Shown here: positions 1 through 64,000 of the stretch, piece by piece | How positions within the stretch are numbered: position 1 is the stretch's first letter | Layout of the letters: every line of letters begins with the position of its first letter | Source of the DNA: an uncultured Chloroflexia bacterium | GTDB lineage: Bacteria > Chloroflexota > Limnocylindria > Limnocylindrales > CSP1-4 | DNA length: 64,000 nucleotides | Direction: 5' to 3' | NCBI GenBank assembly: GCA_963720755.1 | Contig: CAVRGP010000002.1 | Location: 96,001-160,000, forward strand | Notes under the pieces: generated by a model | The model's database searches: none | Told to the model about the DNA's origin: nothing | Seen by the model: the letters and a program-made list of their open reading frames with translations, nothing else | Translations under genes and position numbers: made by a program

Positions 1-1180
1 GCTGATCGCCGAGCTCGAGGACATCCTCGCCAACCCGGCCCGGGTCAGCCAGATCATCAAGGATGAGCTCGCCGAGCTGAAGAAGAAGTACGCCGGCGAA
101 CGACGGACCCGCGTCGCCGACGATGCCAGCCGCGAGATGACCGACGAGGACCTCATCGCCGACGAGGACGTCGTGGTGACGATCTCGGGGCGCGGCTACA
201 TCAAGCGCCAGCCGGTTGCCACCTATCGGCGCCAGCACCGCGGCGGCAAGGGGATCATCGGCCACGTGACTCGCGAAGAGGATGCCGTCGAGCATCTCCT
301 CGTTGCGAACACCCATCACTGGGCGTTGTTCTTCACCAATCGGGGCCGCGTCTTCTCGGCCAAGGTCCACGCGATCCCCGATGCCAGCCGGCAGGCCAAG
401 GGCATCCCGATCATCAATCTGCCCGGCGTCCAGGTCGAATTGGGCGAGGTCCCGATGGCGACGATCATGCTCCCCGATTTCACCGCCGGGTCCTACCTCG
501 TGCTCGCGACCCGGCGAGGCATGATCAAGAAGACACCGCTCGAGCAGTTCGAGCGGGTCAGGTCGTCCGGGATCCGGGCGATCACGCTGCGTGACGAGGA
601 CGAGTTGGCCTGGGTGGATGTCTCCACCGGCGACGACGACGTCATCATCGCCACGGCGCAGGGCAAGCTGGCCCGCTTCTCGGAGGACGAGGTCCGGGCC
701 ATGGGTCGTGACGCTGCCGGTGTCATCGGGATCAGACTGGCCCGCAAGGGCGACTCGGTCATCGGGATGAGCGTCGTCCAGCCCGACAGCGACCTGCTCG
801 TCCTGAGCGAGACGGGCTACGGCAAGCGCGTGCCGCTGACCGACTTCCGCCGGAAGCATCGCGGTGGTCAGGGTGTCGGACTGATCAGCCTCGAAGGTCG
901 CAAGACCGGCGATGTCGCCGCTGTCCAGCAGGTCACCGAGGAGGATGAGGAGCTCCTGCTCATCAGTGCCGGCGGCCAGGTCATCCGGACCGAAACGAAC
1001 ACCATCAATCGCTACTCGCCGCACGCTCGGGGCGTGATCGTCATGCGCCTGGCCGAGGGCGATCGGGTCGTGGCCATCGCGGCGTTCCGGGCGGGACTTG
1101 CGGACCAGGACGTCATGGGCGACGATGGCGTCCCGGGAACCGACGGCACGAGCCCCGCGGGTCCGGGAACCGGCGGATGA
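1..1180 (+). CDS. gyrA: DNA gyrase subunit A, C-terminal part (5' truncated by window edge)
   Basis: Frame open from position 2. Contains the GyrA-box QHRGGKG and repeated beta-pinwheel blades (RGYIKR, FTNRGRV, TRRGMIKKT, GYGKR). Confidence 0.95.
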   Translation, partial: LIAELEDILANPARVSQIIKDELAELKKKYAGERRTRVADDASREMTDEDLIADEDVVVTISGRGYIKRQPVATYRRQHRGGKGIIGHVTREEDAVEHLLVANTHHWALFFTNRGRVFSAKVHAIPDASRQAKGIPIINLPGVQVELGEVPMATIMLPDFTAGSYLVLATRRGMIKKTPLEQFERVRSSGIRAITLRDEDELAWVDVSTGDDDVIIATAQGKLARFSEDEVRAMGRDAAGVIGIRLARKGDSVIGMSVVQPDSDLLVLSETGYGKRVPLTDFRRKHRGGQGVGLISLEGRKTGDVAAVQQVTEEDEELLLISAGGQVIRTETNTINRYSPHARGVIVMRLAEGDRVVAIAAFRAGLADQDVMGDDGVPGTDGTSPAGPGTGG

Positions 1181-1226
1181 GCCCGACGTGACGGGTTCGG
1201 CCTTCGGCGGACGGGAGGCGGCGCGC

Positions 1227-2300
1227 TTGTACGCGGACCAGTTCGAGATCTACCACGGCAATTCGAACCCGGACCTTGCCCGCAAGATCTGCCGCTATCT
1301 CGGCACCGAACCGGGCAAGGTCGAGGTCTTCCAGTTCGCGAACGAGAACATCTTCGTCAAGATCCTCGAGAACGTCCGTGAAAAGGACGTCTTCCTGGTC
1401 CAGCCGACGAGTCACCCGGTCAACCAGTCGATCATGGAACTGCTGATCATGATCGACGCCTTCAAGCGTGCCAGCGCCGGTCGGATCACCGCGGTCATCC
1501 CCTTCTACGCCTACGGCCGCTCCGACAAGAAGGACCAGCCGCGCGTCCCGATCACGGCCCGCCTCATCGCCGACATGGTCTCCGTGGCCGGAGCCGATCG
1601 GGTCCTGACGATGGACCTCCACCAGGGTCAGATCCAGGGGTTCTTCAACATCCCGGTCGATGAACTGACCGCGGTCCACATGCTCTCGAACTACTACCGC
1701 CACAAGCACATCGAGGATCCGGTCGTGGTCACCGACCTCGGCTTCGCCAAGCGGGCGCGTGCGTTCGCCGAGCTCCTCGACGCCCCGCTGGCCATCATCG
1801 AGAAACGCCGCGTCGGCAACCTGGACCGAGCCGAACTCATGAACGTCATCGGCGAGGTCAAGGGCAAACGGGCGATCATCGTCGACGACGAGATCGACAC
1901 CGGCGGCACCCTGGTCGAGATCACTCGAGCCCTCGAACGGGAGGGCGTGACCGAGATCTATGCCTGCGCGACCCATGGAGTCCTGAGCGACCCGGCGATC
2001 GACCGGATCGCGGCCTCGAGCGTGCGCGAAGTCGTCCTGACCGACTCCGTCCCACTGCCCGAACGCAAGCGCCTGGCCAAGATCACGACCCTGTCGGTCG
2101 CACCGCTGATCGGGGAGGCCATCAAGCGGATCCATCGCGGTGAGTCGGTCGGGGCCTTGTTCTCCAGCGAGGTGTCGCTCACGCAGGAGATGCTGTTGTG
2201 GGAGGATGGTTCGGAGGCGCTGCTCGACACGCGCCCTGACGATGGCGACGACCCGGCGTCCGATGCCGTGGCGGCGTCGGCACAGGCGGGAGACCGATGA
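1227..2300 (+). CDS. prs: Ribose-phosphate pyrophosphokinase
   Basis: Motifs PFYAYGRSDKKDQPRVPITA, MDLHQGQIQGFF and IIVDDEIDTGGT. Start taken as TTG at 1227 behind GGGAGG; GTG at 1188 is the alternative. Confidence 0.95.
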   Translation: MYADQFEIYHGNSNPDLARKICRYLGTEPGKVEVFQFANENIFVKILENVREKDVFLVQPTSHPVNQSIMELLIMIDAFKRASAGRITAVIPFYAYGRSDKKDQPRVPITARLIADMVSVAGADRVLTMDLHQGQIQGFFNIPVDELTAVHMLSNYYRHKHIEDPVVVTDLGFAKRARAFAELLDAPLAIIEKRRVGNLDRAELMNVIGEVKGKRAIIVDDEIDTGGTLVEITRALEREGVTEIYACATHGVLSDPAIDRIAASSVREVVLTDSVPLPERKRLAKITTLSVAPLIGEAIKRIHRGESVGALFSSEVSLTQEMLLWEDGSEALLDTRPDDGDDPASDAVAASAQAGDR

Positions 2301-2560
2301 CCCTCCAGCTCCACAAGCCAGACGATCACGGGGGCCTCGAGCCGCTGCCGCCCGGTCAGCCCGATTGGCGCAGCCAGCTCCGTTCGCCACGCTGGGGATC
2401 GGGCCGGGCGCACGACCGGATGCCCGCGCTCGCGAACCCGGAGATGAACCCGACGTCCCGGTTCCGTTCGGTCCTGTTCTGGCTCGGCCTGGCGACCGTG
2501 ACGTTCGTGCTGCTGGTCATCGGCTATGGCAGTGGGTTCTGGAGCATCGCCGGGTCCTGA
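2297..2560 (+). CDS. Small hypothetical protein with one C-terminal TM helix
   Basis: ATGA overlap with the prs stop. Hydrophobic stretch VLFWLGLATVTFVLLVIGYG. Confidence 0.65.
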   Translation: MTLQLHKPDDHGGLEPLPPGQPDWRSQLRSPRWGSGRAHDRMPALANPEMNPTSRFRSVLFWLGLATVTFVLLVIGYGSGFWSIAGS

Positions 2561-2588
2561 GCTCGACCTCACCTATACTGCACCGGCC

Positions 2589-5500
2589 ATGCGCTTACTG
2601 AACCAATTCGTCGACTCCAACGACCGGGAGATCCGACGCCTCCAACCCCTGGTCGATGAGACGAACGCCCTCGAGGCGGAAGTCCAGGCCCTCTCGGACG
2701 ACGAGATCCGCGCCCGATTCGCCGAGTTGCGGGCCGAGGTCCTCGAGGCGGCAGTGCCCGACGAGCCGTCCGACGACGAGCTCGGCCACCCGGACCTCGA
2801 GCGACGTCGTGAGCTGAAGGCCGACCGCCGGAAGCGCGAGAACGAGCGTCTCCAGCGCGCTCTCGACGACGTCCTCCCCGAATCGTTTGCGATGACTCGC
2901 GAGGCGATGCAGCGAACGCTCGGCATGCGCCACTTCGATGTCCAGTTGATGGGTGCCGCCGTCCTCCACCAGGGCAAGATCGCCGAGATGCGGACGGGCG
3001 AGGGCAAGACCCTCGTCGCGCCGATGGCCGCCATCCTCAATGCGATGTCCGGCCGAGGCGTCCACGTCGTCACGGTCAACGACTATCTCGCCCGCCGCGA
3101 CCCGCAGTGGATGGGCCCGGTCTTCCATTTCCTCGGCGTCAGCGTCGGGATGATCACCCACGACGCCTCGTTCGTCTTCGAGCCTGGGTATCCGACCAAC
3201 GACGAACGCTTCCTCAATCTTCGCCCCGTGACGAGGACCGAGGCGTATGCGGCCGACATCACCTACGGCACGAACAACGAGTTCGGGTTCGACTACCTGC
3301 GTGACAACATGGTCCTCGAGCTCGACCAGCGAGTCCAGCGAGAGCGCAGCTTCGCGATCGTCGACGAGGTCGATAACATCCTCATCGACGAGGCCCGGAC
3401 CCCGTTGATCATCAGTGGGCAGGCGGAGGAATCGGCCGACCTGTACTTCACCTTCGCCCGCCTGGTGCCGCGGCTGAAGGGGCGACCGGAAGGCGATGAA
3501 GAGGGCGGCGACTACTTCATCGACCTCAAGGACAAGGCCGTTTCCTCCACCGAGGAGGGGATCGGCAAGATGGAGGGCTGGCTCGGCGTCGAGAACCTGT
3601 ACGACGCGGACCCGCGACTGGCCCGCCACTTCGAGCAGGCGCTGCGGGCCCACGCCCTGTTCAAGCGCGATCGCGACTACATCGTCAAGGATGGTGAGAT
3701 CGTCATCGTCGACGAGTTCACCGGGCGCCAGATGCCGGGCCGCCGCTGGAGCGAGGGCCTGCACCAGGCGATCGAGGCGAAGGAGGGCCTGCGGGTCCAG
3801 CGCGAGAGCGTGACCCTGGCGACGATCACCTTCCAGAACTACTTCCGGTTGTACGACAAGCTGTCGGGGATGACCGGCACGGCGATGACCGAGGCCGAGG
3901 AGCTCCACAAGATCTACAAGCTCGAGGTCGTCGCGATCCCGACCCACCGCGAGATGGTCCGCGAGGATTTCGCGGACCTCGTCTACCGCGACGAACCGGC
4001 CAAGTTCAATGCCCTGATCGATGAGATCGTCGAGATGCAGGAGGAGGGCAGACCGGTCCTCGTCGGCACTGTCACGGTCGAGAAGTCGGAGCTTCTGGGG
4101 ACGATGCTCAAGCGTCGGGGCATCAAGCACGAAGTCCTGAACGCCAAGTTCCACGAGCAGGAATTGGGGATCGTCGCCCAGGCGGGCCGGTCCGGCTCGG
4201 TGACCATCGCCACCAACATGGCCGGTCGTGGGACGGACATCCTGCTCGGCGGCAACCCCGCCGGCCTCGCGTCGGAGGCACTCCACAAGCGCGGTCTCAA
4301 CCCCGCCGAGGTCGAACCGGAGGTCTACGAGACAGCCCTCGCTGAGGCGAAGGCCATCACCGGGGAAGACCACGACCGAGTCGTCGCCGCCGGCGGCCTG
4401 CACATCATCGGCACCGAGCGACACGACTCGCGCCGGATCGACAACCAGCTGCGCGGTCGTGCCGGGCGCCAGGGCGACCCGGGCTCGTCGCGCTTCTACC
4501 TGTCGCTCGACGACGACCTGATGAAGCGGTTCGCCAGCGAGCGGGTCACCGGGCTCATGGAGCGGCTCGGGCTCGACGACGACGTCGCCATCGAATCGCG
4601 GATGGTGTCGAAGACCATCGAATTGGCGCAGAGCCGCGTCGAGGGCTTCAACTTCGACATCCGCAAGCGCGTCGTCGAGTACGACGACGTCATCAACAAG
4701 CAGCGCGAGACGATCTACGCCGAGCGCGACAAGGTCCTCCACAACGAGGACCTGGCCGAGACGGTCCAGTCGTTCCTCGATGAGGAGGTCGAATTGCTCG
4801 CCGACAGCCACCTGGTCGGTGACGACCCCGGCGAATGGAACCTCGAAGGGCTCAGTGCCGCGCTCGAGGCGATGGGTCTGTCGGGCGAAGGCACATCGGC
4901 CGACGACCTGTGGGAGTTGCACAGTCGCGAGGCGATCATCACCCATATCCGCGATCTGGCCGATGCCCGGCTCGAAGAGAAGGCCGCCGAGGTCGGTGAA
5001 GCCGACTGGAAGACCGTCGAGCGGCTCGTCCTCATCCGGACGATCGACTCCCTGTGGGTCGAGCACCTCACCGAGCTGGACGACATGCGCCGCGGCATCG
5101 GCCTGCGCGGCTACGCCCAGCAGGATCCGCTCAACGAGTTCAAGCGCGAGGCATTCGAGCTGTACGACGAACTGCGCGGACTCATCCGACATAGCGTGGC
5201 GACGTCCATCTTCCGGGTCACGGTCACTCGCAATCCGGCACCCATAGCGCCGGTGCCGGTCGGCGGCGCGGTCCCGAGTCTCGCGGCGGGTGGCGGGGAT
5301 GTGGCCGCGACGAAGGGCACGACCAGCGACACCGCGACCGGCGTCCCGGCCGGTGTCCCGGTGGTCGCCGCTGCCGCTGGGACGGCCGTCCTGCGTGGCG
5401 GGCCAGGTCCGGCTCCGACCAGCGGGCCGATGCGCGAGTCACTCGGCGACCAGCCGGTCGGTGGTGCGATCGGCGGACCGGCCGGCAGCCCATCCGCCTC

Positions 5501-5603
5501 GGGCCCCAAACCCGGCTATACGCCGAGCGGCGCCAGGATCGGCCGGAACGATCCGTGCTGGTGTGGATCCGGAGCGAAATACAAGAAGTGCCACGGCCGC
5601 TGA
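2589..5603 (+). CDS. secA: Preprotein translocase subunit SecA
   Basis: Motifs MRTGEGKT, VDEVDNILIDEARTPLIISG, TNMAGRGTDI, QLRGRAGRQGDPG and C-terminal SEC-C motif GRNDPCWCGSGAKYKKCHG. TATACT at 2574-2579 lies just before the ATG at 2589. Confidence 0.97.
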   Translation: MRLLNQFVDSNDREIRRLQPLVDETNALEAEVQALSDDEIRARFAELRAEVLEAAVPDEPSDDELGHPDLERRRELKADRRKRENERLQRALDDVLPESFAMTREAMQRTLGMRHFDVQLMGAAVLHQGKIAEMRTGEGKTLVAPMAAILNAMSGRGVHVVTVNDYLARRDPQWMGPVFHFLGVSVGMITHDASFVFEPGYPTNDERFLNLRPVTRTEAYAADITYGTNNEFGFDYLRDNMVLELDQRVQRERSFAIVDEVDNILIDEARTPLIISGQAEESADLYFTFARLVPRLKGRPEGDEEGGDYFIDLKDKAVSSTEEGIGKMEGWLGVENLYDADPRLARHFEQALRAHALFKRDRDYIVKDGEIVIVDEFTGRQMPGRRWSEGLHQAIEAKEGLRVQRESVTLATITFQNYFRLYDKLSGMTGTAMTEAEELHKIYKLEVVAIPTHREMVREDFADLVYRDEPAKFNALIDEIVEMQEEGRPVLVGTVTVEKSELLGTMLKRRGIKHEVLNAKFHEQELGIVAQAGRSGSVTIATNMAGRGTDILLGGNPAGLASEALHKRGLNPAEVEPEVYETALAEAKAITGEDHDRVVAAGGLHIIGTERHDSRRIDNQLRGRAGRQGDPGSSRFYLSLDDDLMKRFASERVTGLMERLGLDDDVAIESRMVSKTIELAQSRVEGFNFDIRKRVVEYDDVINKQRETIYAERDKVLHNEDLAETVQSFLDEEVELLADSHLVGDDPGEWNLEGLSAALEAMGLSGEGTSADDLWELHSREAIITHIRDLADARLEEKAAEVGEADWKTVERLVLIRTIDSLWVEHLTELDDMRRGIGLRGYAQQDPLNEFKREAFELYDELRGLIRHSVATSIFRVTVTRNPAPIAPVPVGGAVPSLAAGGGDVAATKGTTSDTATGVPAGVPVVAAAAGTAVLRGGPGPAPTSGPMRESLGDQPVGGAIGGPAGSPSASGPKPGYTPSGARIGRNDPCWCGSGAKYKKCHGR

Positions 5604-5667
5604 GGGCGGCCTCGGATCCTCGTCTGGTTCGCCAGGTGGGCCATCCGGCGATCAACGGATTTCCCTC

Positions 5668-5696
5668 TTGGCGACTGCGGTTTGGCCCCGTATACT
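5668..5696 (+). promoter_or_regulatory. Sigma70-type promoter for the Cys-rich ORF-prfB unit
   Basis: TTGGCG-N17-TATACT. Confidence 0.65.
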
Positions 5697-5794
5697 GTGC
5701 CAAAACCCGCCGATATCGGACCTCCCCAGGGTCCTCTACTCGAGCCGAATCGTTTCCCCAGTCGCCTTGCCCAGCACACTGAGAGGGAGCCCCA

Positions 5795-6019
5795 TTGAAG
5801 CAGGCCGAGGAAGCATCCTTCGTCGATCTGATCGCCTGCGAGCGGGACTGCCGATCGTGCAGCTATGCCGCGGCGCTGGATTGTGACGGCAACTGCGGCG
5901 TCTGTCCGCACAACGCCTACTGCCCGTGCGTGAACCCCGTCGTCGCCCGGAGCAAGACGGCGCTGCGGCTCATCGAGCTGCGCCCCATCCTGCTCCAGGA
6001 TCTGCAGGGCCGGAACTAG
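5795..6019 (+). CDS. Small cysteine-rich protein (74 aa, 8 Cys), putative metal/Fe-S binding
   Basis: GAGAGGGAG SD before a TTG start and GC3-biased codons. Motifs CERDCRSC, CDGNCGVC, CPC. Its stop directly abuts the prfB start. Confidence 0.75.
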   Translation: MKQAEEASFVDLIACERDCRSCSYAAALDCDGNCGVCPHNAYCPCVNPVVARSKTALRLIELRPILLQDLQGRN

Positions 6020-7127
6020 GTGGAAGCGTCCGCCATCCGCGACCTGGCTGAACGGATCCAGTCGACCTCGGGGCATCTTTGACCTCGAGACCAAGGAAGC
6101 CCGGGTCGCCTCGATCGAGGCGCTGACCCAGGAAGCCGGGTTCTGGGACGACGGCCGGGCCGCCCAGAAGGTCCTTCGCGAAGCGGACGGGCTGCGTTCC
6201 GAGATAGCGACATGGCGCGAGTTGCTCGTCCGTGCCGATGACCTCATCGCGGCGGTCGAACTCCTGTACGAGGGGCCGGACGCCGACCTGGAAGCCGAAC
6301 TCGAACACGACGCGGCGGCCCTCGAGACCGACTTCAAGCGCGAGCGGACCGCTCTGCTCTTCTCCGGCGATTACGACGAACGACCGGCCCTCCTGTCGAT
6401 CAGTGCCGGAGCGGGCGGGACCGAGGCGACGGACTGGACCGAGATGCTCCTCCGGATGTATCTGCGCTGGGCGGAGCGCCACCGGTTCCAGACCGAGATC
6501 CTGGACCAGCAGGAAGGCGAGCAGGCCGGTCTCAAGAGTGTCACCGTGGCCGTGAATGGCCGACGCGCGTACGGCTGGATGCGAGCCGAACGAGGGGTGC
6601 ATCGTCTCGTCCGGATCAGCCCGTTCGACTCGCAGAACCGACGCCAGACGACGTTCGCGCTCGTGGAAGTCCTGCCCGAGGCCGAGGACGATGTCGAGAT
6701 CGAACTCGACTGGGACCAGATCCGGGTCGACACCTATCGCTCCCAGGGGGCCGGGGGTCAGCATGTGAACAAGACCGATTCCGCGGTCAGGCTGACCGAT
6801 CTCAAGACGGGGATCGTCGCCCAGAGCCAGAACGAGCGGAGCCAGACACAGAACAAGGAGATGGCCATCAAGGTCCTCAAGGCGCGGCTCCTCGAGCGCG
6901 CGCTCGAGGAGAAGGAGGAGGCGGTGCGCCAGCTCAAGGGTGAGCACGTCGAGGCCGGCTGGGGCAACCAGATCCGAAGCTACGTCCTCCACCCGTACCA
7001 GATGGTCAAGGACCTGCGGACCGGGTATGAGACCGGCAACACGGGGGCCGTCCTCGACGGCGACCTCGACGCATTCATGCAGGCAGAACTCGAGCGGGTG
7101 ATCGGCGAGGAAGCGGTCGCCACGTGA
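6020..7127 (+). CDS. prfB: Peptide chain release factor 2, with programmed +1 frameshift
   Basis: GTG at 6020 reads to CTT TGA C (6077-6083). The +1 frame continues into an ORF with the SPF and GGQ motifs. Confidence 0.96.
6070..6083 (+). promoter_or_regulatory. prfB +1 frameshift site (GGGG-CAT-CTT-TGA-C)
   Basis: Canonical CTTTGAC slippery stop with a short internal SD-like GGGG. Confidence 0.92.
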
Positions 7128-8104
7128 CCTCGGCCCGCCGGTCGGAGGGGATCGCCGACCGGCCATCGATCCGACCGGTCACACCGGACGAGTTGACGAT
7201 CTGCGCCGATGTCCTCCGCACGTCGGTGAACGACTACACCGGCCGCCTCGGCCAGCCCGAGATGCCGCCCGACTCGGCTGCGGTGGTCCGCCTGTTCGGA
7301 CACCTCCATTCGACCGATCCGGACCGATTCGTGGTCGCCACCGTTCCCGGGGCTGGGCCCGAGGGCGAGCGGATCGCGGGTTTCGCCTCCGCCTACGTCC
7401 GGGAGGACCTGTGGTACCTGGCTATGCTCTTCGTGCTACCCGGATCCCAGGGTGCCGGGCTGGGACGCCGGCTGTTCGCCCGGGTGGACGCAGTCGATCG
7501 ATCGATGCGTCGCGGCGTGGCCACAGACAGCGCCCAGCCGATCTCGAACGCGATGTACGCCGCCGAGGGCCTTGTCCCGAGGATGCCGCTGTTCAACCTC
7601 TCCGGGTTGCCGCGGCAGGTGGACGCATTTGGGGCGCTGCCGTCCGGGGTCACCCCGCTGGCGTTCGATGAGATCGCCGCGGGCGCGCCCGATGGCCAGG
7701 GTCACCGCATGCTCGTCGACGCGATCGACGGGATCGACCGCGCCTGCCTGGGCGTCGCCCACCCGACCGACCATCGCTTCCTGAGGCTGGAGGACCGGCA
7801 TGGTTGGTTGTATCGGGGCGCGGACGGGACGCCCGTCGGATACGGCTATGCCGGTGAAGCCGGGCGCATCGGGCCGATCGCCGTCGTCGATCCGGCGCTC
7901 GTCGCCCCGGTTATCGGACACCTGATGACGGCCGTCGTTCCGCGTGGAGCGTTCGCCCTCTGGATCGGTGGCGATGCCGACCGAGCCATGACCGCTGCGC
8001 TCCGGGCGGGTCTTCGGACCGATCCGTTCCCGGTCCTGGTGGCGTGGGATCGCCCCTTCGCCGACTTCTCCCGCTATCTGCCGCGGTCGCCCGGGCTGCT
8101 CTGA
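7124..8104 (+). CDS. GNAT-family N-acetyltransferase (probably tandem GNAT domains)
   Basis: Acetyl-CoA motif LFVLPGSQGAGLGRRL; GTGA overlap with prfB. Confidence 0.8.
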   Translation: MTSARRSEGIADRPSIRPVTPDELTICADVLRTSVNDYTGRLGQPEMPPDSAAVVRLFGHLHSTDPDRFVVATVPGAGPEGERIAGFASAYVREDLWYLAMLFVLPGSQGAGLGRRLFARVDAVDRSMRRGVATDSAQPISNAMYAAEGLVPRMPLFNLSGLPRQVDAFGALPSGVTPLAFDEIAAGAPDGQGHRMLVDAIDGIDRACLGVAHPTDHRFLRLEDRHGWLYRGADGTPVGYGYAGEAGRIGPIAVVDPALVAPVIGHLMTAVVPRGAFALWIGGDADRAMTAALRAGLRTDPFPVLVAWDRPFADFSRYLPRSPGLL

Positions 8105-8207
8105 ACCGGGCCCGGCGATGAGCGCCCGGTCCGTTCGGGAGCCCGGCGCCACGTTTGCCGGACCTTCGGGCGGGTGGTAGCCTCGACGCCGATGAGGCTC
8201 CCCTGTC

Positions 8208-9056
8208 GTGCCTGCGGACGGAGTCGACCGTGACGATGTGCGGCGCCGCCCGCCATCAAGCTTGCCCGCGGAGCCGAATGTGACCGTCGCCCCAGCCCCG
8301 AGCGCCACGCGCTCGATCCGCAGCCGCGTCCTTGGCCGGACCCGAGATCAGGCCAGTCAGGAGCGCGCCGTGCTCGTCATGCACGACGTGACGAAGCAAT
8401 ACCCCAATGGCAAGATCGCGCTGCGCGATGTCGATCTGGTCGTCCCCGAAGGCGCGTTCGTCTTCCTGGTCGGTCCGTCCGGCGCGGGCAAGTCCACCCT
8501 CATCAAGCTGCTCATCCGCGATGAGGTGGCGACCCGCGGGGCCGTCGTCCTCGATGGCCAGGATGTCGCTCGACTCAGCCGCCGTCAGGTTCCGAAGATG
8601 CGGCGCAAGATCGGGATCATCTTCCAGGACTTCAAGCTCCTGCCGTCCAAGACCGTGTTCGAGAACGTCGCCTTCGCCCTCGAGGTGACGGGCACGCCCC
8701 GTCGCAAGGTCCGACCGGCCGTGGAGAGCGTCCTCGCCCTGGTCGGCCTGACCGCCCAGTCCCAACAGAAGCCCTCGCAGTTGTCGGGCGGCGAACAGCA
8801 GCGCACGGCGATCGCCCGGGCCCTGGTCCACGACCCGCGGCTGATCATCGCCGACGAACCCACGGGCAATCTGGATCCGCTCATCAGCTGGGAGATCCTG
8901 CAGCTTCTCCTCCGGATCAATGAACTCGGCGTCACGGTGATGATGGCGACCCACAACGCGGAGGTGGTGACCGCGCTGCGCAAGCGGGTCGTCGCCCTCG
9001 AAGAGGGCCGGATCATCCGCGACGAGGTCGGTGGCGCCTACCATCGCGAAGACTGA
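8208..9056 (+). CDS. ftsE: Cell division ATP-binding protein FtsE (start uncertain)
   Basis: Motifs GPSGAGKST, LSGGEQQR, IIADEPTGNLDP and RRKIGIIFQDFKLL; followed by ftsX. Confidence 0.92.
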   Translation: MPADGVDRDDVRRRPPSSLPAEPNVTVAPAPSATRSIRSRVLGRTRDQASQERAVLVMHDVTKQYPNGKIALRDVDLVVPEGAFVFLVGPSGAGKSTLIKLLIRDEVATRGAVVLDGQDVARLSRRQVPKMRRKIGIIFQDFKLLPSKTVFENVAFALEVTGTPRRKVRPAVESVLALVGLTAQSQQKPSQLSGGEQQRTAIARALVHDPRLIIADEPTGNLDPLISWEILQLLLRINELGVTVMMATHNAEVVTALRKRVVALEEGRIIRDEVGGAYHRED

Positions 9057-9059
9057 CCG

Positions 9060-9944
9060 GTGATCACCTTCGTCCTGTTCAGCCTCAAGCGCGCCTGGCA
9101 GGGCTTCTGGCGCAATGCCGTCATGAGCCTGGCCGCGACTGCCACGATGGTCCTGATGCTGCTCCTGCTGGCCGGGTTCTGGATCATCCAGACGGGCTTG
9201 CTGGCCGGGCTCCAGTTCACCGAGCAGAAGGTGGAAGTCGTCGCCTACCTCCAGCCGAACGCGACCGATATCCAGGTCGAGACGCTCCAGGCCCAGCTCC
9301 GGACGATGCCCGAGGTGGCCGAGGTCACCTACGTCAGCCGCGACGAAGCCCTCACCCGGTTCCGCGAGTCGATGGCCGCCCAGGGTCGCGAGGATCTCAC
9401 CAGGTACCTCGATTCGAACCCGCTGTACGCCAGTCTCGAGGTCAAGATGGTCGACCCATCACAGATTCGGATCGTTGGCGACGCGTTGCGGGGCGACCCG
9501 AGTGTCCGCAACGTCATCAACATCGAGGATCTCGTCGATCGCGTCCTGACCGTGACCGGCATCCTCCGGACGGCCGGAACGGTCGTCCTGGTGATCGTCG
9601 GTGTCATCGCCCTGTTCATCATCATCAACACGATCCGGCTGGCGGTCCTGGCCCGGGCCGAGGAGATCGAGGTGATGCGCCTGGTCGGTGCGTCCGACGC
9701 ATTCATCCGCTGGCCGTTCGTGTTCGAGGGAGCGCTGGTCGGCCTCCTCGGATCGGTCCTCACGCTCGCCATCCTGGCCGCCGTGGCGGATCCGCTGAGT
9801 GCCTTCATGGCCGATTTCTTCCGGGTCCTGCCGCTCCAGTTCGGTTCGCTGACGCGCGACCTGGTGACGCTCATCATGGGCGCCGGCGTTGGCCTGGGGA
9901 TCCTGGGCTCGTGGCTGTCGGTCCGGACCTACCTCATCCGCTGA
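9060..9944 (+). CDS. ftsX: Cell division permease FtsX
   Basis: Signature IINTIRLAVLARAEEIEVMRLVGASDAFIRWPFVFEG; four TM segments. Confidence 0.93.
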   Translation: MITFVLFSLKRAWQGFWRNAVMSLAATATMVLMLLLLAGFWIIQTGLLAGLQFTEQKVEVVAYLQPNATDIQVETLQAQLRTMPEVAEVTYVSRDEALTRFRESMAAQGREDLTRYLDSNPLYASLEVKMVDPSQIRIVGDALRGDPSVRNVINIEDLVDRVLTVTGILRTAGTVVLVIVGVIALFIIINTIRLAVLARAEEIEVMRLVGASDAFIRWPFVFEGALVGLLGSVLTLAILAAVADPLSAFMADFFRVLPLQFGSLTRDLVTLIMGAGVGLGILGSWLSVRTYLIR

Positions 9945-10039
9945 CGGTCGTCGGCGCCACCGGGATCGTCGGCCCGACCAGCGTCGACCGCCCTCGTTCG
10001 GGACCCGTTGTACCCTAAGCGCCCCTTCCCGTCCCCAGC

Positions 10040-11437
10040 ATGCAGGACCGATCAGCGATGGCTCCCGTCGACCCGACCTCGTCCATCCCTGCCGAGCCGG
10101 TCGTGATCGCCGATCCGGTCGAACCGACCGAACCCGGCCTACCCGACCCGCCCGAGCCGGTTGCGTCAGCCACCGTCCAGCCGCGGCGGATCCCGCTGCT
10201 GGCGATCTCGATCGCCCTGGTCGCGGTCATGGCCGGAGCGTCACTGTTCCTGTCGGGCTACTCGCTCGGGCGGCAGGCCGCGTCCGACCCCGGGACGCCA
10301 GCGGCCGATTCCGAGGCGTTCCAGCCCTTCTGGGACACCTACCACATGATCGCGGACCGGTTCGCCGGCGGTCCGGTCGATCGGGAGCTCCTCATCCAGG
10401 GCGCGATCCGAGGGATGATCGACTCGCTCGGCGACCCATTCTCGGCGTATCTGACCGCGGATGAGTACCGCCAGAGTCTGCAGGGGATCAGCGGCCAGTT
10501 CGAGGGGATCGGCGCCGAGATCGGCACACAGGCCGGTGACGGGACCGCGGGCTGTACACCGCTGGGTCCGTCGTGCCGACTGGTCATCACCCGGCCCATC
10601 CCGGGTTCACCGGCCGAAGCGGCCGGGCTGGCTCCGGACGACATCGTCGTCGAGGTCGATGGGAGGTCGGTCGACGGGCTGACCGTCGACGGGGCCGTCC
10701 AGCTGATCCGGGGGCCGAAGGGTACCGACGTGACCCTGACCATCCAGCGCGGGACGGGCGCGCCGATGGACCTGGCGATCACCCGCGACGTCGTCCAGCA
10801 GCAGGAAGTCGCCAGCAAGGTCCTGGCCGACGGGACCGTCGGCTATGTCAAGGTCGCCGGGTTCTCGGACGCCTCCGCCGACCAATTCGTCGAGGCGCTG
10901 ACAGCTCACCTGGCCGCCGGGCGGACAGACCTCGTCCTCGACCTTCGCGGCAACCCGGGTGGGTACGTCACCGCCGCTCGCAAGATCGCCAGCCAGTTCA
11001 TCGCCTCCGGGCCGGTGTTCTGGGAGCAGGACGCCCAGGGCCGGCAGGTCGCGACGAACGCGCTAGGCGGCGGGATCGCCACCGATCCATCGATCCGTCT
11101 CGTGGTCCTGGTGGACGGCGGGAGCGCATCCGCAAGCGAGATCGTGGCCGGGGCCTTGCAGGACACGGGCCGGGCGACGCTGGTCGGCCGTCAGTCGTAC
11201 GGCAAGGGTACGGTCCAGCAGTGGCAGGAGCTGAGTGGCGAAGGCGGTGCGTTCAAGCTGACGATCGCTCGGTGGCTCACGCCCGACAAGCGCTGGATCA
11301 ATCAGGTCGGCCTGACCCCGGACGTCGTCGTGACGCTCCCCGATCCGGTGCCGGCCGGCTCGGATCCCGACCTGGACAAGGCGATCGAGATCCTCGGCGG
11401 GGCCGCTCAACGGGGTTCCGATCGCCTCGCCGCGTGA
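10040..11437 (+). CDS. S41-family C-terminal processing peptidase (CtpA/CtpB-like) with PDZ domain
   Basis: FEGIGA PDZ loop, LDLRGNPGG, SASASEIVAGALQD and SYGKGTVQ; N-terminal TM. Confidence 0.92.
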   Translation: MQDRSAMAPVDPTSSIPAEPVVIADPVEPTEPGLPDPPEPVASATVQPRRIPLLAISIALVAVMAGASLFLSGYSLGRQAASDPGTPAADSEAFQPFWDTYHMIADRFAGGPVDRELLIQGAIRGMIDSLGDPFSAYLTADEYRQSLQGISGQFEGIGAEIGTQAGDGTAGCTPLGPSCRLVITRPIPGSPAEAAGLAPDDIVVEVDGRSVDGLTVDGAVQLIRGPKGTDVTLTIQRGTGAPMDLAITRDVVQQQEVASKVLADGTVGYVKVAGFSDASADQFVEALTAHLAAGRTDLVLDLRGNPGGYVTAARKIASQFIASGPVFWEQDAQGRQVATNALGGGIATDPSIRLVVLVDGGSASASEIVAGALQDTGRATLVGRQSYGKGTVQQWQELSGEGGAFKLTIARWLTPDKRWINQVGLTPDVVVTLPDPVPAGSDPDLDKAIEILGGAAQRGSDRLAA

Positions 11438-11446
11438 CGGCCACTC

Positions 11447-11475
11447 TTGCACTCCAGGAAAGCATCGAGTACGGT
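11447..11475 (+). promoter_or_regulatory. Putative sigma70 promoter upstream of the sORF/smpB
   Basis: TTGCAC-N17-TACGGT. Confidence 0.45.
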
Positions 11476-11503
11476 TCGCGGGAACGAAAGGAGGTGATGT
11501 GCA

Positions 11504-11554
11504 GTGAGTGACAGTATGCCTAGCTGCACCACCTCGCAGGAGATGGCCGTCTAG
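11504..11554 (+). CDS. Putative 16-aa small ORF (MSDSMPSCTTSQEMAV)
   Basis: AAAGGAGGTGAT at 11487-11498, with GGAGGT 8 nt before GTG. Flanked by a promoter-like motif and a strong hairpin. Confidence 0.5.
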   Translation: MSDSMPSCTTSQEMAV

Positions 11555-11584
11555 TCGGACACCCTGTGGGTGGTACGCAACTCG

Positions 11585-11612
11585 GACGCCGGCCCGCACT
11601 CGGGCCGGCGTT
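11585..11612 (+). terminator. Strong GC hairpin (terminator/attenuator-like) between sORF and smpB
   Basis: GACGCCGGCCCG-CACT-CGGGCCGGCGTT, 12-bp stem, weak U-tract. Confidence 0.55.
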
Positions 11613-11642
11613 CGTGCGCCCAGCCCGAGAAGGAGCCATCCC

Positions 11643-12110
11643 ATGCGCGACGAACACACCGTCGCCCTCAACCGAAGAGCCCGCCACGACTTCACGATCG
11701 ATGAGACGTTCGAGGCCGGCCTCGTCCTGACCGGGACCGAGATCAAGTCGATCCGGGCCGGGAAGATCACCCTGTCGGACGCGTACGCGCGGGTCGAGCG
11801 AGGCGAGGCCTGGCTGATCGGTGCGCACATCGCGCCCTTCGAGGGCGGCAACCGCTACAACCATGAGCCCAAGCGGACGCGCAAGCTGCTCCTCCATCGC
11901 TCGGAGATCGACGAGCTGCTGGGTCGAGCCAAGGCCAAGGGCCAGACGATCGTGCCGCTCCGGCTGTACATCGACCCGAAGGGTCGAGCCAAGGTGGAAC
12001 TCGGGCTGGCGCGCGGCAAGCAGCTCCACGACCGGCGTCGCGACATCGCCGAACGCGACTCCCGGCGCGATGTCGCGCGCGAACTGGCCGACGCCCAACG
12101 CGGTCGCTGA
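11643..12110 (+). CDS. smpB: SsrA-binding protein SmpB
   Basis: Motifs NRRARHDF, EAGLVLTGTEIKSIR, RTRKLLLH and ARGKQLHDRR; AAGGAG SD before the ATG at 11643. Confidence 0.97.
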   Translation: MRDEHTVALNRRARHDFTIDETFEAGLVLTGTEIKSIRAGKITLSDAYARVERGEAWLIGAHIAPFEGGNRYNHEPKRTRKLLLHRSEIDELLGRAKAKGQTIVPLRLYIDPKGRAKVELGLARGKQLHDRRRDIAERDSRRDVARELADAQRGR

Positions 12111-12147
12111 CGCGCCACCCCCGAGCGAGAAGTCCTAGTATCGGGTC

Positions 12148-13221
12148 ATGCCCATCCCCGATCGTCTCCGCGTCGGACCCGTCATCGAGGCCGTCGATGC
12201 CCACGCTGCCGGTGAGCCGGGACGGGTGATCGTCGGCGGCGTGGAGGTCGCGCCGGGTTCGACGATGTTCGAGGCGATGACCTGGCTCCAGGCGAACCGG
12301 GACGACATTCGCCTCAGGATGTTGCGTGAGCCACGCGGATACCCCGCCGCGAACTGCAATCTCATCCTTCCCCCGGCCGACCCGACGGCGGACGCCGGCT
12401 ACGTGATCATGGAGCAGGTCGAGTACCCCGGGATGTCCGGCACGAACACGATGTGCGTGGTGACCGTGCTCCTCGAGACCGGGATGGTCCCGATGACGGA
12501 GCCGTTGACCGAGCTCACCCTCGAGGCTCCAGCCGGATTGATCCGCGTCCGGGCCGATTGCCGCGACGGCAAGGTCGAGTCGGTCACGTTCCGGAACGTG
12601 CCGGCCTTCGCGACGCACCTGGACCGCCCGATCGAGGTACCGCACCTCGGGACGGTGACGGTCGACGTGGCCTATGGAGGGATGTTCTACGTCATCGCCG
12701 ACGCCGAGCCGTTCGGCCTCCGGCTGACGCCGGACGAGGGCGCCGACATCGTGCGGATCACCGAGATGATCAAGGCCGCAGCCAGCGAGCAGCTCCCTGT
12801 CGTCCACCCGGACCAGCCTGGTTTCAGTGGCATCACCATCGGCCAGCTTTCCGGGCCTGCTCACGATCCGGCCAATAGCCGACGCAACGTGGTGACCGTC
12901 TCGACCGGGACGCTCGACTGGCAACGGCCGGCGACCTGGACGGGGGCGATCGACCGCTCGCCGTGCGGCACGGGGACGTCGGCCAGGATGGCTGTGCTCC
13001 ATGCGAAGGGCGAGCTGAAGGTCGGTGACACATTCCGCCACGAAGGCGTCCTCGGGACGGTCTTCACGGGTCGCGTCGAGTCGGAGACCACGGTCGGGCC
13101 GTACCGGGCGATCATCCCGAGCATCAGTGGGCAGGCCTGGATCACCGGCTTCGCGACATACGTCATCGACCCGACCGACCCGTTCCCGGAGGGCTACACG
13201 GTCGGCGACATCTGGGGCTAG
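12148..13221 (+). CDS. Proline racemase-family protein (Ser/Cys active-site pair)
   Basis: Motifs DAHAAGEPGRV, LREPRG, MSGTNT (in place of MCGH) and DRSPCGTGTSA. Confidence 0.9.
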   Translation: MPIPDRLRVGPVIEAVDAHAAGEPGRVIVGGVEVAPGSTMFEAMTWLQANRDDIRLRMLREPRGYPAANCNLILPPADPTADAGYVIMEQVEYPGMSGTNTMCVVTVLLETGMVPMTEPLTELTLEAPAGLIRVRADCRDGKVESVTFRNVPAFATHLDRPIEVPHLGTVTVDVAYGGMFYVIADAEPFGLRLTPDEGADIVRITEMIKAAASEQLPVVHPDQPGFSGITIGQLSGPAHDPANSRRNVVTVSTGTLDWQRPATWTGAIDRSPCGTGTSARMAVLHAKGELKVGDTFRHEGVLGTVFTGRVESETTVGPYRAIIPSISGQAWITGFATYVIDPTDPFPEGYTVGDIWG

Positions 13222-13240
13222 GATCGAGCGGCGCGCGGTT

Positions 13241-14533
13241 TCAGCGGAGGGTGCCGACCGCCCGGACGCTTCGGAAGGCGCGACTCACGCGCGATGGTCG
13301 GACGCTCACGCCGGCGCTGCCGACCCCTTCGGCGGTCTCGGTCGCTTCGGCGGATCCGGCCACGCTGGCCTGTGCATACAGCACCACGCCGATCGCCGAG
13401 GTCGCCGCGCACAGGAGCAAGCCAGTCGTCACGTCGACGATCCCGAGTTGAAGCAACGCGCTCATGGCGAAGGCGGCGATGATCCCACGGGCACCGGTCA
13501 CGGCATTCCAGCCGGCCATCGCGGCCGCCCTCGAATCGATCGTCGTGTGGTCGCTGACCGCCGCGGCGATACCGACATCGATCGAGGCACTCCCGGCGCC
13601 GGCGCCGACGGCCGCGATCCACAGGACCCGGACATCGGGCGCCAGGGCGTAGGCGACGAGCGCGACCAGCCCGAGCATGCTCCCGTACCGCATCGCGACG
13701 AGCGGTCCATGGCGGTCCGCCACGGCACCCCACAGGAGGAAGAAGAGGGTGGTCGCGCCGGCCGTCATGATCCCGATGATCCCGACATCGGACAGCGACA
13801 GGTCGAGTCGATCCACGTTGACGATGGCGTAGAGCGGCACGGCCGCGATCAGGCCGCCACCGTAGAACCCCTGGGCCACCGCGATCCTGGCCAGGATCGG
13901 TCGCTCGCGAAGCTCCCGGACCGAATCGCGGGCGGAGAACGCCCTGGGGCGGGGCGCCGTCGGGGCCCGAAGACCGACATAGGCGGACGCACACACCAAT
14001 CCGAACAGGCCGGCCAGGGCCACCGCCGTCAGGCCGCCGAACTGGTCCGCGATCAGGCCGCCGAGCAACGCCGCGAGCGCCGCGGCAGCAGCCTTCGCCG
14101 AACCGGTCACCCCGACCAGTCGCCCCCGGATCCGGGCCGGGTACATCGACCCCCACAGGCCCAGGTAGAACGGGCTCGACAGCGACAGGCTGAGCCAGAA
14201 CACGACCGTGACCGCGATCAGGATGGGTGCGGCCGCCGACATGACCAGGAGCAGAAGCGACGCGGCTCCGACGCCGCGGATGAGACTCAGTTGACCCGGC
14301 GAACGGGGGCCGACCCGACCCGCGAACGCGCCGAGCAGGTTGGCCACGAACGGCGCGGCCGCGAGCGCGGCGAGGCCGATCGGTTCGAGACCCGCTCGCC
14401 GGGCGATCGTCGGCAGGAGCGTGGTGATCAGCGCGACCGTCACGCCGACGCCGACGGCGGCCACGAGGTCGAGGGCGAGGTTGCGCCCGACCGAGCGCTG
14501 TTGCACGGACGGATGGAAATGCGGCCGGATCAC
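13241..14533 (-). CDS. MFS transporter
   Basis: About 12 hydrophobic helices, with motif-A-like GAFAGRVGPR and GAVADRHGP. Start chosen as GTG at 14533 after a GAGGT SD. Confidence 0.85.
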   Translation of the reverse strand: MIRPHFHPSVQQRSVGRNLALDLVAAVGVGVTVALITTLLPTIARRAGLEPIGLAALAAAPFVANLLGAFAGRVGPRSPGQLSLIRGVGAASLLLLVMSAAAPILIAVTVVFWLSLSLSSPFYLGLWGSMYPARIRGRLVGVTGSAKAAAAALAALLGGLIADQFGGLTAVALAGLFGLVCASAYVGLRAPTAPRPRAFSARDSVRELRERPILARIAVAQGFYGGGLIAAVPLYAIVNVDRLDLSLSDVGIIGIMTAGATTLFFLLWGAVADRHGPLVAMRYGSMLGLVALVAYALAPDVRVLWIAAVGAGAGSASIDVGIAAAVSDHTTIDSRAAAMAGWNAVTGARGIIAAFAMSALLQLGIVDVTTGLLLCAATSAIGVVLYAQASVAGSAEATETAEGVGSAGVSVRPSRVSRAFRSVRAVGTLR

Positions 14534-14557
14534 GACGTACCTCGAAGCAGCCCGTCC

Positions 14558-14662
14558 GGCCTGCGAGGTGAGCTGTCGGGCTCGGCGATGGGTCCGCCGT
14601 CGCGTCTGTCGCGATTTGCCCCGAGGATCTGGGTCCCCCGTCCTCCACGAGGAGGTTCGGCC
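14558..14662 (-). ncRNA. c-di-AMP (ydaO/yuaA) riboswitch
   Basis: Minus strand reads GCCGAA-hairpin-ACGGGGGACCC...GGGGCAAAUC...GAGCCCGACAGCUCACCUCGCAGGC, matching the ydaO consensus blocks in order. It lies in the MFS 5' UTR, below an extended -10 (TGCTACTGT, 14670-14678). Confidence 0.85.
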
Positions 14663-14725
14663 ATCGCAAACAGTAGCAGCATGCTGCCAGGTCGTCGCGC
14701 CATCCATTGGTCAGGGGCGCGACTC

Positions 14726-14818
14726 CCGGTCGTCCGGTCGTCCGGTCGCCGGTCGCCGGCGGTCGTCGGCGGTCGTCGGCGGTCGGTCGCCGGCGGTCGT
14801 CGGCGGTCGGCGGCGGTC
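14726..14818. repeat. Low-complexity short tandem repeats (GGTCGTC(C)/GGTCGTCGGC-type units)
   Basis: Visible 7-10 bp reiterations in the intergenic DNA. Confidence 0.8.
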
Positions 14819-14970
14819 CTTGCCGGACACGACCGTGGTTCGTGCAATGCGACACCGACGCCGGCCGCAACGGGTTCGGGACCACATTCCGTGCACGAAG
14901 GCTCAGCTTCCCCGCGCCCCGCTTGCCCAAATCCCGCACAAGACGATCCTGGTTCGTATCTGGCATAGAC

Positions 14971-15165
14971 GCGTCGGGCAGGCCGCGGATCGGGCGTCGG
15001 GCAGGGCCGCGGATCGGTCGCCGGTCGCGGCCGCGGATCGGGCGTCGGCAGGCCGCGGATCGGGCCTCGGCCGGCCGCGGATCGGGCGTCGGGCAGGCCG
15101 CGGATCGGGCGTCGGCCGCAGAACGCGTCGGCCGCGGCCGGCCGCGGAACGCGTCGGTCGCGAAC
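14971..15165. repeat. Tandem array with six exact GGCCGCGGATCGG cores plus degenerate tail copies
   Basis: Cores start at 14981, 15005, 15029, 15051, 15073 and 15096 (period 22-24 bp). Confidence 0.9.
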
Positions 15166-15251
15166 GCTTGGGCCCCCAAGCCCGACATCCTCCTGTTCGG
15201 TCGCGACCATCGGTGGTAGCATCCCGGGTCCGAGCCGGTTCTCGGACCTGT

Positions 15252-15626
15252 GGGGATGTGTGGTTTCGACAGGGCCTGGCTACCGGAGAACGCGAGCCGA
15301 GGACGCCACTGGGCCTCGTAAATCACGTGGCAAAAAGAAGTACCTGGCAACCGCCAGTCGACTCTCGCCCTCGCTGCTTAGGCAGTAAGGTGAGCGTGGA
15401 AGCTGCCTCCGCCTCGCGGGTAGTGGAAGCGTCATGCAGCGAGGCTGCGATCCGGACAAGCGTCACGTAGTCCGGAGTCAAGCCCGATCTAGGGGCACGT
15501 GACTGGACCGCCCGGCAGGGTGCCGATGCTCGTTCGGGCGGTCGACGACAAACCATCGGACACGCTCGTAGTGGTTTCCGGCGAAGGGTTCTGGACGGGG
15601 AGTTCGACTCTCCCCCATCTCCACCA
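15252..15626 (+). ncRNA. ssrA: tmRNA; tag peptide (A)GNRQSTLALAA
   Basis: 5' GGGGATG pairs with 3' CATCTCC-ACCA with a G3:U wobble; T-loop GTTCGACTC. Tag frame 15346-15381 ends in LAA-TAG. Extended -10 TGGTAGCAT at 15214-15222; smpB is nearby. Confidence 0.96.
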
Positions 15627-15709
15627 ATCGCCTCGGTGGCCTCCCAGGGGTCCTGATAATGGGTCATCTGGCCCTGTCCGGGCTGGGACGAGCCGTCCAT
15701 GATCGGCCC

Positions 15710-18082
15710 ATGCCCACGACGACTTGGCGCGCCCGCCTCACCGATGGGGCCGGGTCAGCGCTGCTCCCGTTCACGCTGCTCTGTCTGACGCTGGGGATCG
15801 TCGCCGAGCTCAGTGGCAACTCCACCGCCGCCTCGTGGTCGTGGATCCTCGCCGCTGCGGTCTCGTCGATCCGCCTGGCCGTCGGGATCGTGAACTCGCT
15901 GCGGGCCGGTGCGACCGGTGTCGACATCATCGCGTTGCTGGCGATGGGCGGGTCGATCGCGCTGGGCGAGTACTTCACCGGTGCTGTGATCGCGGTGATG
16001 TATGCCACCGGCCAGGCGCTGGAGCGGTACGCGCAGGGTCGCGCCGAGCGCGATCTGCATGCCCTGCTGGAGCGAGCCCCGAGCATCGCCCACCGCTACG
16101 AGGATGGCGACCTCGTGGATCGTGCCGCCGAAACGATCGTTGCGGGCGACCGCCTCTTGATCAAGCCGGGCGAACTCGTGCCGGTGGACGGGATCGTCGT
16201 CGCCGGTCCGGCCGCGCTGGACGAATCCGCCCTCACCGGCGAATCCCGCGTCGTCATCCGCGACCTCGACGAACCCGTGGCGAGCGGCGTCGTCAACGCC
16301 GGTTCGACCTTCGACCTGCGTGCCTCGGCGACCGCCGAGGCGAGCACCTATGCCGGCATCGTCCGTCTCGTCCGGTACGCCCAGACCCAGAAGTCCCCGT
16401 TCGTTCGGGTCGCGGACCGCTACGCCGGGATCTTCGTCGTGGTGAGTCTTGGCCTGGCCGGCGTCGCCTGGCTGGTCTCCGGGGATCCGGTCCGGGCGCT
16501 GGCGGTCCTCGTCGTGGCGACCCCGTGTCCGATGTTGCTGGCCGCGCCGATCGCGATCGTGGCCGGTGTCTCGAGGGCAGCCCGCCGGGGCGTCATCGTC
16601 AAAGGAGGCGGCGCCCTCGAGGCACTCGGTCAGGCCAGGGTCCTGCTGATGGACAAGACCGGCACGCTCACGACCGGCCGCCCACGCCTCGAACGCGTCT
16701 CGGTCGGTCCGGACGGCGACCCGGATGTCGTCCTTGGCCTGGCTGCATCGCTCGATCGCTCGTCAGCGCACGTCCTCGCCACGGCCATCGTCCATGCCGC
16801 TCGCGAGCGCTCGATCGAGCTATCGCTCGCAAGCGACGTCGTCGAGGAAGCCGGGCTCGGCGTCAGCGGGAAGGTCGGGGAGGCGACCGTGTCGATCGGC
16901 AGCCGCGACTGGATCGGGCGCATGGATGCCCTGCCGGCCTGGGCACAGACGACGATCGACGGCGTCGAGATCGACGGGTCGATGGCGATCCTCGTGGCGG
17001 TGGACGGGCGGCTCGTCGGGGTCCTGGTCATGACCGATCCCATCCGGCCCGAGACACCGCGGGCCCTGCGACTCCTCCGGCAGGCGGGGATCGCACGGAT
17101 CGTCATGGTGACCGGCGACCACCCATCCGTCGCCGAGTCGATCGGAGCGGCCATCGGCGTCGACAGTGTGCTTGCCGAGCGAACCCCGACCGAGAAGGTC
17201 GAGGCCGTGAAAGCCGAGCGGATCGACACGCCCGGCGGCACGGTGATGGTCGGCGACGGGATCAACGACGCTCCAGCCCTCGCTGCGGCCGACGTCGGTG
17301 TCGCGATGGGTGCCCGCGGGGCGACGGCGTCGTCCGAGGCCGCCGACGTCGTGATCACCGTCGACCGGCTCGACCGGCTCGCCGAGGCCATCTCGATCGC
17401 ACGACGGTCGCGCCGCATCGCGGTCATGAGCGTTCTCGTCGGCATCGCCCTGTCAAGCATCGCGATGGTCGTCGCCGCCTTCGGCTATCTCGCTCCAGTG
17501 CAGGGTGCGGTCCTCCAGGAAGGCATCGACGTGCTCGTCATCCTCATGGCCCTGACCGCACTGACCGGTGGTGGCCCACGAGTCGTCCGACTCGAAGGCT
17601 GGGACGAACTGCGAGCCGGCCTCGAGGAGGATCACCTGGCGCTCGCACCACTCATCGCCGACGTCGGCAGGATGGCCGACACGTGTGACGACCTTGCGCC
17701 GGCCGAGGCCACGGTGGCGCTCAGGTCGCTCGTCGACGACCTCGAAACACGGCTGCTGCGCCACGAGTGGCATGAGGAGTCGACGGTCTACCCGGCCCTG
17801 GCGGCCGCGATCGGCGGGCAGGATCCGCTCGCGGTCATGAGCAGCAGTCACCGCGAGATCTTCCACCTGATGCGACTCCTCCGGCGGAACGTCGACCGTC
17901 TCGAGACCCGCGTGGATGCGGCGGCACTTCTCGATATCCGCCGGAACCTCTATGGCCTGCACGCCATCCTCGGATTGCATTTTGCGCAGGAGGCCGAGTT
18001 GTACGAGGGGGTCGTGGACGCGCCCGCCAGAGGACGGTCCCGAGCGGCCCGGATCGCTCGGAGAGATCAGGGACAGGCCTGA
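15710..18082 (+). CDS. Heavy-metal P1B-type ATPase (P1B-5-like) with C-terminal hemerythrin-like domain
   Basis: Motifs LTGES, TPCP, DKTGTLT, GDGINDAPALA and QEGID. C-terminal His/Glu pattern H...HEWHEE...H...HFAQE. Confidence 0.9.
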   Translation: MPTTTWRARLTDGAGSALLPFTLLCLTLGIVAELSGNSTAASWSWILAAAVSSIRLAVGIVNSLRAGATGVDIIALLAMGGSIALGEYFTGAVIAVMYATGQALERYAQGRAERDLHALLERAPSIAHRYEDGDLVDRAAETIVAGDRLLIKPGELVPVDGIVVAGPAALDESALTGESRVVIRDLDEPVASGVVNAGSTFDLRASATAEASTYAGIVRLVRYAQTQKSPFVRVADRYAGIFVVVSLGLAGVAWLVSGDPVRALAVLVVATPCPMLLAAPIAIVAGVSRAARRGVIVKGGGALEALGQARVLLMDKTGTLTTGRPRLERVSVGPDGDPDVVLGLAASLDRSSAHVLATAIVHAARERSIELSLASDVVEEAGLGVSGKVGEATVSIGSRDWIGRMDALPAWAQTTIDGVEIDGSMAILVAVDGRLVGVLVMTDPIRPETPRALRLLRQAGIARIVMVTGDHPSVAESIGAAIGVDSVLAERTPTEKVEAVKAERIDTPGGTVMVGDGINDAPALAAADVGVAMGARGATASSEAADVVITVDRLDRLAEAISIARRSRRIAVMSVLVGIALSSIAMVVAAFGYLAPVQGAVLQEGIDVLVILMALTALTGGGPRVVRLEGWDELRAGLEEDHLALAPLIADVGRMADTCDDLAPAEATVALRSLVDDLETRLLRHEWHEESTVYPALAAAIGGQDPLAVMSSSHREIFHLMRLLRRNVDRLETRVDAAALLDIRRNLYGLHAILGLHFAQEAELYEGVVDAPARGRSRAARIARRDQGQA

Positions 18083-18094
18083 GCCGATCCGCGT

Positions 18095-18556
18095 CTAGTC
18101 TTGCGCGGACTCGGACATCACGGCGAATCCGCCGGCGATCAAGAGCCCCTCGATCGTGAGGGTCGGGGCATCGGCGGCGATATCGATCCCATCGCGAACA
18201 TCCTGGATGCCACCCAGTCCGCGCGCGTCGACGACGACCCGCCAGCTGGACGGGACCAGGATCTGGCCGCCACCGAAGATGGCGCGCACGCTGAGAGTGG
18301 CACCGGCGGGATCGAGCGTCGCATCACGAAGGTCGAGCTCGCCGCCGCCGTACCAGCACTCCAGAGTCCCGATTCGGAGCTGCGCCGCCGTGCTGCGGTA
18401 GGCGAGCGGTCCGAAGATCGCGGTCGCGACGATCTCGTCGGCCGACTCGTCGGAGTCGCGCCCCGCACCCATCTTCACCCGCAGGGCGGCCACGGCACCG
18501 ACCACCACACCGACGATCCAGCCGACCACGATGAGCCGGATGATCCGCTTGATCAC
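18095..18556 (-). CDS. LiaF-like (DUF2154-type) membrane-anchored protein
   Basis: N-terminal TM, then GGGELDLRDA and AIFGGGQILVPSSWRV; GAGGAGG SD. Confidence 0.7.
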   Translation of the reverse strand: MIKRIIRLIVVGWIVGVVVGAVAALRVKMGAGRDSDESADEIVATAIFGPLAYRSTAAQLRIGTLECWYGGGELDLRDATLDPAGATLSVRAIFGGGQILVPSSWRVVVDARGLGGIQDVRDGIDIAADAPTLTIEGLLIAGGFAVMSESAQD

Positions 18557-18575
18557 TGACGTCCTCCTCTCGTAC

Positions 18576-19445
18576 CTACCCGGTCGCGTTGGCTGGATCG
18601 GGCAGGAGGTGCCTGGCGCCGAACCCTAGCAGGTCCCGCGAGCGGGTGAGGTCGAATGGGACCTCGCGGCCCCGGATCGGCCGGGTCAGGATCGTCGTCG
18701 GGTGGAACCGGCGCAGCAGGTCGGCGGTCGGCTCGGGGGAGAGCGTGTCCGGCGCCATGACGTTGATCACGTGACAGCCGGGCAGGTCGCGCTCGATCGC
18801 GAGTGCGAACGCCTCGGCACCGTCTCGGATGTCCAGGTATGCCCACAGCTCCTCGGCCAGGAATGACGGGTCGTCGCGAACCGCCTCGGCACGCTGGACC
18901 TGGGTCGCCATCGGTGACATGTTCGGGATCCGGAGGGCGACGACCTGATAGCCATGTCGCCGGTGCATCGTCGCTGCGGTGGCCTCATCGACCTGTTTGG
19001 AGAGGGCGTACGGATCCACCCCGATGAACGGATGCGCCTCGTCGATCGGCACGTACCGGGGCGAGATCGGGGTCGAGGCGAAGACGGTCCCGAGCGCAGA
19101 CGTGCTCGACGCGATGACCACTCGGCGGACGCTCCGGGCGCCCGCGGTCTCGAGGGCGACGAAGGTCGCACGGGTATTGGTGGCGAAGACCTCGAACGGT
19201 GTGCCCAGTGACGGACGCGGGATCGCGGCAAGGTGGACCACCGCCTCGGGTCGGGCGTCCCGTATGACCGACGCCATCACCACAGGATCGGTCACGTCAC
19301 CGATCGTCCATCCCACGGTCTCCAGTGTGGCGCCCCCGTCCGACTCGACTCGATCGACGGCGTGGACCAGGTGACCCCTGGCGACGAGCTCGGTGACGAC
19401 CTGCCGACCGACGTGTCCGCTGGCCCCTGTGACCACGACCCGCAT
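18576..19445 (-). CDS. NAD-dependent epimerase/dehydratase (extended SDR)
   Basis: Motifs VTGASGHVG, VVHLAAIP and YALSK; ATGA overlap with the upstream gene. Confidence 0.88.
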   Translation of the reverse strand: MRVVVTGASGHVGRQVVTELVARGHLVHAVDRVESDGGATLETVGWTIGDVTDPVVMASVIRDARPEAVVHLAAIPRPSLGTPFEVFATNTRATFVALETAGARSVRRVVIASSTSALGTVFASTPISPRYVPIDEAHPFIGVDPYALSKQVDEATAATMHRRHGYQVVALRIPNMSPMATQVQRAEAVRDDPSFLAEELWAYLDIRDGAEAFALAIERDLPGCHVINVMAPDTLSPEPTADLLRRFHPTTILTRPIRGREVPFDLTRSRDLLGFGARHLLPDPANATG

Positions 19446-20626
19446 CAGGGTTCGACCGGATCGGCTCCGAGCCGAGCACCGTCGCGAAGTTGCCAGCCCG
19501 GCTCGAACAGTCGCAGGCGGGCGCCTGTCCGCGGGTGCCGAGCGCAGGCGTCGTGGTCGAGCCGCAGACCGAGTCCCGGCCGCTCCGGGACGGGGAAGCA
19601 GCCATCGACCGGATCGACCGTTGGGGCGAGGTCGACGAGCTCGTGGACCCATGGGTCGGCGAAGTCATTGAAATGCTCGACGATGTCGACATTGCGGGTG
19701 GCCACGGCGAGATGGATGTTGGCAGCCGTGGCGACCGGGCCTCCGACGTTGTGCGGCGCCAGCGTGAGGTAATGCGCCTCGGTCCAGCCGGCCAGCCGGC
19801 GCATCCCGGTGAACCCACCGAAGTGGGTCAGATCGGCCTGGATGATGTCGACATCGCCTCCCTCGATGAACCCGCTGGCATCCCAGATCGAATGGATGCG
19901 CTCACCGGTCGCGATGGACAGGTTGGTGGCCGCCCGAACGCGGCGCAGCGCCGCCGCATCCTCGGGCGGGACCGGTTCCTCGATCCATCGGGGTGCGGCC
20001 GGTCCGAGGATCTCGGCGACCTGGGCGGCCGTATCGGGCGAGAACCGTCCGTGCATCTCGATCATCAGGTCGATGTCGGGCCCGACGGCATCGCGGACCG
20101 CCATCACGAGCGCGATCGCCCGTCGCCGATCCGCCGCCGAGAGCCGGACGCTGGCCGCGCCGAACGGGTCGAGCTTCATCGCCCGGTACCCCCGAGCCAC
20201 GACGCCACGGGCCAGATCCGCGATCCGGCTCGGATCCAGCTCAGCCTGATACCAGCCGTTGGCATAAGCCGGGACCCGGTCCCGGAAGCGGCCGCCGAGC
20301 AGCTTCCAGACCGGCACACCCAGGGTCTGGCCGATGAGGTCCCAGGATGCGATGTCGAAGGCCGCCAGGGCTGATTGACTGTGCTCCCCGGGCCGGCCGT
20401 ACTCGAGCCGTTCGATCGACCATGCGAGCCGCTCGGTGTCGAACGGATCCGCCCCGACGACGTACCGCGAAGCCAGCTCGTCGACGACGGCGACGAACGA
20501 ATCGGTCTTGTTGACCGGCCTGACTTCGCCCACGCCCACCAGTCCGGTGTCCGTCGCAAGCTCGACGAAGACGAGATCGCGCCACGGCGTCCCCACGACG
20601 GTGGTGCGGACATCGGTGACCTGCAC
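19445..20626 (-). CDS. Mandelate racemase/enolase-superfamily sugar-acid dehydratase (galactonate/gluconate dehydratase-like)
   Basis: Motifs PAYANGWY, KLDPFG, IEMHGRF, WIEEP, ATGER and APHN; GTG start after GGAGGGG. Confidence 0.88.
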   Translation of the reverse strand: MQVTDVRTTVVGTPWRDLVFVELATDTGLVGVGEVRPVNKTDSFVAVVDELASRYVVGADPFDTERLAWSIERLEYGRPGEHSQSALAAFDIASWDLIGQTLGVPVWKLLGGRFRDRVPAYANGWYQAELDPSRIADLARGVVARGYRAMKLDPFGAASVRLSAADRRRAIALVMAVRDAVGPDIDLMIEMHGRFSPDTAAQVAEILGPAAPRWIEEPVPPEDAAALRRVRAATNLSIATGERIHSIWDASGFIEGGDVDIIQADLTHFGGFTGMRRLAGWTEAHYLTLAPHNVGGPVATAANIHLAVATRNVDIVEHFNDFADPWVHELVDLAPTVDPVDGCFPVPERPGLGLRLDHDACARHPRTGARLRLFEPGWQLRDGARLGADPVEP

Positions 20627-20744
20627 GTCCCCTCCTGCCACGGGACCGGCCACCCGGAGTGGCCCGGCTCGGAGCCGTCAGGATAGCGAGTCCGCCACCT
20701 AGAATGGACCCGATGCTTCCACAGCGACCAGACAGGGCGGCCCG

Positions 20745-23042
20745 GTGACCGTGCCCGGCCCGATCGGCCGTTCCATCCCGCGGATCGACAGCGGCCCCAA
20801 AGTCACGGGCCAGGCGCGTTTCGCGGCCGACATCGATATCCGCGGGCTGTTACACGGGCGCCCGGTCCTGGCCCTGCCGGCACATGCCCGGATCGAGCGG
20901 ATCGAGACCGAGGCGGCCATGTCCACCCCGGGCGTGGTGGCCGTCCTGACCGCCGCCGACCTCCCCATCGTCACGAGCGGGACGGACCGACTGCACGAGC
21001 CGCTCGCCCGCCACGAGATCGTCTGGGCCGGCCAACCGGTCGCACTCGTGGTCGCCGAGACGCCAGAGGCCGCGGCCGATGGGGCCGCCCGGGTCGTCGT
21101 CCGGACAACGCCACTCGAACCGGTCCTCGATCTCGACGCCGCCCTGATCCCGGGTGCGCCGCGAGCCCGGATCGACCAGGAAGTCGTCGCGGCTGAGGCC
21201 TCGACCGGATCCCAGCATGCGGCCGTCGGCGGTGGAGCCGAGGAGTTCACCCCGGCCGAGGCCGTTTCGGACAACGCCCCAAAGCGCAGCGGCTACCGGC
21301 GCGGCGACGTGACCGCGGTCCTGGCCGAAAGTGACGTGATCATCGAGCGGTCGTTCTCCACCAGCTGGATCCACCAGGGATACATCGAGCCACAGGTCGC
21401 GATGGCCGAACTCGATCGCGACGGGGTCCTGCATGTCACGAGCGCGACCCAGGGCACGTTCTACACGCGATCGGAGCTGGCTCGCCTGTACGGACTCCCG
21501 ATCGCCAGGGTCCGGGTGACCGGTGCAACGATCGGCGGCGGGTTCGGCGGCAAGAATCTCGTCCTGGAGCCGCTCGTCGCGGGTGCCGTGCTCGCCCTTC
21601 GCCGGCCCGTCCGGGTCGAACTGACCCGCCTCGAGGATTTCAGGATGACCAACCCCGCGCCGTCGGTGCGGCTGGACGTCGGTATCGGCGCCATGCGCGA
21701 TGGTCGCCTGCGCGGGCTCAGGGCCCGGATCGTGACCGACACGGGGGCGTACGCGGACAACAGCATCGAGGGCATCGTCGCGATCCTGACGCTCGGCCCG
21801 TATCGATGGGACGCGCATGAGGTGGTCGCCTTCGGGGTCGAGACCAACCGGGTCGCGACCGGGGCCTACCGGGCGCCCGGCGCGCAACAGGCCTCGTTCG
21901 CGCTCGAACAGCTGCTCGACGAACTGGCCGCTGTTCTCGAGATCGACCCGATCGAACTTCGCCGCCGCAACCTCGTCGGACCCGATGACGAGATGGGCGA
22001 CGGGACGCCGTGGGGCGTGATCGGGCTCGATGCCTGCCTCGCTCGGCTCGCCGACCATCCCCTCTACCGCGATCGAGCCAGCCTTCCGGCCCACGAAGGC
22101 GTCGGACTCGCCGCAGGAGCGTGGCCGGGCAGCCGTCAACCCGCGTCGGCGATCTGCCGCCTTGAGGCCGACGGTCGGGTCACGGTCGTGACCGGGGTGG
22201 TCGACATCTCCGGGACGATGACCGGGTTCGCGACGATCGCCGCAGCGGGCCTGGGGCTCACGGCGGATGCGGTTTCCGTCGTCGCCGTCGACACCGCGTC
22301 GGCACCTCGGTCGCCGGTCAGCGGCGGAAGCGTCATCACCTATTCGGCCGGACGGGCCGTCCAGGTGGCCACCGCGGCCCTCCGCGACAAGATCCTGGCG
22401 TATGCCTCTCAGGTGCTCGAGATCGACGTCGGGGACCTCGACCTCAGCGACGGTGCCGTGCGGCCGCGAGGCAGCCCGGACCGCGGGCTCACCTTTGCCG
22501 AGATCGGCGAGCGGCTGGATGGCTGGAGTGCGGAATTCGAACCCCTCGAGGGGCACGGTGGCACCGTGCCGCCGGGCCTCGCCCCCCTCACGGCGGCCCA
22601 CCTCGTCCATCTCCGGGTCGATCCGGAGACAGGCGTCGTGAAGGTGCTGCGGTATGTCCTGGCCCAGGATGTCGGTCGGGCACTCAATCCTGCGATCATC
22701 GAGGGCCAGCTCCAGGGCGGCGCGACCCAGGGCCTGGGTTGGGCCCTGTCCGAGGCCCTGGTCCACGACGATACCGGCCAGCTGCTGACCGGCACGTTCC
22801 TCGACTACCCGCTCCGGACCGCGGCCGATATGCCCTACTTCGAGACGATCATCGTGGAAGTGCCCTCGACCGACGGCCCGTACGGGGCTCGCGGGCTCGG
22901 CGAGGGTCCGCTCTGCGGTGGCGCGGCCGCCGTGGCGAATGCGATCGCCCAAGCGATGGGCGTCCGATTCCGCTCACTCCCGATCACCGCGCCGACGATC
23001 TGGCGCGGGCTCCATGACGGCGGCGTCGCGCGGGCTGGGTGA
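20745..23042 (+). CDS. Xanthine dehydrogenase/aldehyde oxidoreductase-family molybdopterin-binding subunit
   Basis: Motifs KVTGQARFAAD, HQGYIEP, IGGGFGGK, GAYRAPG, EGQLQGGATQGLGWALSE and GARGLGE. Confidence 0.9.
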   Translation: MTVPGPIGRSIPRIDSGPKVTGQARFAADIDIRGLLHGRPVLALPAHARIERIETEAAMSTPGVVAVLTAADLPIVTSGTDRLHEPLARHEIVWAGQPVALVVAETPEAAADGAARVVVRTTPLEPVLDLDAALIPGAPRARIDQEVVAAEASTGSQHAAVGGGAEEFTPAEAVSDNAPKRSGYRRGDVTAVLAESDVIIERSFSTSWIHQGYIEPQVAMAELDRDGVLHVTSATQGTFYTRSELARLYGLPIARVRVTGATIGGGFGGKNLVLEPLVAGAVLALRRPVRVELTRLEDFRMTNPAPSVRLDVGIGAMRDGRLRGLRARIVTDTGAYADNSIEGIVAILTLGPYRWDAHEVVAFGVETNRVATGAYRAPGAQQASFALEQLLDELAAVLEIDPIELRRRNLVGPDDEMGDGTPWGVIGLDACLARLADHPLYRDRASLPAHEGVGLAAGAWPGSRQPASAICRLEADGRVTVVTGVVDISGTMTGFATIAAAGLGLTADAVSVVAVDTASAPRSPVSGGSVITYSAGRAVQVATAALRDKILAYASQVLEIDVGDLDLSDGAVRPRGSPDRGLTFAEIGERLDGWSAEFEPLEGHGGTVPPGLAPLTAAHLVHLRVDPETGVVKVLRYVLAQDVGRALNPAIIEGQLQGGATQGLGWALSEALVHDDTGQLLTGTFLDYPLRTAADMPYFETIIVEVPSTDGPYGARGLGEGPLCGGAAAVANAIAQAMGVRFRSLPITAPTIWRGLHDGGVARAG

Positions 23043-23051
23043 TCGCCCGCG

Positions 23052-24062
23052 TCAAGCCGGGTTGCGAGGCACCAGCACGACGCGCCGGTTCGGCTCCTCG
23101 CCGATCGACTGCGTCGCGACGCCCGGATGGTCGCGCAGGGACAGGTGGATCCAGCGGCGTTCGAGGGCGGACATCGGTTCAAGCTGAAGCATCTTGCCCG
23201 TCTCGACGACCCGGGCGGCCGCGCGGTCGGCGAGTTCGCGAAGCTGGCGCTCCCGCCGGCCCCGGTAATCCTCGACGTCGACGAGGACGCGGGTCCACGC
23301 TCCCATCTCCTTGGACAGCATGAGATTGACCAGGTGCTGGAGCGCCGAAAGGCGTTCCCCTTTGCGCCCGATGAGGGCGCCGAGCGCCTCCTTCTCGTCG
23401 CCGTCGGCCACGACGTTGAGACGGCTCGTCTCGCCCGTCTCGACCTCGACCCGGACGTCGAACCCGAGATGTTCCATGAGGTGCTCCAGGATCGCCTTCC
23501 CGGCGGCGAGCGCCTCGGGCGATGCTTCGGCGGCCTCCAGGTCCGCTCGTTCGGCGGCCAGTGATCCCCGGGCGGCGGCGACCTCGGCGGCTTCCGAGGC
23601 CGACAGGCCACCTTGATCGTTGGGGGCGGGTGTTCGCTCGCGGTCGTCGCGGCGGGGCGGTCGAGCGTCGCGGCGGGGCGGTCGATCCCCACGGGGCCGG
23701 TCGTCTCGGGGCCGGTCGTCACGGCGCGGCGGTCGGTCGCCTCGAGGCCGGTCGTCCCGGCGCGGCGGTCGGTCCTCGGCTGGGCGGTCGTCCGGCACAG
23801 CGTCAGGCGCGGCTGCCGGAGTCGGCGCCGACGGAGTCGCGGCCGACGAAACCGCGGCCGCGCGCCGCGGCGTGGAACCGCCGAGGGCGGAACGCGGGGC
23901 CGCCACGATGCGGGCCGATTCGGCGCCCATGCCGAGGACGCCGCGGCTACCCGGCGTGAGGATCTCGAAGTCGATGTCGTTGAGTTCTGCCCCGAACGCC
24001 TCACAGGCGAGCTTCAAGGCCTCCTCGACGGACTTGCCGGTGAACTCCTGGTATTCGCTCAT
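23052..24062 (-). CDS. jag: RNA-binding protein Jag/KhpB (EloR)
   Basis: Jag-N (EFTGKSVEEAL), KH domain (LIGRKGERL) and R3H domain (ERRWIH); downstream of yidC. Confidence 0.93.
   Translation of the reverse strand: MSEYQEFTGKSVEEALKLACEAFGAELNDIDFEILTPGSRGVLGMGAESARIVAAPRSALGGSTPRRAAAVSSAATPSAPTPAAAPDAVPDDRPAEDRPPRRDDRPRGDRPPRRDDRPRDDRPRGDRPPRRDARPPRRDDRERTPAPNDQGGLSASEAAEVAAARGSLAAERADLEAAEASPEALAAGKAILEHLMEHLGFDVRVEVETGETSRLNVVADGDEKEALGALIGRKGERLSALQHLVNLMLSKEMGAWTRVLVDVEDYRGRRERQLRELADRAAARVVETGKMLQLEPMSALERRWIHLSLRDHPGVATQSIGEEPNRRVVLVPRNPA
23640..23778 (-). repeat. Coding repeats in the Jag linker (DRPPRRDDRPR units)
   Basis: Visible in both the DNA and the translation. Confidence 0.8.
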
Positions 24063-24063
24063 A

Positions 24064-25257
24064 TCAGCGTCGTCTCCCTCGTCGGCCCTGACGGCCCCGT
24101 TCACGGGGGCGGATCGTCGAAGCGGCCGTGGTCTTCTTGTCGGCGTCGGTCAGGATGGCCGCACGCTTTCCTGGCTCTGGTGGTGGAGGCATGGTCACAG
24201 GGAATCTGGGGGTGTGGTCCTGCGCGAAGGCTGGCGTTCGCCCGAAGAGCGGGAACATCCCGCCCCAGCCGACGATCAGGTATTGCTGGGCGATCGAGAA
24301 GATCGTCGCCGTGATCCAGTAGATGAACAACCCGGCCGGCAGGAACCCGCCATAGAAGATCGAGATGAGCGGGAGGAACAACATCGTCTGGCGCTGGATC
24401 TTGGTGTTCGGGTCGTCGTCCTCGGGTCGGGTCTTGGGCAACATCATCCTCGACTGGACGAGTTGCAGGCCGGCCGAGGCGATCGCCAGGACGCTGATCC
24501 CGAGGACGAAGCCGCCGATGGGGATGTCGAAGATCGTCGACGGCTTGCCGACGTTGATCGTGAAGTTGCCGATCGAGATGACCGTGTCGATGCACGGGCC
24601 CAGCGCCGCATCGGGCATGCCGGTCGCGGGGTTGATGTTGTTGCATGTCAGGGGAACGACCTGGTGACCGAAGAACTGGAGCATCGCCGATGGGTCGACG
24701 TTGGTCAGTCCGTTCTGGATGACCGAATACATGATGAACAGCAGGGGCATCTGGAGCAGGAGCGGCAGGCAGCCCGCCAATGGGCTGATCCCGCGTTCCT
24801 TGAACAGTTCCTGCTGGGCCGCCCTGGCCTTCATCGCGTCGCCCTTGTAGCGGCGCTGGATCTCCTTCACCTCCGGCTGGAGCATCTGGGTCCGGCGTTG
24901 CGACACGAGCTGGCGTCGGTACAGCGGGATCACCGCCGACCGGACCACGAGCGTCAGCACGACGATCGCCCAGCCGATCGCCGCGGGGAACCCGATCGCG
25001 CTCAGGATGTCGTAGACCCCGACCAGGATGATCAGCATGACCTGGAAGATCGGGCTGAAGATCCAGGCCAGGAAGCTGATCGGATCGGCGCCGGGCTGTG
25101 CCGGAGTCAGGGGCGGGTGGGGCGTCGGCGACGGCGCCGGCGAGCCGGATGCGCCAGGGACGGTCCCCGGAGCGGCGCAGGCTGCGACGACCAGGACGAT
25201 GAGGACGAGCAGCGCGATGAGGCCGATCCGGTCCCAGCGAAGCCGAGGGAATGTCAC
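24064..25257 (-). CDS. yidC: Membrane protein insertase YidC
   Basis: Motifs LQPEVKEIQRRYK, ISPLAGCLPLLLQMP and PAGLFIYW; N-terminal lipobox-like VAAC. Confidence 0.94.
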   Translation of the reverse strand: MTFPRLRWDRIGLIALLVLIVLVVAACAAPGTVPGASGSPAPSPTPHPPLTPAQPGADPISFLAWIFSPIFQVMLIILVGVYDILSAIGFPAAIGWAIVVLTLVVRSAVIPLYRRQLVSQRRTQMLQPEVKEIQRRYKGDAMKARAAQQELFKERGISPLAGCLPLLLQMPLLFIMYSVIQNGLTNVDPSAMLQFFGHQVVPLTCNNINPATGMPDAALGPCIDTVISIGNFTINVGKPSTIFDIPIGGFVLGISVLAIASAGLQLVQSRMMLPKTRPEDDDPNTKIQRQTMLFLPLISIFYGGFLPAGLFIYWITATIFSIAQQYLIVGWGGMFPLFGRTPAFAQDHTPRFPVTMPPPPEPGKRAAILTDADKKTTAASTIRPRERGRQGRRGRRR

Positions 25258-25272
25258 AGGCCTGGCGCCTCG

Positions 25273-25479
25273 CTAGCGGACCGGGTCATAGCCGCTCCCG
25301 CCCCACGGGTGACATCGAGCGATCCTTCGGGCACCCATCCAGCTCCCCTTCAGGAGACCGTACTTGTCGATCGCCTGCTCCGTGTAATGCGAGCAGGTCG
25401 GTTCATATCGACAACTGGATGGCATCCAGGCGAAGACGATGCGGTAGAGCTTGATCGCCCCGATCCCGATGCGCTTCAC
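25273..25479 (-). CDS. yidD: Membrane protein insertion efficiency factor YidD
   Basis: Motifs CRYEPTCSHY and RIARCHPW..GYDPV. Confidence 0.94.
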   Translation of the reverse strand: MKRIGIGAIKLYRIVFAWMPSSCRYEPTCSHYTEQAIDKYGLLKGSWMGARRIARCHPWGGSGYDPVR

Positions 25480-25811
25480 CGCGTGGGCCCTCCGAGTGCG
25501 CCGCCCTTCGCGAGGGTCCGACGCAGAACTCCGATGAGTGTGTCCAGGTCGGCTTCGACGATCGCCGGCCGAGCGATGATGAGGACGTCCCAGCCCGGCT
25601 GGAACGAGGGCGCCATCACCCTGAGTGCCTCGCGGAGCCGGCGACGGACACGATTGCGAACCACCGCCCCGCCGAGCGCTCGGCCGGTCGACAGCCCGAA
25701 TCGGGTCGTCTCGAGATCGGTCCGCCGGAACCGGGCGGTGAGGAGAGGATGGGACCTGGAGGTCCCGCCCGCCGTGAACGCCGCGAAATCCTGCGGTCGG
25801 GAGAGCATCAC
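25476..25811 (-). CDS. rnpA: Ribonuclease P protein component (start approximate)
   Basis: RNR motif RFGLSTGRALGGAVVRNRVRRRLRE; located between rpmH and yidD. Confidence 0.9.
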   Translation of the reverse strand: MMLSRPQDFAAFTAGGTSRSHPLLTARFRRTDLETTRFGLSTGRALGGAVVRNRVRRRLREALRVMAPSFQPGWDVLIIARPAIVEADLDTLIGVLRRTLAKGGALGGPTR

Positions 25812-25843
25812 GAGCCGCGGCGTGTTCGTGCCGCGTCCGACGG

Positions 25844-25978
25844 TCAGGCTGTCAGCCGCTTCCGACCACGAGCGCGGCGGGTCGCCAGGATGCGCCGGCC
25901 GCCGGCCGTCCTCATCCGGGCTCGGAAGCCGTGCTCTTTGGCGCGGTGTCGCTTCTTTGGCTGATAGGTCTGCTTCAT
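25844..25978 (-). CDS. rpmH: 50S ribosomal protein L34
   Basis: Hand translation: [44 protein letters not shown]. Confidence 0.97.
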
Positions 25979-26092
25979 CGGGGCTGTCCGGGATCCTCTC
26001 CATCCGGCCTCGGGGACGGTCTGTCACTACCCCCTGAAGGCACACGAACGCGCCTGGCACTCGAAAGCGCACGGCGCGTCGTCGTCGGGCGG

Positions 26093-26122
26093 ATGATAGG
26101 CCGCCGCCGAGAGGAGTGTCAA
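26093..26122 (-). promoter_or_regulatory. rpmH promoter
   Basis: Minus strand TTGACA-N18-TATCAT. Confidence 0.6.
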
Positions 26123-26210
26123 ACGAGCCGACCGGATCGGCCCGTTCGTCGACGACCGCCGCGCCGTCGGTCCGTGGCTGGATACTCCCCCAGAGTATCA
26201 CCGGATCGCC

Positions 26211-26240
26211 TTGCAGCGGCCCTCCGCCCGGTGCTATCCT
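26211..26240 (+). promoter_or_regulatory. dnaA promoter
   Basis: TTGCAG-N18-TATCCT with a TG extension. Confidence 0.5.
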
Positions 26241-26431
26241 CTCCGAGCCCCCGGCGCCGGAGACGTACGCGGGAGTCCCGTGAAAGCCCGTGGACGGCTC
26301 GATCGGGTCCATATCGACCGGTGCCACGACGACACGTTTCTGCTGATGCGCGCGACCCTTGGCCTCGATCCCAGTCCTTGGCCGACGCTACCCATCTACC
26401 GACGAAACCATACGTAGGATCCCATCGACGA

Positions 26432-27841
26432 ATGGACGCAAAGCAAGTCTGGCGAGCCGCCCTCGGAGAACTCCAGGTGTCGCTCTCTCCGGCCAATTTC
26501 GAGACCTGGTTGCGCGACACGCAGCTGGTGGACGTCGATGACCAACGTTTCCGGATCTCGGTCCCGAATGGCTTCGCCAAGGACTGGCTCGAGTCCCGAT
26601 ATCGGTCGCTGATCAGCCAGACCCTGGCCCGGATCGTCGGGTACAGCGTCCAGGTGGAGTTCGTCGTCGGACCCGGGACCGCTGACTCGGACGAAGCGCC
26701 AGGGGACGCCGGGGCGATCGGTCCCGAGGTCGGCAGCGACGCACGGAGCGCGACCGCCCGGGAGGAGCGCCGGCACGTTCGGGTGGAGCCCGGTCGGGTC
26801 GGCGGAGAAGGCGGGGCGACCTTCATCAATCCTCGATACACGTTCGCCAACTTCATCGTGGGGTCGGCCAACCGACTCGCCCATGCGGCCAGCCTGTCGG
26901 TCGCGGAGCGGCCCGGCCACGCCTATAACCCGCTGTTCCTGTACGGCGGGGTCGGACTCGGCAAGACGCACCTGATGCATGCGATCGGGAACCAGGTGAT
27001 CGCCAAGTTCCCCCGCAAGCGTGTGGTCTACGCGACGAGCGAGAAGTTCACGAACGAGTTCATCGCTTCGATCCAGCAGGGCAAGATCGATGAATTCCGG
27101 GCCCGCTACCGGCGGATCGACCTGCTCCTCATCGACGACATCCAGTTCATCGCCGACAAGGAGCGGACCCAGGAGGAGTTCTTTCACACGTTCAACGCGA
27201 TCCACGAGGACGGCAAGCAGATCGTCCTGTCGTCGGATCGGCCACCGAAGGCGATCCTGACCCTTGAAGAGCGCCTGCGCAGCCGGTTCGAGTGGGGCCT
27301 CATCGCGGACCTGACCGCGCCGGACCTCGAGACCCGCATCGCCATCCTGCGGGCCAAGGCGGAAGAGGGCGCGGTCCCGATCACCTCGGATGTGATCGAG
27401 TTCATCGCTCGCAAGGTCGTCAGCAACATCCGGGAGCTCGAGGGCGCACTCAACCGGATCGTCGCCTACGCGAGCATGGGCGCGATGCCGATCAGCATCG
27501 AACTCGCCCAGGCCGTCCTCTCGAACGTCCTGTACAACCCGAAGAAGCGCCAGGTGACGCCGGAGCGGATCGCCCGGGTCGTGTCGGATTACTACTCCGT
27601 CCCGATGGACGTCCTGCAGGGCCAGAAGCGCGACAAGGCCATCGTCGTGCCGCGCCAGATCGCGATGTTCCTGATGCGCGAGGAGACAGACGTCTCACTG
27701 CTCCGGATCGGCGCCGAATTGGGCGGCCGCGATCACTCGACGGTCCTCCATGCGTGCGACAAGATCAACCGCGAAGTCGCCGTCAACGACGAGTTGCGGC
27801 GGGAGATCGCCGCCGTCCGTGAGTTGATCTACGCCGACTGA
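26432..27841 (+). CDS. dnaA: Chromosomal replication initiator DnaA
   Basis: Motifs YNPLFLYGGVGLGKTHL, LLIDDIQF, RLRSRFEWGL and GGRDHSTVLHA. Confidence 0.98.
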   Translation: MDAKQVWRAALGELQVSLSPANFETWLRDTQLVDVDDQRFRISVPNGFAKDWLESRYRSLISQTLARIVGYSVQVEFVVGPGTADSDEAPGDAGAIGPEVGSDARSATAREERRHVRVEPGRVGGEGGATFINPRYTFANFIVGSANRLAHAASLSVAERPGHAYNPLFLYGGVGLGKTHLMHAIGNQVIAKFPRKRVVYATSEKFTNEFIASIQQGKIDEFRARYRRIDLLLIDDIQFIADKERTQEEFFHTFNAIHEDGKQIVLSSDRPPKAILTLEERLRSRFEWGLIADLTAPDLETRIAILRAKAEEGAVPITSDVIEFIARKVVSNIRELEGALNRIVAYASMGAMPISIELAQAVLSNVLYNPKKRQVTPERIARVVSDYYSVPMDVLQGQKRDKAIVVPRQIAMFLMREETDVSLLRIGAELGGRDHSTVLHACDKINREVAVNDELRREIAAVRELIYAD

Positions 27842-27874
27842 CCTTCTCCATCGGGATCGCCGGCCGAGCGCGGC

Positions 27875-28145
27875 CGTGGATCACAGCCCGAGTGCGGTGG
27901 ACAACCCCCTCGATCCGTGGACATCTCGGGCCATCGTCGTCGATGACCGCCGTCCCGGGTGTGGACCCGCGCCGCAAGTCCGGGGTCGCGTGTGGGTCAG
28001 GCCCGCAGTCATCCACCGTGACCACACCGACCGTCCGCATGACGGGCGGCTGCCATCCACCGATCCGGCCCGGTCATCCACCTCGTCGCTGAACGGGGTC
28101 GAGCACGACCATCCACATCGCCAACACCATTACTACGATGACGAC
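27875..28145. other. Replication origin oriC: degenerate DnaA boxes plus DnaA-trios
   Basis: Nine TCCAC/CCCAC-core 9-mers in the dnaA-dnaN gap, followed by eight NAN trinucleotides (28122-28145). Confidence 0.8.
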
Positions 28146-28221
28146 GGGATGAGATGATAGGGAGAAGATACCCACCTACCAGCGGATCGCGACCCCGCGA
28201 ACGATGTGGAGTGAGCCCAAC

Positions 28222-29340
28222 GTGAAACTATCGGTCATGCAAGAGAACCTGGCGCGCGGCCTGTCGGTCGTGAGTCGCGCCGTTTCGAATCGGAGCACCC
28301 TGCCCGTCCTGGCAAACGTCCTTCTGAAGACGGAGGACGCAGGCCTCAAACTGACGGCGACGAACCTCGAGATCGGCCTCACCTACTGGGTCCCGGGCAA
28401 GATCGAGACGGACGGAGCAACGACGGTGCCGGCCAAGCTGCTGACCGACCTGGTCAACTCATTGCCTGCCGGCGACCGGGTCGACCTTGAGCTCCAGGCC
28501 AACGACACCCTGCATCTCCGCTGCGGACGCTTCGAAACCAACGTCAAGGGCATCGATGCCGACGAATTCCCGGCCATCGGCGCCGCTGGTGAGCGTCCAA
28601 CGACCCGGATCGCCCAGAACGTCCTGCGCAGGGCGCTGACCGAGACCGCGTTCGCCGCGGCCAGCGACGAGGCGCGGCCCATCCTGACCGGCGTGCTCGC
28701 ACGGTTCGAGGGCGATCGACTCACCCTCGCCGCAGCCGACAACTACCGGATCGCGGTCAAGACCATCCCGGTCCTCGATGCGGTCCCCGAGACCAGCGTC
28801 GTCATCCCTGCACGTGCTCTCAATGAGTTGATCCGGATCCTGTCGGATGTCGAGGACCCGGTCGACGTCGTGCTGACCGGGGGCCGGAATCAGATCGTCT
28901 TCCATCTCGACGGGATCGACCTGGTCAGCCGGCTCATCGACGGTCAGTTCCCGAACTACCAACAGGTCGTCCCCCAGAACCACACGACCCGGGCCGTGCT
29001 CGACCGCGAGGAGCTGCTTCGGGCTGTCCGGCCGGCGGCGCTGATCGCCCATGAGTCGGCGAACATCGTCAAGCTCCAGGTCAGTGCCGACGGAGAACCC
29101 GGTATCACCGTGAGCGCCAACGCGGAGGTCGGTGACCTCGTCGGCCAGGTCGAGGCAGCCGTCGAGGGGGACGGAACGACCATCGCCTTCAACGCCCGCT
29201 ACCTTGCCGACGTCCTGACGAACGTCACCGCCGAAAGCTTTGCCCTCGAACTCAACGGTCCGCTGTCGCCTGGTGTGTTCAAGCCTCTCGGCGACGACCA
29301 GTACATCCACGTGGTCATGCCCGTCCGGACCACGTCCTAG
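28222..29340 (+). CDS. dnaN: DNA polymerase III beta clamp
   Basis: Motifs TLPVLANVLL, ATNLEIG, RPILTGV, SRLIDGQFPNY, IAFNARYL and VVMPVR. Confidence 0.97.
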   Translation: MKLSVMQENLARGLSVVSRAVSNRSTLPVLANVLLKTEDAGLKLTATNLEIGLTYWVPGKIETDGATTVPAKLLTDLVNSLPAGDRVDLELQANDTLHLRCGRFETNVKGIDADEFPAIGAAGERPTTRIAQNVLRRALTETAFAAASDEARPILTGVLARFEGDRLTLAAADNYRIAVKTIPVLDAVPETSVVIPARALNELIRILSDVEDPVDVVLTGGRNQIVFHLDGIDLVSRLIDGQFPNYQQVVPQNHTTRAVLDREELLRAVRPAALIAHESANIVKLQVSADGEPGITVSANAEVGDLVGQVEAAVEGDGTTIAFNARYLADVLTNVTAESFALELNGPLSPGVFKPLGDDQYIHVVMPVRTTS

Positions 29341-29378
29341 CCCGCCTATCCGGAGGCCCGCCCCGGGTCCGCCCGTGG

Positions 29379-30530
29379 ATGGGAGTGACCCTGCTCGAGA
29401 CGATCAGCCTGCTCGATGTCCGGGGCTACGCGTCACTCGACGCGACGTTCAGGGCTGGACCGCACCTCATCTGGGGCCCGAATGCCGCCGGCAAGACGAG
29501 CCTCCTTGAGGCGATGGTCATGCTCGCCTGGGGACGGTCGCACCGGACGAGCTCGGATGGCGAAGTGATCCGGTGGGGCACGGACCTCGCCAGGATCGAG
29601 GGGGTCACCGGTCGGGACACCATCGAGTTGGCCGTGGTGCGCGCCGGTGCCGGCGGCTCGGCCGGCCGCAAACGGATCAGGGTCAACGGGCTCGGGCGGC
29701 GGACGACCGGGCTCGCGGGGCTGCTCCGGGTCGTGATCTTCGCACCGGAAGAGATGCTCCTCATCGTCGGCTCGCCGTCGTTGCGGCGGGCCGTCATCGA
29801 CCGGATCGCATCGGCCGGATCACCTGCGTACGTTGACGCGCTCGCGACCTATGGCCGGACGCTCCAGCAGCGCAACAGCCTGCTTCGCGCCATCCGTGAG
29901 GAGGGGGCGTCGCGCTCGGAACTGCGGTTCTGGGACAGCGCCCTCCTGGACTCGGGCGGGTCGATCGTCGCCGAACGCCTCCGGATCCTCGAGCTGATGG
30001 CCGGGCCCCTGGCAGCGGCGCACGCGGAGATCGCGCCGGACGAGGCCGCAACCGCTGCGCTGACCCTTCGCTATGAGACGAATGCACCCGCGATGCCGGG
30101 AGAATCCTCGCGCGACGCCCTGGCTCGACGGTTGGCCGACACTGCCGACAAGGAGATCTGGAACGGGTCCACCCTCGTCGGACCGCACCGGGACGACCTC
30201 GTCTTCGAGCTGGCCGGCCGGGACCTGAGCACCTTCGCATCACGGGGGCAGCAACGGACGGCCATCCTGGCCCTGAAGCTGGCCGAACTCGATGTCGTCA
30301 CCGCGCTCGATGGGCGGCCGCCGTTGCTCCTGCTCGACGACGTCTTCTCGGAACTTGACCCGGAGCGACGGGCCCACCTCGTCCGACGGATCGCCGCCCT
30401 GCCCCAGTCGTTCGTCACGACGACGACGCTCGACGATCTCGACCCGACGCTGCGGGCGATCGCGACCAGCTGGGAGGTCCGGGTCGGCTCCGCCGGGGCC
30501 GAGCTCGTCGGCGGCGGGACACCGGGCTGA
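29379..30530 (+). CDS. recF: DNA replication/repair protein RecF
   Basis: Motifs GPNAAGKTSLLEA, GPHRDDL, SRGQQR and LLLDDVFSELD. Confidence 0.95.
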   Translation: MGVTLLETISLLDVRGYASLDATFRAGPHLIWGPNAAGKTSLLEAMVMLAWGRSHRTSSDGEVIRWGTDLARIEGVTGRDTIELAVVRAGAGGSAGRKRIRVNGLGRRTTGLAGLLRVVIFAPEEMLLIVGSPSLRRAVIDRIASAGSPAYVDALATYGRTLQQRNSLLRAIREEGASRSELRFWDSALLDSGGSIVAERLRILELMAGPLAAAHAEIAPDEAATAALTLRYETNAPAMPGESSRDALARRLADTADKEIWNGSTLVGPHRDDLVFELAGRDLSTFASRGQQRTAILALKLAELDVVTALDGRPPLLLLDDVFSELDPERRAHLVRRIAALPQSFVTTTTLDDLDPTLRAIATSWEVRVGSAGAELVGGGTPG

Positions 30531-30862
30531 TGAGCCCGCAGCGTCGTCGTCCGATGGTCAGGATCGGCGATCTGATCCCGGACGCGGCCCGAGCCCTGGG
30601 CCTGGAAGAAGAGCTGCGCCTGTCCAGGGCGATCGCGACGTTCGAAGCCCTCGTTGCGGAACGGGTCCCGGCGGCGACCGGTGCGTGCCGGGTCGTCAGC
30701 CTCAAGGGATTCACCCTCGATGTCGAGGCCGACCAGCCGATCGTCGCCCAGGAACTTCGCCTGCGGTCGACCGAGTTGCTGGCCGCCTTCGCCGCCGCCC
30801 CGGGCGGCGTCGGCGCACGCGAACTGCGCGTACACGTGCGGCGCGGGGGTCCCCGCGTATAA
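30530..30862 (+). CDS. DciA/DUF721-family protein
   Basis: Position right after recF, size, and pattern RIGDLI...LDVEADQPIVAQELRLRSTELL. Confidence 0.7.
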   Translation: MSPQRRRPMVRIGDLIPDAARALGLEEELRLSRAIATFEALVAERVPAATGACRVVSLKGFTLDVEADQPIVAQELRLRSTELLAAFAAAPGGVGARELRVHVRRGGPRV

Positions 30863-31002
30863 TCCCCGTCACCTGCCAGCCAACCCGAGGCGACCGAACC
30901 GGACGAGCCGCACTGACAGCCCAGGGCGACGCTCGGAATGGACCTTACCGCCCGCCCCCGCAGCCCCTCCACGGTGGGGCCGCCTGATCACGAGAGGCCC
31001 GG

Positions 31003-33270
31003 ATGGCCGTACGGCTCCACATGACGCTCGGCATCGTTGCCGAACATGACCGACTCGCCGACTCCCCGGATACGCTCATCGTCGTCGAACCGAGCGTCGG
31101 CTCCGTCGCGCGCTCGAAGGGCTACCTGTACCTGCTCGTGACATCGCGGATCTCCTCGCGTCACGCCCTGGAAGCGACCCGCCTGGCCGCCGAGACGATC
31201 CGAAACGAGTATTACTACGACGAGTCAGCCGGGATCCGGGTCTGTCTCCAGAAGGCGATCGGGACGGCAAACAAACGGTTGGCTCACCAGGCGGATCGCC
31301 TCGGACTCAAATCCCCGGATGGCAACGGCCCGATCGGCATCGGCGTCGCCGTCGTCCGCGGCAGCGAGATGTACGTCGCGACGGTCGGGCCGGCCGAGGC
31401 GTACCTGATCCGCCAGGCTCGGCTGTCCACCCTGCCCGACCCGAACCGGGCGAGCGGCCTTCCGTCCGACGCGCTTGAACCCGATGTCTGGCGCGGCGAG
31501 GTGTCGGTCGGCGATTCGCTGGTCTTGATCTCGCCCAACGTCATCGCCAAGCTCGGCGCCGATGAGTTGAAGGACGCGATGCTGACGCTCCACCCGCAGT
31601 CGGCGATGGAGCACCTGCATCAGCGCTTCGTGGCGGCCGACGGGTCCGGCAGTGACGGCGCGATCTCCTTCGAGGCGACCGAGCTGTCGTCGACCAGCCG
31701 GGCGCGGACGCTGGTCCCGGTGCGACCCGCAGAGCCGCTGGCGGGTGCCCCGGACCGGTCACCCATCCCGTTGGCCGACAACGTCCAGGCGGCCGGAATC
31801 GCGGTCACGGCCGCTGCCGGCAATGCGCGAACGGCCGCCGGTGGGGCGGTCGGGCGGATCGTCACCCGCCTCCAGGACCTCATGCCCCAGCGGAAGCAGG
31901 CCTATCGACGCGTCACCCCGTTGACGTCGCGGCGGGAGACCCAACGACGGGCCGCCCTGGCTCTCCTGGCCCTGGTGATCGTCGTGGGTGGCCTGGGCCT
32001 CGCGGTTTTCGCGCTCGGTGGCAACACGCCGCAGCAGGCGATCAGCTCGGTCAATGCCGGACAGCAGGCCCTGGACAAGGCGAAGGCGGACCTGGCCCAG
32101 GTCACCGGACCCGGGATCGACCTCATCGCCGACGACCGCTCCCAGGCGCTCGACCTGCTGACCGACGCCCATGACCAGCTCGATATCGCCGAGCAGGCGA
32201 AGGTCAGCGCCGTCGTGATCGCGCCGCTCCGTGCCCAGACGGTCGCGGGCCTCGATCGCCTGTACGGGGTCGTACCCGTCACGTCGGCGCCCCTGTATAC
32301 GTTCGAGCCCGCCGCCGACGCGGGCCCGACCGACCTGGCCGCGATGGTCCGTGGGCCCGACGGCGCGCCCTACGTCCTCGACCAGTCCACCAAGACCGTG
32401 TATCGGGTCAACCTCAAGAACACTGACGCGACCGTCGTCGTTCGAGCTGGCACCAAGAACAAGGCGGGCACGGTCGCAACGCCCCGGTTCCTGGCAGTGG
32501 GCGGCCAGGATCTCCTGATCCTCGATTCGAAGAACGTGTTGTGGCGATGGCGACCCGCAGACGCAACGGGCAAGGGGACGCTCACAAAGGTCACCGTCCA
32601 GGGAGCGGCCTCGCTGGGCAGCGATGTCGCGGGGATCGACACGTTCCTGCGGCCGGGGACTCGCGGGCTGTACAACCTGTACGTCGTCGATCCGTCCGAA
32701 CAGCAGATCCTGGCCTATTCACCCGCGGCGGACGGGAGTGGCTTCCCGAACAAGCCGTCCCCCTGGCTGGCGACGGCCCGGGATGTGACGTTGATGACAT
32801 CGACCTACGTCGACGGCGACATCTTCGCGACCGACACGGGCGAATTGATCCGGTTCGTGGGCGGCAAGAGCGAGGGCTGGACGCCCAAGGATCCCGGCGA
32901 TGAACTCCTCCGCCCGGCGCCCGAGTACTCGATCGTCACGGGCGTGAGCGCCCGACGTGAGGGCGTGGTCTACGCCTACGACGGACCGAATGCCCGGGTC
33001 GTCGCGATCTCCAAGTCGGACGGCTCGTACGCCGCCCAGTACCGATTGGCCGGCGGAGTGCCGGACTGGTCGGACCTGCGTGCGATGTACGTGGTGGCCG
33101 GGGCGGACGGGGAACCGGACACGGTCGTCTGGGCATCGCCCGACGGGATCAACCAGGCGATCCTTGTGGCCGTCCCCGACATCGCGCCGGTCGCGACCCC
33201 GTCCCCGACCCCCGAACCGAGTCCGACCAAGAAGCCGGCGAAGACGCCGAAGCCCACCAAGAAACCCTGA
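31003..33270 (+). CDS. Hypothetical bitopic protein: PP2C-like N-terminal domain, TM helix, beta-propeller-like extracellular domain
   Basis: N-terminal pattern YYYD...LQKAIGTANKRL...YVATVGPAEAYLIR...GDSLVLIS, central TM, YVLD/LILD/YVVD blade-like repeats and a Pro/Thr/Lys tail. TATAAT at 30858-30863. Confidence 0.7.
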   Translation: MAVRLHMTLGIVAEHDRLADSPDTLIVVEPSVGSVARSKGYLYLLVTSRISSRHALEATRLAAETIRNEYYYDESAGIRVCLQKAIGTANKRLAHQADRLGLKSPDGNGPIGIGVAVVRGSEMYVATVGPAEAYLIRQARLSTLPDPNRASGLPSDALEPDVWRGEVSVGDSLVLISPNVIAKLGADELKDAMLTLHPQSAMEHLHQRFVAADGSGSDGAISFEATELSSTSRARTLVPVRPAEPLAGAPDRSPIPLADNVQAAGIAVTAAAGNARTAAGGAVGRIVTRLQDLMPQRKQAYRRVTPLTSRRETQRRAALALLALVIVVGGLGLAVFALGGNTPQQAISSVNAGQQALDKAKADLAQVTGPGIDLIADDRSQALDLLTDAHDQLDIAEQAKVSAVVIAPLRAQTVAGLDRLYGVVPVTSAPLYTFEPAADAGPTDLAAMVRGPDGAPYVLDQSTKTVYRVNLKNTDATVVVRAGTKNKAGTVATPRFLAVGGQDLLILDSKNVLWRWRPADATGKGTLTKVTVQGAASLGSDVAGIDTFLRPGTRGLYNLYVVDPSEQQILAYSPAADGSGFPNKPSPWLATARDVTLMTSTYVDGDIFATDTGELIRFVGGKSEGWTPKDPGDELLRPAPEYSIVTGVSARREGVVYAYDGPNARVVAISKSDGSYAAQYRLAGGVPDWSDLRAMYVVAGADGEPDTVVWASPDGINQAILVAVPDIAPVATPSPTPEPSPTKKPAKTPKPTKKP

Positions 33271-33291
33271 CGACCGTGGGATAATCCAGGC

Positions 33292-33855
33292 ATGGACGAC
33301 GGGCTGATCGAGATGGTCGTCGAGAGCGTCCGCGTCCATATGCTCTCGAGCCGCCACGTGGTGATCCTCAAGGAGGCCGAGGCCGACCGAGAGCGCTACC
33401 TGCCGATCTGGATCGGTCCATGGGAAGCCAGCGCGATCGCCATGAAGCTCCAGGGGCTGACGCCGGACCGACCGCTCACCCATGACCTGTTCGCTTCCAC
33501 CCTCGAGGCGCTCGATGCGCGGATCGAGCGGGTCGTCATCAGTGACCTGGCCGACGAGACGTTCCATGCCCGCATCGTCCTGGTCCACGACGGCCGGACC
33601 ACGGAAGTCGATGCCCGGCCATCGGACGCGCTCGCTTTGGCCGTCCGGACGGGGGTGAGGATCTTCGCCGCCGAGGCGGTCCTGGAACAGGCGTCGCTCG
33701 GCCGGGATGGCGGGATCGGCGAGGAGATCGAAGGCGGCGAGTCCACCCTGGAGGCGACCGGCGAACGCGTGGTCGACCCCCGACTCGACGTCTTTCGCGA
33801 ATTCGTCAACTCGCTCGACACCGAAGCCGAAGGTGGCGAGGGTCGCTCGAGCTAG
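33292..33855 (+). CDS. Bifunctional nuclease (DUF151) family protein
   Basis: Motifs LPIWIGPWEASAIA, RPLTHDL and DARPSDALALA. Confidence 0.92.
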   Translation: MDDGLIEMVVESVRVHMLSSRHVVILKEAEADRERYLPIWIGPWEASAIAMKLQGLTPDRPLTHDLFASTLEALDARIERVVISDLADETFHARIVLVHDGRTTEVDARPSDALALAVRTGVRIFAAEAVLEQASLGRDGGIGEEIEGGESTLEATGERVVDPRLDVFREFVNSLDTEAEGGEGRSS

Positions 33856-33903
33856 CCCGATGACGGCCATGTTCCGACCCGCCGACCGGGTCGTGCCGAG
33901 GGA

Positions 33904-35418
33904 CTAGGTCCCGGCCCGCCGTCCGATGACCCGGGTGAGCTGGGTCGCATCCTGGCCATCGATGTACTCGAGGTCGTAGCGTTCGGCCAGCATCGCCACC
34001 TCGCGTGGATCGACCCGGATCACGTAGACGGGTCTCTGTCCCAGGTTGGTGTCGATGACGTCCGTCAGCGATCCGAGGTCCTCGTCGAGGCGGGTCCGAT
34101 CGTCCACGATCGAGATGTCCGGGCGTTGGCCCAGGACGCGCTGGCGATACCAGAGCGGCGTCGAGTAGCTCCACCAGCTGACGATGACGCTGTCAGGCTC
34201 CATGACCGCCAGGGCGTGGTCGGCCCACGTATCGGCGTCATGCCTGTGACTCATGTCGATCGCAGCGGACCGAGCCGGGATGGCCGCCACGGTCGGCAGC
34301 AGGAGGGCCACCCCGACGACCGCGGCGATGGTCCGCGTCCTGATCGTCGGGGCCGTCGCCCTCTCGCCCATGAACGCACCGATCGCCTCGACGACGACCC
34401 CGGCCAGGATGGCCAGCCAGGTCCAGGCCATGAGCGCCGGCCCGACGTAGTAGCGGGAGATGTCGGCGTTCACGTAGGACGCCGCGAAGAAGCAGGTGAT
34501 CCCCGCCGCGGTGCCGGTCAGCAGCGCATAGCGAGGCTGGCGGATCGCGGTCACCACGAAGGCGACCGGGATGGCCGGCGCGAGGAGTCCGAACTGGGCG
34601 ACGGCGAGACCGACCAGATCGCCGAACTTGCGCGGCAGGTCCCCGAACGGGTCGAGGAGGCTCCCCTGGAACTGTTCGGCGAAGACGATGTACCGGAACC
34701 CGTCCCAGGTATCCGGTCGACCGTACACGAGGGCGGCCCGGAACGGACCGGCTCGCAGCGGCAACTCGAGATAGACGACGACGAGGGTGATCGCGAGCGC
34801 GGCGACGCACCCGGCGACCAGTCGTCCACGGCGCCAGATCCCGGGATCGACGGCCAGGACGTACAACCCGACCGGGACGGCGAGCAGGACGGTCAACGAG
34901 TGATTGCCGAGCGCGAGGGCGAACACGACCGCGGCGCCGATGAGGTACCGGTCGGACCGTTCCGCCCGTCCATCGCCGTCCCACGCGACCAGCAACCAGA
35001 GCAGGATGGCGACGAACGCGAGATGCAGTGAGTGGGCCTCGGCGTGGGTCGCGATCGACCAGGCGATGGGGGTGAGGGCCATGGCGATCCCGGCGGCGAT
35101 CCCGATGGCCAGCCAACCGGTCAGGCGTCGAACGAGGTCGACGCTGACCCCGGCCGCCACCGCCAGGCAGACCGCCGACAGCAGGTTCATCCGAAAGGCC
35201 GGCTCGCCGAACGCCTGGAAGGCGACGGACGCGAGCCAGCCGATCAGCACATAGGTCGGGAACCCGGTCGGATGGGCGGTTCCCATGAGCGGGCCGACCG
35301 CCTGCAGTTCCGCGGTGTCCCAGAAAGCCAACCCGGGGAGCAGGGTGAACCAGGCGGCCGCGAAGGCGACGGCACCGACGAGCATGGCGGCGAGGAGGCG
35401 GATCCGACCCTGGTTCAC
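33904..35418 (-). CDS. DUF2723 (TMEM260-like) GT-C glycosyltransferase
   Basis: WDTAELQ...AHPTGFPTYVLIG signature, AEAHSLH and multiple TMs; GTGA overlap with the upstream gene. Confidence 0.8.
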   Translation of the reverse strand: MNQGRIRLLAAMLVGAVAFAAAWFTLLPGLAFWDTAELQAVGPLMGTAHPTGFPTYVLIGWLASVAFQAFGEPAFRMNLLSAVCLAVAAGVSVDLVRRLTGWLAIGIAAGIAMALTPIAWSIATHAEAHSLHLAFVAILLWLLVAWDGDGRAERSDRYLIGAAVVFALALGNHSLTVLLAVPVGLYVLAVDPGIWRRGRLVAGCVAALAITLVVVYLELPLRAGPFRAALVYGRPDTWDGFRYIVFAEQFQGSLLDPFGDLPRKFGDLVGLAVAQFGLLAPAIPVAFVVTAIRQPRYALLTGTAAGITCFFAASYVNADISRYYVGPALMAWTWLAILAGVVVEAIGAFMGERATAPTIRTRTIAAVVGVALLLPTVAAIPARSAAIDMSHRHDADTWADHALAVMEPDSVIVSWWSYSTPLWYRQRVLGQRPDISIVDDRTRLDEDLGSLTDVIDTNLGQRPVYVIRVDPREVAMLAERYDLEYIDGQDATQLTRVIGRRAGT

Positions 35419-36872
35419 CACCCGAGGATCCGGCTCCACAGCACGCCCCAGGCATTGATCGCGATGGACACGACGATGAGGCTCATTCCCGCAAGCATGC
35501 CCCATCTGTACCGAAGGACCATCCGCTCGAACCCCAGCGCAACGAGGAGCAGCGCGAACGGTGCCGCATCGTTGCTGAAGCGGTAGCCGAACTGGACCCA
35601 TCCCTGACTGAAATGCATCAGGTCGACCAGGACGATGAGCCCCACGGCGATCACCGCGCCTGCCACCAGCCGCCGGCGCCGGAACGCGAACATCGCCGGG
35701 ATGGCCAGCAGGTAGGCCGGACTCGTCAGGAGGACGCTCATCCCGGTGGCGCGCGGGAGGGCGAGGGGGCAGGCGATGTCGAACAGGCCGCGACCGGCCG
35801 AGGGGTCGACGCAGACGGCGACGGGCGCGACCCCCAGGCTGTCCGGGAGCACGGTCGGGAGCAGGTCCGGTGTCCCGAACAGGGCGATCCCGAGGTTCTG
35901 GACGGCGTAGCGGACATCCTCGATCGCCCAATCGGCGTGGTAGCCGAGGGCGGGATAGCCGGCGACCTCGAGCCGGTAGAGGTAGTCGTACGCGGGATTG
36001 GTCAGGTGGCCGGTGCTGACGAGCGTGTAGGCGAGGAGGATCCCGATCGGGATGGCCGCCCCCAGACCGGCCGACCAGGCTCGCCGCCGCCACGCTCCGC
36101 CGGCCCCGACGAAGATGAAGAACGGCGCTCCGAAGACGACGGTGAGCCGTGCCGTGCAGGCCAGGCCGAACAGGAACCCGGCCACGAACTGGCGTCGGTC
36201 GACCCGAAGCCTCGGGCCTGGCCGCGATGCGGCCGTCCCGGCCTCGAGGCCCGTGACGGCGCCCGGGTCGTCGCGGACCGCCAGGCCGATCGCGAGGAAG
36301 GCCAACCCGACAGCGACGATATGGGCCTGATACCAGGTCGTCGCCTGTTGGGCGGTGTACCAGAAGACGGTCCCGAAGGCGAAGAAGACGGTCGTGCCCA
36401 GCCGGACCGCCGTCCCGACCGGGAGCCGGCCGATGGCCCACCAGCAGATCGCGATATCGAACGCTGCGATGACCGTGTAGATGGCCTGGGCGTTGGTGGC
36501 GAGGCCCCACATCGCGACGAACGGCAGCAGGAGGAGCGCCGGGAGGGGTGGGAACGGGAGCAGGCCCCGCGGGATGCCGTCCGAGGTGACGATCGGCAGG
36601 ACGTCCTGGAAGTCGACGTTGCCGAACACGCCGTCGCCGGCGACCGGGTATCGGATCGCGGCGTGGCCCTCGAGGAACGCAGCGGCTTGCCAGACGAAGT
36701 GGTCGTACTGGCGGGCCGAGTAGCTCAGACCGTAGACGGCCAGGGCCGCGAGCACGAGGAGCAGACCGACCACGATCGCCGCCGTTCGGGCGACGTCAGG
36801 GCCGATCGGGATCTCCGTATCGAGGTACGTTTCGGGGCCCGGCGGGCGACCCTGTGCTACGCTCCGATCCAC
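35415..36872 (-). CDS. Polytopic membrane protein, probable GT-C glycosyltransferase (start uncertain)
   Basis: Motifs HFVWQAAAFLEG, PFPPLPALLLLPF and GWVQFGYRFSND; many TMs. Confidence 0.65.
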   Translation of the reverse strand: MDRSVAQGRPPGPETYLDTEIPIGPDVARTAAIVVGLLLVLAALAVYGLSYSARQYDHFVWQAAAFLEGHAAIRYPVAGDGVFGNVDFQDVLPIVTSDGIPRGLLPFPPLPALLLLPFVAMWGLATNAQAIYTVIAAFDIAICWWAIGRLPVGTAVRLGTTVFFAFGTVFWYTAQQATTWYQAHIVAVGLAFLAIGLAVRDDPGAVTGLEAGTAASRPGPRLRVDRRQFVAGFLFGLACTARLTVVFGAPFFIFVGAGGAWRRRAWSAGLGAAIPIGILLAYTLVSTGHLTNPAYDYLYRLEVAGYPALGYHADWAIEDVRYAVQNLGIALFGTPDLLPTVLPDSLGVAPVAVCVDPSAGRGLFDIACPLALPRATGMSVLLTSPAYLLAIPAMFAFRRRRLVAGAVIAVGLIVLVDLMHFSQGWVQFGYRFSNDAAPFALLLVALGFERMVLRYRWGMLAGMSLIVVSIAINAWGVLWSRILGW

Positions 36873-36901
36873 CTTCCACGCTCGTGCAGGAGCCGTTCCC
36901 G

Positions 36902-39900
36902 GTGACTGGCCCCCAGACCCGCGGGACCGAGCGAGACACACGAGCGCCGTTGCCGGTTACCGGGACGCAGGGAGCCGTCGGCGCGGTCCTCGTGGTCCTC
37001 GCGCTCGGACTCGTCCTCCGACTCATCATCGCATACCTCCTTCCCGGGTCCGGATTCGAGGTCGATCTGGGGGCGTTCCGATACTGGGCGTCGAACCTAG
37101 CCTCGGAGGGACTCAACGGGTTCTATGCCCGCGACTTCTTCCACGACTACACGCCCGGCTACCTGTACGTGCTCTGGCTCGTCGGTATCGTCGGCAACGC
37201 GGCTGGGGGCGTCGGTGACCTGATCAAGCTTCCGCCCATCCTGTCCGACCTGGCGATCGGCTGGCTCGCCTGGTCGATGGTCCGGGAGCTTGGTGGGCGG
37301 GACCGCCTGGCCCTCGCCGCGGCCGCGGTGGCGGTGCTCAACCCGATCTCGTGGTTCGACAGCGTGGTGTGGGGTCAGGTCGACTCGTTCGGCGTCGTCT
37401 TCCTCCTGCTCGGGCTGCGCGAGCTGTGGCGCGACCGACCCGAGCGGGCCGCGATATTCACCGTGATCGCCGCGGTCATCAAGCCCCAGCTCGGGATCCT
37501 CATCCCGGTCGTGGCTGTCGTCACCATCAGGCGAGCGCTCTGGCCGGCCGGCGGCCACGGCGACCCGGCCCGGACCGGACGCCCGATCCGCATCCTGACG
37601 ACCGGCCTGGTCGGGTACATCACCGCCGTCGTGGTCTGTTTCCCGTTCGGCCTGTCGGTCATCGAGCTGAGCAGCCAGGCGCCCTATGTCTCGTCCGGGC
37701 TGCTCCAGCAGGTGGCGGTCGCCGCCGGCGGCTACCCGTACCTGACGGTCAATGCCTTCAACCCGTGGGCGCTGGTCCCGTCCGACCTGGGACAGAGCCT
37801 CGCCAACGCGGGCCTGTGGGTATGCGATTACGCGGGGACCGCCCAGGACTGCGGGGCCGGGACCGCGGTGTTCGGCCCGATCCCGGCGGTCGTCATCGGG
37901 ACGACCCTCCTGCTCGCCGCGATGGCCGTGATCCTCGCGGTCATCGCCAGGCGCCCGGACCGGCTGACGTTGCTCGTCGGGATGGCCGTCCTGGCGCTCG
38001 CCTTCTTCGTCGTCCCGACCCGCGTCCATGAGCGCTACGGCTACCCATTCTTCGCGATGGGCGTGATCCTGGCCGCGATCTCCCTGCGCTGGCGGATCGC
38101 CTACATCGTCCTGTCGGTGGCGACCTTCGCCAACATGTATGTCGTCCTGACCACGCTGTACCCCAACAATCCGTCGATCGCGGACTGGCTCGGGCTGGGC
38201 CCGGCGATCCGATCCGAGGCCGGCGTGGTTGCCGTGTCGGTGCTGCACGCGGTGGCGTTCGCGTGGGCGTTCGTCCAGCTGCGTTCGGACGCCCGAGCCC
38301 GGTTGGCGGAGGAACTGGTGGACGCCTCGACCGTCGACGTGCCGGAGCCAACGGACGACATCCCGGCCGGCCTGCCATCGCCGGAGGACCGGGCCCTTCG
38401 ACCGACGCCGGCGTCGAGCTCCCCGGTCGTCGTCGCCACGATGCCCACCTGGACGCCGCGCCCGAGCTTCGAGGAGGTCGGCATCCTCGGCTGGTTCAGG
38501 GCCCGTCTCGCCGACCCGCCGATCCGGCCCGACCGGAGCTCGACCCTGCGCTCGGAAGGCGGTGGACGGCTCGATCGACTCGATCTCTGGATGGTCGTCG
38601 TCCTCGTCATCGGCACGATGCTCCTGCGCACGTATCGGCTGGAACAGCCGTACCAGATGCATTTCGACGAGGTCTACCACGCCCGGACGGCCACCGAGTT
38701 CCTCCAGGATTGGCGGTACGGGCTGTCGCACGATATCTATGAGTGGACCCATCCGCATCTCGCCAAGTACCTGATGGCCGCGGGGATCGTCGCGTGGGGT
38801 GGGGACCATGTCGGCGCCACCAGCGAGCTGGGTGTCCCGGTCGTGGACGCGGTCGTCGAGCCCCGCCGGCTCGACCAACTCTCGCCGGGAGGTCGTGCCG
38901 GCGAACGGCTGTACGTCGCGACCGGCACCGAGGTGCGTGCCTACGACCTGCGCAGTCGGGAACTGGTGGCGGTCATCACCGCCCCGGGAGCGGTCAGCCT
39001 CGCCATCGACGAATCGGCTGATCTCCTCGTCATCGGCGGGTCGGACGGGCAGTTGAGCACGGTCAACCTCTTCGACATCGGCCAGTACAGGCTCGATAGC
39101 GACCTCAAGCCGATCGAGGTCGCCAACGTCGGTCACCCGATCGATCACCTCGTCGTCACTGACGATGGGTCGACCGTGGTCGCCGCGTCCGACGAACGGC
39201 TGACGGCCGTCGATCCGTTCGACGGGACGATCCACGGTTCGATGGATCTTCCTGGCATCGCCGACCTGTCGCCGGGTGGGACAGGATCGGCGATCGTCGC
39301 CAGCGTCGACGATGTCGGCGACCCGACCGCGGCCGCCTCGGCGCTGGCTGCCGTGATGGCGACCAACGGGTCGGCCGATGCCGAGGCGAGCCTCGCGGCC
39401 GACTACGAGACGCGTCTGGCGGGGGCAGCCTCCGGAACCACGGTCGTGCTCGGGGATCCGGGCAGCGGTGATGTGCGGACCGCCCTGGACGACGCGATCG
39501 CGGCCGGTTCGCTGCCGGGTATCTCGGTCGGGAGCGTGTCACGGATCGCCGCTGCGACGTCGGACGGCGTGGCCTTCATCGACCCCGCCCGCGTCTCCCT
39601 GGTCACGACCATCCTGCTCGACGGCGGTGCGCACGGGCTGGCGATGGTGACCGGCCTGGACGATCCGAAGATCTACGCGACGTATGGCGATGCCGCGGCC
39701 CCCGGCTACCAGGTCATCACCGTCGGAGGTGCTCAGGCGGATGCAGGACCGACCGCCGGCAGTTCGCACCCATTACCGGGGCTCGGCTCCCTCGTCACCT
39801 ACGACCCTGCCAGCCAGATGGTCCACATCCTGGGGCACGCCCCGGCCCCCGCCGGCGACGCCTGGACCGTGTACGTGGTCGAACCGCACGGCAACGCGGT

Positions 39901-42298
39901 CTTCGCCGATGCCCGGCTTCCTGATGGGTTCACGCCGTCGGCATGGGGTTCTGACTTCAACCCGGAGTACCCCTCGGAGGATCGGCAGCAGATCCTGGTC
40001 TTCGACCACGCTGGGGCGTCGGCCGCGATCGACGCGGGATCCCACGCCTTCGCCTGGCGGCTGCCCGGCGTCATCGCCGGGGCATTGACCGCCGCCCTGC
40101 TCTACCTCCTGACTCGGATCCTGTTCCGCCGCAGACTCGTGGCCGGCCTCGTGGCGCTCTTCGTCATCGCCGACGGCATGTTCTTCGTCCAATCCCGGAT
40201 CGGCATGAACGATGTCTACGTCGGGCTGTTCATCGTCGCCGCCTACACCCTGTTCGCGATGGTCTGGACAGGTTGGTGGCGAGGCCGCTCCGCGTTCTGG
40301 CTGGCCATGCCGGTCATCGGGGTCCTGCTCGGGCTGGCACTGGCCAGCAAGTGGGTCGCGGCCTATGCGATCGGCGCCCTCGTGCTGCTGATCCTCATCC
40401 GCAGCGCGCTCGGTCGGGTGCTCGCCATCCTCGGCATGATCGGGATCACGACGGTCCTGGGCTACATGGCCATCAGCGTCGCCGCCATCGAGGGCGGGCC
40501 GGACCCCGGGTTCGGGAACCTGACCTTCCTGCTGATCATGATCGCGCTGACTCTGCTGGCCGTCGTCGTGGCCGTCGTCCACCCGATCGCCTGGACCGAC
40601 GACGAGATGCGTTTCGCGGTCGGAGCGCCGGCCGTTCTGGGGGCATTGGTCTTCTTCGGGGCCGTCGGGACGGGTCGGATCGATTCGACGATCGCCATGG
40701 GGCCGCTGACCGTCACGCCGTTGCTCATCGCGATCGCCCTCGGGCTCGGATCGGTGGTGGTCGCCGTCCTGTTCTTCCTCGGTGGACGGATCGGGTTCGG
40801 TCCCCTGGCGTCTCCACCGGCCGACGACGACCCGATCCGGCTGCTCGACCCGCCCGGCACGCCCCCGGATGGCTGGCTCCGGCCCGGCTGGCTGTTGGGC
40901 CTGCCGGTCGTGTGGGTGGCGATCTGCATCCTCATCCTGCCGCTCGCCGTGTATGTCATCACCTACATCCCGTGGGCCCTCATCGAGAACCACCAGATCG
41001 TCCCTGGCTGGCCGCCCGGTCACACCGGCCAGACCCTCCTCGACCTGACGGGGCAGATGTACGGCTATCACAACGGCCTGACGGCGGCGCACCCCGCGTC
41101 CTCGCCCTGGTGGGCCTGGCCGATGAATCTGAAGCCGGTCTGGTTCTACCAGCAGAGTCTGGCGGCCGGAACGTCGGCCGCGCTGTACGACGCCGGCAGC
41201 CTGGTCATCTGGTGGATGAGCATCCCGGCGATGGCGTTCGTCGCCTACATGGCGTTCAAGCGGCGGAGTCTGGCCCTGACCCTCATCGCGATCGGGTTCG
41301 CCGCCCAGTGGATCCCATGGGCGCGGATCGATCGGGCCGCCTTCCAGTACCACTACTACACGTCGTTGCCGTTCCTGGTGATGGCCCTGGCCTACTTCGC
41401 CGCCGAGCTGTGGCACGGCGCCTCACGGCACACCTGGGCGCTGGCCCGGGCGGCCGGTGCCATCGCGATCGTCGCCCCGGCCGGCCTGTGGATCCTCGAC
41501 CGGCCCCTCTGTGCGATCGTCGGCGTCGACTCGGTCAACCCGGGCTCAGCCGCCTGCCCAGCCGTGATCCCGGACTTCGTTCTCACGGCCAGGACCGCCG
41601 GCCTGGCCCTGGTCGTCGGGATCGGTCTGATCATCATCATCCGGCGGTTCCTCGCGTTCGATCAGGCTGACGATGGCAGTGGCGACGGGGGCCAGCTCAC
41701 GGAGGCGTTCCGGTCACTCGTCTGGACCGGCCTGGCCGTCATCGCCGGATTGATCGTCGTGGCCTTCCTGCCCGACACCCCGATCCTGGTCCTGACCAGC
41801 GTCCCGGTGGAGCCGATCGCGCTGATCGTCGCGATCCCGCTCGGGTTCCTCGGCCTGCAGGTGTTCGCGTCAAGAGACGCACATCGGTTCGTGGTCGGTC
41901 TCGGCGTCGCGGTCGTTGCCTGGTTCGCCATCCTGTACCCGAACATCAGCGCCCTGCCGCTGCCCGCTGCCGTCGTCGCGGCGTACCAGGGCATCCTGCC
42001 GACCTATCTGTACGCCTTCCAGTTCCCGGTCAGCACGGTCACCCGGGCGACGGACACCCCCCTCCTGACGCCCATGCTCCTGGTCCTGCTGATCGCCCTG
42101 ACAGTGACCTGCCTGGTGGTCGCCTATTCCGCCTGGGTCTGGCGACTGACGCTGGCCGAAGCGAGAGCCGCGTCGGTGCCGCCGACGGATCCGACGCGTC
42201 CGCCGGCCCGGACGACCTGGCCCGGACCGGCAACGCCTGAGGGACGGCGGCCCGGAAGTCCGGCGGCAGCTGCCCGCCGGCCGCGAGACGGCGGATGA
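36902..42298 (+). CDS. Giant GT-C fusion: mannosyltransferase-like domain plus PMT-family protein O-mannosyltransferase with a large extracytoplasmic insert (true stop probably 42240)
   Basis: N-domain: DYTPGYLY, DSVVWGQVDS, KPQ, HERY. PMT motifs: FDEVYH, THPHLAK, FAWRLPG, SRIGMNDVY, SKW, HPASSPWWAWP, YHYY. Confidence 0.82.
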   Translation: MTGPQTRGTERDTRAPLPVTGTQGAVGAVLVVLALGLVLRLIIAYLLPGSGFEVDLGAFRYWASNLASEGLNGFYARDFFHDYTPGYLYVLWLVGIVGNAAGGVGDLIKLPPILSDLAIGWLAWSMVRELGGRDRLALAAAAVAVLNPISWFDSVVWGQVDSFGVVFLLLGLRELWRDRPERAAIFTVIAAVIKPQLGILIPVVAVVTIRRALWPAGGHGDPARTGRPIRILTTGLVGYITAVVVCFPFGLSVIELSSQAPYVSSGLLQQVAVAAGGYPYLTVNAFNPWALVPSDLGQSLANAGLWVCDYAGTAQDCGAGTAVFGPIPAVVIGTTLLLAAMAVILAVIARRPDRLTLLVGMAVLALAFFVVPTRVHERYGYPFFAMGVILAAISLRWRIAYIVLSVATFANMYVVLTTLYPNNPSIADWLGLGPAIRSEAGVVAVSVLHAVAFAWAFVQLRSDARARLAEELVDASTVDVPEPTDDIPAGLPSPEDRALRPTPASSSPVVVATMPTWTPRPSFEEVGILGWFRARLADPPIRPDRSSTLRSEGGGRLDRLDLWMVVVLVIGTMLLRTYRLEQPYQMHFDEVYHARTATEFLQDWRYGLSHDIYEWTHPHLAKYLMAAGIVAWGGDHVGATSELGVPVVDAVVEPRRLDQLSPGGRAGERLYVATGTEVRAYDLRSRELVAVITAPGAVSLAIDESADLLVIGGSDGQLSTVNLFDIGQYRLDSDLKPIEVANVGHPIDHLVVTDDGSTVVAASDERLTAVDPFDGTIHGSMDLPGIADLSPGGTGSAIVASVDDVGDPTAAASALAAVMATNGSADAEASLAADYETRLAGAASGTTVVLGDPGSGDVRTALDDAIAAGSLPGISVGSVSRIAAATSDGVAFIDPARVSLVTTILLDGGAHGLAMVTGLDDPKIYATYGDAAAPGYQVITVGGAQADAGPTAGSSHPLPGLGSLVTYDPASQMVHILGHAPAPAGDAWTVYVVEPHGNAVFADARLPDGFTPSAWGSDFNPEYPSEDRQQILVFDHAGASAAIDAGSHAFAWRLPGVIAGALTAALLYLLTRILFRRRLVAGLVALFVIADGMFFVQSRIGMNDVYVGLFIVAAYTLFAMVWTGWWRGRSAFWLAMPVIGVLLGLALASKWVAAYAIGALVLLILIRSALGRVLAILGMIGITTVLGYMAISVAAIEGGPDPGFGNLTFLLIMIALTLLAVVVAVVHPIAWTDDEMRFAVGAPAVLGALVFFGAVGTGRIDSTIAMGPLTVTPLLIAIALGLGSVVVAVLFFLGGRIGFGPLASPPADDDPIRLLDPPGTPPDGWLRPGWLLGLPVVWVAICILILPLAVYVITYIPWALIENHQIVPGWPPGHTGQTLLDLTGQMYGYHNGLTAAHPASSPWWAWPMNLKPVWFYQQSLAAGTSAALYDAGSLVIWWMSIPAMAFVAYMAFKRRSLALTLIAIGFAAQWIPWARIDRAAFQYHYYTSLPFLVMALAYFAAELWHGASRHTWALARAAGAIAIVAPAGLWILDRPLCAIVGVDSVNPGSAACPAVIPDFVLTARTAGLALVVGIGLIIIIRRFLAFDQADDGSGDGGQLTEAFRSLVWTGLAVIAGLIVVAFLPDTPILVLTSVPVEPIALIVAIPLGFLGLQVFASRDAHRFVVGLGVAVVAWFAILYPNISALPLPAAVVAAYQGILPTYLYAFQFPVSTVTRATDTPLLTPMLLVLLIALTVTCLVVAYSAWVWRLTLAEARAASVPPTDPTRPPARTTWPGPATPEGRRPGSPAAAARRPRDGG

Positions 42299-43392
42299 CG
42301 AAGCCGTAGTAGTCCTCCACCTTGGCCGTCACCCGCGGCCAGCTGAATTCCTCGGCCCGGACGCGTCCGGCGGCGCCCATCTGCGCCCGAAGGGCCGGGT
42401 CGTCGAGCAGGCGCCCGATCGCGCTGGCGAGCTCCTCGGGTTCCCGGGGCGGGACGAGCAGTCCCTCGCGGCCGCGTCGGACGACGCCCTTGTACCCGTG
42501 GATGTCCGAGGCGACGATCGGGGCGCCGGCGGCCATCGCCTCGAGCAGGACGATCCCGAACGACTCGCGACCCGTCGCCGGCGCGACGTACACGTCGGCG
42601 GTCCGGAAGAGCTGCGCCTTCTCGGCGTCGGTGACGCGTCCCAGGAACTCGACCGCCTGCAGACCGCGGGTCGCGACGTACCGGCGCGCCTCCCGCTCCT
42701 GCGGGCCGGAACCGACGACCAGGAGGCGATCGCGGTAATCCGGCCTTGCGGAGGATCCGATGTGCCTTCAGCAGGTCGAGCAGCCCTTTGCGTGGCTCGT
42801 GGCGACCGACGAACAGGACATTGGGCGTGCCGTCCTGCCAGCGGGCGACCGGCACCGCTCCCGCGAAGCGGGGGATATCGACGCCGTTGGGGATGACCTT
42901 GTAGTCGCCGGGGAAGAACCGGTCGATGAAGTGCCGCGCGGCGGCACTCACGGCGATGCGGCCGTGGAGCTTGGCCGCATGTCCCTTCATGACCCGGCTG
43001 CCCAGCTCGTAGGACGGAGAGAAGCCGGCATACGCGTGGAACGTGGCGATGTTGACACTCTTCGATTCGCGCAGCAGGAAGAGCGACAGGAAGGGGACGA
43101 ACGGTTCGTGGAGATGGAGGACATCGAAGCGTTCACGCGCGAGCAGCTCGCGGACCTGGCCGAGATACCGCGGTGAGAAGGTCAGCGTCCCGATCGAGCC
43201 ATTGAGCGGCACGCTGAAGCCCACGCCGATGCGCAGGATGTCACCCTCGGAGGCGCGTTGCGGGCCGTGGCTGGCAGTGATGATGCGGACGTCGTGGCCG
43301 GCCAGCCGGAGGTTCTCGTACAGGTGACGGACATGCTGGGCGACCCCGCCCGCCTCCGGGTAGATGTACGGACAGACCAGGCCGATCTTCAT
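42124..43392 (-). CDS. pimA: PimA-like GT4 phosphatidylinositol alpha-mannosyltransferase, with two compensating 1-bp frameshifts in this sequence
   Basis: N-terminus MKIGLVCPY..GGVAQHV, then LHLHEP, ATFH, GRIAVS, IPNGVD and EPRKG. The C-terminal ESFGIVLLEAMAAG motif lies in a shifted frame after about 42738. Confidence 0.78.
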   Translation of the reverse strand: MKIGLVCPYIYPEAGGVAQHVRHLYENLRLAGHDVRIITASHGPQRASEGDILRIGVGFSVPLNGSIGTLTFSPRYLGQVRELLARERFDVLHLHEPFVPFLSLFLLRESKSVNIATFHAYAGFSPSYELGSRVMKGHAAKLHGRIAVSAAARHFIDRFFPGDYKVIPNGVDIPRFAGAVPVARWQDGTPNVLFVGRHEPRKGLLDLLKAHRILRKAGLPRSPPGRRFRPAGAGGAPVRRDPRSAGGRVPGTRHRRREGAALPDRRRVRRAGDGSRVVRDRPARGDGRRRPDRRLGHPRVQGRRPTRPRGTARPAPGTRGARQRDRAPARRPGPSGADGRRRTRPGRGIQLAAGDGQGGGLLRLRHPPSRGRRAAAAGLPGRRPSGVAGPGQVVRAGGRVGSVGGTDAALASASVSRQTQAE

Positions 43393-44210
43393 CGACTCGG
43401 CCCATCCCCGGGACCGGGCGCCATGAACCGGGGAGGTCGCTGACGACCGCCCGGATAGCCATGATCGCGACCGGTCCCGTCGCGTCGGATCCGCCCGATG
43501 ACCTCGTCGCGGGCGTCGCGGCTGCGTTTCCGGAGCTGCTGTCCGAACGTGCCGAGCTGGCCGACCGTGGCGTGGAACGTGCCGCCATGCTCGGTCGTGC
43601 CGGCGAGGATCGCGCGCCGAAGGTCGTCGGCGTCCTGTCCGGCGAACGTCGTCCAGCCCGTCCCGATGGCCTCGAGTGCGTGGGCATCGCTGTTGCCGAG
43701 GTGGGCGAGACCGTGATCGTCGGCGAAGCGCACGACCCGACGATGGAGTGGCCGGCCGAGGCTGGTCGGGTTGAACGTCTCGAGTCCATCGGGGTGGGCG
43801 CCCGGGTCAGGATCATCGAGGAGCCGACGAAGGGTCCAGGCCTGTGCGCACAGCGGATATGGGACGAGCGGGTGCGCCGGGATCGCCAGCCCGCCGGCAT
43901 CGTGCACGGCGAGGATCGTCGTCCGCATCGATCGGTACGGGCGGATCGGGCGGTCCAGGAAGAGCCCCAGCAGATGACCGCCAAGGGTCGTGATCTCCTC
44001 GCCGACCACGACGTCGACCCGGAGTCCACGGTCCCGGGCCATCGACCGAGCCGCGACGGCGGCATCGATCCGCTCATGGTCGGCGATCGCGATGACGTCG
44101 AGGTCGGTCTGCCCCTCGACGTGCTCGAGGATCTCCTGGATCCCGGCCGTGCCGTCGCTGGCGAGCGTATGGATGTGGAGGTCGGCCCGACCGAGGCGAT
44201 CGATGGTCAT
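43389..44210 (-). CDS. PHP-domain phosphoesterase
   Basis: Motifs DLHIHTLASDG, IADHE, GEEI, GHLL, AHP and NSDAH; start and stop overlap neighbours on both sides. Confidence 0.88.
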   Translation of the reverse strand: MTIDRLGRADLHIHTLASDGTAGIQEILEHVEGQTDLDVIAIADHERIDAAVAARSMARDRGLRVDVVVGEEITTLGGHLLGLFLDRPIRPYRSMRTTILAVHDAGGLAIPAHPLVPYPLCAQAWTLRRLLDDPDPGAHPDGLETFNPTSLGRPLHRRVVRFADDHGLAHLGNSDAHALEAIGTGWTTFAGQDADDLRRAILAGTTEHGGTFHATVGQLGTFGQQLRKRSRDARDEVIGRIRRDGTGRDHGYPGGRQRPPRFMAPGPGDGPSR

Positions 44211-45160
44211 GCCGCGACCCCTGCGTCGGCGAGGCCCGGGTCGGATCCAGCCTCGAGATCCGGCCAGATCGGGAAGAAGATGGCCCACCATTGGTCGGGC
44301 GCGTCGGCGATGAGGTCCTCGAACGCGGCCGCGAGATTGAGCATCGTCGCCATCACCCGCTCACGGCGAGTCCCGGACGTCGGCACGTCGATCGGGAGGA
44401 TCCGACCCCGGTAGGAGCCGGACCCGGCCCGTCGAACGGCCATCCCGTAGACCGGCACCCCCGCTTCGACCGCCAGGATGGCCGGACCCATCGGCAGCAT
44501 GGCCGGGGACCCGAAGAGCGCGATCGGCGTCCCGCCGCCGGTCAGGTCCCGGTCGCCGACGAGACCCACCGGGATGCCCTCGCGCAGGGCGTCGATGAGT
44601 GCCCGTCGAGCTTCCCGCAGACTGACGAGGCGGACCCCGTGCACGCCTCGGGTCCGTTCGAAGTACGCCTGGACCCCGGGATCGTCCACGGTCTCCATCG
44701 GGATCACCGTCGAGCCAACGCGAAGCGCGAAGTAGACGACCGGCAGTTCAAGCGACCCGAAGTGAAGACCGACGAACAGGACGGCCTGGCCCGGCTTGAC
44801 CGCCTCCTCGATGAGCTCAGGCGTATCCAGCTGCAGGCGTTCGTCCACGTATTCCCGCGTGATCGCCGGCGTCCGGGCGACCTCGAGGTAGTAGCGGGCA
44901 GCGTGGCGGAAGGACGATCTGACGAGCCGCTCGAGTGCCTTGGGGTCGGTCGCCGCCGCCCGGACCCGAGCACTTCCGCGACCGGAACCCGCCAGCGACC
45001 GACAGACGCGCCGAAGGTTCCGTCGTGCCTGGTCGGCGCGGCGCGGTGCCAGCCGGTACCAGACGTCACCGGCCAGATCGGCGACGCGCATCAGCGGTCG
45101 TTCGGGCAGCCGGCAGGCGAGCCACGACATGGCCAGCAGGAGGCGGCCCCGGACGGTCAC
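44207..45160 (-). CDS. PatA-like (lipid A/PIM) acyltransferase, copy 2
   Basis: Motifs ARYYLE, LHFGSLE (HX4E), LVGDRDL and PDQW. Confidence 0.82.
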   Translation of the reverse strand: MTVRGRLLLAMSWLACRLPERPLMRVADLAGDVWYRLAPRRADQARRNLRRVCRSLAGSGRGSARVRAAATDPKALERLVRSSFRHAARYYLEVARTPAITREYVDERLQLDTPELIEEAVKPGQAVLFVGLHFGSLELPVVYFALRVGSTVIPMETVDDPGVQAYFERTRGVHGVRLVSLREARRALIDALREGIPVGLVGDRDLTGGGTPIALFGSPAMLPMGPAILAVEAGVPVYGMAVRRAGSGSYRGRILPIDVPTSGTRRERVMATMLNLAAAFEDLIADAPDQWWAIFFPIWPDLEAGSDPGLADAGVAA

Positions 45161-46242
45161 CCGGGTGTCGCCTCGGTCGATCCGTCGACCCCCGTGGGTG
45201 CCGTGGAGGCGGTCGCAGACGCGTCGCCGGGTGTCCGGCCCGGTCCCGGGTCGGGTACGCCCGACTGCATCATCCTGGCGCGGACTTCGAGTTCCGCCGC
45301 TTCGCCGGGGTCGTCCGGCCACATCGGCTTGAAGCTGTACCACTGATATGGGGCGACCCGGATCGCATCGGCCAGTGCATCGGCCATCGCCTGGCTGGCG
45401 CGCTGCAGCTCGGCCGGGTCGCTCGACGGCACGTCGATCGGATCGCGGAACTCGAGGGCGAACGTGCCGTCAGCCTTGCGGTGGATAGCGACCGGCAGGA
45501 TCCGCGACCCCGTCTTGGCCGCGAGTGTCGCCGGTCCAGCCGGCAGCGTCGTCCAGGCATCGAACAGGCGCACCGGGATGCCATCGCTGCGATAGCCCCA
45601 GTCGATCAGCAGACCGAGCATCTCGCGGCGTCGGAGCACCCCGAAGATCGCCCGAAGGTTGCGCCATGGAACGAGGTCGAAACCCCACGCCGCGCGTTGC
45701 CGGCGGAGCAGCTCGAACAGCTCCGGGAATGACGAGTCATCGGCCACGACACTGACCTTCAGGCCGAGTCGCGCGACCGCCGCCGCGATCGCTTCGTTGC
45801 TGCCGATATGAGCGGCCGTGAAGATGAGCCCGCCGGTATTCGATCCATCGCGGATCCGTCGCAGGTCGTCCTCCAGCCGGTCGAGGTCACCGGCCAGCCG
45901 CCCGACCTCGTCCGGCGTCAGCGATGGCAGGCGCATCAGTTCGACGAGGTACCGGCCGTATTCGCGATAGGCATGAAGCGCGAGCGCACGCACCCGACGA
46001 TCGTCGGGCGAGATCCCCAGGACGTGCCCGAAATTGTCGTTCGACCACCGTCGTCGTGCCGGCCAGGCGAGGTACGACCCCTGTGCCAGGAGCCCGACGA
46101 CGACGGCTGCGGGCCCGGCCGGCAGGACGCGCAGGAGCCACGCCGTCGCCCGATAGGCAACGACGGCCGTCCGTTCGACGATCCTCGGCCGAGCCCCGCC
46201 TCGGCGGTGTGGCGCCTCGAGCCGTTTGTCGGCGCTGGTCAC
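45157..46242 (-). CDS. PatA-like (lipid A/PIM) acyltransferase, copy 1
   Basis: Motifs [28 protein letters not shown] and [11 protein letters not shown]. Confidence 0.82.
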
Positions 46243-47477
46243 TTCGCGGCGGTGGCCACCTTGGCCTTGGTGCCGGCCATCCGCTTGACGGTCTTCTTGA
46301 CCGGCGCTTCCGTGCCGACCAGGGTTTCGTTGTCATCGCCGCGGATGAACGCCTCGACCCGGTTGAACGCGATGTCGTCGTGGATCTGGTGCGGCGGGCT
46401 CTTCATGAAGTAGCTGGACGGCGCGACCAGCGTGCCGGTCAGACCGCGATCGAGTCCGAGCTTGAGGCAGCGGATCGCGTCGGTGATGACGCCGGCGCTG
46501 TTGGGGCTGTCCCAGACCTCGAGCTTGAGTTCCGCGTTGAGCGGCACGTCGCCATAGGTCGTGCCTTCCATCCGGATGTAGCACCACTTCCGATCGAGCA
46601 GCCACGGCACGTGGTCGCTCGGGCCGACGTGGACATCGTCGGGATCCATCTCGTAGTCGAGCATGGACGTGACCGCGTTCGTCTTGCTGATCTTCTTGGA
46701 CTCGAGTCGTTCCCGCTCGAGCATGTTGAGGAAGTCCGTGTTGCCACCGAAGTTGAGCTGGTACGTCCGATCGAGCCGGACGCCACGGTCCATGAACAGG
46801 CGGGTCAGCACGCGATGGCTGATCGTCGCGCCGACCTGGCTCTTGATATCGTCGCCGATGACCGGCAGCCCGGCCGCTGCGAATCGGCGCTGCCAGTAGG
46901 GCTCGCGGCCGATGAACACCGGGATGGCGTTGACGAAGGCGACGCCCGCCTCGAGGGCCTGCTCGACGTACCACTTGGTGGCCTGCTCGCTCCCGACCGG
47001 GAGGTAGCTGACCATGACGTCGACCTGGCGCTCCTTGAGGATGCCGACGATGTCGGCCGTGGGGCCGGGCGCCTTCTCGATGACCTGGCTGAGGTACTTG
47101 CCGAGGCCGTCGTGGGTCATCCCGCGCTCGACCGGCACGCCCATGGGCTGGACCTGCTGGAAGACGTACGTGTTGTTCGGCTTCGTGTAGATCGCCTCGG
47201 ACAGGTCCTTGCCGACCTTGTTCTTGTCGATGTCGAATGCCGCGACGAACTCGATGTCCTTGACGTGGTAGCCGCCGAGGTCGACGTGCATCAGCCCGGG
47301 GACGAAGTCGTCCTTCTTGGCGTTCTCGTAGTAGTAGCGGCCCTGGACCAGGCTGCTGGCGCAGTTGCCGACCCCGACGATGGCGACCCGGATCTTGCCG
47401 TCGCCGCGCCGGCCCGCGCCGGCCCAGGTGTTGGTCGGCTTGGCGCCGTCCTTGCCGTTCTTGCCGTTGGTGCTCAC
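46239..47477 (-). CDS. ino1: myo-Inositol-1-phosphate synthase (actinobacterial/archaeal type)
   Basis: Motifs [48 protein letters not shown] and WDSPNSAG. Confidence 0.96.
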
Positions 47478-47492
47478 GATGGTCCGTTCTCC

Positions 47493-48185
47493 TTACTTGG
47501 ACGGGATGTGGGAGGCCGACTTGGCCTGGCTGCGGACGTGGAGGATCCGCTGGATGACGGTGATGATGGAACCGATGGTGATGATGCCCAGGGCGAGGAA
47601 CAGGGCATCCACGCCGAGCGGGGTGGCGAGACCGCCAGCACCTGCCCCATCGGGGATATCCCAGCTGGCGCCGAGGATCCCGGCGAGGACGAGGCCGAGA
47701 CTGAGGATGATCAGGCGCACTTCCCGTGGCATGACGCCGACGGCCGCCATCCCGGTCCCGGCCGTGAAGCCGAGCCCGTCGGACTTGGCCCGTGTATAGC
47801 TGACCATGACGGCCGATCCCATGGCCGCAGCGGCCCATAGCGTGCCGTCGGCGACGCCGACCGCCTGCAGTCCGGCGACGATCCCGATGTAGACGACCAC
47901 TTCACCGGCCCGATCGAACACGCTGTCCATGAACGCGCCGAGGTTGCTGACCTTGCCGGTCGCCCGGGCCAGCGTGCCATCGAACATGTCGAAGACGCCG
48001 CCGAGGAACACGACGAGGCCGCCGAGGAGCCAGAGCTGCGCGGCGACGAGGACCGCACCGACGACCGTGATCCCGAAGCCGATGAGCGTCAGCCCGTCCG
48101 GCGTCAGGCCGAGGCGGCCCATCCCGAGCGCGATCGGCTCGAAGACCTTCTTGATCCGGCCACGGGACTCGTTGGAGATCGTCAT
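47493..48185 (-). CDS. pgsA: CDP-alcohol phosphatidyltransferase, probable phosphatidylinositol-phosphate synthase
   Basis: Motif DMFDGTLAR...GAFMDSVFDR, plus MVSYTRAK; adjacent to ino1. Confidence 0.85.
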   Translation of the reverse strand: MTISNESRGRIKKVFEPIALGMGRLGLTPDGLTLIGFGITVVGAVLVAAQLWLLGGLVVFLGGVFDMFDGTLARATGKVSNLGAFMDSVFDRAGEVVVYIGIVAGLQAVGVADGTLWAAAAMGSAVMVSYTRAKSDGLGFTAGTGMAAVGVMPREVRLIILSLGLVLAGILGASWDIPDGAGAGGLATPLGVDALFLALGIITIGSIITVIQRILHVRSQAKSASHIPSK

Positions 48186-48197
48186 CCTGTCGGGCGC

Positions 48198-48533
48198 CTA
48201 GCTCGCGAAGCCGAGGACGGCGCGCTCGCGCGCGGCGAACTCCACGAACGCCTCTTCCCGGAGGCGACAGACGGTCTCACGACCCTTGCGACGGGTCTCG
48301 ACGACGCCCGCGGCGCGCAGGCGGCCGAGGTGCCACGAGACGAGTGGCTGGCTGAGTCCGACGTGGGCGATGAGTTCCGCGACGGTGGCATCGCTCTCTG
48401 CGAGGCGGCGGACGATCCGCAGCCGGTTCACGTCGGCCATGACCTTATGGAAGGCGCGCAGCTGGCGGAGGTCTTCGGGCTGGGCGACGGCCGCGGCGAT
48501 CGTGCTGCGGACTCGGACGGGCGAGGGGGACAC
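48198..48533 (-). CDS. ArsR/SmtB-family transcriptional regulator
   Basis: Pattern ADVNRLRIVRRL...TVAEL...LSQPLVSWHLGRLRAAGVV; GTG start after GGAG (ATG at 48590 is the alternative). Confidence 0.9.
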   Translation of the reverse strand: MSPSPVRVRSTIAAAVAQPEDLRQLRAFHKVMADVNRLRIVRRLAESDATVAELIAHVGLSQPLVSWHLGRLRAAGVVETRRKGRETVCRLREEAFVEFAARERAVLGFAS

Positions 48534-48586
48534 GGTGACGGCTCCGGATCGGTGACGAGTCGAGATCGAGGTGGGGGATCGCGGTC

Positions 48587-48648
48587 GCATCAACCACGAT
48601 TTATATCAATCGCCGTTGATGCTAGGACGTCGGCCTGTCCGGTGTCAA
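48587..48648 (-). promoter_or_regulatory. Promoter and ArsR-type operator of the inositol-lipid operon
   Basis: Minus strand TTGACA-N18-TAGCAT, overlapped by the inverted repeat GCATCAAC...GTTGATGC containing ATCAA-N6-TTGAT and ATAAA-N6-TTGAT. Confidence 0.75.
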
Positions 48649-48667
48649 GGGGTTCGCAGCGCGAGTG

Positions 48668-49195
48668 CTATAGCGCGGCAGCCGCGTCCTGTGGGTCAGT
48701 CGCGCGGGTGGACATCGCCAGCGCGATGGCGGCCGCCGCAAGCCAGGTGACAAACATGATGACGCCGCCTCCGACCACGAAGAGGATGACTCCAGCAATC
48801 GTCCCAGCCGGCACGAGAGCGAGAAGGCGGTAAAGACCACGACCCGTCCAGGCGATCAGGAGGCTCAGGATGACCAGTGCAACCAAGTTGATCATCTCGC
48901 CGAGGATGAAGACGAAGAAGACCCACTCGATACGCAGTCCGTCCTCGAAGACGTTGGCGACGCTCGAAAGAGCGACACCAGAACCTGCGACGAGCGACAG
49001 TCGGGTCACCCAGCGCCCGCCCACCATTCGGCCGAACACAGGGAGTGCGACCGCGAGCGTTAGCAACGCTCCGCTGAATCCGAGCACATGCGGCCATTCG
49101 CCCTGACTCGCAGTCGCCTCGAACGAGGGGTTCGCCACGACCCAATAGGCGAGGAAGGCGAACCCCGTGAGGGCAAAGAGCGCAGCACGTGCCAT
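48668..49195 (-). CDS. Hypothetical membrane protein (about 6 TM)
   Basis: Hydrophobic ORF starting MARAALFALTG; visibly more A/T-rich than its neighbours. Confidence 0.65.
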   Translation of the reverse strand: MARAALFALTGFAFLAYWVVANPSFEATASQGEWPHVLGFSGALLTLAVALPVFGRMVGGRWVTRLSLVAGSGVALSSVANVFEDGLRIEWVFFVFILGEMINLVALVILSLLIAWTGRGLYRLLALVPAGTIAGVILFVVGGGVIMFVTWLAAAAIALAMSTRATDPQDAAAAL

Positions 49196-49300
49196 AAGCA
49201 CGGAGTATGGGATGACGCCCGCCGGGATGTGCGACGTCCAGGACATGAAGCGGTCTGGGTCGCCCCCGGGCGCTTCGTCGACGACCACTACACTCCGTGG

Positions 49301-50974
49301 ATGGATCGACGGTCGGCAGTCGTGCTCCTCGCCGTCATCGGGCTCGGCGTCTTCCTGGCCGGTCTCGAGCTCATGGTCACCGCGGTGGCCCTGCCGTCGA
49401 TCCTGGCGGACCTGGCGGACCCGACTGGTGGCACGGCCTGGGCGGAGTTGCGCAAGGCAAGCTGGATCATCAACGGCTACCTGCTCGTCTACATCCTGAC
49501 GATGCCGATGGCCGGCCGACTGGCCGACCTGTGGGGCGCTCGCCGCCTGTTCATGGGCGCACTGGCGGTGTTCACGGTCGGATCGGTCCTCGCGGGCGCG
49601 TCGCAGACGCTCGACCAGCTGATCGCTGCGCGGCTCGTCCAGGCCATCGGTGGCGGCGTTCTCGTGCCGGTCGGCACGGCCGCCGCCGCGGCCTTGTTCG
49701 ACGGCGCGGCCCGCCCGAGGGCGCTCGGCGTGGTCGGTGCCCTGACGTTCCTCGGCATGGCGGCCGGTCCGGTCGTCGGCGCCGCGATCCTCGCTTCCGT
49801 GCACCCGTCAGCGGCGGTCGCGTCGATGGGTCTGACCGGGACGGCGATGGCCGATCTCATGGAGCCAGCCTGGCGCTGGGTCTTCTATCTCAACGTCCCG
49901 ATCGGGATCATCGCCATCGTCCTTGCCTGGGCGGCTCCGCCGGACTGGCGGATGCCCCGTCGCGAGGGACGGGTCGACCTCCCCGGCGCCATCCTGTTCG
50001 GGCTCGCGCTGCTTGCCGGCCTGCTCGGCCTGACGCTATTGGGCACGACCCAGATCGCCGAAACCGGGATCCCGCCGACGACCGTGATGGTCGTCCTGTT
50101 CGCGGTCGCGGCGACGGCGTCGGTCGTGGCCGTGCTGCGCGGACTCCGGATCGCGGACCCATTCCTCGACCCGCGCCTGTTCCGGAGCGTGCCGTTCAGT
50201 TCGTCTGCCCTCGTGTCGCTGATGACCGGCTACGCGTTCGCCACCGCGATCATCGGCGGCGCCGTGTTCGTCGATCGCGTCCTGTACGGAGGCCCCGATG
50301 ACCAACGGCTGGCGCTCGGGTCACTCGCGGCCGCGACGGCGATCGGCGCGCTCGTCTCCGGCTTCCTGGTCAGGATCGTATCGCTCCGGATCGTCGCCAC
50401 GGTCGGGATCGGGCTCGGCGTGATCGGCCTCGTCGCGATGTCGACATGGACGGCCGATACCGAGCTCCGGACGGTGTCGCTCGCGCTCGGCGTCTTCGGT
50501 CTGGGGTTCGGGTTGACCGTGACGCCACGTTCGACCGCCGCAGTCGAGGCGGCCGGGCGGCGGGCGTTCGGGACAGCTTCGGCCGTGGTCACGGTGGCCC
50601 GGATGCTGGGCATGGCCGTGGGGCTGGCGATCCTGACCGCCTACGGGTCCACGACGATCGATCGCCTCTACGAACAGGTCTACGCGACGCCGGACGCCTA
50701 CCTCCAGTACATCCCGGAGAGCCTCCACGACCGGCCCTTGCGCGACCCGCTCGTCGTCGGAGCGCTCGAGTCGTGGGCGTCGCGTGAGGCGGCATCGATC
50801 ATGGTCGGGCTCTTCCTGATCGCCGCTGCGGTCATGGCCGTCGCGCTCGTCCCGGCGCTGGCCCTCGGAGGGGCGGGTGCTCGGCGAGCGCGTATGCTGG
50901 GCGCTGCTCCGACCCCACCCGAAGGACCGCCGCCCGATGGCCTCGACCCGCCCGAACCCGGCCTCGCGCTCTGA
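49301..50974 (+). CDS. MFS transporter, DHA2 (14-TM) type
   Basis: Motifs WIINGYLL, GRLADLWGARR, ARLVQAIGGG and WRWVFYLNVPIG. Confidence 0.9.
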   Translation: MDRRSAVVLLAVIGLGVFLAGLELMVTAVALPSILADLADPTGGTAWAELRKASWIINGYLLVYILTMPMAGRLADLWGARRLFMGALAVFTVGSVLAGASQTLDQLIAARLVQAIGGGVLVPVGTAAAAALFDGAARPRALGVVGALTFLGMAAGPVVGAAILASVHPSAAVASMGLTGTAMADLMEPAWRWVFYLNVPIGIIAIVLAWAAPPDWRMPRREGRVDLPGAILFGLALLAGLLGLTLLGTTQIAETGIPPTTVMVVLFAVAATASVVAVLRGLRIADPFLDPRLFRSVPFSSSALVSLMTGYAFATAIIGGAVFVDRVLYGGPDDQRLALGSLAAATAIGALVSGFLVRIVSLRIVATVGIGLGVIGLVAMSTWTADTELRTVSLALGVFGLGFGLTVTPRSTAAVEAAGRRAFGTASAVVTVARMLGMAVGLAILTAYGSTTIDRLYEQVYATPDAYLQYIPESLHDRPLRDPLVVGALESWASREAASIMVGLFLIAAAVMAVALVPALALGGAGARRARMLGAAPTPPEGPPPDGLDPPEPGLAL

Positions 50975-52013
50975 CGACGGGTCGACCATCCCCATCACCG
51001 TCGAGCTCAAGCGAGCCGGTGCCCTGTCGAGGCGTGACGTCCCGGGGACCGTCAGGGTCACGGTCATCGACGGCGACGCGGTCCGGGAGGCGGAGGACCC
51101 GACTGCCCTGGCCGGGGTCGCCGACGAGCGCGCCAGGCCCGGGGCCGCCATCTGGATCGACCTGACGGCGCCATCCGCAGCGCAGGCCAGGGAGGTCGGC
51201 AAGGTCCTTGCGCTCCACCCACTCATCATCGAGGACGTGCTCGAGGGCAATCAGCGCGCCAAGATCGAATCGACGGACGGCGTCCTCCATATCGTCCTGT
51301 TCCACCTGGCCTACGGCGATGCGGTGATCGCCTCGGAGCTCGACATCGTGCTCGGGCCCGGCTACCTTCTGACGGTCCACGACTCGGACTGGGATCCGCG
51401 CTCCGGCCACCACCTGGCGGCCGGCGTGGAACCGGTGCTCCGGCACGGTCCCGACCACCTGCTGTGGGCCATCGCCGACGACCTCGTCGACGGCTATTTC
51501 CCGTTCGCCGACCTGATCGGCGATGCCATCGACGACGTCCAGGACGAGGTCGTCCGGCGAGCGACGCCGGACACCCTGGAGCGCCTGTTCAAGCTCAAGC
51601 GCGAGCTCATCGGCGTCCGCCGGGCGATCAGCCCGGTCCGCGAGGTCTTCAACCAGCTGACCAACCGTGACGAGCAATTCATCGACCCGGACGAGCTGGT
51701 CTACTTCCGCGACATCTACGATCACGTCATCCGGCTGACCGACGAACTCGACAACTACCGCGAGCTGGCATCGGCGACTCTGGACGTCTATCTCACCCAG
51801 GTCAACAACAACCTGTCGGTCATCATGAAGCGGCTGACCGGCGTCACCGTCATCCTCGCCGGGATCGCGGCCATCGCGGGGGTCTTCGGGATGAGCGAGG
51901 CCGGCGCGGCTGTCGGCGGTCACGAGGCTGGTGGGTTCTGGATGGTCACTGCGGCCGTGTTCGGACTCGCGGCGCTGGCTGCCGTCATCCTGCGGCGGAT
52001 CGACTGGATCTGA
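50937..52013 (+). CDS. corA: CorA-family Mg2+/Co2+ transporter
   Basis: Motifs LHPLIIED, YFRDIYDH, MKRLT and GVFGMS (a GMN variant). Confidence 0.88.
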   Translation: MASTRPNPASRSDDGSTIPITVELKRAGALSRRDVPGTVRVTVIDGDAVREAEDPTALAGVADERARPGAAIWIDLTAPSAAQAREVGKVLALHPLIIEDVLEGNQRAKIESTDGVLHIVLFHLAYGDAVIASELDIVLGPGYLLTVHDSDWDPRSGHHLAAGVEPVLRHGPDHLLWAIADDLVDGYFPFADLIGDAIDDVQDEVVRRATPDTLERLFKLKRELIGVRRAISPVREVFNQLTNRDEQFIDPDELVYFRDIYDHVIRLTDELDNYRELASATLDVYLTQVNNNLSVIMKRLTGVTVILAGIAAIAGVFGMSEAGAAVGGHEAGGFWMVTAAVFGLAALAAVILRRIDWI

Positions 52014-52881
52014 CCTCGCGCTCGAGCGCCGATGCCAGGGCGGACAGGGCTCGCGCGGCCTGGTGCGGGGTCGTGAACACGACGTCTGACATCGTTCGGA
52101 CCTCGTCGGGCATGCCGTGGGGCCCGATGACGCCGGCCGCCAGCCCCTGGATCGTGCCGGCGGCCCGGGCGTCGCGCAGGACCGCGAACCCGTCCGCATC
52201 GCTGAGATCGTCGCCGAAGGCGACGACTGCGGCCGGCGCACGCTCCTGCAGGAGTTCCTCGAACGCCTCGCGCTTGCCACCCGCCGTCCGCGGTCGGAGA
52301 TCCACGACCAGTCTGCCGCGATAGTGGGCCAGGTCGTGGGCGGGCAGGTCGCCGTCGACCGTCTCGATCGCGGCCTCGACGGCCGCCCGGGCCGCCGTCC
52401 GGTCTTCGGCCTGCCTGACGTGGAACGCCACCGAGGGGCCCTTGCGCTCGACGTACAGCCAGCGTGGTCGACCGAGCAGTGCCGGTACTCGATCGGCGAG
52501 GAGCTCGGCCGGCTCGATCGAGGCATCGTGGCCCGCGTGGAACGTCGTCGAGAGTCGGGCCGGGTCGCCGCCGCGAGGGAACGTCCCGCGCTGCAGCCCG
52601 TGATCCCCGAGATAGGTCACGCCTCCCACCCGGATCCTCATGGCCGCGTCGGCGGCCGTCCGGCCGGTCAGGACCACCACCGACAGCCGCCCCGGTCGTG
52701 CCACTGCGAGCCCGGCGAGACGCCGCAGCGAACGTTGGGCGAGCGGGACGATGACCGCGGCGCCCGGGTCTCGCGAACCCTCGGCCAGCGTGCCGTCGAA
52801 ATCGGCGATCACGAGGAGCGGCCCGGAGACCTCGGCCAGCCCGGCGACGGCCAGGATCGCGGCCCGATCCGTCCCGTTCAA
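51985..52881 (-). CDS. otsB: Trehalose-6-phosphate phosphatase (HAD family)
   Basis: Motifs ADFDGTLA, LTGR, GDHGL, ERKGPSVAFHVR and FGDDLSD; TTGA overlap with the upstream gene. Confidence 0.82.
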   Translation of the reverse strand: MNGTDRAAILAVAGLAEVSGPLLVIADFDGTLAEGSRDPGAAVIVPLAQRSLRRLAGLAVARPGRLSVVVLTGRTAADAAMRIRVGGVTYLGDHGLQRGTFPRGGDPARLSTTFHAGHDASIEPAELLADRVPALLGRPRWLYVERKGPSVAFHVRQAEDRTAARAAVEAAIETVDGDLPAHDLAHYRGRLVVDLRPRTAGGKREAFEELLQERAPAAVVAFGDDLSDADGFAVLRDARAAGTIQGLAAGVIGPHGMPDEVRTMSDVVFTTPHQAARALSALASALEREVRSSRSAAG

Positions 52882-53291
52882 GGGGTGACGTCGACTCCCG
52901 GCAGGATCGTCTTGCCGCCGACCTGGGTCACGGCGAGGGCCGATGCCGGTAGACCGACCTGGAGCGAGGTGGCCTCGACGGTGGCGCTGGGCCTGGCGGT
53001 GGCGCTGGGGCTGGCGCTGGGGCTGGGACTCGCGGTCGGGCCGGCCGTGGCGCCGGGGCTGGGGCTCGGGCTTGCGGTGGCGCTGGCCGTAGCGCCGGGG
53101 CTCGCCGTGGCGGCAGGGCTCGGCGCGAGCGATGCCGACGCCGACGGCGTCGCGGACGCGAGCGGCAGGGTCGGGGCGACGACCTGCGGCACCAGCGACT
53201 CGGGGGTGAGGCTGTAGATCCCGCCGAGCACCAGTCCGGCGACCGCGATCCCGACCACGAGGCCGGCGACGATCGAAAGGCGGGCCAACAT
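52878..53291 (-). CDS. Membrane-anchored Ser/Thr/Pro/Ala-rich protein
   Basis: N-terminal TM followed by ASPSPSPGATA-type low-complexity repeats. Confidence 0.65.
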   Translation of the reverse strand: MLARLSIVAGLVVGIAVAGLVLGGIYSLTPESLVPQVVAPTLPLASATPSASASLAPSPAATASPGATASATASPSPSPGATAGPTASPSPSASPSATARPSATVEATSLQVGLPASALAVTQVGGKTILPGVDVTP

Positions 53292-53361
53292 CTCGGGCGG
53301 AGGGTACCAGTACCAGCGGGCAAGGGCGATTTCGACGGCCCGCTGCTAGGATGCCGGTCCA

Positions 53362-54075
53362 ATGGGTCAACTCGCGGACTCGATCCGCATCCGGGTCATC
53401 CCGGCCGTCATCATCGCCCTCGGCGTGACGTTCCTCGCGGCGGGGATGCTGTCGTTCGCGACCCCGGTGACCGCCGACCCCTCCGCAACGCCGGTCGAGA
53501 CGGCCGTTGCCGTGGCCGATCCGACGCCGAGTCCGCTCATCACCCTGCCGCCGATCGGGTCCGGAGCGCCCACGACGGCAGCACCCTCCATCCCGGCCGA
53601 CCGCGTGGCCACCCGTGTCCGAGTCGCCGCCCTCGAGATCGACCTGCCGGTGATCGCCCCGACCGGCGGCTATCCGTACTGCAACGTGGCCCAGTACTTC
53701 GATGACAGCCGCCTCGGTCAGCCTGGAGAGGGCAAGGCCGTCTACCTCTACGGGCATGCCCGGACCGGGATGTTCCTGCCCCTCCTCGACGCGTCGAAGG
53801 TGGCGAGCGGCAAGAAGATGATCGGGATGGTCGTCGAGGTGTGGACCAGTGACGACCAGCGGTTCCTGTACGTCATCACCCAGGTTCGTCGCCACGTGCC
53901 GTATGACGAGGTGTTCACGAAGCCGTTCGCGGCCGACCACGAGCAGCTCTGGCTCCAGACGTCCGAAGGGGTCGGCACGCAGCCGAAGCTCCAGGTCGTG
54001 GCCGAGCCCCTGTCGCATGAGGCGGCACCGCACCGGGAGGCGAACCCCGTGCCCAGGCCGGTGACCTGCGGCTGA
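53362..54075 (+). CDS. Sortase-fold protein with Ser at the catalytic Cys position
   Basis: N-terminal TM, Pro/Thr linker, then RVRVAALEIDLPVI, YLYGHA and LWLQTS. Confidence 0.7.
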   Translation: MGQLADSIRIRVIPAVIIALGVTFLAAGMLSFATPVTADPSATPVETAVAVADPTPSPLITLPPIGSGAPTTAAPSIPADRVATRVRVAALEIDLPVIAPTGGYPYCNVAQYFDDSRLGQPGEGKAVYLYGHARTGMFLPLLDASKVASGKKMIGMVVEVWTSDDQRFLYVITQVRRHVPYDEVFTKPFAADHEQLWLQTSEGVGTQPKLQVVAEPLSHEAAPHREANPVPRPVTCG

Positions 54076-54152
54076 CCCGAGTTCGCTGGACGGTTCGGGT
54101 GCTGGCAGCCGGCGCCGGACCGTGGCCGGGCGTCAGCGCTGGAGCGCCTGCG

Positions 54153-55652
54153 CTAGCTCGGCAGCAGTTTGACGATCGACGCCGCGGCATCGCTGGCGGC
54201 ATCGAGGAGACCCGTCGGGAACAGGCCCAGGAGGATCGTGAGGGCCGCCGCCGCGGCCAGACCGGCCCACTGCAGGCCACCGTGCCGGACGGCAGACGCG
54301 TCAGCGACCGGGTCGCGCATGTACATGTAGACGACGACCCGCAGGTAGTAGAACGCGGCCACGGCGGCGTTGAGCACCGTGATGACGGCAAGGATCGTGA
54401 GCGGCCCGCCCGCTTCGACCGCGGCAAGGATGATGTTGGCCTTGGCGAAGAATCCGGCGGTCGGCGGGATCCCGACGAGCGACAGCAGGAACAGGGTCAT
54501 CAGGACGCCCATCAGCGGCTCCCGTCGGCCCAGACCCGCGAACGTCCCGAGGCTCGAGGTGACGCCCGTCCGCTTCTGGAGCGAGGCGATCACCGCGAAC
54601 GCACCGAGGTTCATGAACCCGTACGCGACCATGTAGAACAGCAGCGCCGCGATCCCGGCACCCTCGGGGTCCTGGGCCCAGGCAGCCAATCCGACGAGCA
54701 TGTAGCCGGTGTGAGCGATGGAGCTGTAGCCCAGCATCCGCTTGACGTTGTCCTGGGTGAGGGCCACGAGGTTCCCCAAGGTCATGGTGATCGTCGCGAG
54801 GACGATGACGACCGGTAGCCACCAATCGGCCAGCGGCCCGAGCGCTTCGACGAAGAGACGCAGGATGAGCGCGAACGCTCCCACCTTCGGCCCGACCGAG
54901 AGATACCCGGTGATCGGGGTCGGCGAGCCCTGATACGCGTCGGGCGTCCAGTAGTGGAAGGGGACGGCCGCGATCTTGAAGGCGACGCCGGTCGTGAGGA
55001 AGGCGAGGCCCATCGCCAGGCCGGGCGAGAGCGGGGCGCCGCCCGCCACGATGACCGACAACTGGGCGGCGATCACATCGAGCCGCATCGACCCGGTGAT
55101 GCCCCACACGAACGCCAGGCCGAACAGGAAGATCGCCGAGCTGAACGAACCCAGGAGGAAGTACTTGATCGCGCCTTCCGTCGAGTAGCCGTCGCTCTTG
55201 TGGAAGGCGGCCAGCAGATACCCCGGCAGGACCATCAACTCGAGGCCGATGAACAGCAGCAGGAGGTCGGCCGCAGCGGAGATGAGCATCGCGCCCGTCA
55301 TCGCGAAGACGAGGATCGCCGCGAATTCGGCGATCGGCAGACCCCGCGGAACGAGGTAGTCCGGCCCGAACAGGATGGTCATCGCGATGACCGCAACGAA
55401 CAGGACATCGAGGAACGTGGTCAGGGCGTCGACCTGATAGCTGCCGCCGAACGCGGTGCTCTGTGCGTCACCGGCGGAGACCGCCGCTCCCACCGTGATC
55501 GTCAGGAGCGCCGTGATCGCCAGCCCGGCCAGGGCGGTGAAGACCGCGACCGCGGTCCGGCCCGGCCGGATGAGATCGACGATCAGGATCGCTGCGGCTG
55601 TCAGGATCGCGGCGACGAACGGGCTGATCGTCACGAAGTCCTGCCAGCTCAA
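54153..55652 (-). CDS. nuoN: NADH-quinone oxidoreductase subunit N
   Basis: Motifs EGAIKYFLLG, FKIAAVPFHYWTPDAYQGSP and KRMLGYSSIAH. Confidence 0.95.
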   Translation of the reverse strand: MSWQDFVTISPFVAAILTAAAILIVDLIRPGRTAVAVFTALAGLAITALLTITVGAAVSAGDAQSTAFGGSYQVDALTTFLDVLFVAVIAMTILFGPDYLVPRGLPIAEFAAILVFAMTGAMLISAAADLLLLFIGLELMVLPGYLLAAFHKSDGYSTEGAIKYFLLGSFSSAIFLFGLAFVWGITGSMRLDVIAAQLSVIVAGGAPLSPGLAMGLAFLTTGVAFKIAAVPFHYWTPDAYQGSPTPITGYLSVGPKVGAFALILRLFVEALGPLADWWLPVVIVLATITMTLGNLVALTQDNVKRMLGYSSIAHTGYMLVGLAAWAQDPEGAGIAALLFYMVAYGFMNLGAFAVIASLQKRTGVTSSLGTFAGLGRREPLMGVLMTLFLLSLVGIPPTAGFFAKANIILAAVEAGGPLTILAVITVLNAAVAAFYYLRVVVYMYMRDPVADASAVRHGGLQWAGLAAAAALTILLGLFPTGLLDAASDAAASIVKLLPS

Positions 55653-57295
55653 TGCGCGGCCCCGCCTTCGGGTTCCAGGGCGACCCGCGGCCGGGTCAGG
55701 ACCCAGCCGATCCGGGCCACGACGAAGATGACGACCAGGGCCCCGAAGCCGATCGGCGCCGCGATCGGGATGTCGATCGCGGATGCGGGCTCGACGGCGG
55801 CCAGCGTCTCCCGCACCGTGCCGGAGAACAGGTCGAGCAGAAGTCCAGGCTGGATCCCGAAGATGACCACCAGGGTCCCGAGCGGGACAAGGGTCAGGAT
55901 CTCGACCGGGTTCATGTCGGTCAGATGGTCACCGAGGCCTGCCAGGAAATCGGACAGCTCGCCGAACACGACCCGGCCGTACATGTACAGGAGGTAGCCG
56001 GCGGCCAGGATCATGACGAATGCCGCGACCGCGGCCGCGTACGGATCCGCCTCGAAGGTCCCGACCAGGACCAGGAATTCGCCGACGAAGCCCGACAGTC
56101 CGGGCAGGCCGGCGGAGGCGAACACGAAGAACCCGAAGACGGCCGCGTAGACCGGCGTCCGGGCGGACAACCCGCCCATCTTGGCGATCGTCCGGTCATG
56201 GGTCCGCTCGTAGATGACGCCGACCAGCAGGAACAGCGCCCCCGTGATGAGGCCGTGATTGATCATCTGCAGGATCGCGCCCTGGAGCCCCTGCTGGGTG
56301 AAGACGAAGATCCCCAGGGTCACGAACCCCATGTGGCTGACCGATGAGTACGCCACCAGTCGCTTGAGATCCGGCTGGACGAGGGCCACGATCGCCCCGT
56401 AGATGATCGCGATGAGCGACAGCACGATGATCGCCGGCGCGAAGGTGTCCGCGGCGGACGGGTAGAGCGGCAGCGCGAACCGGATGAAACCATAGGCGCC
56501 GAGTTTCAGCATGATCGCCGCCAGCATCACCGAGCCTGCTGTCGGCGCCTCGGTATGGGCGTCGGGCAGCCAGGTGTGGAACGGGAACATCGGCACCTTG
56601 ATCGCAAAGGCCAGGAAGAAGGCGAGGAACGCCAGCAGCTGCAAGCCGTCGGCGAAGCCACCGGTCGCGGCATACGCCCGAAGCGCTTCGAAGTCGAAGG
56701 CGCCGACCCACGACCCGTCGTGACCCGACTGATAGGCGAACGCGGTCGCCAGGATCGCCACCAGCATCAGGAGCGACCCGACCAGCGTGTACAGGACGAA
56801 CTTGATCGTGGCGTAGATCCGATTGGAGCCGCCCCAGATCCCGATGATCAGATACATCGGGACCAGGACGATCTCCCAGAAGATGTAGAACAGGAACGTG
56901 TCGAGGGCAAGGAATACGCCGATCAGCCCGACCTCGAGGATGAGGAAGGAGATCATGTATTCCTTGATCCGGGTCTGGATCGGCTTGAAGCTCGCCAGGA
57001 TCGCGATCCAGCTGAGCAGGGTCGTGAGGACGACCAGGCCGACCGACAGGCCGTCGGCACCAACCTTGTACTGGATCCCGAAGGCCGGGATCCAGTCGAC
57101 GGCCTCGACGAACTGGAACCCGGGCCGTCCCGGCAGGTAGCCGACCAGGAGGAGCAGGGACACGACGAATGTGAGGAGCGCGAAGGCCAGCGCCGTCGCA
57201 CGCGCAGCCGAGGGTGGCGCGATCGCGATGACCAGGGCGCCGATCAGCGGCAGGAAGGTGACGATCGACAGGATCGGGATCGTGCTGACGTCCAT
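55649..57295 (-). CDS. nuoM: NADH-quinone oxidoreductase subunit M
   Basis: Motifs FYIFWE, IKVPMFPFHTWLPDAHTEAP and AYSSVSHMG. Confidence 0.95.
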   Translation of the reverse strand: MDVSTIPILSIVTFLPLIGALVIAIAPPSAARATALAFALLTFVVSLLLLVGYLPGRPGFQFVEAVDWIPAFGIQYKVGADGLSVGLVVLTTLLSWIAILASFKPIQTRIKEYMISFLILEVGLIGVFLALDTFLFYIFWEIVLVPMYLIIGIWGGSNRIYATIKFVLYTLVGSLLMLVAILATAFAYQSGHDGSWVGAFDFEALRAYAATGGFADGLQLLAFLAFFLAFAIKVPMFPFHTWLPDAHTEAPTAGSVMLAAIMLKLGAYGFIRFALPLYPSAADTFAPAIIVLSLIAIIYGAIVALVQPDLKRLVAYSSVSHMGFVTLGIFVFTQQGLQGAILQMINHGLITGALFLLVGVIYERTHDRTIAKMGGLSARTPVYAAVFGFFVFASAGLPGLSGFVGEFLVLVGTFEADPYAAAVAAFVMILAAGYLLYMYGRVVFGELSDFLAGLGDHLTDMNPVEILTLVPLGTLVVIFGIQPGLLLDLFSGTVRETLAAVEPASAIDIPIAAPIGFGALVVIFVVARIGWVLTRPRVALEPEGGAAH

Positions 57296-59265
57296 CAGCG
57301 GGCCAGCAACAGGTAGGCGCCGGCCATCGCGATCAGCCCGATCGCGATCCCGAGGGCATAGTTCTGGACCCGACCGGTCTGGATCTCGCCGAGTCCGCGA
57401 CCGGCGTCCACGGTCGCCCCGCCGACGGCGTTCACCGTCCCGTCGACGACCTCCCGGTCGAACCACCAGAGGGCGGCTGCGATCCGGCCGCCGATCACCA
57501 TGAACAGCAGGTGGTAGAGCTCATCGAACCACCATTTGTTGAGCGATGCCCGGTACAGGAATGGCGCCCGAGCGGTCAACTCGCGAACGCGTTCCGGGCG
57601 AGCCGGCATCCGGATCGGACCGATGTTCGCGCCGAACAGGCGCCAGGCGATGAGCAGACCGATGGTCGCGATGGTGACACTCGCCAGGATCAACACCCCG
57701 TCGATGCCGAAGAGCTCGTAACCGGGCTGGGCGCCCTCGCCGCGCAGGATCAGTTCGCCTTCTTCGAAGATCGGCTTCAGCCATTCGACGATCCGGCTCG
57801 CCCCGAGGGGCAACCCGAGGTAGAGGCCGAGGAGGGCGGACGGGATCGCCAGGAGGATCAACGGGATCGTCATCACCGCCGGCGACTCGTGGATCTTGTC
57901 CCAGATCGCCTTGGGTCCCCGGAACGTGCCCCAGAAGGTCAGGCCCATGAGCCGGAACATGTAGAACGCGGTCATCCCGGCCACGACGAGGCCGATCAGC
58001 CAGACCCACCAGAATCCGAGCTTGAGCGACTCACCCAGGACCTCGTCCTTCGAGAAGAACCCGGCCAGCGGCGGGATCCCGGCGATCGCCAACGAACCGA
58101 TGAACATCGTGATGTAGGTGATCCGGATCTTGGTAGACAGGCCGCCCATCTGGCGCATGTCCTGCTCTTCGTGGACTGCGTGGATGACCGATCCGGAGCC
58201 GAGGAAGAGCAGACCCTTGAAGAAGCCGTGGGTCATGAGGTGGAAGATCGCGGCCGTCCAGGCACCGACGCCGAGCGCGGCGAACATGTAGCCGAGCTGG
58301 CTGAGGGTGGAGTACGCGAGGACCCGCTTGATGTCCGTCTGGGTCATCGCGATCGACGCCGCGAGCAGGGCGGTGAAGATGCCGATGGCCGCCACGACGA
58401 CCAGGGCGGATGGGGCGTGGGCGAAGATCGGGTTCGTCCGGGCGACCAGGTAGACGCCCGCGTTGACCATCGTGGCCGCATGGATCAGGGCGGACACCGG
58501 GGTCGGACCCTCCATCGCGTCCGGCAGCCAGACGTGGAGGGGGAACTGGGCGCTCTTGCCCATGGCGCCGGCGAAGATGAGCATGGCGATGATCGTGATC
58601 GTCGTCCCGTCGAGTTCGCCGATCCGCTCGATGACGGCCCGGATATCGAGCGTTCCCAGGCTCACGAAGATGAGCATGATGCCGAGGGCGAAGCCGACAT
58701 CGCCGACCCGGTTGACGATGAACGCCTTCTTGGCCGCGAGGGCCGCCGAGCGCTTGCGATACCAGAACCCGATGAGCAGGTAACTGCACAGGCCGACCAG
58801 CTCCCAGGCCACGAACACGACCAGGAAGCTGCTCGCCAGAACGAGCAGCAGCATGGAGAACATGAACAGGTTCAGATAGGCGAAGAACCGCCAGTAGCCT
58901 GGGTCATGACTCATGTAGCCGATCGAGTAGACGTGGACGAGCAGGCCGATCGTCGTGACCACGATCAGGAGACAGGCGGTCAGGGAGTCGACCACGAACC
59001 CGACATCGACCACGAAGTGATCGGCCGGGATCCAGGTGAACCAGGTGACGGCGTACCCGTGCGACGTCTCCGAGCCCGGCAGCAGCGGCGCCGTCCCCGA
59101 CAGGACGTCGACGACCAGCGCCATCGCGATGACCCACACCGCCAGGATCGCCAGGACCGGGATCCAGTGCGCCTGTTTGCCGAGCCGGCGCCCGATCATC
59201 GCCGTCAGGGCGAACCCCGAGATGGGCAGGATGACCAGGACCGGGATGAGGCTCTCGAGGTTCAC
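57295..59265 (-). CDS. nuoL: NADH-quinone oxidoreductase subunit L
   Basis: Motifs KAFIVNRVGD and GKSAQFPLHVWLPDAMEGPTPVSALIHAATMV. Confidence 0.96.
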   Translation of the reverse strand: MNLESLIPVLVILPISGFALTAMIGRRLGKQAHWIPVLAILAVWVIAMALVVDVLSGTAPLLPGSETSHGYAVTWFTWIPADHFVVDVGFVVDSLTACLLIVVTTIGLLVHVYSIGYMSHDPGYWRFFAYLNLFMFSMLLLVLASSFLVVFVAWELVGLCSYLLIGFWYRKRSAALAAKKAFIVNRVGDVGFALGIMLIFVSLGTLDIRAVIERIGELDGTTITIIAMLIFAGAMGKSAQFPLHVWLPDAMEGPTPVSALIHAATMVNAGVYLVARTNPIFAHAPSALVVVAAIGIFTALLAASIAMTQTDIKRVLAYSTLSQLGYMFAALGVGAWTAAIFHLMTHGFFKGLLFLGSGSVIHAVHEEQDMRQMGGLSTKIRITYITMFIGSLAIAGIPPLAGFFSKDEVLGESLKLGFWWVWLIGLVVAGMTAFYMFRLMGLTFWGTFRGPKAIWDKIHESPAVMTIPLILLAIPSALLGLYLGLPLGASRIVEWLKPIFEEGELILRGEGAQPGYELFGIDGVLILASVTIATIGLLIAWRLFGANIGPIRMPARPERVRELTARAPFLYRASLNKWWFDELYHLLFMVIGGRIAAALWWFDREVVDGTVNAVGGATVDAGRGLGEIQTGRVQNYALGIAIGLIAMAGAYLLLAR

Positions 59266-59579
59266 TGGCGCATCGAGTCGTACTCGTCGACCAGCGGTGT
59301 CTTCTTGTTGCGGTAGATCGCGATCACGATCGCCAGCCCGACGGTCGCCTCGGCGGCGGCGATGGCGATGACCATCAGGGCCACGACGGAGCCCTGGGCG
59401 GCCATGGCCGCGTCAGCCCCGAAGGATCCGAAGGCGACGATCGCGAGGTTGACGCCATTGAGCATGAGTTCGATGGACATCAGCATGCTGATCGCGTTGC
59501 GCCGGGCCAGGAACCCGAACGAGCCGATCGCGAAGAGCAGGCCGGCCAGGATCAGGTAGGCGTCCAGCGAGTCGGTCAT
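59262..59579 (-). CDS. nuoK: NADH-quinone oxidoreductase subunit K
   Basis: Motifs RRNAISMLMSIELMLN and AAAEATVGLAI. Confidence 0.95.
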   Translation of the reverse strand: MTDSLDAYLILAGLLFAIGSFGFLARRNAISMLMSIELMLNGVNLAIVAFGSFGADAAMAAQGSVVALMVIAIAAAEATVGLAIVIAIYRNKKTPLVDEYDSMRQ

Positions 59580-60169
59580 GACGGACCACCGGGTTCGCGC
59601 TTGGCCAGGTAGACGCCGCCGATGACCGCAGCCAGGAGCAGGACGCTGATGACCTCGAACGGCAGAACGTAGTCCTTGAACAGGACCGTGGACAGTGCGT
59701 CGGCCGTGAGCCGGACCCGATGCGCTGCTTCGTTCCAGTCGGTGGCGGCGACCGCCAGGGCGATGACCAGGGCGATGACGATCGATGCGATCGCCGCCGG
59801 GACCGCCTGGGTCTGGAAGACGAGTCGGCTCGGGGCGTCCTTCGTCTGAGTGAGCATGATCGCGAACAGGATCAGGACACTGATCGCCCCGATGTACACG
59901 ATGACCTGGGCCGCCGCGATCAGGGTCGCCCCCAGGATCACGTAGATCCCGGCCAGCGACCCGAAGCACACGATCATGGCCAGGCCGCAGCGGATGATGT
60001 CGCGCATCGTCACGACGAGGAGGGCGGAGCCGATCATCACCGCCGCGAAGATCCAGAACAGGGCGTCGGCCCAATCCTGCCCGAGAAACACGAGCATGAC
60101 GACCGCCACGGCGGTCACCAGGCCGAGGACCATGAGTCCCAGCAGGATCGGGATCAGACGATTCATCAC
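59576..60169 (-). CDS. nuoJ: NADH-quinone oxidoreductase subunit J (with an extra N-terminal TM)
   Basis: Motifs QVIVYIGAISVLILFAIML and YVLPFEVISVLLL. Confidence 0.93.
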   Translation of the reverse strand: MMNRLIPILLGLMVLGLVTAVAVVMLVFLGQDWADALFWIFAAVMIGSALLVVTMRDIIRCGLAMIVCFGSLAGIYVILGATLIAAAQVIVYIGAISVLILFAIMLTQTKDAPSRLVFQTQAVPAAIASIVIALVIALAVAATDWNEAAHRVRLTADALSTVLFKDYVLPFEVISVLLLAAVIGGVYLAKREPGGPS

Positions 60170-60178
60170 GCCACCGGC

Positions 60179-62791
60179 CTACTCGTGATGACTGGGTGCG
60201 ACAGCCGCCCCGCCGTGTTCGTGCCCGTCGCCGCGAGCCTGCCCGTGCCCGTTGCCGTTGGTCGCGACGCCCGTCACCGTCGGCGGCAGCATCGGCAACA
60301 TCCGCGCCGTGTCGATGAGCCGGCCCTGCTCGGCCGCCCTCGTCGCCCAGTCACGCTCTCGCCGGATGTAGGTGACTTCCGTTTCGCGCTCCACCGCGGC
60401 GATGGCCATCAGGTCGATCATCGGCTGCGACCGGCTGGTGTGTGAGAGCTCGAAGTCCGCGCCATCGCGGAGCGCGTCGTACGGGCAGGCATCGACGCAG
60501 ATGCCGCACAGGATGCAGCGACTCTCGTCGACGTCGTACTTCTGCAGGACCCGTGGCTTGGGCATCAGGGCGCCGGTCGGGCAGGTCTCCGCACAGCGGC
60601 CGCAGGAGACGCACGGGGTGTCGTTGAGGCTCATGTCGAGCGGCGTGGTGACGAGCGTGTCGAAGCCGATCCGCATGAAGTCGTAGCAGGCCGCGCCGAC
60701 GACCTCCGAGCAGACCTGGGCGCATCGCCCGCAGTCGATGCAGCGTGACGGTTCACGCAGGATGAAGGCGTGGGAGTCGTCCCGGATGTAGTCGTGGTTG
60801 ACGCCCGTGAACCGGTTCTCCGTGACACTCCGGAAGCCCGCGCCCGCGTGATGTTGCGGTTCGAGTGTGGGCAGGGTCGTCCCGTACTCGATCCCGAGCC
60901 GGCGCAGGTCGCAGAAGCCGATCGCTTCGCAGGTGCACTGGAGGCAACGGGTGGACTCGGCGACGGCGTCCTCGCGGGTGTACGGCAGCTCGTACTCGAC
61001 GTAGGAATGGTTCCGTTCCTCGGCCTCGAGCGCGCTCAGCCGGTAGCGCGGCGTCTTGGCTTCGCTGGTGAACGGCACGATCGACAGGAATTCAGGCTGC
61101 GGTTCAGCCAGGGTCTGCCGGGTCCGGATGGCCGACAGGTCGAGGCCCTTGAGATAGGCATCGACCGCATAGGCGGACCGTCGACCTTCGGCGATGGCCT
61201 GGACCACCGTCGCCGCGCCGATCCGGACGTCGCCGGTACCGAAGACACCGGGACGGCCCGTCTCGAACGTCACGGCATCGGCCTTGAGACGGCGCTGCCG
61301 GGTCGCCTCCGGTCCCTCCGAGCCAGGCCCGATCCAGGTCAGATCCGGGCCCTGACCGATGGCCAGCAGGACGCGATCGCAGGGGATCGTGAACTCCGTG
61401 CCCGGCGCCGGTTCCGGGCGTCTCCGGCCCGAGGCATCCGGCGCGCCGAGGGCCATCCGGATGAACTCGACGCCGGTCACCGTCCCGTCGTCGTCCGTGA
61501 TGACCCGGACCGGACCCGCCTGGAAGATGGCGGTGACACCTTCCTCGATCGCTTCGTGGACCTCGTTGGAGGCCGGCATGTCCTTCATGTCGCGGCGATA
61601 GACGAGGGTGACCTCGGCGGCGCCCTGGCGGATCGATGTCCGTGAGCAGTCCATCGAGGTGAACCCGCCACCGATCACGACGACCCGCTTGCCGGCGTGA
61701 TCCGGATACGGGAGCCCGAGCGTCGCGGTCCGCAGGTACTCCAGTCCGTCCAGGCACTCGGCCGCGTCCTCGCCCGGGATCCCGAGCTTGTTGGTGTCGT
61801 AGCAGCCGATCGCGACGACGACTGCATCGAACCCCTGGAAGGTCAGGTCGTCGAGCGTGAAATCCGTTCCCAGGCCGGCGTTGCAGACGATCTTGCCGCC
61901 CAGCCGGGTCACCGACTCGTACTCCGCCTCGAGGACCTCGACCTTCGGCAGGCGATATTGCGGGATCCCGTACCGGAGCATGCCGCCCGGGGCGGGGTCG
62001 CGCTCGAACACGGTCACGTCGTGACCGGCCAGGAGCAGGTAGAAGGCGGCCGACATCCCGGCCGGGCCGGAGCCGATGACCGCGGCTCGACGACCGGTCG
62101 GGGCCTGCCGTTCGAACGGCAGCGGTGGATCGACATCCTCGTCGAGCATCGCCTTGAGGACCTGATCGCCGGCATAGCGGTGGCTGTCGCGGATGGCGAT
62201 CGCCTCGTCCACCTCGTCACGCCGGCAGTGCTCCTCGCACGGGGCAGGACAGACCCGCCCGAGCACGCTCGGGAACGGGATGGTCCGCTTGAAGATCCGG
62301 GTGCTCTCGCGCCAGTCGGCCTCGGCGTTGGCCTTCAGGAACCCGGGGATATCGATATGGCTCGGGCACTTGTTCTGGCAGGGCGGCAGGCAGTAGGCGT
62401 TGTGGTCGGAGAAGATCAGCTCGAGGTTCGTCCGGCGGAGGCGCCGAAGCTCGTCGGTCTGTGTCTGGACCTTCATCTCGGGCTCGCACGTGCGCGAGCA
62501 GGAGATCGGCGGATGCTCCTCGCCTTCGACCTCGACCACGCACATCCGGCACGCCCCGAAGCCGGGCAACTTCGGCTCGTAGCACAGCGTCGGGATCTCG
62601 ATCCCGTTGTCGCGGCAAACCTCCAGGATCGTCTGGCCCTCGAAGCCCTCGACGACCCGGCCGTCGACTTCGATCCGGATGGGCAGCGAGGATTGCGGGC
62701 GCTGCGGCGACTGCGTATCGAGCAGGCGCTCGGCCAGCGACTCCGGCTCGATCGCGGAAGTGGCGTCGGGGCGTGTCATCAGGTCAGCCAT
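60179..62791 (-). CDS. Multi-Fe-S flavoprotein: NuoG-like 2Fe-2S domain, GltD/SfrB-like FAD-NAD(P)H domain, ferredoxin domains and NuoI-like C-terminus
   Basis: Motifs IPTLCY..GACRMC; PPCQNKCP, GRVCPAPCEEHC; GSGPAG, GGGFTSMD, YRR; CIDCGRC, CVSCGRC, CILCGICVDACP..DFELS. Confidence 0.88.
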   Translation of the reverse strand: MADLMTRPDATSAIEPESLAERLLDTQSPQRPQSSLPIRIEVDGRVVEGFEGQTILEVCRDNGIEIPTLCYEPKLPGFGACRMCVVEVEGEEHPPISCSRTCEPEMKVQTQTDELRRLRRTNLELIFSDHNAYCLPPCQNKCPSHIDIPGFLKANAEADWRESTRIFKRTIPFPSVLGRVCPAPCEEHCRRDEVDEAIAIRDSHRYAGDQVLKAMLDEDVDPPLPFERQAPTGRRAAVIGSGPAGMSAAFYLLLAGHDVTVFERDPAPGGMLRYGIPQYRLPKVEVLEAEYESVTRLGGKIVCNAGLGTDFTLDDLTFQGFDAVVVAIGCYDTNKLGIPGEDAAECLDGLEYLRTATLGLPYPDHAGKRVVVIGGGFTSMDCSRTSIRQGAAEVTLVYRRDMKDMPASNEVHEAIEEGVTAIFQAGPVRVITDDDGTVTGVEFIRMALGAPDASGRRRPEPAPGTEFTIPCDRVLLAIGQGPDLTWIGPGSEGPEATRQRRLKADAVTFETGRPGVFGTGDVRIGAATVVQAIAEGRRSAYAVDAYLKGLDLSAIRTRQTLAEPQPEFLSIVPFTSEAKTPRYRLSALEAEERNHSYVEYELPYTREDAVAESTRCLQCTCEAIGFCDLRRLGIEYGTTLPTLEPQHHAGAGFRSVTENRFTGVNHDYIRDDSHAFILREPSRCIDCGRCAQVCSEVVGAACYDFMRIGFDTLVTTPLDMSLNDTPCVSCGRCAETCPTGALMPKPRVLQKYDVDESRCILCGICVDACPYDALRDGADFELSHTSRSQPMIDLMAIAAVERETEVTYIRRERDWATRAAEQGRLIDTARMLPMLPPTVTGVATNGNGHGQARGDGHEHGGAAVAPSHHE

Positions 62792-62798
62792 GGTCGCC

Positions 62799-64000
62799 TC
62801 ACGAGATCGCACCGGCCGCCACCGCGATCGGGTGGCAGACGCCGGCCGGGCAGGCACTGCGCAGGATGTGCTCGTCCAGCTCGGAACGGAAGTATCGCAT
62901 CCCGCTGCTGAGCGGAAGCGTCGTCAGTCGCTCGTGGTCGCACAGCGCCGATGCCACGATATCGTCCGAGAGGTCGGCGAGGAGCGCCGGGTCGGTCGGT
63001 CGCGGGCGGCCATCGACGATGCGGTCGGCGATCTCGGACAACCGCCGGGTCCCGATCCGACACGGGATCGTCTTGCCGCACGCCTCCCCGGCGCAGAACC
63101 GGGTCAGAAGCCGGGCGAGGTCCACGATGCAGGTCCGGTCGTCGGCGGCGACCACCGACCCAGAGCCGATGTGGGCACCGGCGTCCCGCAACGGCGCGAA
63201 TGCGTAGGGCGTGTCGAGGAGTCCCGGTGGCAGGATGCCACCGGATGGGCCCCCGACCAGGATCGCCTTGAGCGATCGGCCGGCGGGCAGGCGGCCACCG
63301 AGTGCGACGATGTCCCGGAGCGGCGTCCCGAGGGGTACCTCGGCGATCCCTTCTCCGGACGTCGCCCGGACCTGGACGAGGATGGTGCCCGGCGCATCCG
63401 GAGCACCGATCGCCGCGAAGGCCTCCGACCCGTGGATGACGATCCAGGGGACCGTGGCCACGGTCTGGACGTTGTGGACGACGGTCGGCAGCCCGAACAG
63501 GCCCCGCTCCGCGGGATGCGGCGGCCGCTGCTCGGGCTGGCCGCGCTTGCCCTCCAGCGCCTTGAGCAGAACGGTCTCCTCGCCGAGCATGTAGGCGCCC
63601 TGCACCGGCCGGACCGTCACGCCGATGTCGTGACCGGATCCAAGGACGTCGATACCGATGAACCCGGCGTCCTCGGCGGCGGCGATCGCCGCGGTCAAGG
63701 TGCGGATCGCCTCCGTCGCTTCGGTCCGAACGGCGATGATGACCTCGGCGGCGCCGGTGGCGAACGCCACGATCGCGGCGCCCTCGATGACGGCGAACGG
63801 GTCGCGTTCGAGCAGGAACCGGTCCGTCCCGGTCGCCGGGTCCGCTCCGTACCCGTTGACGACCACGTACCGGCGAGGCGCGTCGGTGGTCGCGGCCGTC
63901 CGCCATTTCGTCGCGGCCGGGAAACCCGCACCGCCGCGGCCGCGCAGTCCGGACTGGTCGATCATCGCGATCGTCGCGGTCTCCCCGAAGTTCCGGATCA
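62799..64000 (-). CDS. NuoF/HydB-like flavoprotein, divergent (5' truncated by window edge)
   Basis: Motifs GLRGRGGAGFP, GEET, VGGPSGG and EHI..CPAGVC; frame open to the window edge. Confidence 0.88.
   Translation of the reverse strand, partial: IRNFGETATIAMIDQSGLRGRGGAGFPAATKWRTAATTDAPRRYVVVNGYGADPATGTDRFLLERDPFAVIEGAAIVAFATGAAEVIIAVRTEATEAIRTLTAAIAAAEDAGFIGIDVLGSGHDIGVTVRPVQGAYMLGEETVLLKALEGKRGQPEQRPPHPAERGLFGLPTVVHNVQTVATVPWIVIHGSEAFAAIGAPDAPGTILVQVRATSGEGIAEVPLGTPLRDIVALGGRLPAGRSLKAILVGGPSGGILPPGLLDTPYAFAPLRDAGAHIGSGSVVAADDRTCIVDLARLLTRFCAGEACGKTIPCRIGTRRLSEIADRIVDGRPRPTDPALLADLSDDIVASALCDHERLTTLPLSSGMRYFRSELDEHILRSACPAGVCHPIAVAAGAIS

Follow-up and report, generated by a model that had tools for sequence, protein, structure and literature searches.

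A double GT-C fusion gene in Limnocylindria

A single gene joining two membrane GT-C modules and a seven-bladed beta-propeller in one chain was confirmed in the 64,000-nucleotide stretch of DNA analysed here (the window, to which all positions refer). The gene occupies positions 36902-~42240 of the forward strand and encodes about 1,780 aa. It lies within a stop-free frame of 1814 codons (36854-42298), with the start of the database gene call at 36902 (P0002, 1798 aa). An indel near 42180 probably carries the frame stored in the assembly on to 42298, and an alternative frame stops at 42240 with a homolog-typical tail, the same motif being terminal in 74 of 119 homologs. Given this tail, and because a public-run contig (X1) lacks 8 bases at 42178-42184, the true gene end is probably 42240, the coordinate given in an earlier note made from the sequence alone. 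The 119 database homologs are 1490-1862 aa long, with alignments covering 68-99% of the query. Public-run contigs cross both insert junctions gap-free, the first together with the linker (X1 38048-38948) and the second in two contigs (X1 39379-40551, X2 39629-40868); they stem from a single study and possibly from the source sample itself. The central claim of the earlier note, a double GT-C fusion in one chain, is therefore borne out by the stop-free frame, the long homologs and the single-ORF loci described below. An assembly artefact as the source of the fusion was ruled out by the full-length homologs, single-ORF loci and junction-spanning contigs. No RNA holder of the gene was found among the matches listed.

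Both modules were present in one reading frame in all 34 sampled Limnocylindria genomes, including streamlined ones of 1.1 Mb, and the fusion gene is class-wide in these soil and freshwater Chloroflexota. A set of 80 GTDB loci comprised 55 with all motifs in one ORF, nine running off the locus end and 16 that were neither. One of these 16 is intact with variant motifs and the other 15 consist of collinear pieces whose frames shift at scattered sites. The break falls in or near the linker at seven loci; at six of these the first frame continues 294-389 residues beyond HERY, as an indel would produce, and at the seventh (L085) it ends at the linker, so a true gene split is possible there. One genome of 75% completeness (G001) gave a weak match only. 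The double GT-C fusion also occurs in Paenibacillus, Clostridia and Eremiobacterota.

N-terminal GT-C module

The first module (residues 39-482; 36968..38299, forward strand) is of the ALG6/ALG3/GPI-MT-I/PimE type, based on an AF2 model (pLDDT 95.8), VIA comparison and Foldseek, in agreement with the earlier assignment of this domain to GT-C. VIA aligned it with ALG6 at Z 28.1 (rmsd 2.9, 386 aligned), followed by ALG3 (26.7), Gpi14 (23.4), PIG-U (21.7) and PimE (19.7), with unrelated rows at Z 7.7 or less, and its fold falls in the ALG6/ALG3/PIG-M/PimE structural group (GT-CA). Foldseek likewise placed it with GT-C folds, and ESM Atlas returned GT87/Alg6-like clusters at 0.98 for residues 39-650. 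The Pfam GT87 match is under cut-off (E 0.0017, 18.6 vs 25 bits), a cut-off passed by some homologs (P0190, P0252, P0279, P0280), while Alg6_Alg8 has no match in this protein and scores 25-31 bits in a few homologs. The module had no match in the NCBIfam scan and no meaningful match to the PDB by sequence alone.

The predicted catalytic base is D71 (37064..37066, forward strand), placed by the model and by conservation at the tip of the first juxtamembrane helix (helix 69-85), and K210 (37481) and H392 (38027), also on the forward strand, are predicted donor-phosphate ligands by position and conservation. D71 is kept in 116/116 non-gap close homologs and in 88/88 non-gap rows of alignment A2. 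Across 106 fusions spanning several phyla, D71, W78, D98, Y99 and K210 are invariant (106/106), and these columns played no part in selecting the rows. D71, D98, K210 and their neighbours are also invariant in stand-alone homologs, one of which, a 412-aa protein from Bacillus, was recovered in a plasmid search. From motif order and helix position, rather than residue-level superposition, we infer that D71/K210/H392 correspond to PimE D58/K195/H322. The module thus appears to retain the predicted catalytic Asp/Lys/His, and the cross-phylum invariance argues that it is an active enzyme.

PMT module

A poorly conserved, Pro/acidic linker (38300..38563, forward strand), ending in a conserved PxRxDRS-x-EGGG, leads into the PMT module, which is encoded on the same strand in two parts. 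The first (38564..38803) holds TM1, the DE motif D605/E606 (38666-38671) and the HP-x-x-K helix, and the main part (40040..42016) holds R1069, R1115-x4-D1120, KW 1166-67, H1413 and R1494-x2-F1497. Sequence landmarks are FDEVYH at 38663-38680, THPHLAK...AWG up to 38803 and FAWRLPG from 40049. The Pfam PMT match is likewise split, with 38546-38800 covering profile positions 3-55 (E 0.008) and residues 1064-1182 covering 81-198 (E 1e-11), and curated cut-offs were exceeded for both PMT (45.3 vs 22.7 bits) and PMT_4TMC (48.2 vs 32.4 bits). VIA matched the module to yeast Pmt2 (6p2r) at Z 35.6 (rmsd 3.6, 427 aligned), with Pmt4 at 34.3, ALG12 at 27.8 and ArnT at 27.2; the modelled fold is nearer Pmt than other GT-C enzymes. 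When Foldseek was run with a 1200-aa model, propellers filled the output and no PMT was among the matches listed. The actinobacterial Pmt equivalog NF058602 scored 47.4 bits, far under its 800-bit cut-off, and a lumenal MIR domain had no Pfam match and no counterpart in the model before PMT_4TMC.

The four groups of residues with a demonstrated essential role in mycobacterial PMT (D74, D176, R441 and aromatic 444; PMC12331936) all have counterparts in D605, D1120, R1494 and F1497, with the Rx2F pair assigned by motif from that source. Conservation among homologs is 119/119 for D605/E606 and for D1120, and 118/119 for R1494 and F1497; D605 and D1120 align directly onto yeast Pmt1/Pmt4. The earlier note had also described extra TM helices at the C-terminus. 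This holds for the last one, a single helix past the PMT core (residues 1740-1769; 42071..42160, forward strand), but most of the extra helices (about 40406-40789 and 41588-41866, same strand; about residues 1185-1312 and 1579-1671) lie inside the core, since Pmt2 can be matched structurally up to residue 1721 of this protein.

Propeller insert and nested subdomain

Within its first outer loop, the PMT module carries a YncE/YVTN/WD40-like beta-propeller (38804..40039, forward strand), with seven blades as read off the DSSP string of the model strands. VIA matched it to YncE (3vgz) at Z 29.9 (rmsd 2.5, 279 aligned) and Foldseek gave WD40/YVTN matches; YncE-like matches in ESM Atlas at 0.81-0.83 are a lead only, and the insert had no match in the NCBIfam scan. 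HP and WR are 436 residues apart here, compared with <40 in 43 of the 55 related fusions where the spacing could be measured (median 28), and propeller-less relatives have 23-28 residues over the same gap. The insert is therefore about 410 aa long, and both its size and its propeller-like character are as first proposed from the sequence. Identity in the propeller is about 0.4-0.65, compared with 0.75-0.9 at both active sites, and a role as cap or spacer would consequently fit as well as one as specific receptor, such as the substrate-recognition domain suggested in the earlier note.

Nested in blade 4 is an alpha/beta subdomain of about 85 aa (39281..39538, forward strand), detected by profile match. 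Its profile (A5) retrieved the PDB sequences 4ovd (E 4e-9), 4ye5 (2.8e-4) and SpoVD 7rcz (4.8e-3), which suggests profile-level homology to the pedestal, or 'head', region at the N-terminus of class-B penicillin-binding proteins (PBPs). The subdomain has no Pfam match, and its profile fails to retrieve the PBPs of its own genome, although five transpeptidase-family matches exist there. It was found only in family f1, at 13/13 loci compared with 0/10 in f2 and 0/9 in f3.

Gene neighbourhood

A convergent operon resembling those for phosphatidylinositol mannosides (PIMs) lies on the reverse strand (42124..48185) and encodes a PIP synthase-like protein, inositol-3-P synthase, two PatA-like acyltransferases, a PHP phosphatase and a PimA-like GT4. 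It adjoins the fusion in 10/10 loci of the same genus, and the 5/5 streamlined f2 genomes also have it, at a distance of about 19 kb in the three where both share a contig; PIM genes had no match within 6 kb of the fusion in 21/21 Firmicutes-type loci. On the other side, also on the reverse strand, are a divergent, unnamed GT-C-like membrane protein (35415-36860) and a divergent TMEM260-like transferase (33904-~35400). The GT2 that normally follows the divergent GT-C genes is located elsewhere in this genome (C6:138114), and a stand-alone second GT-C adjoins the fusion in 7/10 same-genus loci.

One GT2 was found at the locus in 9/10 same-genus loci, 3/3 others of family f1, 10/10 of f2 and 9/10 of f3, and Firmicutes-type loci have a GT2 in 20/21 cases and GtrA in 18/21. 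The neighbour that stays constant from phylum to phylum is one GT2, a putative lipid-phosphate-sugar synthase. This GT2 is about equally similar to ArnC, GtrB and DPMS, under every NCBIfam cut-off, and mannose as the sugar is consequently an assumption; beside Firmicutes-type fusions its best NCBIfam match is PgfS, also under cut-off. Candidate acceptors, judged by composition, exist in the genome: Pro/Ser/Thr-rich stretches occur in 52 of 356 proteins with one or two hydrophobic segments vs 26 of 1857 with none (OR 12), a count that rests on crude gene calls.

Proposed function and alternatives

We propose that this one chain both initiates and extends O-glycosylation of exported Ser/Thr/Pro-rich proteins, a reading to which we assign an even chance. 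The PMT module would attach the first sugar, probably mannose, to Ser/Thr of exported proteins from a polyprenyl-phosphate donor, the ALG6/PimE-type N-terminal module would then add the next sugar, and the propeller, inserted beside the first active site, is predicted to hold or gate the acceptor. PimE (GT87) extends O-mannose on mycobacterial mannoproteins with the same donor (PMC12757957), one GT2 and two GT-C enzymes of streptococcal Pgf act on Ser/Thr-rich regions (10.1101/2024.05.05.592596), and a separate propeller has been modelled above the Pmt active site in a mycobacterial complex (bioRxiv 10.64898/2026.07.15.738315). Initiation followed by elongation, the mechanism inferred in the earlier note, finds a precedent in PimE and would fit the single linked GT2 donor synthase. 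Counting against this reading, the enzymes of solved structure closest to the N-terminal module (ALG6, ALG3, Gpi14 and PimE) have been characterised on lipid-linked glycans, the PIM-like operon is found near the gene throughout the class, and the equivalent mycobacterial partner is called non-catalytic in the same preprint. Other GT-C genes in the genome, namely the divergent one and the TMEM260-like one, could perform either step. Complex prediction of the N-terminal module with the PMT core scored 0.49 (best control 0.00; runs 0.49/0.56/0.00), weak support on a calibration that gave 0.60 or less to 18 of the 157 solved complexes and to both of the mismatches that passed; contact agreement was at least 0% and partner pLDDT at least 79.

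The nearest folds of the N-terminal module, with their lipid-linked acceptors, and the adjacent and retained operon would also suit a PimE/GPI-MT-I-like module that actively transfers sugar to glycolipid, extending the PIMs of that operon, and is fused to PMT only through the common lipid-phosphate sugar. We consider this unlikely, since Firmicutes-type loci have this fusion, its invariant residues included, with no PIM-gene match within 6 kb, the operon is distant in f2, and the neighbouring stand-alone GT-C could be the glycolipid enzyme. Distinctly unlikely is a mainly structural N-terminal module, as proposed for ML2687c/Rv0051 or yeast Pmt2, with acceptor or lipid positioned by an internal pseudo-dimer and sugar transfer left to PMT alone. 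Such a role draws on the pulldown-supported assembly of Pmt, a non-catalytic GT87-like protein and a propeller, with which the preprint equates Paenibacillus GT39-GT87 fusions (bioRxiv 10.64898/2026.07.15.738315), as well as on the inactive scaffold PIG-U among the fold matches and the weak docking support. Cross-phylum invariance of D71, D98 and K210 would, however, be unexpected for a pseudo-enzyme, and the motif is lost in PIG-U.

Elongation of lipid-linked oligosaccharides by ALG6 and ALG3, and the tethering of the two modules, could alternatively point to a short oligosaccharide built on a lipid carrier by the N-terminal module and transferred en bloc to protein by the PMT module. This is highly unlikely, as the PMT module retains the monosaccharide-donor residues of Pmt and only a single GT2 is linked, the annotated loci having shown no phosphoglycosyl transferase for initiation; we know of no case of en bloc transfer by GT39. 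Nor do we give much weight, at a very low probability, to an acceptor that is a wall polymer or lipid, as with ArnT or GtrABC-type systems: the GT-C, GT2 and GtrA layout of Firmicutes-type loci and the ArnT fold match are in keeping with it, but Pmt2 and Pmt4 are clearly better matches, PMT_4TMC is above cut-off, and Pgf-type GT2/GT-C sets glycosylate proteins (10.1101/2024.05.05.592596). The most speculative combination, with only the slenderest prospect of being right, would have the N-terminal module extend an operon-made phosphatidylinositol mannoside and the PMT module transfer this glycan, or the glycolipid in its entirety, to those exported proteins that the propeller and the PBP-head-like subdomain pick out; if true, the chain would be a single-chain bacterial counterpart to GPI-type assembly and attachment, retained even in 1.1-Mb genomes.

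The gene predicts O-glycoproteins in Limnocylindria, an abundant uncultured class, and together with its neighbours PIM-like glycolipids as well. Retention of a ~1,400-aa protein in genomes of 1.0-1.4 Mb suggests an important envelope role. For the bacterial O-mannosylation machine of several subunits that was proposed in 2026, the chain is a natural Rosetta-stone. Since its second GT-C is apparently catalytically intact, whether a PMT partner is scaffold or elongating enzyme becomes testable, and practical to test because cultivated Paenibacillus possess the propeller-less form. Variation of soluble domains and sites round one DE-motif loop (propeller, discoidin, nested PBP-head-like piece) would offer a natural series for studies of acceptor selection.

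Comparison with known systems

Literature searches found nothing on PIMs in Chloroflexi or on a bacterial 'Gpi18-like' mannosyltransferase, and no relevant paper on protein O-mannosylation or GT39 in Chloroflexi or on a mannosyltransferase in Limnocylindria; the main text of a 2026 Limnocylindria genomics paper (PMC13212565) contains neither 'mannosyl' nor 'inositol'. For Paenibacillus GT39/GT87 fusions only bioRxiv 10.64898/2026.07.15.738315 was relevant. That preprint mentions such a fusion (UniProt V9WAU2) as a counterpart, in fused form, to the Pmt complex of mycobacteria. The double GT-C fusion is therefore already known in print, and the built-in propeller is what distinguishes the Chloroflexota version.

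The Paenibacillus/Clostridia fusions (e.g. WP_243644335.1 from Paenibacillus pinisoli, RefSeq 'glycosyltransferase family 39 protein') have the same module order as the Chloroflexota gene, share with it the motifs WGQxD, HERY, FDExYH-x-RTA and HP-x-x-K, and are likewise linked to a GT2. They lack a propeller after HP-x-x-K, their FDE-to-RxxxxD distance being 90-96 compared with about 510 here, and in several of them the DE motif is preceded by an F5/8-C (discoidin) domain and the N-terminus bears a CBM4/9, an arrangement absent here; GtrA is adjacent and no PIM gene was matched within 6 kb. Relative to GT39 enzymes (yeast Pmt1/2/4, actinobacterial Pmt), the Chloroflexota protein is alike in fold, Pfam PMT/PMT_4TMC, DE, Rx4D and Rx2F/Y, but has no MIR, a soluble domain in the first loop and extra TM helices. 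Its N-terminal module resembles ALG6/ALG8 (GT57), ALG3, Gpi14/PIG-M and PimE (GT87) in fold and, by the predicted correspondence, in the placing of the first-loop Asp and later Lys/His, but shares 12-15% identity with them and is fused to PMT. Streptococcus mutans Pgf (PgfS GT2, PgfM1 and PgfM2; 10.1101/2024.05.05.592596) also combines one GT2 with two GT-C enzymes whose action on Ser/Thr-rich regions takes place outside the membrane, but its GT-C proteins PgfM1/M2 are separate and of YfhO type, and its sugar is GalNAc. The mycobacterial complex, as proposed in the preprint, consists of Pmt (GT39), ML2687c/Rv0051 (GT87-like), ML0810c/Rv3212 (propeller) and ML1065 (bioRxiv 10.64898/2026.07.15.738315), and a DivIVA-like scaffold subunit is among its features. 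By that description it has three kinds of part in common with the Chloroflexota protein, namely a PMT, a further GT-C from the GT87/ALG6 class and, near the DE motif, an outer propeller, but as separate subunits rather than one chain, with a second GT-C lacking the catalytic residues that are predicted to be retained here, and with an eight-bladed propeller as its own subunit, compared with the seven-bladed one within loop 1.

Integrity and conservation of the fused gene

The fused gene (36902 to about 42240, + strand) is real and well conserved. It lies in a stop-free + strand frame of 1814 codons (36854–42298), and the database gene call for the window's own protein (P0002) starts at 36902. 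In one study, four public runs yield contigs that cover the linker and both insert junctions gap-free, providing the support across the junctions that the earlier note had proposed as a check. Because 8 bases near 42180 are missing from one public-run contig, and the alternative frame stops at 42240 with a tail found in 74/119 homologs, 42240 is probably the true gene end, as that note had placed it.

Full-length homologs, also suggested as a check, exist: the best 120 database matches, including the window's own protein, are 1490–1862 aa long with 60–80% identity, and their named members are Chloroflexota or Ca. Limnocylindrales. All 80 GTDB loci listed are collinear relatives, labelled mostly Chloroflexota, Chloroflexia or Limnocylindria. 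Of 300 Chloroflexota genomes drawn, 34 belong to the window's class (families f1, 16; f2, 3; f3, 15), and in 34/34 the N-terminal GT-C module (N-module, residues 39–482) and the first loop of the protein O-mannosyltransferase (PMT) module share an open frame, judged by matching frame lengths (just 902 aa in genome G074). Possible exceptions to the single-frame fusion are locus L085, where the first frame ends at the linker, and the 75% complete genome G001, which gave a weak match. The streamlined f2 genomes (1.0–1.4 Mb) retain a version of ~1,400 aa. Outside the class, N-module matches in this draw fell mostly within 400–800-aa frames, and these queries turned up no fused copy among the Chloroflexota genomes searched. 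One f3 genome carries a second propeller-containing copy (G094:C4:876042-880281, L140), apparently frameshifted and without the usual neighbours.

Domain architecture

Searched in pieces, the protein gave a weak Pfam GT87 match for its N-terminal 440 aa. The N-module model (pLDDT 95.8) is closest to ALG6 (Z 28.1, rmsd 2.9, 386 aligned), followed by ALG3 (26.7), Gpi14 (23.4), PIG-U (21.7) and PimE (19.7); PMTs score about 16 and unrelated folds no higher than 7.7. Foldseek ranked them similarly, and the first domain is thus GT-C, as had been proposed. D71 is predicted to sit at the tip of the first juxtamembrane helix, the place of PimE D58 and ALG6 D69 (PMC12041525, PMC12653191), and the order of K210 and H392 matches that of PimE K195 and H321/H322 (PMC12041525) and ALG6 His378 (PMC10859629); the three residues are putative counterparts by position. 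D71, W78, D98, Y99 and K210 are invariant in 106/106 fusions among 120 matches listed, the rows having been chosen by the motifs WGQxD, HERY and FDE, whose columns are invariant by construction. A stand-alone N-module paralog in the window's genome (G000:C6:283887-284386) is interrupted by a contig end.

Pfam PMT (residues 1064–1182, profile 81–198) and PMT_4TMC (1395–1547) both exceed the cut-off, and the region upstream of the insert, searched separately, matches PMT profile 3–55. The model of residues 571–1770 (pLDDT 87.7) aligns with Pmt2 (Z 35.6, rmsd 3.6, 427 aligned, reaching residue 1721) and Pmt4 (34.3), both ranking above ALG12 and ArnT, and so upholds the proposed PMT domain. D605, D1120, R1494 and F1497, kept in 118–119/119 homologs, are counterparts of the essential mycobacterial residues D74, D176, R441 and Y444 (PMC12331936). 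The extra transmembrane helices noticed earlier are present, but lie mostly within the PMT core rather than after it; f2 proteins have shorter ones or none.

The insert that the earlier note saw splitting the PMT module follows the HP-x-x-K helix and precedes the WR motif; the gap separating these two is 436 residues, compared with <40 in 43/55 measurable relatives. The insert's model matches YncE (Z 29.9) and WD40 propellers, agreeing with the beta-propeller-like fold suggested earlier; the strand pattern indicates seven blades, closed by the first strand. Blade 4 holds a nested ~85-aa alpha/beta subdomain, whose profile (74 sequences) matches class-B PBPs in their N-terminal region (4ovd, E 4e-9; 4ye5, 2.8e-4; SpoVD, 4.8e-3). 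Since it occurs in 13/13 f1 but 0/10 f2 and 0/9 f3 loci, this PBP-head-like piece is, on distribution, a later, dispensable addition to the propeller.

A wider family of fusions

Longer proteins were sought with a stand-alone Bacillus homolog of the N-module. Among 120 matches listed, 108 carry the PMT DE motif, 72 of these having no insert after it, 19 an insert of at least 300 residues and 17 being unmeasurable. Named matches include Firmicutes, Christensenellales, Clostridiales, Eremiobacterota, Sericytochromatia, Limnocylindria and one labelled Actinomycetota; Paenibacillus pinisoli proteins form part of one cluster, and in some fusions F5/8-C and CBM4/9 domains precede the DE motif. Judged from these sequences, the double GT-C fusion is therefore a multi-phylum family, with the propeller-bearing form mainly, perhaps not only, in Limnocylindria. 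In proteins P0291, P0365, P0325, P0370, P0373 and P0379, members of the N-module family are joined to YfhO/DUF6541-type membrane proteins (and NPCBM) instead of PMT, so the family recurs as a partner of other GT-C-like enzymes. Longer relatives (P0266, 2390 aa; P0263, 2012 aa; P0168, 2092 aa) have extra unannotated stretches, which lie in the linker, within the N-module or at the C-terminal end.

Genomic neighbourhood

The replication-origin cluster (dnaN-recF-DUF721-like genes, 28204–30862) adjoins the glycosylation locus here and in most class members examined. A conserved 755-aa protein (31003–33270, +), syntenic across the class, has a weakly PP2C-like N-terminal part, one transmembrane segment, a probable outer repeat/propeller region and a tail rich in Pro/Thr/Ser, and is a candidate acceptor. 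By crude gene calls, Pro/Ser/Thr-rich stretches occur in 52/356 proteins with one or two hydrophobic segments versus 26/1857 with none (odds ratio 12), and in 9/380 polytopic proteins. A TMEM260-like O-mannosyltransferase homolog (33904 to about 35400, −; Pfam E 6e-23) occurs in 10/10 same-genus loci; the ten f2 loci gave no match. The divergent membrane protein at 35415–36860 (−), found in 7/10 same-genus loci, has GT-C-like motifs and no match in Pfam and NCBIfam searches; it is a candidate glycolipid transferase.

Convergent with the fusion is a phosphatidylinositol mannoside (PIM)-like operon (42124–48185, −; PIP synthase-like (pgsA-like), Ino1, two PatA-like, PHP and PimA-like GT4 genes), here outside Actinobacteria, which adjoins it in 10/10 same-genus loci and is retained in 5/5 streamlined f2 genomes examined (1.1–1.4 Mb). 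Its PimA-like GT4 (42124–43392, −) is frameshifted near 42742; one base there is missing from contigs of three public runs, and 10/10 same-genus loci have the two halves contiguous, which makes this an assembly error rather than a pseudogene.

A GT2 of the polyprenyl-phosphate sugar synthase type is at the locus in 9/10 loci of the window's genus, 3/3 other f1, 10/10 f2 and 9/10 f3; the window's genome has its GT2 on contig C6 instead (59% identity). The 21 Firmicutes-type loci of at least 8.5 kb, out of 39 fetched, hold GT2 in 20/21, GtrA in 18/21 and, within 6 kb, PIM-gene matches in 0/21. As GT2 is common to both groups and no PIM genes were found in the Firmicutes-type loci, the cross-phylum unit is, by gene content, the fusion plus one donor synthase. 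The donor sugar was not readable from GT2 comparisons. The genome's single GtrA-family match (G000:C2:18852-19199) lies away from the fusion locus.

Proposed function and relation to known systems

The most likely reading, though about evenly poised, is a putative initiate-then-extend chain on exported proteins: GT2 would make a polyprenyl-phosphate sugar, the PMT module would transfer it to Ser/Thr of exported proteins beneath the propeller, and the apparently intact N-module would attach the next sugar unit. That the N-module instead lengthens PIM glycolipids is unlikely; the adjoining operon speaks for it, the Firmicutes-type loci with no PIM-gene match against it. A scaffold role is somewhat less probable still; in its favour, a mycobacterial Pmt pulldown recovers a GT87-like protein without catalytic residues (bioRxiv 10.64898/2026.07.15.738315), and against it, the N-module here keeps D71 and K210. 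Assembly of a lipid-linked oligosaccharide followed by en bloc transfer is improbable; the ALG6 and ALG3 resemblance favours it, the Pmt residues kept in the PMT module tell against it. An acceptor other than protein is the most doubtful of these. A predicted complex of N-module and PMT core scored 0.49 versus 0.00 for the best control, giving weak support (runs 0.49, 0.56 and 0.00, with lower bounds of 0% for contact agreement and 79 for partner pLDDT), and shifts the odds among these readings little.

Literature searches found no published account of a propeller-containing chain; nor did they turn up the single chain with its internal propeller, the apparently active second module or the nested PBP-head-like piece. 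The double GT-C fusion and the three-part logic are already in print. The mycobacterial Pmt report, whose main text does not contain 'Chloroflex', models an eight-bladed propeller over the Pmt active site and mentions that in Paenibacillus, GT39 enzymes occur as fusions with GT87 (V9WAU2; bioRxiv 10.64898/2026.07.15.738315). A review describes extension of mannose chains on mannoproteins by PimE (PMC12757957), and the Pgf system comprises one GT2 and two GT-C enzymes, with Ser/Thr-rich regions as targets (10.1101/2024.05.05.592596).

Follow-up and report, generated by a model that had tools for sequence, protein, structure and literature searches.

Inositol lipid gene clusters in bacteria

Inositol glycolipids of the phosphatidylinositol mannoside (PIM) type are regarded as a hallmark of Actinomycetota. 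Mycobacteria and corynebacteria have an operon with the layout pgsA1-patA-pimA, which in mycobacteria is neighboured by HIT and Nudix genes.

Bacterial inositol lipids were thought to be largely limited to Actinobacteria and Spirochaetes, as stated in a study on Bacteroides thetaiotaomicron (10.1101/2021.04.26.441525). The same study describes cluster BT_1522-BT_1526, in which genes for MIPS, phosphatidylinositol phosphate (PIP) synthase (PIPS) and PIP phosphatase lie together and phosphatidylinositol (PI) is made via PIP. PI is a reported major lipid of one cultured Chloroflexota species, and "unidentified glycolipids" have been reported in cultured Chloroflexota (PMC12453558). A literature search, most subscription journals being outside its scope, gave no paper joining Chloroflexota with PIM genes. 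Two text matches were discarded as PIM literature: in PMC13200403 "pimA" is the name of an author, and the "inositol" of 10.1101/2021.08.23.457424 labels an unrelated gene.

The window analysed here is a 64,000-nucleotide stretch of contig CAVRGP010000002.1 from an uncultured soil bacterium. Our preferred reading, judged from the genes alone, is that it probably carries an ArsR-controlled operon for a PI-based glycolipid resembling the early PIMs of mycobacteria, native to Chloroflexota, with an acylated PI-mannoside as the best prediction of its product. The locus resembles the actinobacterial early PIM pathway in that a PIP synthase, a PatA-type and a PimA-type protein are each the best solved-structure match of its enzymes. 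It differs by its Chloroflexota host, by an internal ino1, by having a pair of acyltransferase genes in place of a single one, by additional PHP phosphoesterase and arsR genes, and by the place of the PIPS gene among the lipid genes, first here or after the glycosyltransferase gene in other classes. HIT and Nudix neighbours are missing and the NCBIfam equivalog cut-offs are missed. Compared with BT_1522-BT_1526, it likewise unites MIPS and PIP synthase in one cluster, and PI would again be formed via PIP. However, the Bacteroides phosphatase is of the PgpA family where a PHP protein is the candidate here, and the Bacteroides products are inositol sphingolipids rather than mannosides, made with neither PimA nor PatA.

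Gene organization

Seven co-oriented genes occupy the minus strand between 42124 and 48648, as the initial annotation had it: arsR, a PIPS-like CDP-alcohol transferase gene, ino1, two acyltransferase genes (AT1 and AT2), the PHP gene and a family GT4 glycosyltransferase gene. The overlapping stop and start codons described from ino1 to the GT4 gene read directly as four overlaps of 4 nt, GTGA at ino1/AT1 and AT1/AT2 and ATGA at AT2/PHP and PHP/GT4, so these genes are tightly coupled for translation. Gaps of 9 nt and of 13 nt, the latter with GGAG inside, separate arsR from the PIPS-like gene and this gene from ino1. For AT2 and PHP the longest ORFs begin too far upstream, at 45343 and 44291, and the starts that follow the overlap pattern, 45160 and 44210, are preferred.

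The operon does add to the pgsA1-patA-pimA core the components claimed for it, namely ino1, a second acyltransferase, the PHP gene and a regulator. Its description as complete and self-contained goes too far: the GT4 gene is frame-broken, and within the operon there is no gene for a PimB-type second mannosyltransferase or for GDP-mannose or CDP-diacylglycerol supply. Completeness would also depend on the PHP protein, a candidate, acting as PIP phosphatase.

Proposed PIP synthesis and acylation

The ino1 gene (46239..47477, minus strand) codes for a putative myo-inositol-3-phosphate synthase 68-97% identical to its relatives. It passes the PF01658 cut-off (120 bits, cut-off 27) and reaches 528.7 bits with TIGR03450, below the cut-off of 638. 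Ino1 would convert glucose-6-phosphate to inositol-3-phosphate, which the CDP-alcohol phosphatidyltransferase (47493..48185, minus strand; PF01066) would join to CDP-diacylglycerol to give PIP. The best solved relatives of this transferase are Renibacterium PIPS 5d92 (5.5e-16) and PgsA1 6h53 (3.5e-14). NF040950 (AIPS, 126.2 bits against a cut-off of 180) and NF045883 (PIPS, 110.5 against 170) are its two best families despite the missed cut-offs. Its residues D65, D68, G69, A72, R73, G82, D86 and D90 form D65xxDGxxAR...G82xxxD86xxxD90, the PIP synthase motif given as Dx2DGx2AR...Gx3Dx3D in 10.1101/2021.04.26.441525.

AT1 (45157..46242) and AT2 (44207..45160, its GTG start at 45160 overlapping the AT1 stop) are both on the minus strand and belong to PF03279. 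PatA is the sole solved-structure match of either (2.2e-14 for AT1, 2.1e-13 for AT2), and NF005919 (PatA) is the best NCBIfam family of both, with 123.5 and 123.3 bits and its cut-off of 209 missed. The His of AAHIGSNE in AT1 aligns with the His of PatA PHSGNWD. In AT2, the PatA His is matched by the His of GLHFGSLE and the PatA Glu by the Asp of VGDRDL, the Glu position being Asp in both AT1 and AT2. We take these residues to be the catalytic His and its acidic partner. Since the PatA, PIPS, AIPS and Ino1 equivalog cut-offs are all missed, profile scores make these proteins relatives rather than certified equivalents. The two PatA-like enzymes would attach one or two more acyl chains. As to how they might divide this work, we propose tentatively that the second paralogue carries out further acylation of PI-mannoside; to our knowledge the mycobacterial enzyme for such a step is still unassigned.

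The PimA-like glycosyltransferase

The last gene of the operon (42124..43392, minus strand) encodes a GT4 glycosyltransferase whose N-terminal half has PimA as its sole match among solved-structure chains (2.5e-35) and whose C-terminal half has PimA as its best one (1.9e-24). The intact orthologue at L013:6873-8123 aligns its residues 1-363 to residues 5-365 of PimA (4n9w/2gej) with 213 bits; PimB', the next match, has 85 bits and MshA-type enzymes have about 75 bits. The PimA assignment is based on this bit-score separation from other solved GT4 structures. A C-terminal segment, GRESFGIVLLEAMAAG in the window and GGESFGIVLLEAMAAG in the L013 orthologue, aligns with GGESFGIVLVEAMAAG of PimA and is presumably the Glu...Glu motif. 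Orthologues are named "phosphatidylinositol alpha-mannosyltransferase" by the automatic annotation pipeline. The homologue search made for the GT4, PatA and PIPS comparison returned close relatives only, with 84-92% identity among the best 120.

An enzyme of the PimA class is predicted, which would transfer a hexose onto inositol. The sugar is probably mannose, with GDP-mannose as its donor; PimA enzymes attach it at the 2-position of PI. We consider it improbable that the sugar transferred by the GT4 is not mannose or that its acceptor is not PI, in which case another inositol glycolipid or an inositol-phosphate glycoside would be formed. Sequence alone cannot tell donor or acceptor, the identity to PimA is moderate at the above 213 bits, and the D-inositol-3-phosphate glycosyltransferase 7qsg also matches the C-half (6.2e-14 in the window, 2.5e-15 in the intact orthologue). 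However, the half with PimA as its only solved match is the acceptor-binding domain, and the neighbouring genes code for a PIPS-like and two PatA-like enzymes and are no mycothiol genes.

The intact GT4 gene assumed by the initial annotation is not found in the sequence as assembled. Its 422-aa ORF has a Pfam match to the N-terminal domain only (PF13439, residues 15-173). This domain is in the frame of the ATG at 43392, to which the last codons return; the C-terminal domain (...ESFGIVLLEAMAAGAPIVASD...) is in a different frame, stop-to-stop 42039-42767, with about 185 codons displaced. The GT4 of the window genome (G000) was accordingly matched in two pieces in the profile survey of genomes. 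Relative to its homologues the window has one additional base near 42738-42742. The variable tail also differs in length around 42178-42198, where the window has 8 bases more than L030, 17 more than L013 and 2 more than L014.

A consensus error is the most likely cause, rather than a dead gene. Short-read contigs argue for it: in each of four soil runs (4/4) one contig lacks the base at 42742, which makes an assembly error likely. Moreover, a contig with a single mismatch over 42000-42492 has 8 bases fewer at 42178-42184, a nearly identical contig thus disagreeing with the assembly within the same gene; omission of these 8 bases and of the base at 42742 restores one GT4 frame. In runs X2-X4 much of 42094-42500 is without contig cover, and such holes carry no weight. 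Were the gene a true pseudogene in this strain, the operon would end at PI or at an otherwise acylated PI. The displaced codons speak for this, as do the contigs lacking the base at 42742: they differ at 7-12 further positions and, being only 96-98% identical locally, may come from sister strains. We nevertheless give a pseudogene little probability, since the out-of-frame domain retains 84-92% protein identity to relatives and no stop codon, both halves share one frame in 36/36 relatives examined, and sister assemblies of few contigs have comparable breaks elsewhere in conserved genes (ino1 in L030, the PIPS gene in L021).

The PHP phosphoesterase

The PHP gene (43389..44210, minus strand) codes for a PHP-family metal phosphoesterase (PF13263, 50.7 bits, cut-off 21.3). 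Its metal ligands H14, D19, H45, E72, H79, H113, D175 and H177 are invariant in 29 sequences and H12 nearly so. Foldseek with the AF2 model (pLDDT 85.2, pTM 0.83) retrieves PHP phosphoesterase structures with probability 1.00, E 3.5e-11 to 1.4e-4 and TM 0.4-0.6; the best matches, RNase AM and PHP proteins that are uncharacterised, indicate no substrate, and an atlas search likewise gave no more than the family. Fold and His/Asp/Glu metal ligands are common to the known PHP phosphoesterases (histidinol-phosphate phosphatase, Cv1693, RNase AM, BVU_3505, TM0559), from which the Chloroflexota protein differs by an identity of 14-27%, by a conserved basic C-terminal helix and tail and by a fixed place in a lipid operon. 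Among these comparators, Cv1693 is a 3',5'-bisphosphate nucleotidase, and BVU_3505 and TM0559 are uncharacterised.

We infer from gene position alone that this protein is a candidate PIP phosphatase, which would convert PIP to PI, because this is the sole step of the route for which the operon has no other gene. It matches no PgpA family in Pfam or NCBIfam, so if it is a PIP phosphatase it would be a non-homologous replacement. According to 10.1101/2021.04.26.441525, BT_1525 was the first PIP phosphatase to be known from bacteria; it is a PgpA-family protein unrelated to PHP. The literature search, within its scope that left out most subscription journals, found no PHP protein tied to PIP dephosphorylation or to a lipid headgroup. 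That the PHP proteins form a new class of PIP phosphatase unrelated to the PgpA type and serving most Chloroflexota is plausible, and we hold it with reserve.

The operon could also make PI and glycosylated, acylated PI with PIP being dephosphorylated by an enzyme encoded elsewhere, and PHP doing something else, such as trimming a by-product (a nucleotide or a sugar-phosphate) or acting like RNase AM. The best characterised Foldseek matches, RNase AM (7ug9, 9etk) and a nucleotide phosphatase (2yb1), agree with such roles, and the genome has a second PHP paralogue of 34% identity. PimA-like and PIPS-like genes also occur without PHP in 8/9 genomes of family f20 (PimA-like 9/9, PIPS-like 9/9, PHP 1/9) and in family f26 (6/7, 6/7 and 0/7). 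The converse, PHP without PimA-like genes, is found in f10 (PHP 18/24, PimA-like 0/24) and f14 (17/25 and 0/25); two loci, L154 and L155, have PHP without PIM genes, the gene standing alone in L154. PHP is still found in 10/19 genomes without a PIPS-like match. Phyletic co-occurrence across the 401 genomes surveyed fails to single out PHP as the PIP phosphatase; with PIPS-like genes in almost every genome of the phylum, it has no discriminating power. Against a role outside the pathway, the PHP gene is joined by ATGA overlaps to the acyltransferase gene before it and to the PimA-like gene after it, it keeps this place immediately before the PimA-like gene in 17/17 order-level loci and in 18/20 loci from 19 families, and the phosphatase step is open to no other gene of the operon. 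We therefore rate such a role as rather unlikely and retain PHP as the candidate for the PIP-to-PI step.

Probable transcriptional control

The first gene encodes an ArsR/SmtB-family regulator (48198..48593, minus strand; NF033788, 74.6 bits, passing the cut-off of 55; PF01022, E 1.4e-12), with an ambiguous start at TTG 48593 or the in-frame ATG 48590. It is preceded by the promoter-like sequence TTGACA-18 nt-TAGCAT (48619..48648, minus strand), which matches 10/12 positions and is the only sigma-70-like site in 41500-49200. Both hexamers are kept in 12/12 genus sequences, with variable spacer and upstream DNA. Two adjacent operator-like palindromes of the ATCAAC-N4-RTTGAT type (48589..48620, minus strand) overlap the -10 hexamer and the arsR start. 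Pattern searches give three matches with at most one mismatch in the window, all at these positions, where 0.10 are expected by chance, and the exact pattern has a single occurrence in the 3.01-Mb genome, before arsR. The site is conserved in the alignment of the 12 genus sequences, the L021 row ending within the second palindrome.

This arrangement is like that of autoregulated ArsR/SmtB operons, which have a winged-helix ArsR-family gene first and palindromes overlapping their own promoter. It is unlike them in its cargo, lipid genes here and metal resistance there. ArsR probably represses the operon and hence its own gene.

Distribution and origin

The host, initially assigned to Chloroflexota as probable, belongs to class Limnocylindria of this phylum, and 77/80 of the best related loci are labelled Chloroflexota, Chloroflexi, Chloroflexia, Anaerolineaceae or Limnocylindria/-ales. 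All seven genes are found in identical order in 17/17 order-level relatives, which bears out the arrangement in the synteny survey that had been suggested; it is no peculiarity of this organism, the layout being phylum-wide. Within the class, each of the four families sampled has the cluster. The place of arsR at its head is constant in the order (17/17 loci) and found in 10/20 phylum loci. One draw of 401 Chloroflexota genomes has PimA-like genes in 288, PIPS-like genes in 382 and PHP-type genes in 282.

These data are best explained, in our judgement, by an operon native to Chloroflexota with a layout common across the phylum. A recent horizontal transfer of the cluster from Actinomycetota would fit the closest characterised enzymes all being actinobacterial. 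It is very improbable in view of the spread over the class and the phylum just described, of a gene order unlike pgsA1-patA-pimA, of a cluster GC content (0.67-0.70) equal to that of the flanks and the remainder of the window, and of the merely moderate PimA identity. An ancient transfer, in either direction, is possible.

The 1814-aa giant glycosyltransferase encoded by the convergent neighbour was considered as a part of the system and rejected: it is adjacent in 10/10 genus loci, in 0/7 sister-family loci and in at most 1/20 phylum loci.

Most sampled Chloroflexota have PimA-like and PIPS-like genes, and the operon joins both in nearly all loci examined. If our reading is right, acylated PI-glycosides would be characteristic of a second large phylum, whose members are mostly uncultured and are abundant in soils and waters. 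The operon would then be the genetic basis of the PI and of the "unidentified glycolipids" of cultured Chloroflexota mentioned in PMC12453558. It supplies a concrete candidate for the PIP-to-PI phosphatase, together with a second acyltransferase. The window itself is a typical member whose contribution is modest: one of its genes probably suffers from an assembly error, and its promoter and operator are clear.

Organization of the gene cluster

Seven co-oriented genes span positions 48593-42124 on the minus strand of the window. They encode an ArsR/SmtB regulator (48198-48593; NF033788, 74.6 bits), a CDP-alcohol phosphatidyltransferase (47493-48185) whose best NCBIfam families are AIP and PIP (phosphatidylinositol-phosphate) synthase, Ino1 (46239-47477; PF01658, 120 bits), the acyltransferases AT1 (45157-46242) and AT2 (44207-45160), both matching PF03279 with 'PIM acyltransferase' as best NCBIfam family (PIM, phosphatidylinositol mannoside), a PHP-family phosphoesterase (43389-44210; PF13263) and a GT4 glycosyltransferase (42124-43392; PF13439, N-terminal half only). 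From ino1 through the GT4 gene, adjoining genes overlap by 4 nt at all four junctions, read directly in the sequence as GTGA, GTGA, ATGA and ATGA in that order, and the seven genes and overlapping junctions of the initial annotation are thus real. The starts of AT2 and of the PHP gene were placed at the overlap codons instead of the longest-ORF starts, the sole boundary changes. GC content in the window is 0.65-0.73, the same in the cluster as in its flanks.

Relationship to known inositol-lipid systems

The N-terminal half of GT4 has PimA as its sole match among all solved structures (2.5e-35), and PimA is also the best match of its C-terminal half (1.9e-24), with PimB' behind. The intact GT4 orthologue of a close relative (locus L013, 416 aa) aligns to PimA over residues 1-363 with 213 bits and to PimB' with 85 bits over the C-terminal half only. 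'Phosphatidylinositol alpha-mannosyltransferase' is the name already given to close GT4 orthologues by JGI automatic annotation. AT1 and AT2 each match PatA only among solved structures. Both align a histidine with that of PatA and have aspartate in place of its partner glutamate, the PatA pair being presumably catalytic. The CDP-alcohol transferase is nearest to Renibacterium PIP synthase and PgsA1 and carries the motif Dx2DGx2AR...Gx3Dx3D, in the form given in a Bacteroides preprint (10.1101/2021.04.26.441525). None of the cluster's enzymes reaches an NCBIfam equivalog cut-off, and by sequence comparison they rank as relatives of these families rather than certified equivalents.

Among known systems the actinobacterial pgsA1-patA-pimA pathway comes closest, with three enzyme types in common. 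The Chloroflexota cluster belongs to another host phylum, has another gene order and also includes ino1, a second acyltransferase, the PHP gene and a regulator. It represents a version of an already known pathway, extended by these four genes, and its value lies mainly in a testable PHP candidate and in its phylum-wide reach. One report (PMC12453558) lists phosphatidylinositol (PI) as a major polar lipid in a cultured species of the phylum, alongside unidentified glycolipids and phospholipids, so that, on this source, inositol lipids are not new in the Chloroflexota. A search of literature largely outside the subscription journals returned no paper linking Chloroflexota to PIM genes or a PHP protein to PIP.

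The frame interruption in the GT4 gene

The initial interpretation is largely right but was overstated in calling the operon complete. GT4 is broken as assembled. Pfam detects the N-terminal domain alone in the GT4 ORF; the C-terminal domain sits in a different frame (stop-to-stop 42039-42767), and a search of genomes matches the gene of the source genome as two pieces. Both halves share one frame in 17/17 order-level loci, in all 18 phylum-level loci with both halves and in L030, a locus from a sister assembly. In the DNA alignment the window has one additional base at about 42738-42742 relative to 12/12 relatives, and its variable tail at ~42178-42198 is longer by 8 nt than in L030, by 17 than in L013 and by 2 than in L014, another related locus. 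The total length difference is a multiple of three, and the last GT4 codons and the stop therefore return to the first frame.

These differences are probably consensus errors, the smaller remaining likelihood being a real and recent pseudogene. Near-identical DNA was found in four soil-metagenome runs of one study, and one contig in each of the four omits the base at 42742, these contigs being 96-98% identical there and possibly from sister strains. One contig, which over 42000-42492 shows just one mismatch, lacks 8 bases at 42178-42184. Taking out both differences gives a frame colinear with the relatives. Well-conserved cluster genes are frame-broken in sister few-contig assemblies too: at L030:4756-5993 ino1 is divided into three pieces (97-99% identity), and at L021:1994-2650 the PIP-synthase-like gene into two. 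A giant glycosyltransferase is likewise split in several pieces at L015:2483-4810. Such split conserved genes point to indel errors in few-contig assemblies.

Distribution in the Chloroflexota

The source genome (3.01 Mb, 15 contigs, 93.6% complete) was guessed to be of Chloroflexota from the sequence, correctly so: among the best 80 PHP-alignment loci in named public genomes, 77 are titled as Chloroflexota lineages and 3 are labelled otherwise, with many titles naming 'Candidatus Limnocylindrales' or 'Limnocylindria'. The seven genes are found in identical order in all 17 loci fetched at order level; ten of these come from the genus and seven from a sister family whose genomes measure about 1.1 Mb. 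Of 20 loci from 19 families of the phylum, 18 have the PHP gene directly upstream of a PimA-like gene; a pair of acyltransferases occurs in 15, ino1 in 13, ArsR in 10 and the PIP-synthase-like gene in 16. The latter precedes ino1 in class Limnocylindria and stands after GT4 elsewhere. Reduced loci comprise a PHP gene with no PIM neighbour (L154), PHP with a weak GT4 C-terminal half only (L155), PHP and GT4 only (L153) and, on a short contig, a locus lacking acyltransferases (L152).

In a single evenly drawn sample of 401 Chloroflexota genomes, source genome included, PHP-type genes occur in 282 (E <= 1e-25), PIP-synthase-like genes in 382 (E <= 1e-12) and PimA-like genes in 288 (E <= 1e-50). 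Six of the counted genomes are marked unpublished (G078, G184, G212, G266, G309, G380); their removal leaves 277, 376 and 282, respectively, of 395, and they bear on no other result. Given this wide occurrence and kept gene order the operon is a phylum-level trait, neither recently imported nor peculiar to the source organism.

The PHP protein as a candidate PIP phosphatase

The metal ligands of PHP are invariant or nearly so among 29 phylum-wide sequences. Its AlphaFold model is confident (pLDDT 85.2, pTM 0.83) and ends in a basic helix (215-237) followed by a disordered tail. Foldseek places it among PHP phosphoesterases at 14-27% identity (the uncharacterised BVU_3505 and TM0559, RNase AM, BAD_1165, Cv1693, histidinol-phosphate phosphatase), matches that point to no substrate, and its closest atlas clusters consist of unnamed proteins from Chloroflexota. 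The case for PHP as PIP phosphatase is positional: among the steps of the route, only the conversion of PIP to PI lacks another gene in the operon, and the PHP gene is coupled in translation to both of its neighbours. We consider the chances of this assignment to be roughly even. According to the preprint (10.1101/2021.04.26.441525), BT_1525, a PgpA-family protein, was the first bacterial PIP phosphatase to become known; PHP would therefore be a non-homologous solution.

Phyletic patterns give no help to this role. PHP-type, PimA-like and PIP-synthase-like genes are found, respectively, in 1, 9 and 9 of 9 genomes of family f20, in 0, 6 and 6 of 7 of f26, in 18, 0 and 24 of 24 of f10, and in 17, 0 and 22 (weak matches) of 25 of f14. 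Of the 19 genomes lacking a PIP-synthase-like match, 10 still have PHP.

Lineages without a PimA-like gene at E <= 1e-50, namely those of L154 (genome G270) and L155 (G332) and families f10 and f14, have strong PHP orthologues (E about 1e-38 to 1e-56). The source genome encodes a second PHP paralogue outside the window (G000:C2:56483-57013, 34% identity), with a counterpart in most of 40 relatives searched.

Promoter region and neighbouring genes

Only one sigma-70-like site, TTGACA-18-TAGCAT, lies between 41500 and 49200; it is located at 48648-48619, immediately 5' of arsR. Both hexamers and two adjacent downstream palindromes of the type ATCAAC-N4-RTTGAT are kept in all 12 aligned sequences (the window and 11 genus relatives, the row of L021 ending inside the second palindrome), among which the other DNA upstream of arsR is unalignable. 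With at most one mismatch the palindrome pattern is matched three times in the window, where 0.10 matches would be expected, and all three fall within 48589-48620; its exact form has a single genomic occurrence, at the arsR site. This arrangement is consistent with a dedicated, autoregulated ArsR-type repressor that would bind the palindromes.

On the minus strand, 20 nt separate the -35 hexamer from the end of a short, hydrophobic ORF (48671-48895, about 75 codons). A 378-aa ORF over the same positions has no family match and overlaps an opposite-strand MFS transporter gene. On the other side, a 1814-aa ORF (36854-42298, plus strand), convergent with the GT4 gene and overlapping its 3' end, looks like membrane glycosyltransferase modules fused together, with PMT and PMT_4TMC domains in its C-terminal part and a weak, sub-threshold GT87 match in its N-terminal part (E 0.0045). 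It adjoins the cluster in all ten genus loci, not in the sister family, and with at most one exception not in the rest of the phylum. Just upstream of it, an 868-aa GT-C type protein (33904-36510, minus strand) combines TMEM260-like (5.9e-23) and PMT_2 domains. In a 682-aa ORF (51985-54033, minus strand), the C-terminal third carries a trehalose-phosphatase domain (PF02358, 1.1e-17), and the N-terminal 400 residues match no family. Positions 28204-30530 of the plus strand encode DnaN, with three beta-clamp domains, followed by a RecF-like ATPase, an arrangement that may place the window close to the replication origin.

Follow-up and report, generated by a model that had tools for sequence, protein, structure and literature searches.

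A PHP-family metallo-phosphoesterase in a Limnocylindria inositol-lipid operon as a candidate phosphatidylinositol-phosphate phosphatase

In bacteria and archaea, phosphatidylinositol (PI) is synthesized via phosphatidylinositol phosphate (PIP). The window analysed here, a 64,000-nucleotide stretch of DNA from a soil bacterium of the Chloroflexota (class Limnocylindria), contains an operon with the gene order PIP synthase (PIPS), ino1, two PatA-like acyltransferases, a PHP-family gene (its product is called PHP below) and pimA. Sources name close homologues Candidatus Limnocylindrales, so the organism belongs to the Chloroflexota and not to the actinobacteria. The individual genes, in positions of the window, are:

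47493..48185, minus strand: PIP synthase (CDP-alcohol phosphatidyltransferase), first gene of the operon; PF01066, 47.9 bits
46239..47477, minus strand: myo-inositol-1-phosphate synthase (ino1); PF01658, 120 bits
45157..46242, minus strand: PatA-like acyltransferase 1; PF03279, 90.7 bits
44207..45160, minus strand: PatA-like acyltransferase 2; PF03279, 103.7 bits; NF005919, 123.3 bits
43389..44210, minus strand: PHP-family metallo-phosphoesterase, candidate PIP phosphatase; intact 273-aa ORF, Pfam, AlphaFold2 and motifs
42039..43392, minus strand: pimA-like GT4 mannosyltransferase, frameshifted; N-domain PF13439, 80.5 bits; C-domain with EX7E in the other frame

Of the NCBIfam models, archaetidylinositol-phosphate synthase matches the PIP synthase best (126 bits), followed by the PIP synthase model itself (110 bits); neither score reaches its cut-off. 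The protein aligns to the structures of RsPIPS and MtPgsA1. It keeps the phosphate-binding arginines, an RxxR motif (R154, R157) and R213, aligned to R153 and R191 of RsPIPS. Because the inositol-phosphate-binding pair is retained, PIP should be the product of this enzyme and a phosphatase would be needed downstream of it; judged by the arginine pair and the linkage, PHP is co-located with a PIP synthase of the inositol-phosphate-using type. Ino1 scores 528.7 bits with TIGR03450 (cut-off 638, not reached), and acyltransferase 1 scores 123.5 bits with the PIM acyltransferase model NF005919, under its cut-off of 209. Acyltransferase 2 likely starts at the GTG at 45160, overlapping the stop of acyltransferase 1; the longest ORF begins at 45343. 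The pimA gene of the window carries one frameshift near 42738-42742, with residues 1-218 and 219-394 of an intact PimA from a relative aligning in different frames, and soil-metagenome contigs of close relatives have one base missing at 42742 compared with the window. An intact PimA relative (L034, 415 aa) aligns over its full length to the mycobacterial PimA structures 4n9w and 2gej; the similarity is to PimA (216 bits to 4n9w) much more than to MshA (78 bits to 3c48).

The start codon of PHP overlaps the stop of acyltransferase 2 by four bases (ATGA), and its own stop overlaps the ATG of pimA in another ATGA. GTGA overlaps are found at the ino1/acyltransferase-1 and acyltransferase-1/acyltransferase-2 junctions. 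A previous sequence-only reading of this DNA had described PHP as translationally coupled between the acyltransferases and pimA and as the only phosphatase-like gene of the operon; the overlaps at both of its ends confirm the former, and the latter holds among the six operon ORFs scanned with Pfam and NCBIfam.

The PHP ORF runs from the ATG at 44210 to the TGA at 43389-43391 and encodes 273 aa, with an identical gene call (P0001) in the protein collection. All motifs for which the gene had been called an intact PHP metallo-phosphoesterase were confirmed in it: HIH (12-14), DH (44-45), GEE (70-72), AHP (112-114, holding the single H of that reading) and SDAH (174-177). SDG (18-20) is present as well. 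The protein carries the conserved His/Asp/Glu metal-ligand motifs of the PHP superfamily (HxH, D..H, E, H, DxH). In the Pfam scan it matches PHP_C (PF13263) with 50.7 bits (cut-off 21.3), scores 19.7 bits with the general PHP model PF02811, under the cut-off of 26.4, and has no match to PF00459 (IMPase domain) or PF04608 (PgpA). The AlphaFold2 model (mean pLDDT 92.4, pTM 0.89) and a Foldseek search with it, which gave a probability of 1.0 to the PHP proteins 3e38, 7ug9, 2anu and 9etk, place the protein in the distorted (beta/alpha)7-barrel PHP fold. An ESM Atlas search returned only "hypothetical protein" clusters, all from Chloroflexota.

We compared 98 sequences (68 operon-linked, 21 outgroup and 9 paralog). 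D10, H12, H14, D19, H45, E72, H113, E144, N147, D175 and H177 are invariant, as is H79 except in one of the 21 outgroup rows. A specificity signature separating operon-linked PHP from paralogs unlinked to PI genes was sought and not found, the catalytic residues being the same. The only residues that set the operon clade apart from the paralogs are D38, T75, G152, G7, G210 and P253, none of them obviously substrate-binding.

The best structural matches to PHP are TM0559 (2anu) and BVU_3505 (3e38), uncharacterised PHP proteins with a compact core and no insert (Foldseek E 6e-12 to 1e-9; TM-score 0.74 normalised to the target for 2anu_A; identity 16-18%). The top NCBIfam model is NF038032 (CehA/McbA metallohydrolase domain), at 56.8 bits and under its cut-off of 80. 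The nearest characterised relatives, at 19-25% identity, are RNase AM/TrpH (YciV; 7ug9, 9etk) and Cv1693 (2yb1), a 3',5'-nucleoside bisphosphate (pAp) phosphatase; they share with PHP a common fold, the motif DLHxHT..SDG at the N-terminus and the motifs DH, E, HP and SDxH, and act on RNA and nucleotides. This kinship favors a reading in which PHP clears a nucleotide by-product or nucleotide-like compound (GDP from PimA, CMP from PIPS, or pAp) and so eases product inhibition. We consider it unlikely. The RNase AM/TrpH and pAp phosphatase equivalog models (NF047791 and NF041577) score PHP far under their cut-offs (47.1 versus 375 and 31.9 versus 400) and match residues 36-103 only. Moreover, PHP is devoid of the ~80-residue segment that RNase AM-type proteins carry between the barrel halves, where profile positions 90 to 93 span residues 86-170 of the 9etk chain and 90-176 of the 7ug9 chain.

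The position of PHP in the operon is conserved. A 13-sequence profile retrieved 80 Limnocylindria-type loci, all of them from close Limnocylindria relatives and none from beyond the class. Wherever the flank was long enough, pimA lies directly downstream of PHP (74/74) and an acyltransferase directly upstream (74/74); PIPS is no more than 5 kb away in 58 of 59 loci, and so is ino1, also in 58 of 59. The best 29 loci of a search through Chloroflexota genomes all have pimA downstream of PHP. In 16 further Chloroflexota families (f5, f14, f15, f17, f18, f21, f26, f27, f28, f34, f36, f42, f45, f56, f58 and f67), PHP again stands between an acyltransferase and pimA, with PIPS at the other end of the operon. 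In a seventeenth, f23, PHP lies directly upstream of a PIPS-type gene in all ten fetched loci, with no ino1, acyltransferase or pimA within the fetched flanks; ino1 is located elsewhere in the five f23 genomes tested (5/5). In a quick maximum-likelihood tree (IQ-TREE), all 65 operon-type linked PHPs fall inside one group of 79 rows (SH-aLRT 88), and the label "PI-operon-linked" requires 5 changes on the PHP tree versus a shuffle mean of 31.

A profile search also recovered a family of proteins of 600-717 aa in which a PimA-like GT4 domain, with EX7E kept, is followed by a C-terminal PHP domain. One member of this cluster is named Gaiellales by NCBI. Metagenome locus L270, the only one through which the comparison extended to other phyla, has an operon of three genes, PIPS, ino1 and the fusion in that order, with unrelated flanking genes. 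The order of the two domains reverses the gene order of Chloroflexota, so the fusion is not a read-through artefact. A separate set of 82 long homologues of the single PHP protein, comprising PHP and a neighbouring gene, consisted nearly entirely of singletons with patchy, gapped matches, and for this reason these were treated as frameshift read-through and set aside. PHP therefore stays with inositol-lipid genes across several gene orders, in a minimal pair with PIPS and in a gene fusion. The three-gene operon of L270 also bears on the nucleotide reading, which would leave the obligatory step from PIP to PI without a gene in such operons.

An intact gene of the PHP fold, its metal-ligand set preserved, occupies a conserved place in this operon, and the comparative gene context makes its product a strong candidate for the PIP phosphatase. 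We hypothesize that PHP probably dephosphorylates PIP to PI. In the proposed pathway, Ino1 would first make inositol phosphate, which PIP synthase would join with CDP-diacylglycerol to give PIP. PHP, as a soluble or peripheral multi-metal phosphomonoesterase, would then hydrolyse the remaining phosphomonoester, on the inositol ring, at the cytoplasmic face of the membrane. The resulting PI would be mannosylated by PimA, and the product acylated by the two PatA-like enzymes. We infer both the substrate and the order relative to PimA. The AlphaFold2 model has a basic C-terminal helix (residues 215-238) followed by a tail, through which PHP may associate with the membrane.

The constant neighborhood of PHP and pimA can be read in another way, with PHP as a head-group phosphatase acting on a different lipid intermediate: mannosyl-PIP, if PimA came first, or phosphatidylglycerol phosphate. 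In full operons PHP is always directly beside pimA, in another lineage it is fused to a PimA-like domain, and in related PHP clades a GT4 gene immediately precedes PHP. GlcNAc-phosphatidylglycerol synthase is the top NCBIfam model of these GT4 genes (146-185 bits, far under the cut-off of 480). The characterised PimA enzymes, however, take PI as acceptor, and the only partner of PHP in f23 is PIPS, which makes this assignment an improbable one.

A soluble inositol-phosphate substrate appears less probable still. PHP could be an IMPase-like enzyme or could catalyse the unidentified MshA2 step on a glycosyl-inositol phosphate; ino1 is in the same operon, and the PHP family includes phosphomonoesterases of small molecules, such as histidinol-phosphate phosphatase (2yxo, found by Foldseek). 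Such an activity, however, would destroy the PIPS substrate produced by the same operon, and four IMPase-family genes are already present in the genome. The operon GT4 resembles PimA and not MshA, and the PHP-PIPS pair of f23 has neither ino1 nor a GT4 gene nearby.

PHP is not present in every PI operon. Among 40 PIPS-centred loci, chosen for showing no PHP match beside PIPS, 35 loci from 20 families have pimA next to PIPS, and an operon-type PHP was found in none. Overall, about half of the sampled PI-operon families are without PHP in the operon, and of the 301 Chloroflexota genomes 266 have PHP homologues, in many cases unlinked ones. Both observations would suit a housekeeping phosphoesterase or nuclease that is a mere passenger of the operon. 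We regard this as very improbable, since PHP stays linked in three or more different gene orders and, across lineages, also in a fused form, and since it overlaps each of its neighbours by four bases. As for the PIP phosphatase reading, the linkage of PHP in the 17 further families speaks for it, and the PI operons of about 20 Chloroflexota families that do without PHP speak against it.

Some genomes with a PI operon have no PHP homologue at all at E<=1e-10 (0 of 7 genomes of f30, and G021, G033 and G096 of f19), so another PIP phosphatase must exist. A Pfam scan of 43 ORFs neighbouring PIPS at 12 loci revealed no alternative phosphatase. Elsewhere in the window's genome, which is 93.6% complete, 4 IMPase-family and 5 PAP2 matches represent other candidate phosphatases, a point against PHP in this role; no match to PgpA (PF04608) was found, a point in its favor. 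Of the control genomes, neither Corynebacterium glutamicum nor Bacteroides thetaiotaomicron has a match to PHP_C; the Corynebacterium genome has ino1. Bacteria do not in general depend on PHP to dephosphorylate PIP, as many Chloroflexota PI operons and the C. glutamicum control lack this PHP type. Its absence from the Corynebacterium control also means that PHP does not solve the mycobacterial/corynebacterial case.

The early PIM operon of mycobacteria and corynebacteria has the order pgsA1-patA-pimA. It shares with the window operon a PIP synthase, a PatA-type acyltransferase and PimA, the latter similar over its full length; unlike it, the window operon contains ino1, a second acyltransferase and PHP. 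The mycobacterial operon, which we take to include Rv2613c (HIT) and Rv2609c (Nudix), lends the nucleotide reading one more argument, as these flanking genes could have a role similar to that proposed there for PHP. GT4 genes accompany PHP in three distinct settings, which likewise favors nucleotide clearance.

In the literature searched, a PIP phosphatase is known from Bacteroides only: BT_1525 (PIPPh), a PgpA-family protein, is described as the PIP-DAG phosphatase of B. thetaiotaomicron (Heaver et al. 2022, PMC9246714). According to the relevant parts of that paper, BT_1525 lies inside an inositol-lipid cluster with MIP synthase and PIP synthase and catalyses the same step as proposed here for PHP; its deletion leads to a build-up of PIP-DAG. 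Its fold and family (PgpA, PF04608) are unrelated to those of PHP, and each of the two families is absent from the other's genome. If the PIP phosphatase reading is right, the two are a non-orthologous replacement. The sequence-only reading had held that the PIP phosphatase was unassigned, which needs to be narrowed: Bacteroides has BT_1525, while the actinobacterial enzyme is called unidentified in the pertinent passages of PMC4634129 (2015) and PMC9246714 (2022), with no later assignment found. As a PIP phosphatase, PHP would be a second, unrelated enzyme solution for the conversion of PIP to PI, and its superfamily would gain a first lipid substrate. The PI/acyl-PIM pathway would also be complete in Limnocylindria, an abundant uncultured class of soil and freshwater, and by implication a glycolipid envelope similar to that of actinobacteria would exist beyond the Actinomycetota.

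A further point against the PIP phosphatase reading is that the ties of PHP to GT4 genes reach more widely than those to PIPS. The three separate lipid contexts in which it occurs (the PI operon or fusion, the GlcNAc-PG-like GT4 and the UPF0104 neighbour described below) led us to a wider and more doubtful possibility, that this PHP branch comprises general peripheral phosphatases of phospholipid head-group phosphates in Chloroflexota and some Actinomycetota, replacing PgpA/B/C-type enzymes. Such PHPs might convert PIP to PI, and perhaps PGP to PG, and so supply the acceptor lipid in dephosphorylated form to the lipid glycosyltransferase or flippase with which they are paired. In families f52, f15 and f4, a GlcNAc-PG-synthase-like GT4 gene lies directly upstream of PHP, in f52 with VTT/DedA also beside it. 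UPF0104/LPG_synthase_TM is, as stated in the relevant part of PMC12713373, the family of GpgF, the putative flippase of the GlcN-PG operon. The second PHP paralog of the window's genome is followed by a gene of this family in 27 of 30 Limnocylindria loci, and in that genome the two overlap by four bases.

The PHP gene encodes a protein of 273 residues and lies among six genes in close succession, all on the minus strand according to ORF and domain scans of the window (G+C ~70%; source genome 3.0 Mb in 15 contigs, completeness 93.6%).

Genes of the phosphatidylinositol (PI) operon in the window
47493-48185, minus strand: CDP-alcohol phosphatidyltransferase of the PIP/AIP-synthase type (PIPS; PIP, phosphatidylinositol phosphate)
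46239-47477, minus strand: ino1 (myo-inositol-1-phosphate synthase)
45157-46242, minus strand: first PatA-like (PF03279) acyltransferase
44207-45160, minus strand: second PatA-like (PF03279) acyltransferase
43389-44210, minus strand: PHP gene
42039-43392, minus strand: PimA-like GT4 (pimA), with one frameshift in the assembly

PIPS and ino1 are spaced by 15 bases, and the other four junctions are 4-base overlaps in a row (GTGA, GTGA, ATGA, ATGA). The PHP gene shares ATGA overlaps with both neighbours, which bears out its translational coupling between the acyltransferases and pimA as described in the sequence-only reading. Judged by its sequence, the operon GT4 is PimA-like, matching the PimA structure 4n9w with 216 bits over its full length versus 78 bits for MshA. 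The single frameshift splits pimA near 42738-42742; the base at 42742 is missing in soil-metagenome contigs of close relatives from 3 of 4 short-read runs (one contig per run, depth 3-7). Relatives have intact genes of 415-424 aa, so the break is not a lineage feature; an assembly error or a strain-specific change is probable. A membrane protein of 1814 aa (36854-42298, plus strand) that carries PMT/PMT_4TMC (GT-C) domains is convergent on the end of pimA and adjoined by a second GT-C protein (TMEM260-like/PMT_2; 33904-36510, minus strand); the pair may serve lipoglycan or protein mannosylation.

According to Clarke et al. (PMC4634129), the phosphate of inositol phosphate is bound by two arginines, R153 and R191 in RsPIPS, with R155 and R195 as their counterparts in MtPIPS. 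When the window PIPS is aligned with RsPIPS and MtPgsA1, P-R154-E-V-R157 and Q-R213 occupy the arginine sites; since the phosphate-binding arginines are kept, PIP is its expected product. The sequence-only reading held that the phosphatase acting on PIP is unassigned. This stands for Actinobacteria, where PMC4634129 and Heaver et al. 2022 (PMC9246714) call it unidentified, but not for Bacteroides, where the latter source gives BT_1525, of the PgpA family, as the PIP phosphatase. Our literature search found no later assignment and no paper tying a PHP protein to the PIP to PI step. The PHP fold and family and the enzymatic step are already known; what is new is their pairing, as a candidate only.

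Enzymes of the PHP family use a centre of two or three metals to cleave phosphoesters. The window protein passes the Pfam cut-off for PHP_C and falls slightly under that of the general PHP model; its top NCBIfam models (CehA/McbA domain, RNase RNM, nucleoside bisphosphate phosphatase) all score far under their cut-offs. Close homologues carry public names such as 'PHP-associated domain-containing protein [Candidatus Limnocylindrales bacterium]', 'predicted metal-dependent phosphoesterase TrpH' and 'hypothetical protein [Chloroflexota bacterium]', none of which indicates a lipid function. By these names the organism belongs to Chloroflexota, class Limnocylindria. An AlphaFold2 model built from a 45-sequence alignment (mean pLDDT 92.4) found as top structural matches the uncharacterised PHP proteins 3e38 and 2anu, RNase AM (7ug9, 9etk) and PsfC (7rty), at 16-25% identity. 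In a PDB-sequence profile search, RNase AM-type proteins have a segment of ~80 residues between two halves, which the PHP protein lacks.

Residues were compared across 68 operon-linked, 21 outgroup and 9 paralog-subclade sequences. D10, H12, H14, D19, H45, E72, H113, E144, N147, D175 and H177 are invariant in all three sets, and H79 is so save in one outgroup row. The catalytic-type residues being invariant, the active site is intact, in agreement with the earlier description of an intact metallo-phosphoesterase. No specificity signature was visible in the active site across these same sequences. As an alternative, hydrolysis of a nucleotide by-product is unlikely.

Beyond the barrel, the model has a helix at residues 215-238 followed by a basic tail, and in many orthologues this helix is Arg/Trp-rich. 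Operon-linked PHPs have a median of 94 residues past the SDAH motif versus 70 in unlinked ones, and a net charge beyond the first 35 of these residues of +6 versus +3. A basic, Arg/Trp-rich C-terminal helix would fit binding to an anionic membrane surface. By its gene content, the operon furnishes inositol phosphate and PIP and uses up PI. In the simplest reading, PHP would attach to the membrane surface via this helix and strip the ring phosphate from PIP ahead of PimA; more speculatively, the hydroxyl so freed might be needed by the second acyltransferase. PHP could instead be a soluble inositol-phosphate phosphatase, which we consider very unlikely.

Within the class, 80 loci were compared, all of them Limnocylindria-like and drawn from named genome records: pimA lies directly downstream of PHP and an acyltransferase directly upstream in all 74 loci with room, and PIPS and ino1 each lie within 5 kb in 58/59. 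The best 29 loci of the phylum search gave 29/29 for pimA downstream and 27/28 for the acyltransferase upstream. In the closest named relative (L032, PHP 92% identical), ino1 (6756-7993) matches as three pieces in different frames; similar breaks in several loci of the same assembly series (L095, L109) suggest indel-rich long-read assemblies.

Across 301 sampled Chloroflexota genomes, 266 have a PHP homologue (E<=1e-10) and 271 a PIPS-like gene (E<=1e-15), tallies that take in five unpublished genomes and paralogous matches. In family f9 (L152, L188, L189), the CDP-alcohol transferase matched by the PIPS query has ftsK on one side and lgt on the other; it is probably PgsA, so 271/301 overcounts true PIP synthases. 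In a first set of 20 loci, a biased choice for which the PHP and PIPS lists pointed to the same contig, PHP adjoins PI genes in all 20. The order ino1, acyltransferases, PHP, pimA, PIPS occurs in 18 of them, with PIPS at the opposite operon end versus the window; one of the 18, L122, had no ino1 match in the flank retrieved. The two remaining loci, L119 and L126 of family f23, have only PHP and, after it, a PIPS-type gene for which PIP/AIP synthases are the best NCBIfam models; an ArsR-type regulator and an NYN-domain protein flank the pair. The pair recurs in eight further f23 loci (10/10), among them that of genome G138, which fell below the PIPS threshold (E<=1e-15) in the genome tally; ino1 lies at another site in 5/5 f23 genomes. 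Of 20 further loci, picked from PHP matches irrespective of PIPS, 4 were operon-linked (L137, L145, L148, L149).

A profile search for longer proteins yielded a family of 600-717 residues (P0356-P0361, P0373) with an N-terminal PimA-like GT4 domain, which keeps EX7E, and a C-terminal PHP domain. P0356 occurs on 15 contigs, and NCBI gives the name Gaiellales to one member. In metagenome locus L270 (6142-10115), the one locus where this operon is complete, PIPS, ino1 and a 705-aa GT4-PHP fusion form a three-gene operon flanked by unrelated AI-2E transporter and UDG-family genes; PF00534 had no match in the GT domain of this fusion at E<=1e-3. In L273, ino1 lies ~2 kb upstream of the fusion. Many of the apparent 'fused' gene calls from a single-protein search for longer PHP homologues are probably explained by indel-rich assemblies.

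A quick ML tree was built from 104 rows, leaving out ORFs <200 aa and keeping one in eight of the loci L032-L111. In it, all 65 operon-type linked rows fall within one group of 79 (SH-aLRT 88), together with 14 unlinked rows. These come from f31, f32 and f20, whose PI operons are without PHP, and from a subclade of f27 and f45 second copies with f8 and f44. Unlinked clades of f13, f52, f9, f33, f4 and f22 lie outside.

We also took 40 PIPS-centred loci from genomes whose lists showed no PHP match beside PIPS. There, pimA adjoins PIPS in 35 (20 families), mostly also with ino1 and acyltransferases, and five have the CDP-alcohol transferase alone. PHP lies within the PI cluster in class families f1-f3 and 17 others; no operon-type PHP was found in the 35 pimA-PIPS loci. 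We consider it extremely improbable that PHP is an unrelated passenger gene. Three of these PIPS-centred loci (L159, L165, L173) have a distant PHP paralog 0.3-8.5 kb away, and PHP homologues, where present in these genomes, lie at other sites; no other phosphatase gene stood beside PIPS in 12 such loci. PI genes are present but PHP homologues lacking (E<=1e-10) in family f30 (0/7) and in three genomes of f19, so PHP cannot be the sole PIP phosphatase of the phylum. Family f13 has a PHP outside the operon group and ino1 (5/5), with PIPS absent in 15/18 genomes at E<=1e-15. Two control genomes gave no PHP_C match, that of Bacteroides thetaiotaomicron and that of Corynebacterium glutamicum, in which ino1 is present. 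Elsewhere in the window's genome there are 4 IMPase-family and 5 PAP2 matches; no PgpA was found in it.

Five unlinked PHPs (f52, f15, f4) each have a GT4 gene immediately upstream; its best NCBIfam model, GlcNAc-phosphatidylglycerol synthase, is well under cut-off, and in f52 a VTT/DedA gene adjoins the pair. The window's genome has a second PHP paralog, which shares 34% identity with the operon PHP; the next gene downstream, of the UPF0104/LPG_synthase_TM (MprF-TM/GpgF-type) kind, overlaps this paralog by 4 bases.

Unlinked PHP genes paired with GT4 or UPF0104 genes
L146, 9278-12013: GT4-PHP pair
L192, 6786-8638: GT4-PHP pair
L201, 6790-8993: GT4-PHP pair
L207 and L211: GT4-PHP pairs
G000:C2:56351-57127: second PHP paralog of the window's genome
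G000:C2:55177-57127 (outside the window; locus L231, 5177-7128): second paralog with UPF0104 gene

Several PHP branches thus adjoin lipid head-group-modifying enzymes, which fits a family of lipid head-group phosphate phosphatases; such neighbours occur in a minority (6/40) of the unlinked PHP loci examined. With these branches in mind, the operon PHP might act on a lipid intermediate other than PIP, though we think this improbable. UPF0104 is, according to PMC12713373, the family of GpgF, putative flippase of the GlcN-PG operon, and the second paralog-UPF0104 pair is kept in 27/30 Limnocylindria loci.
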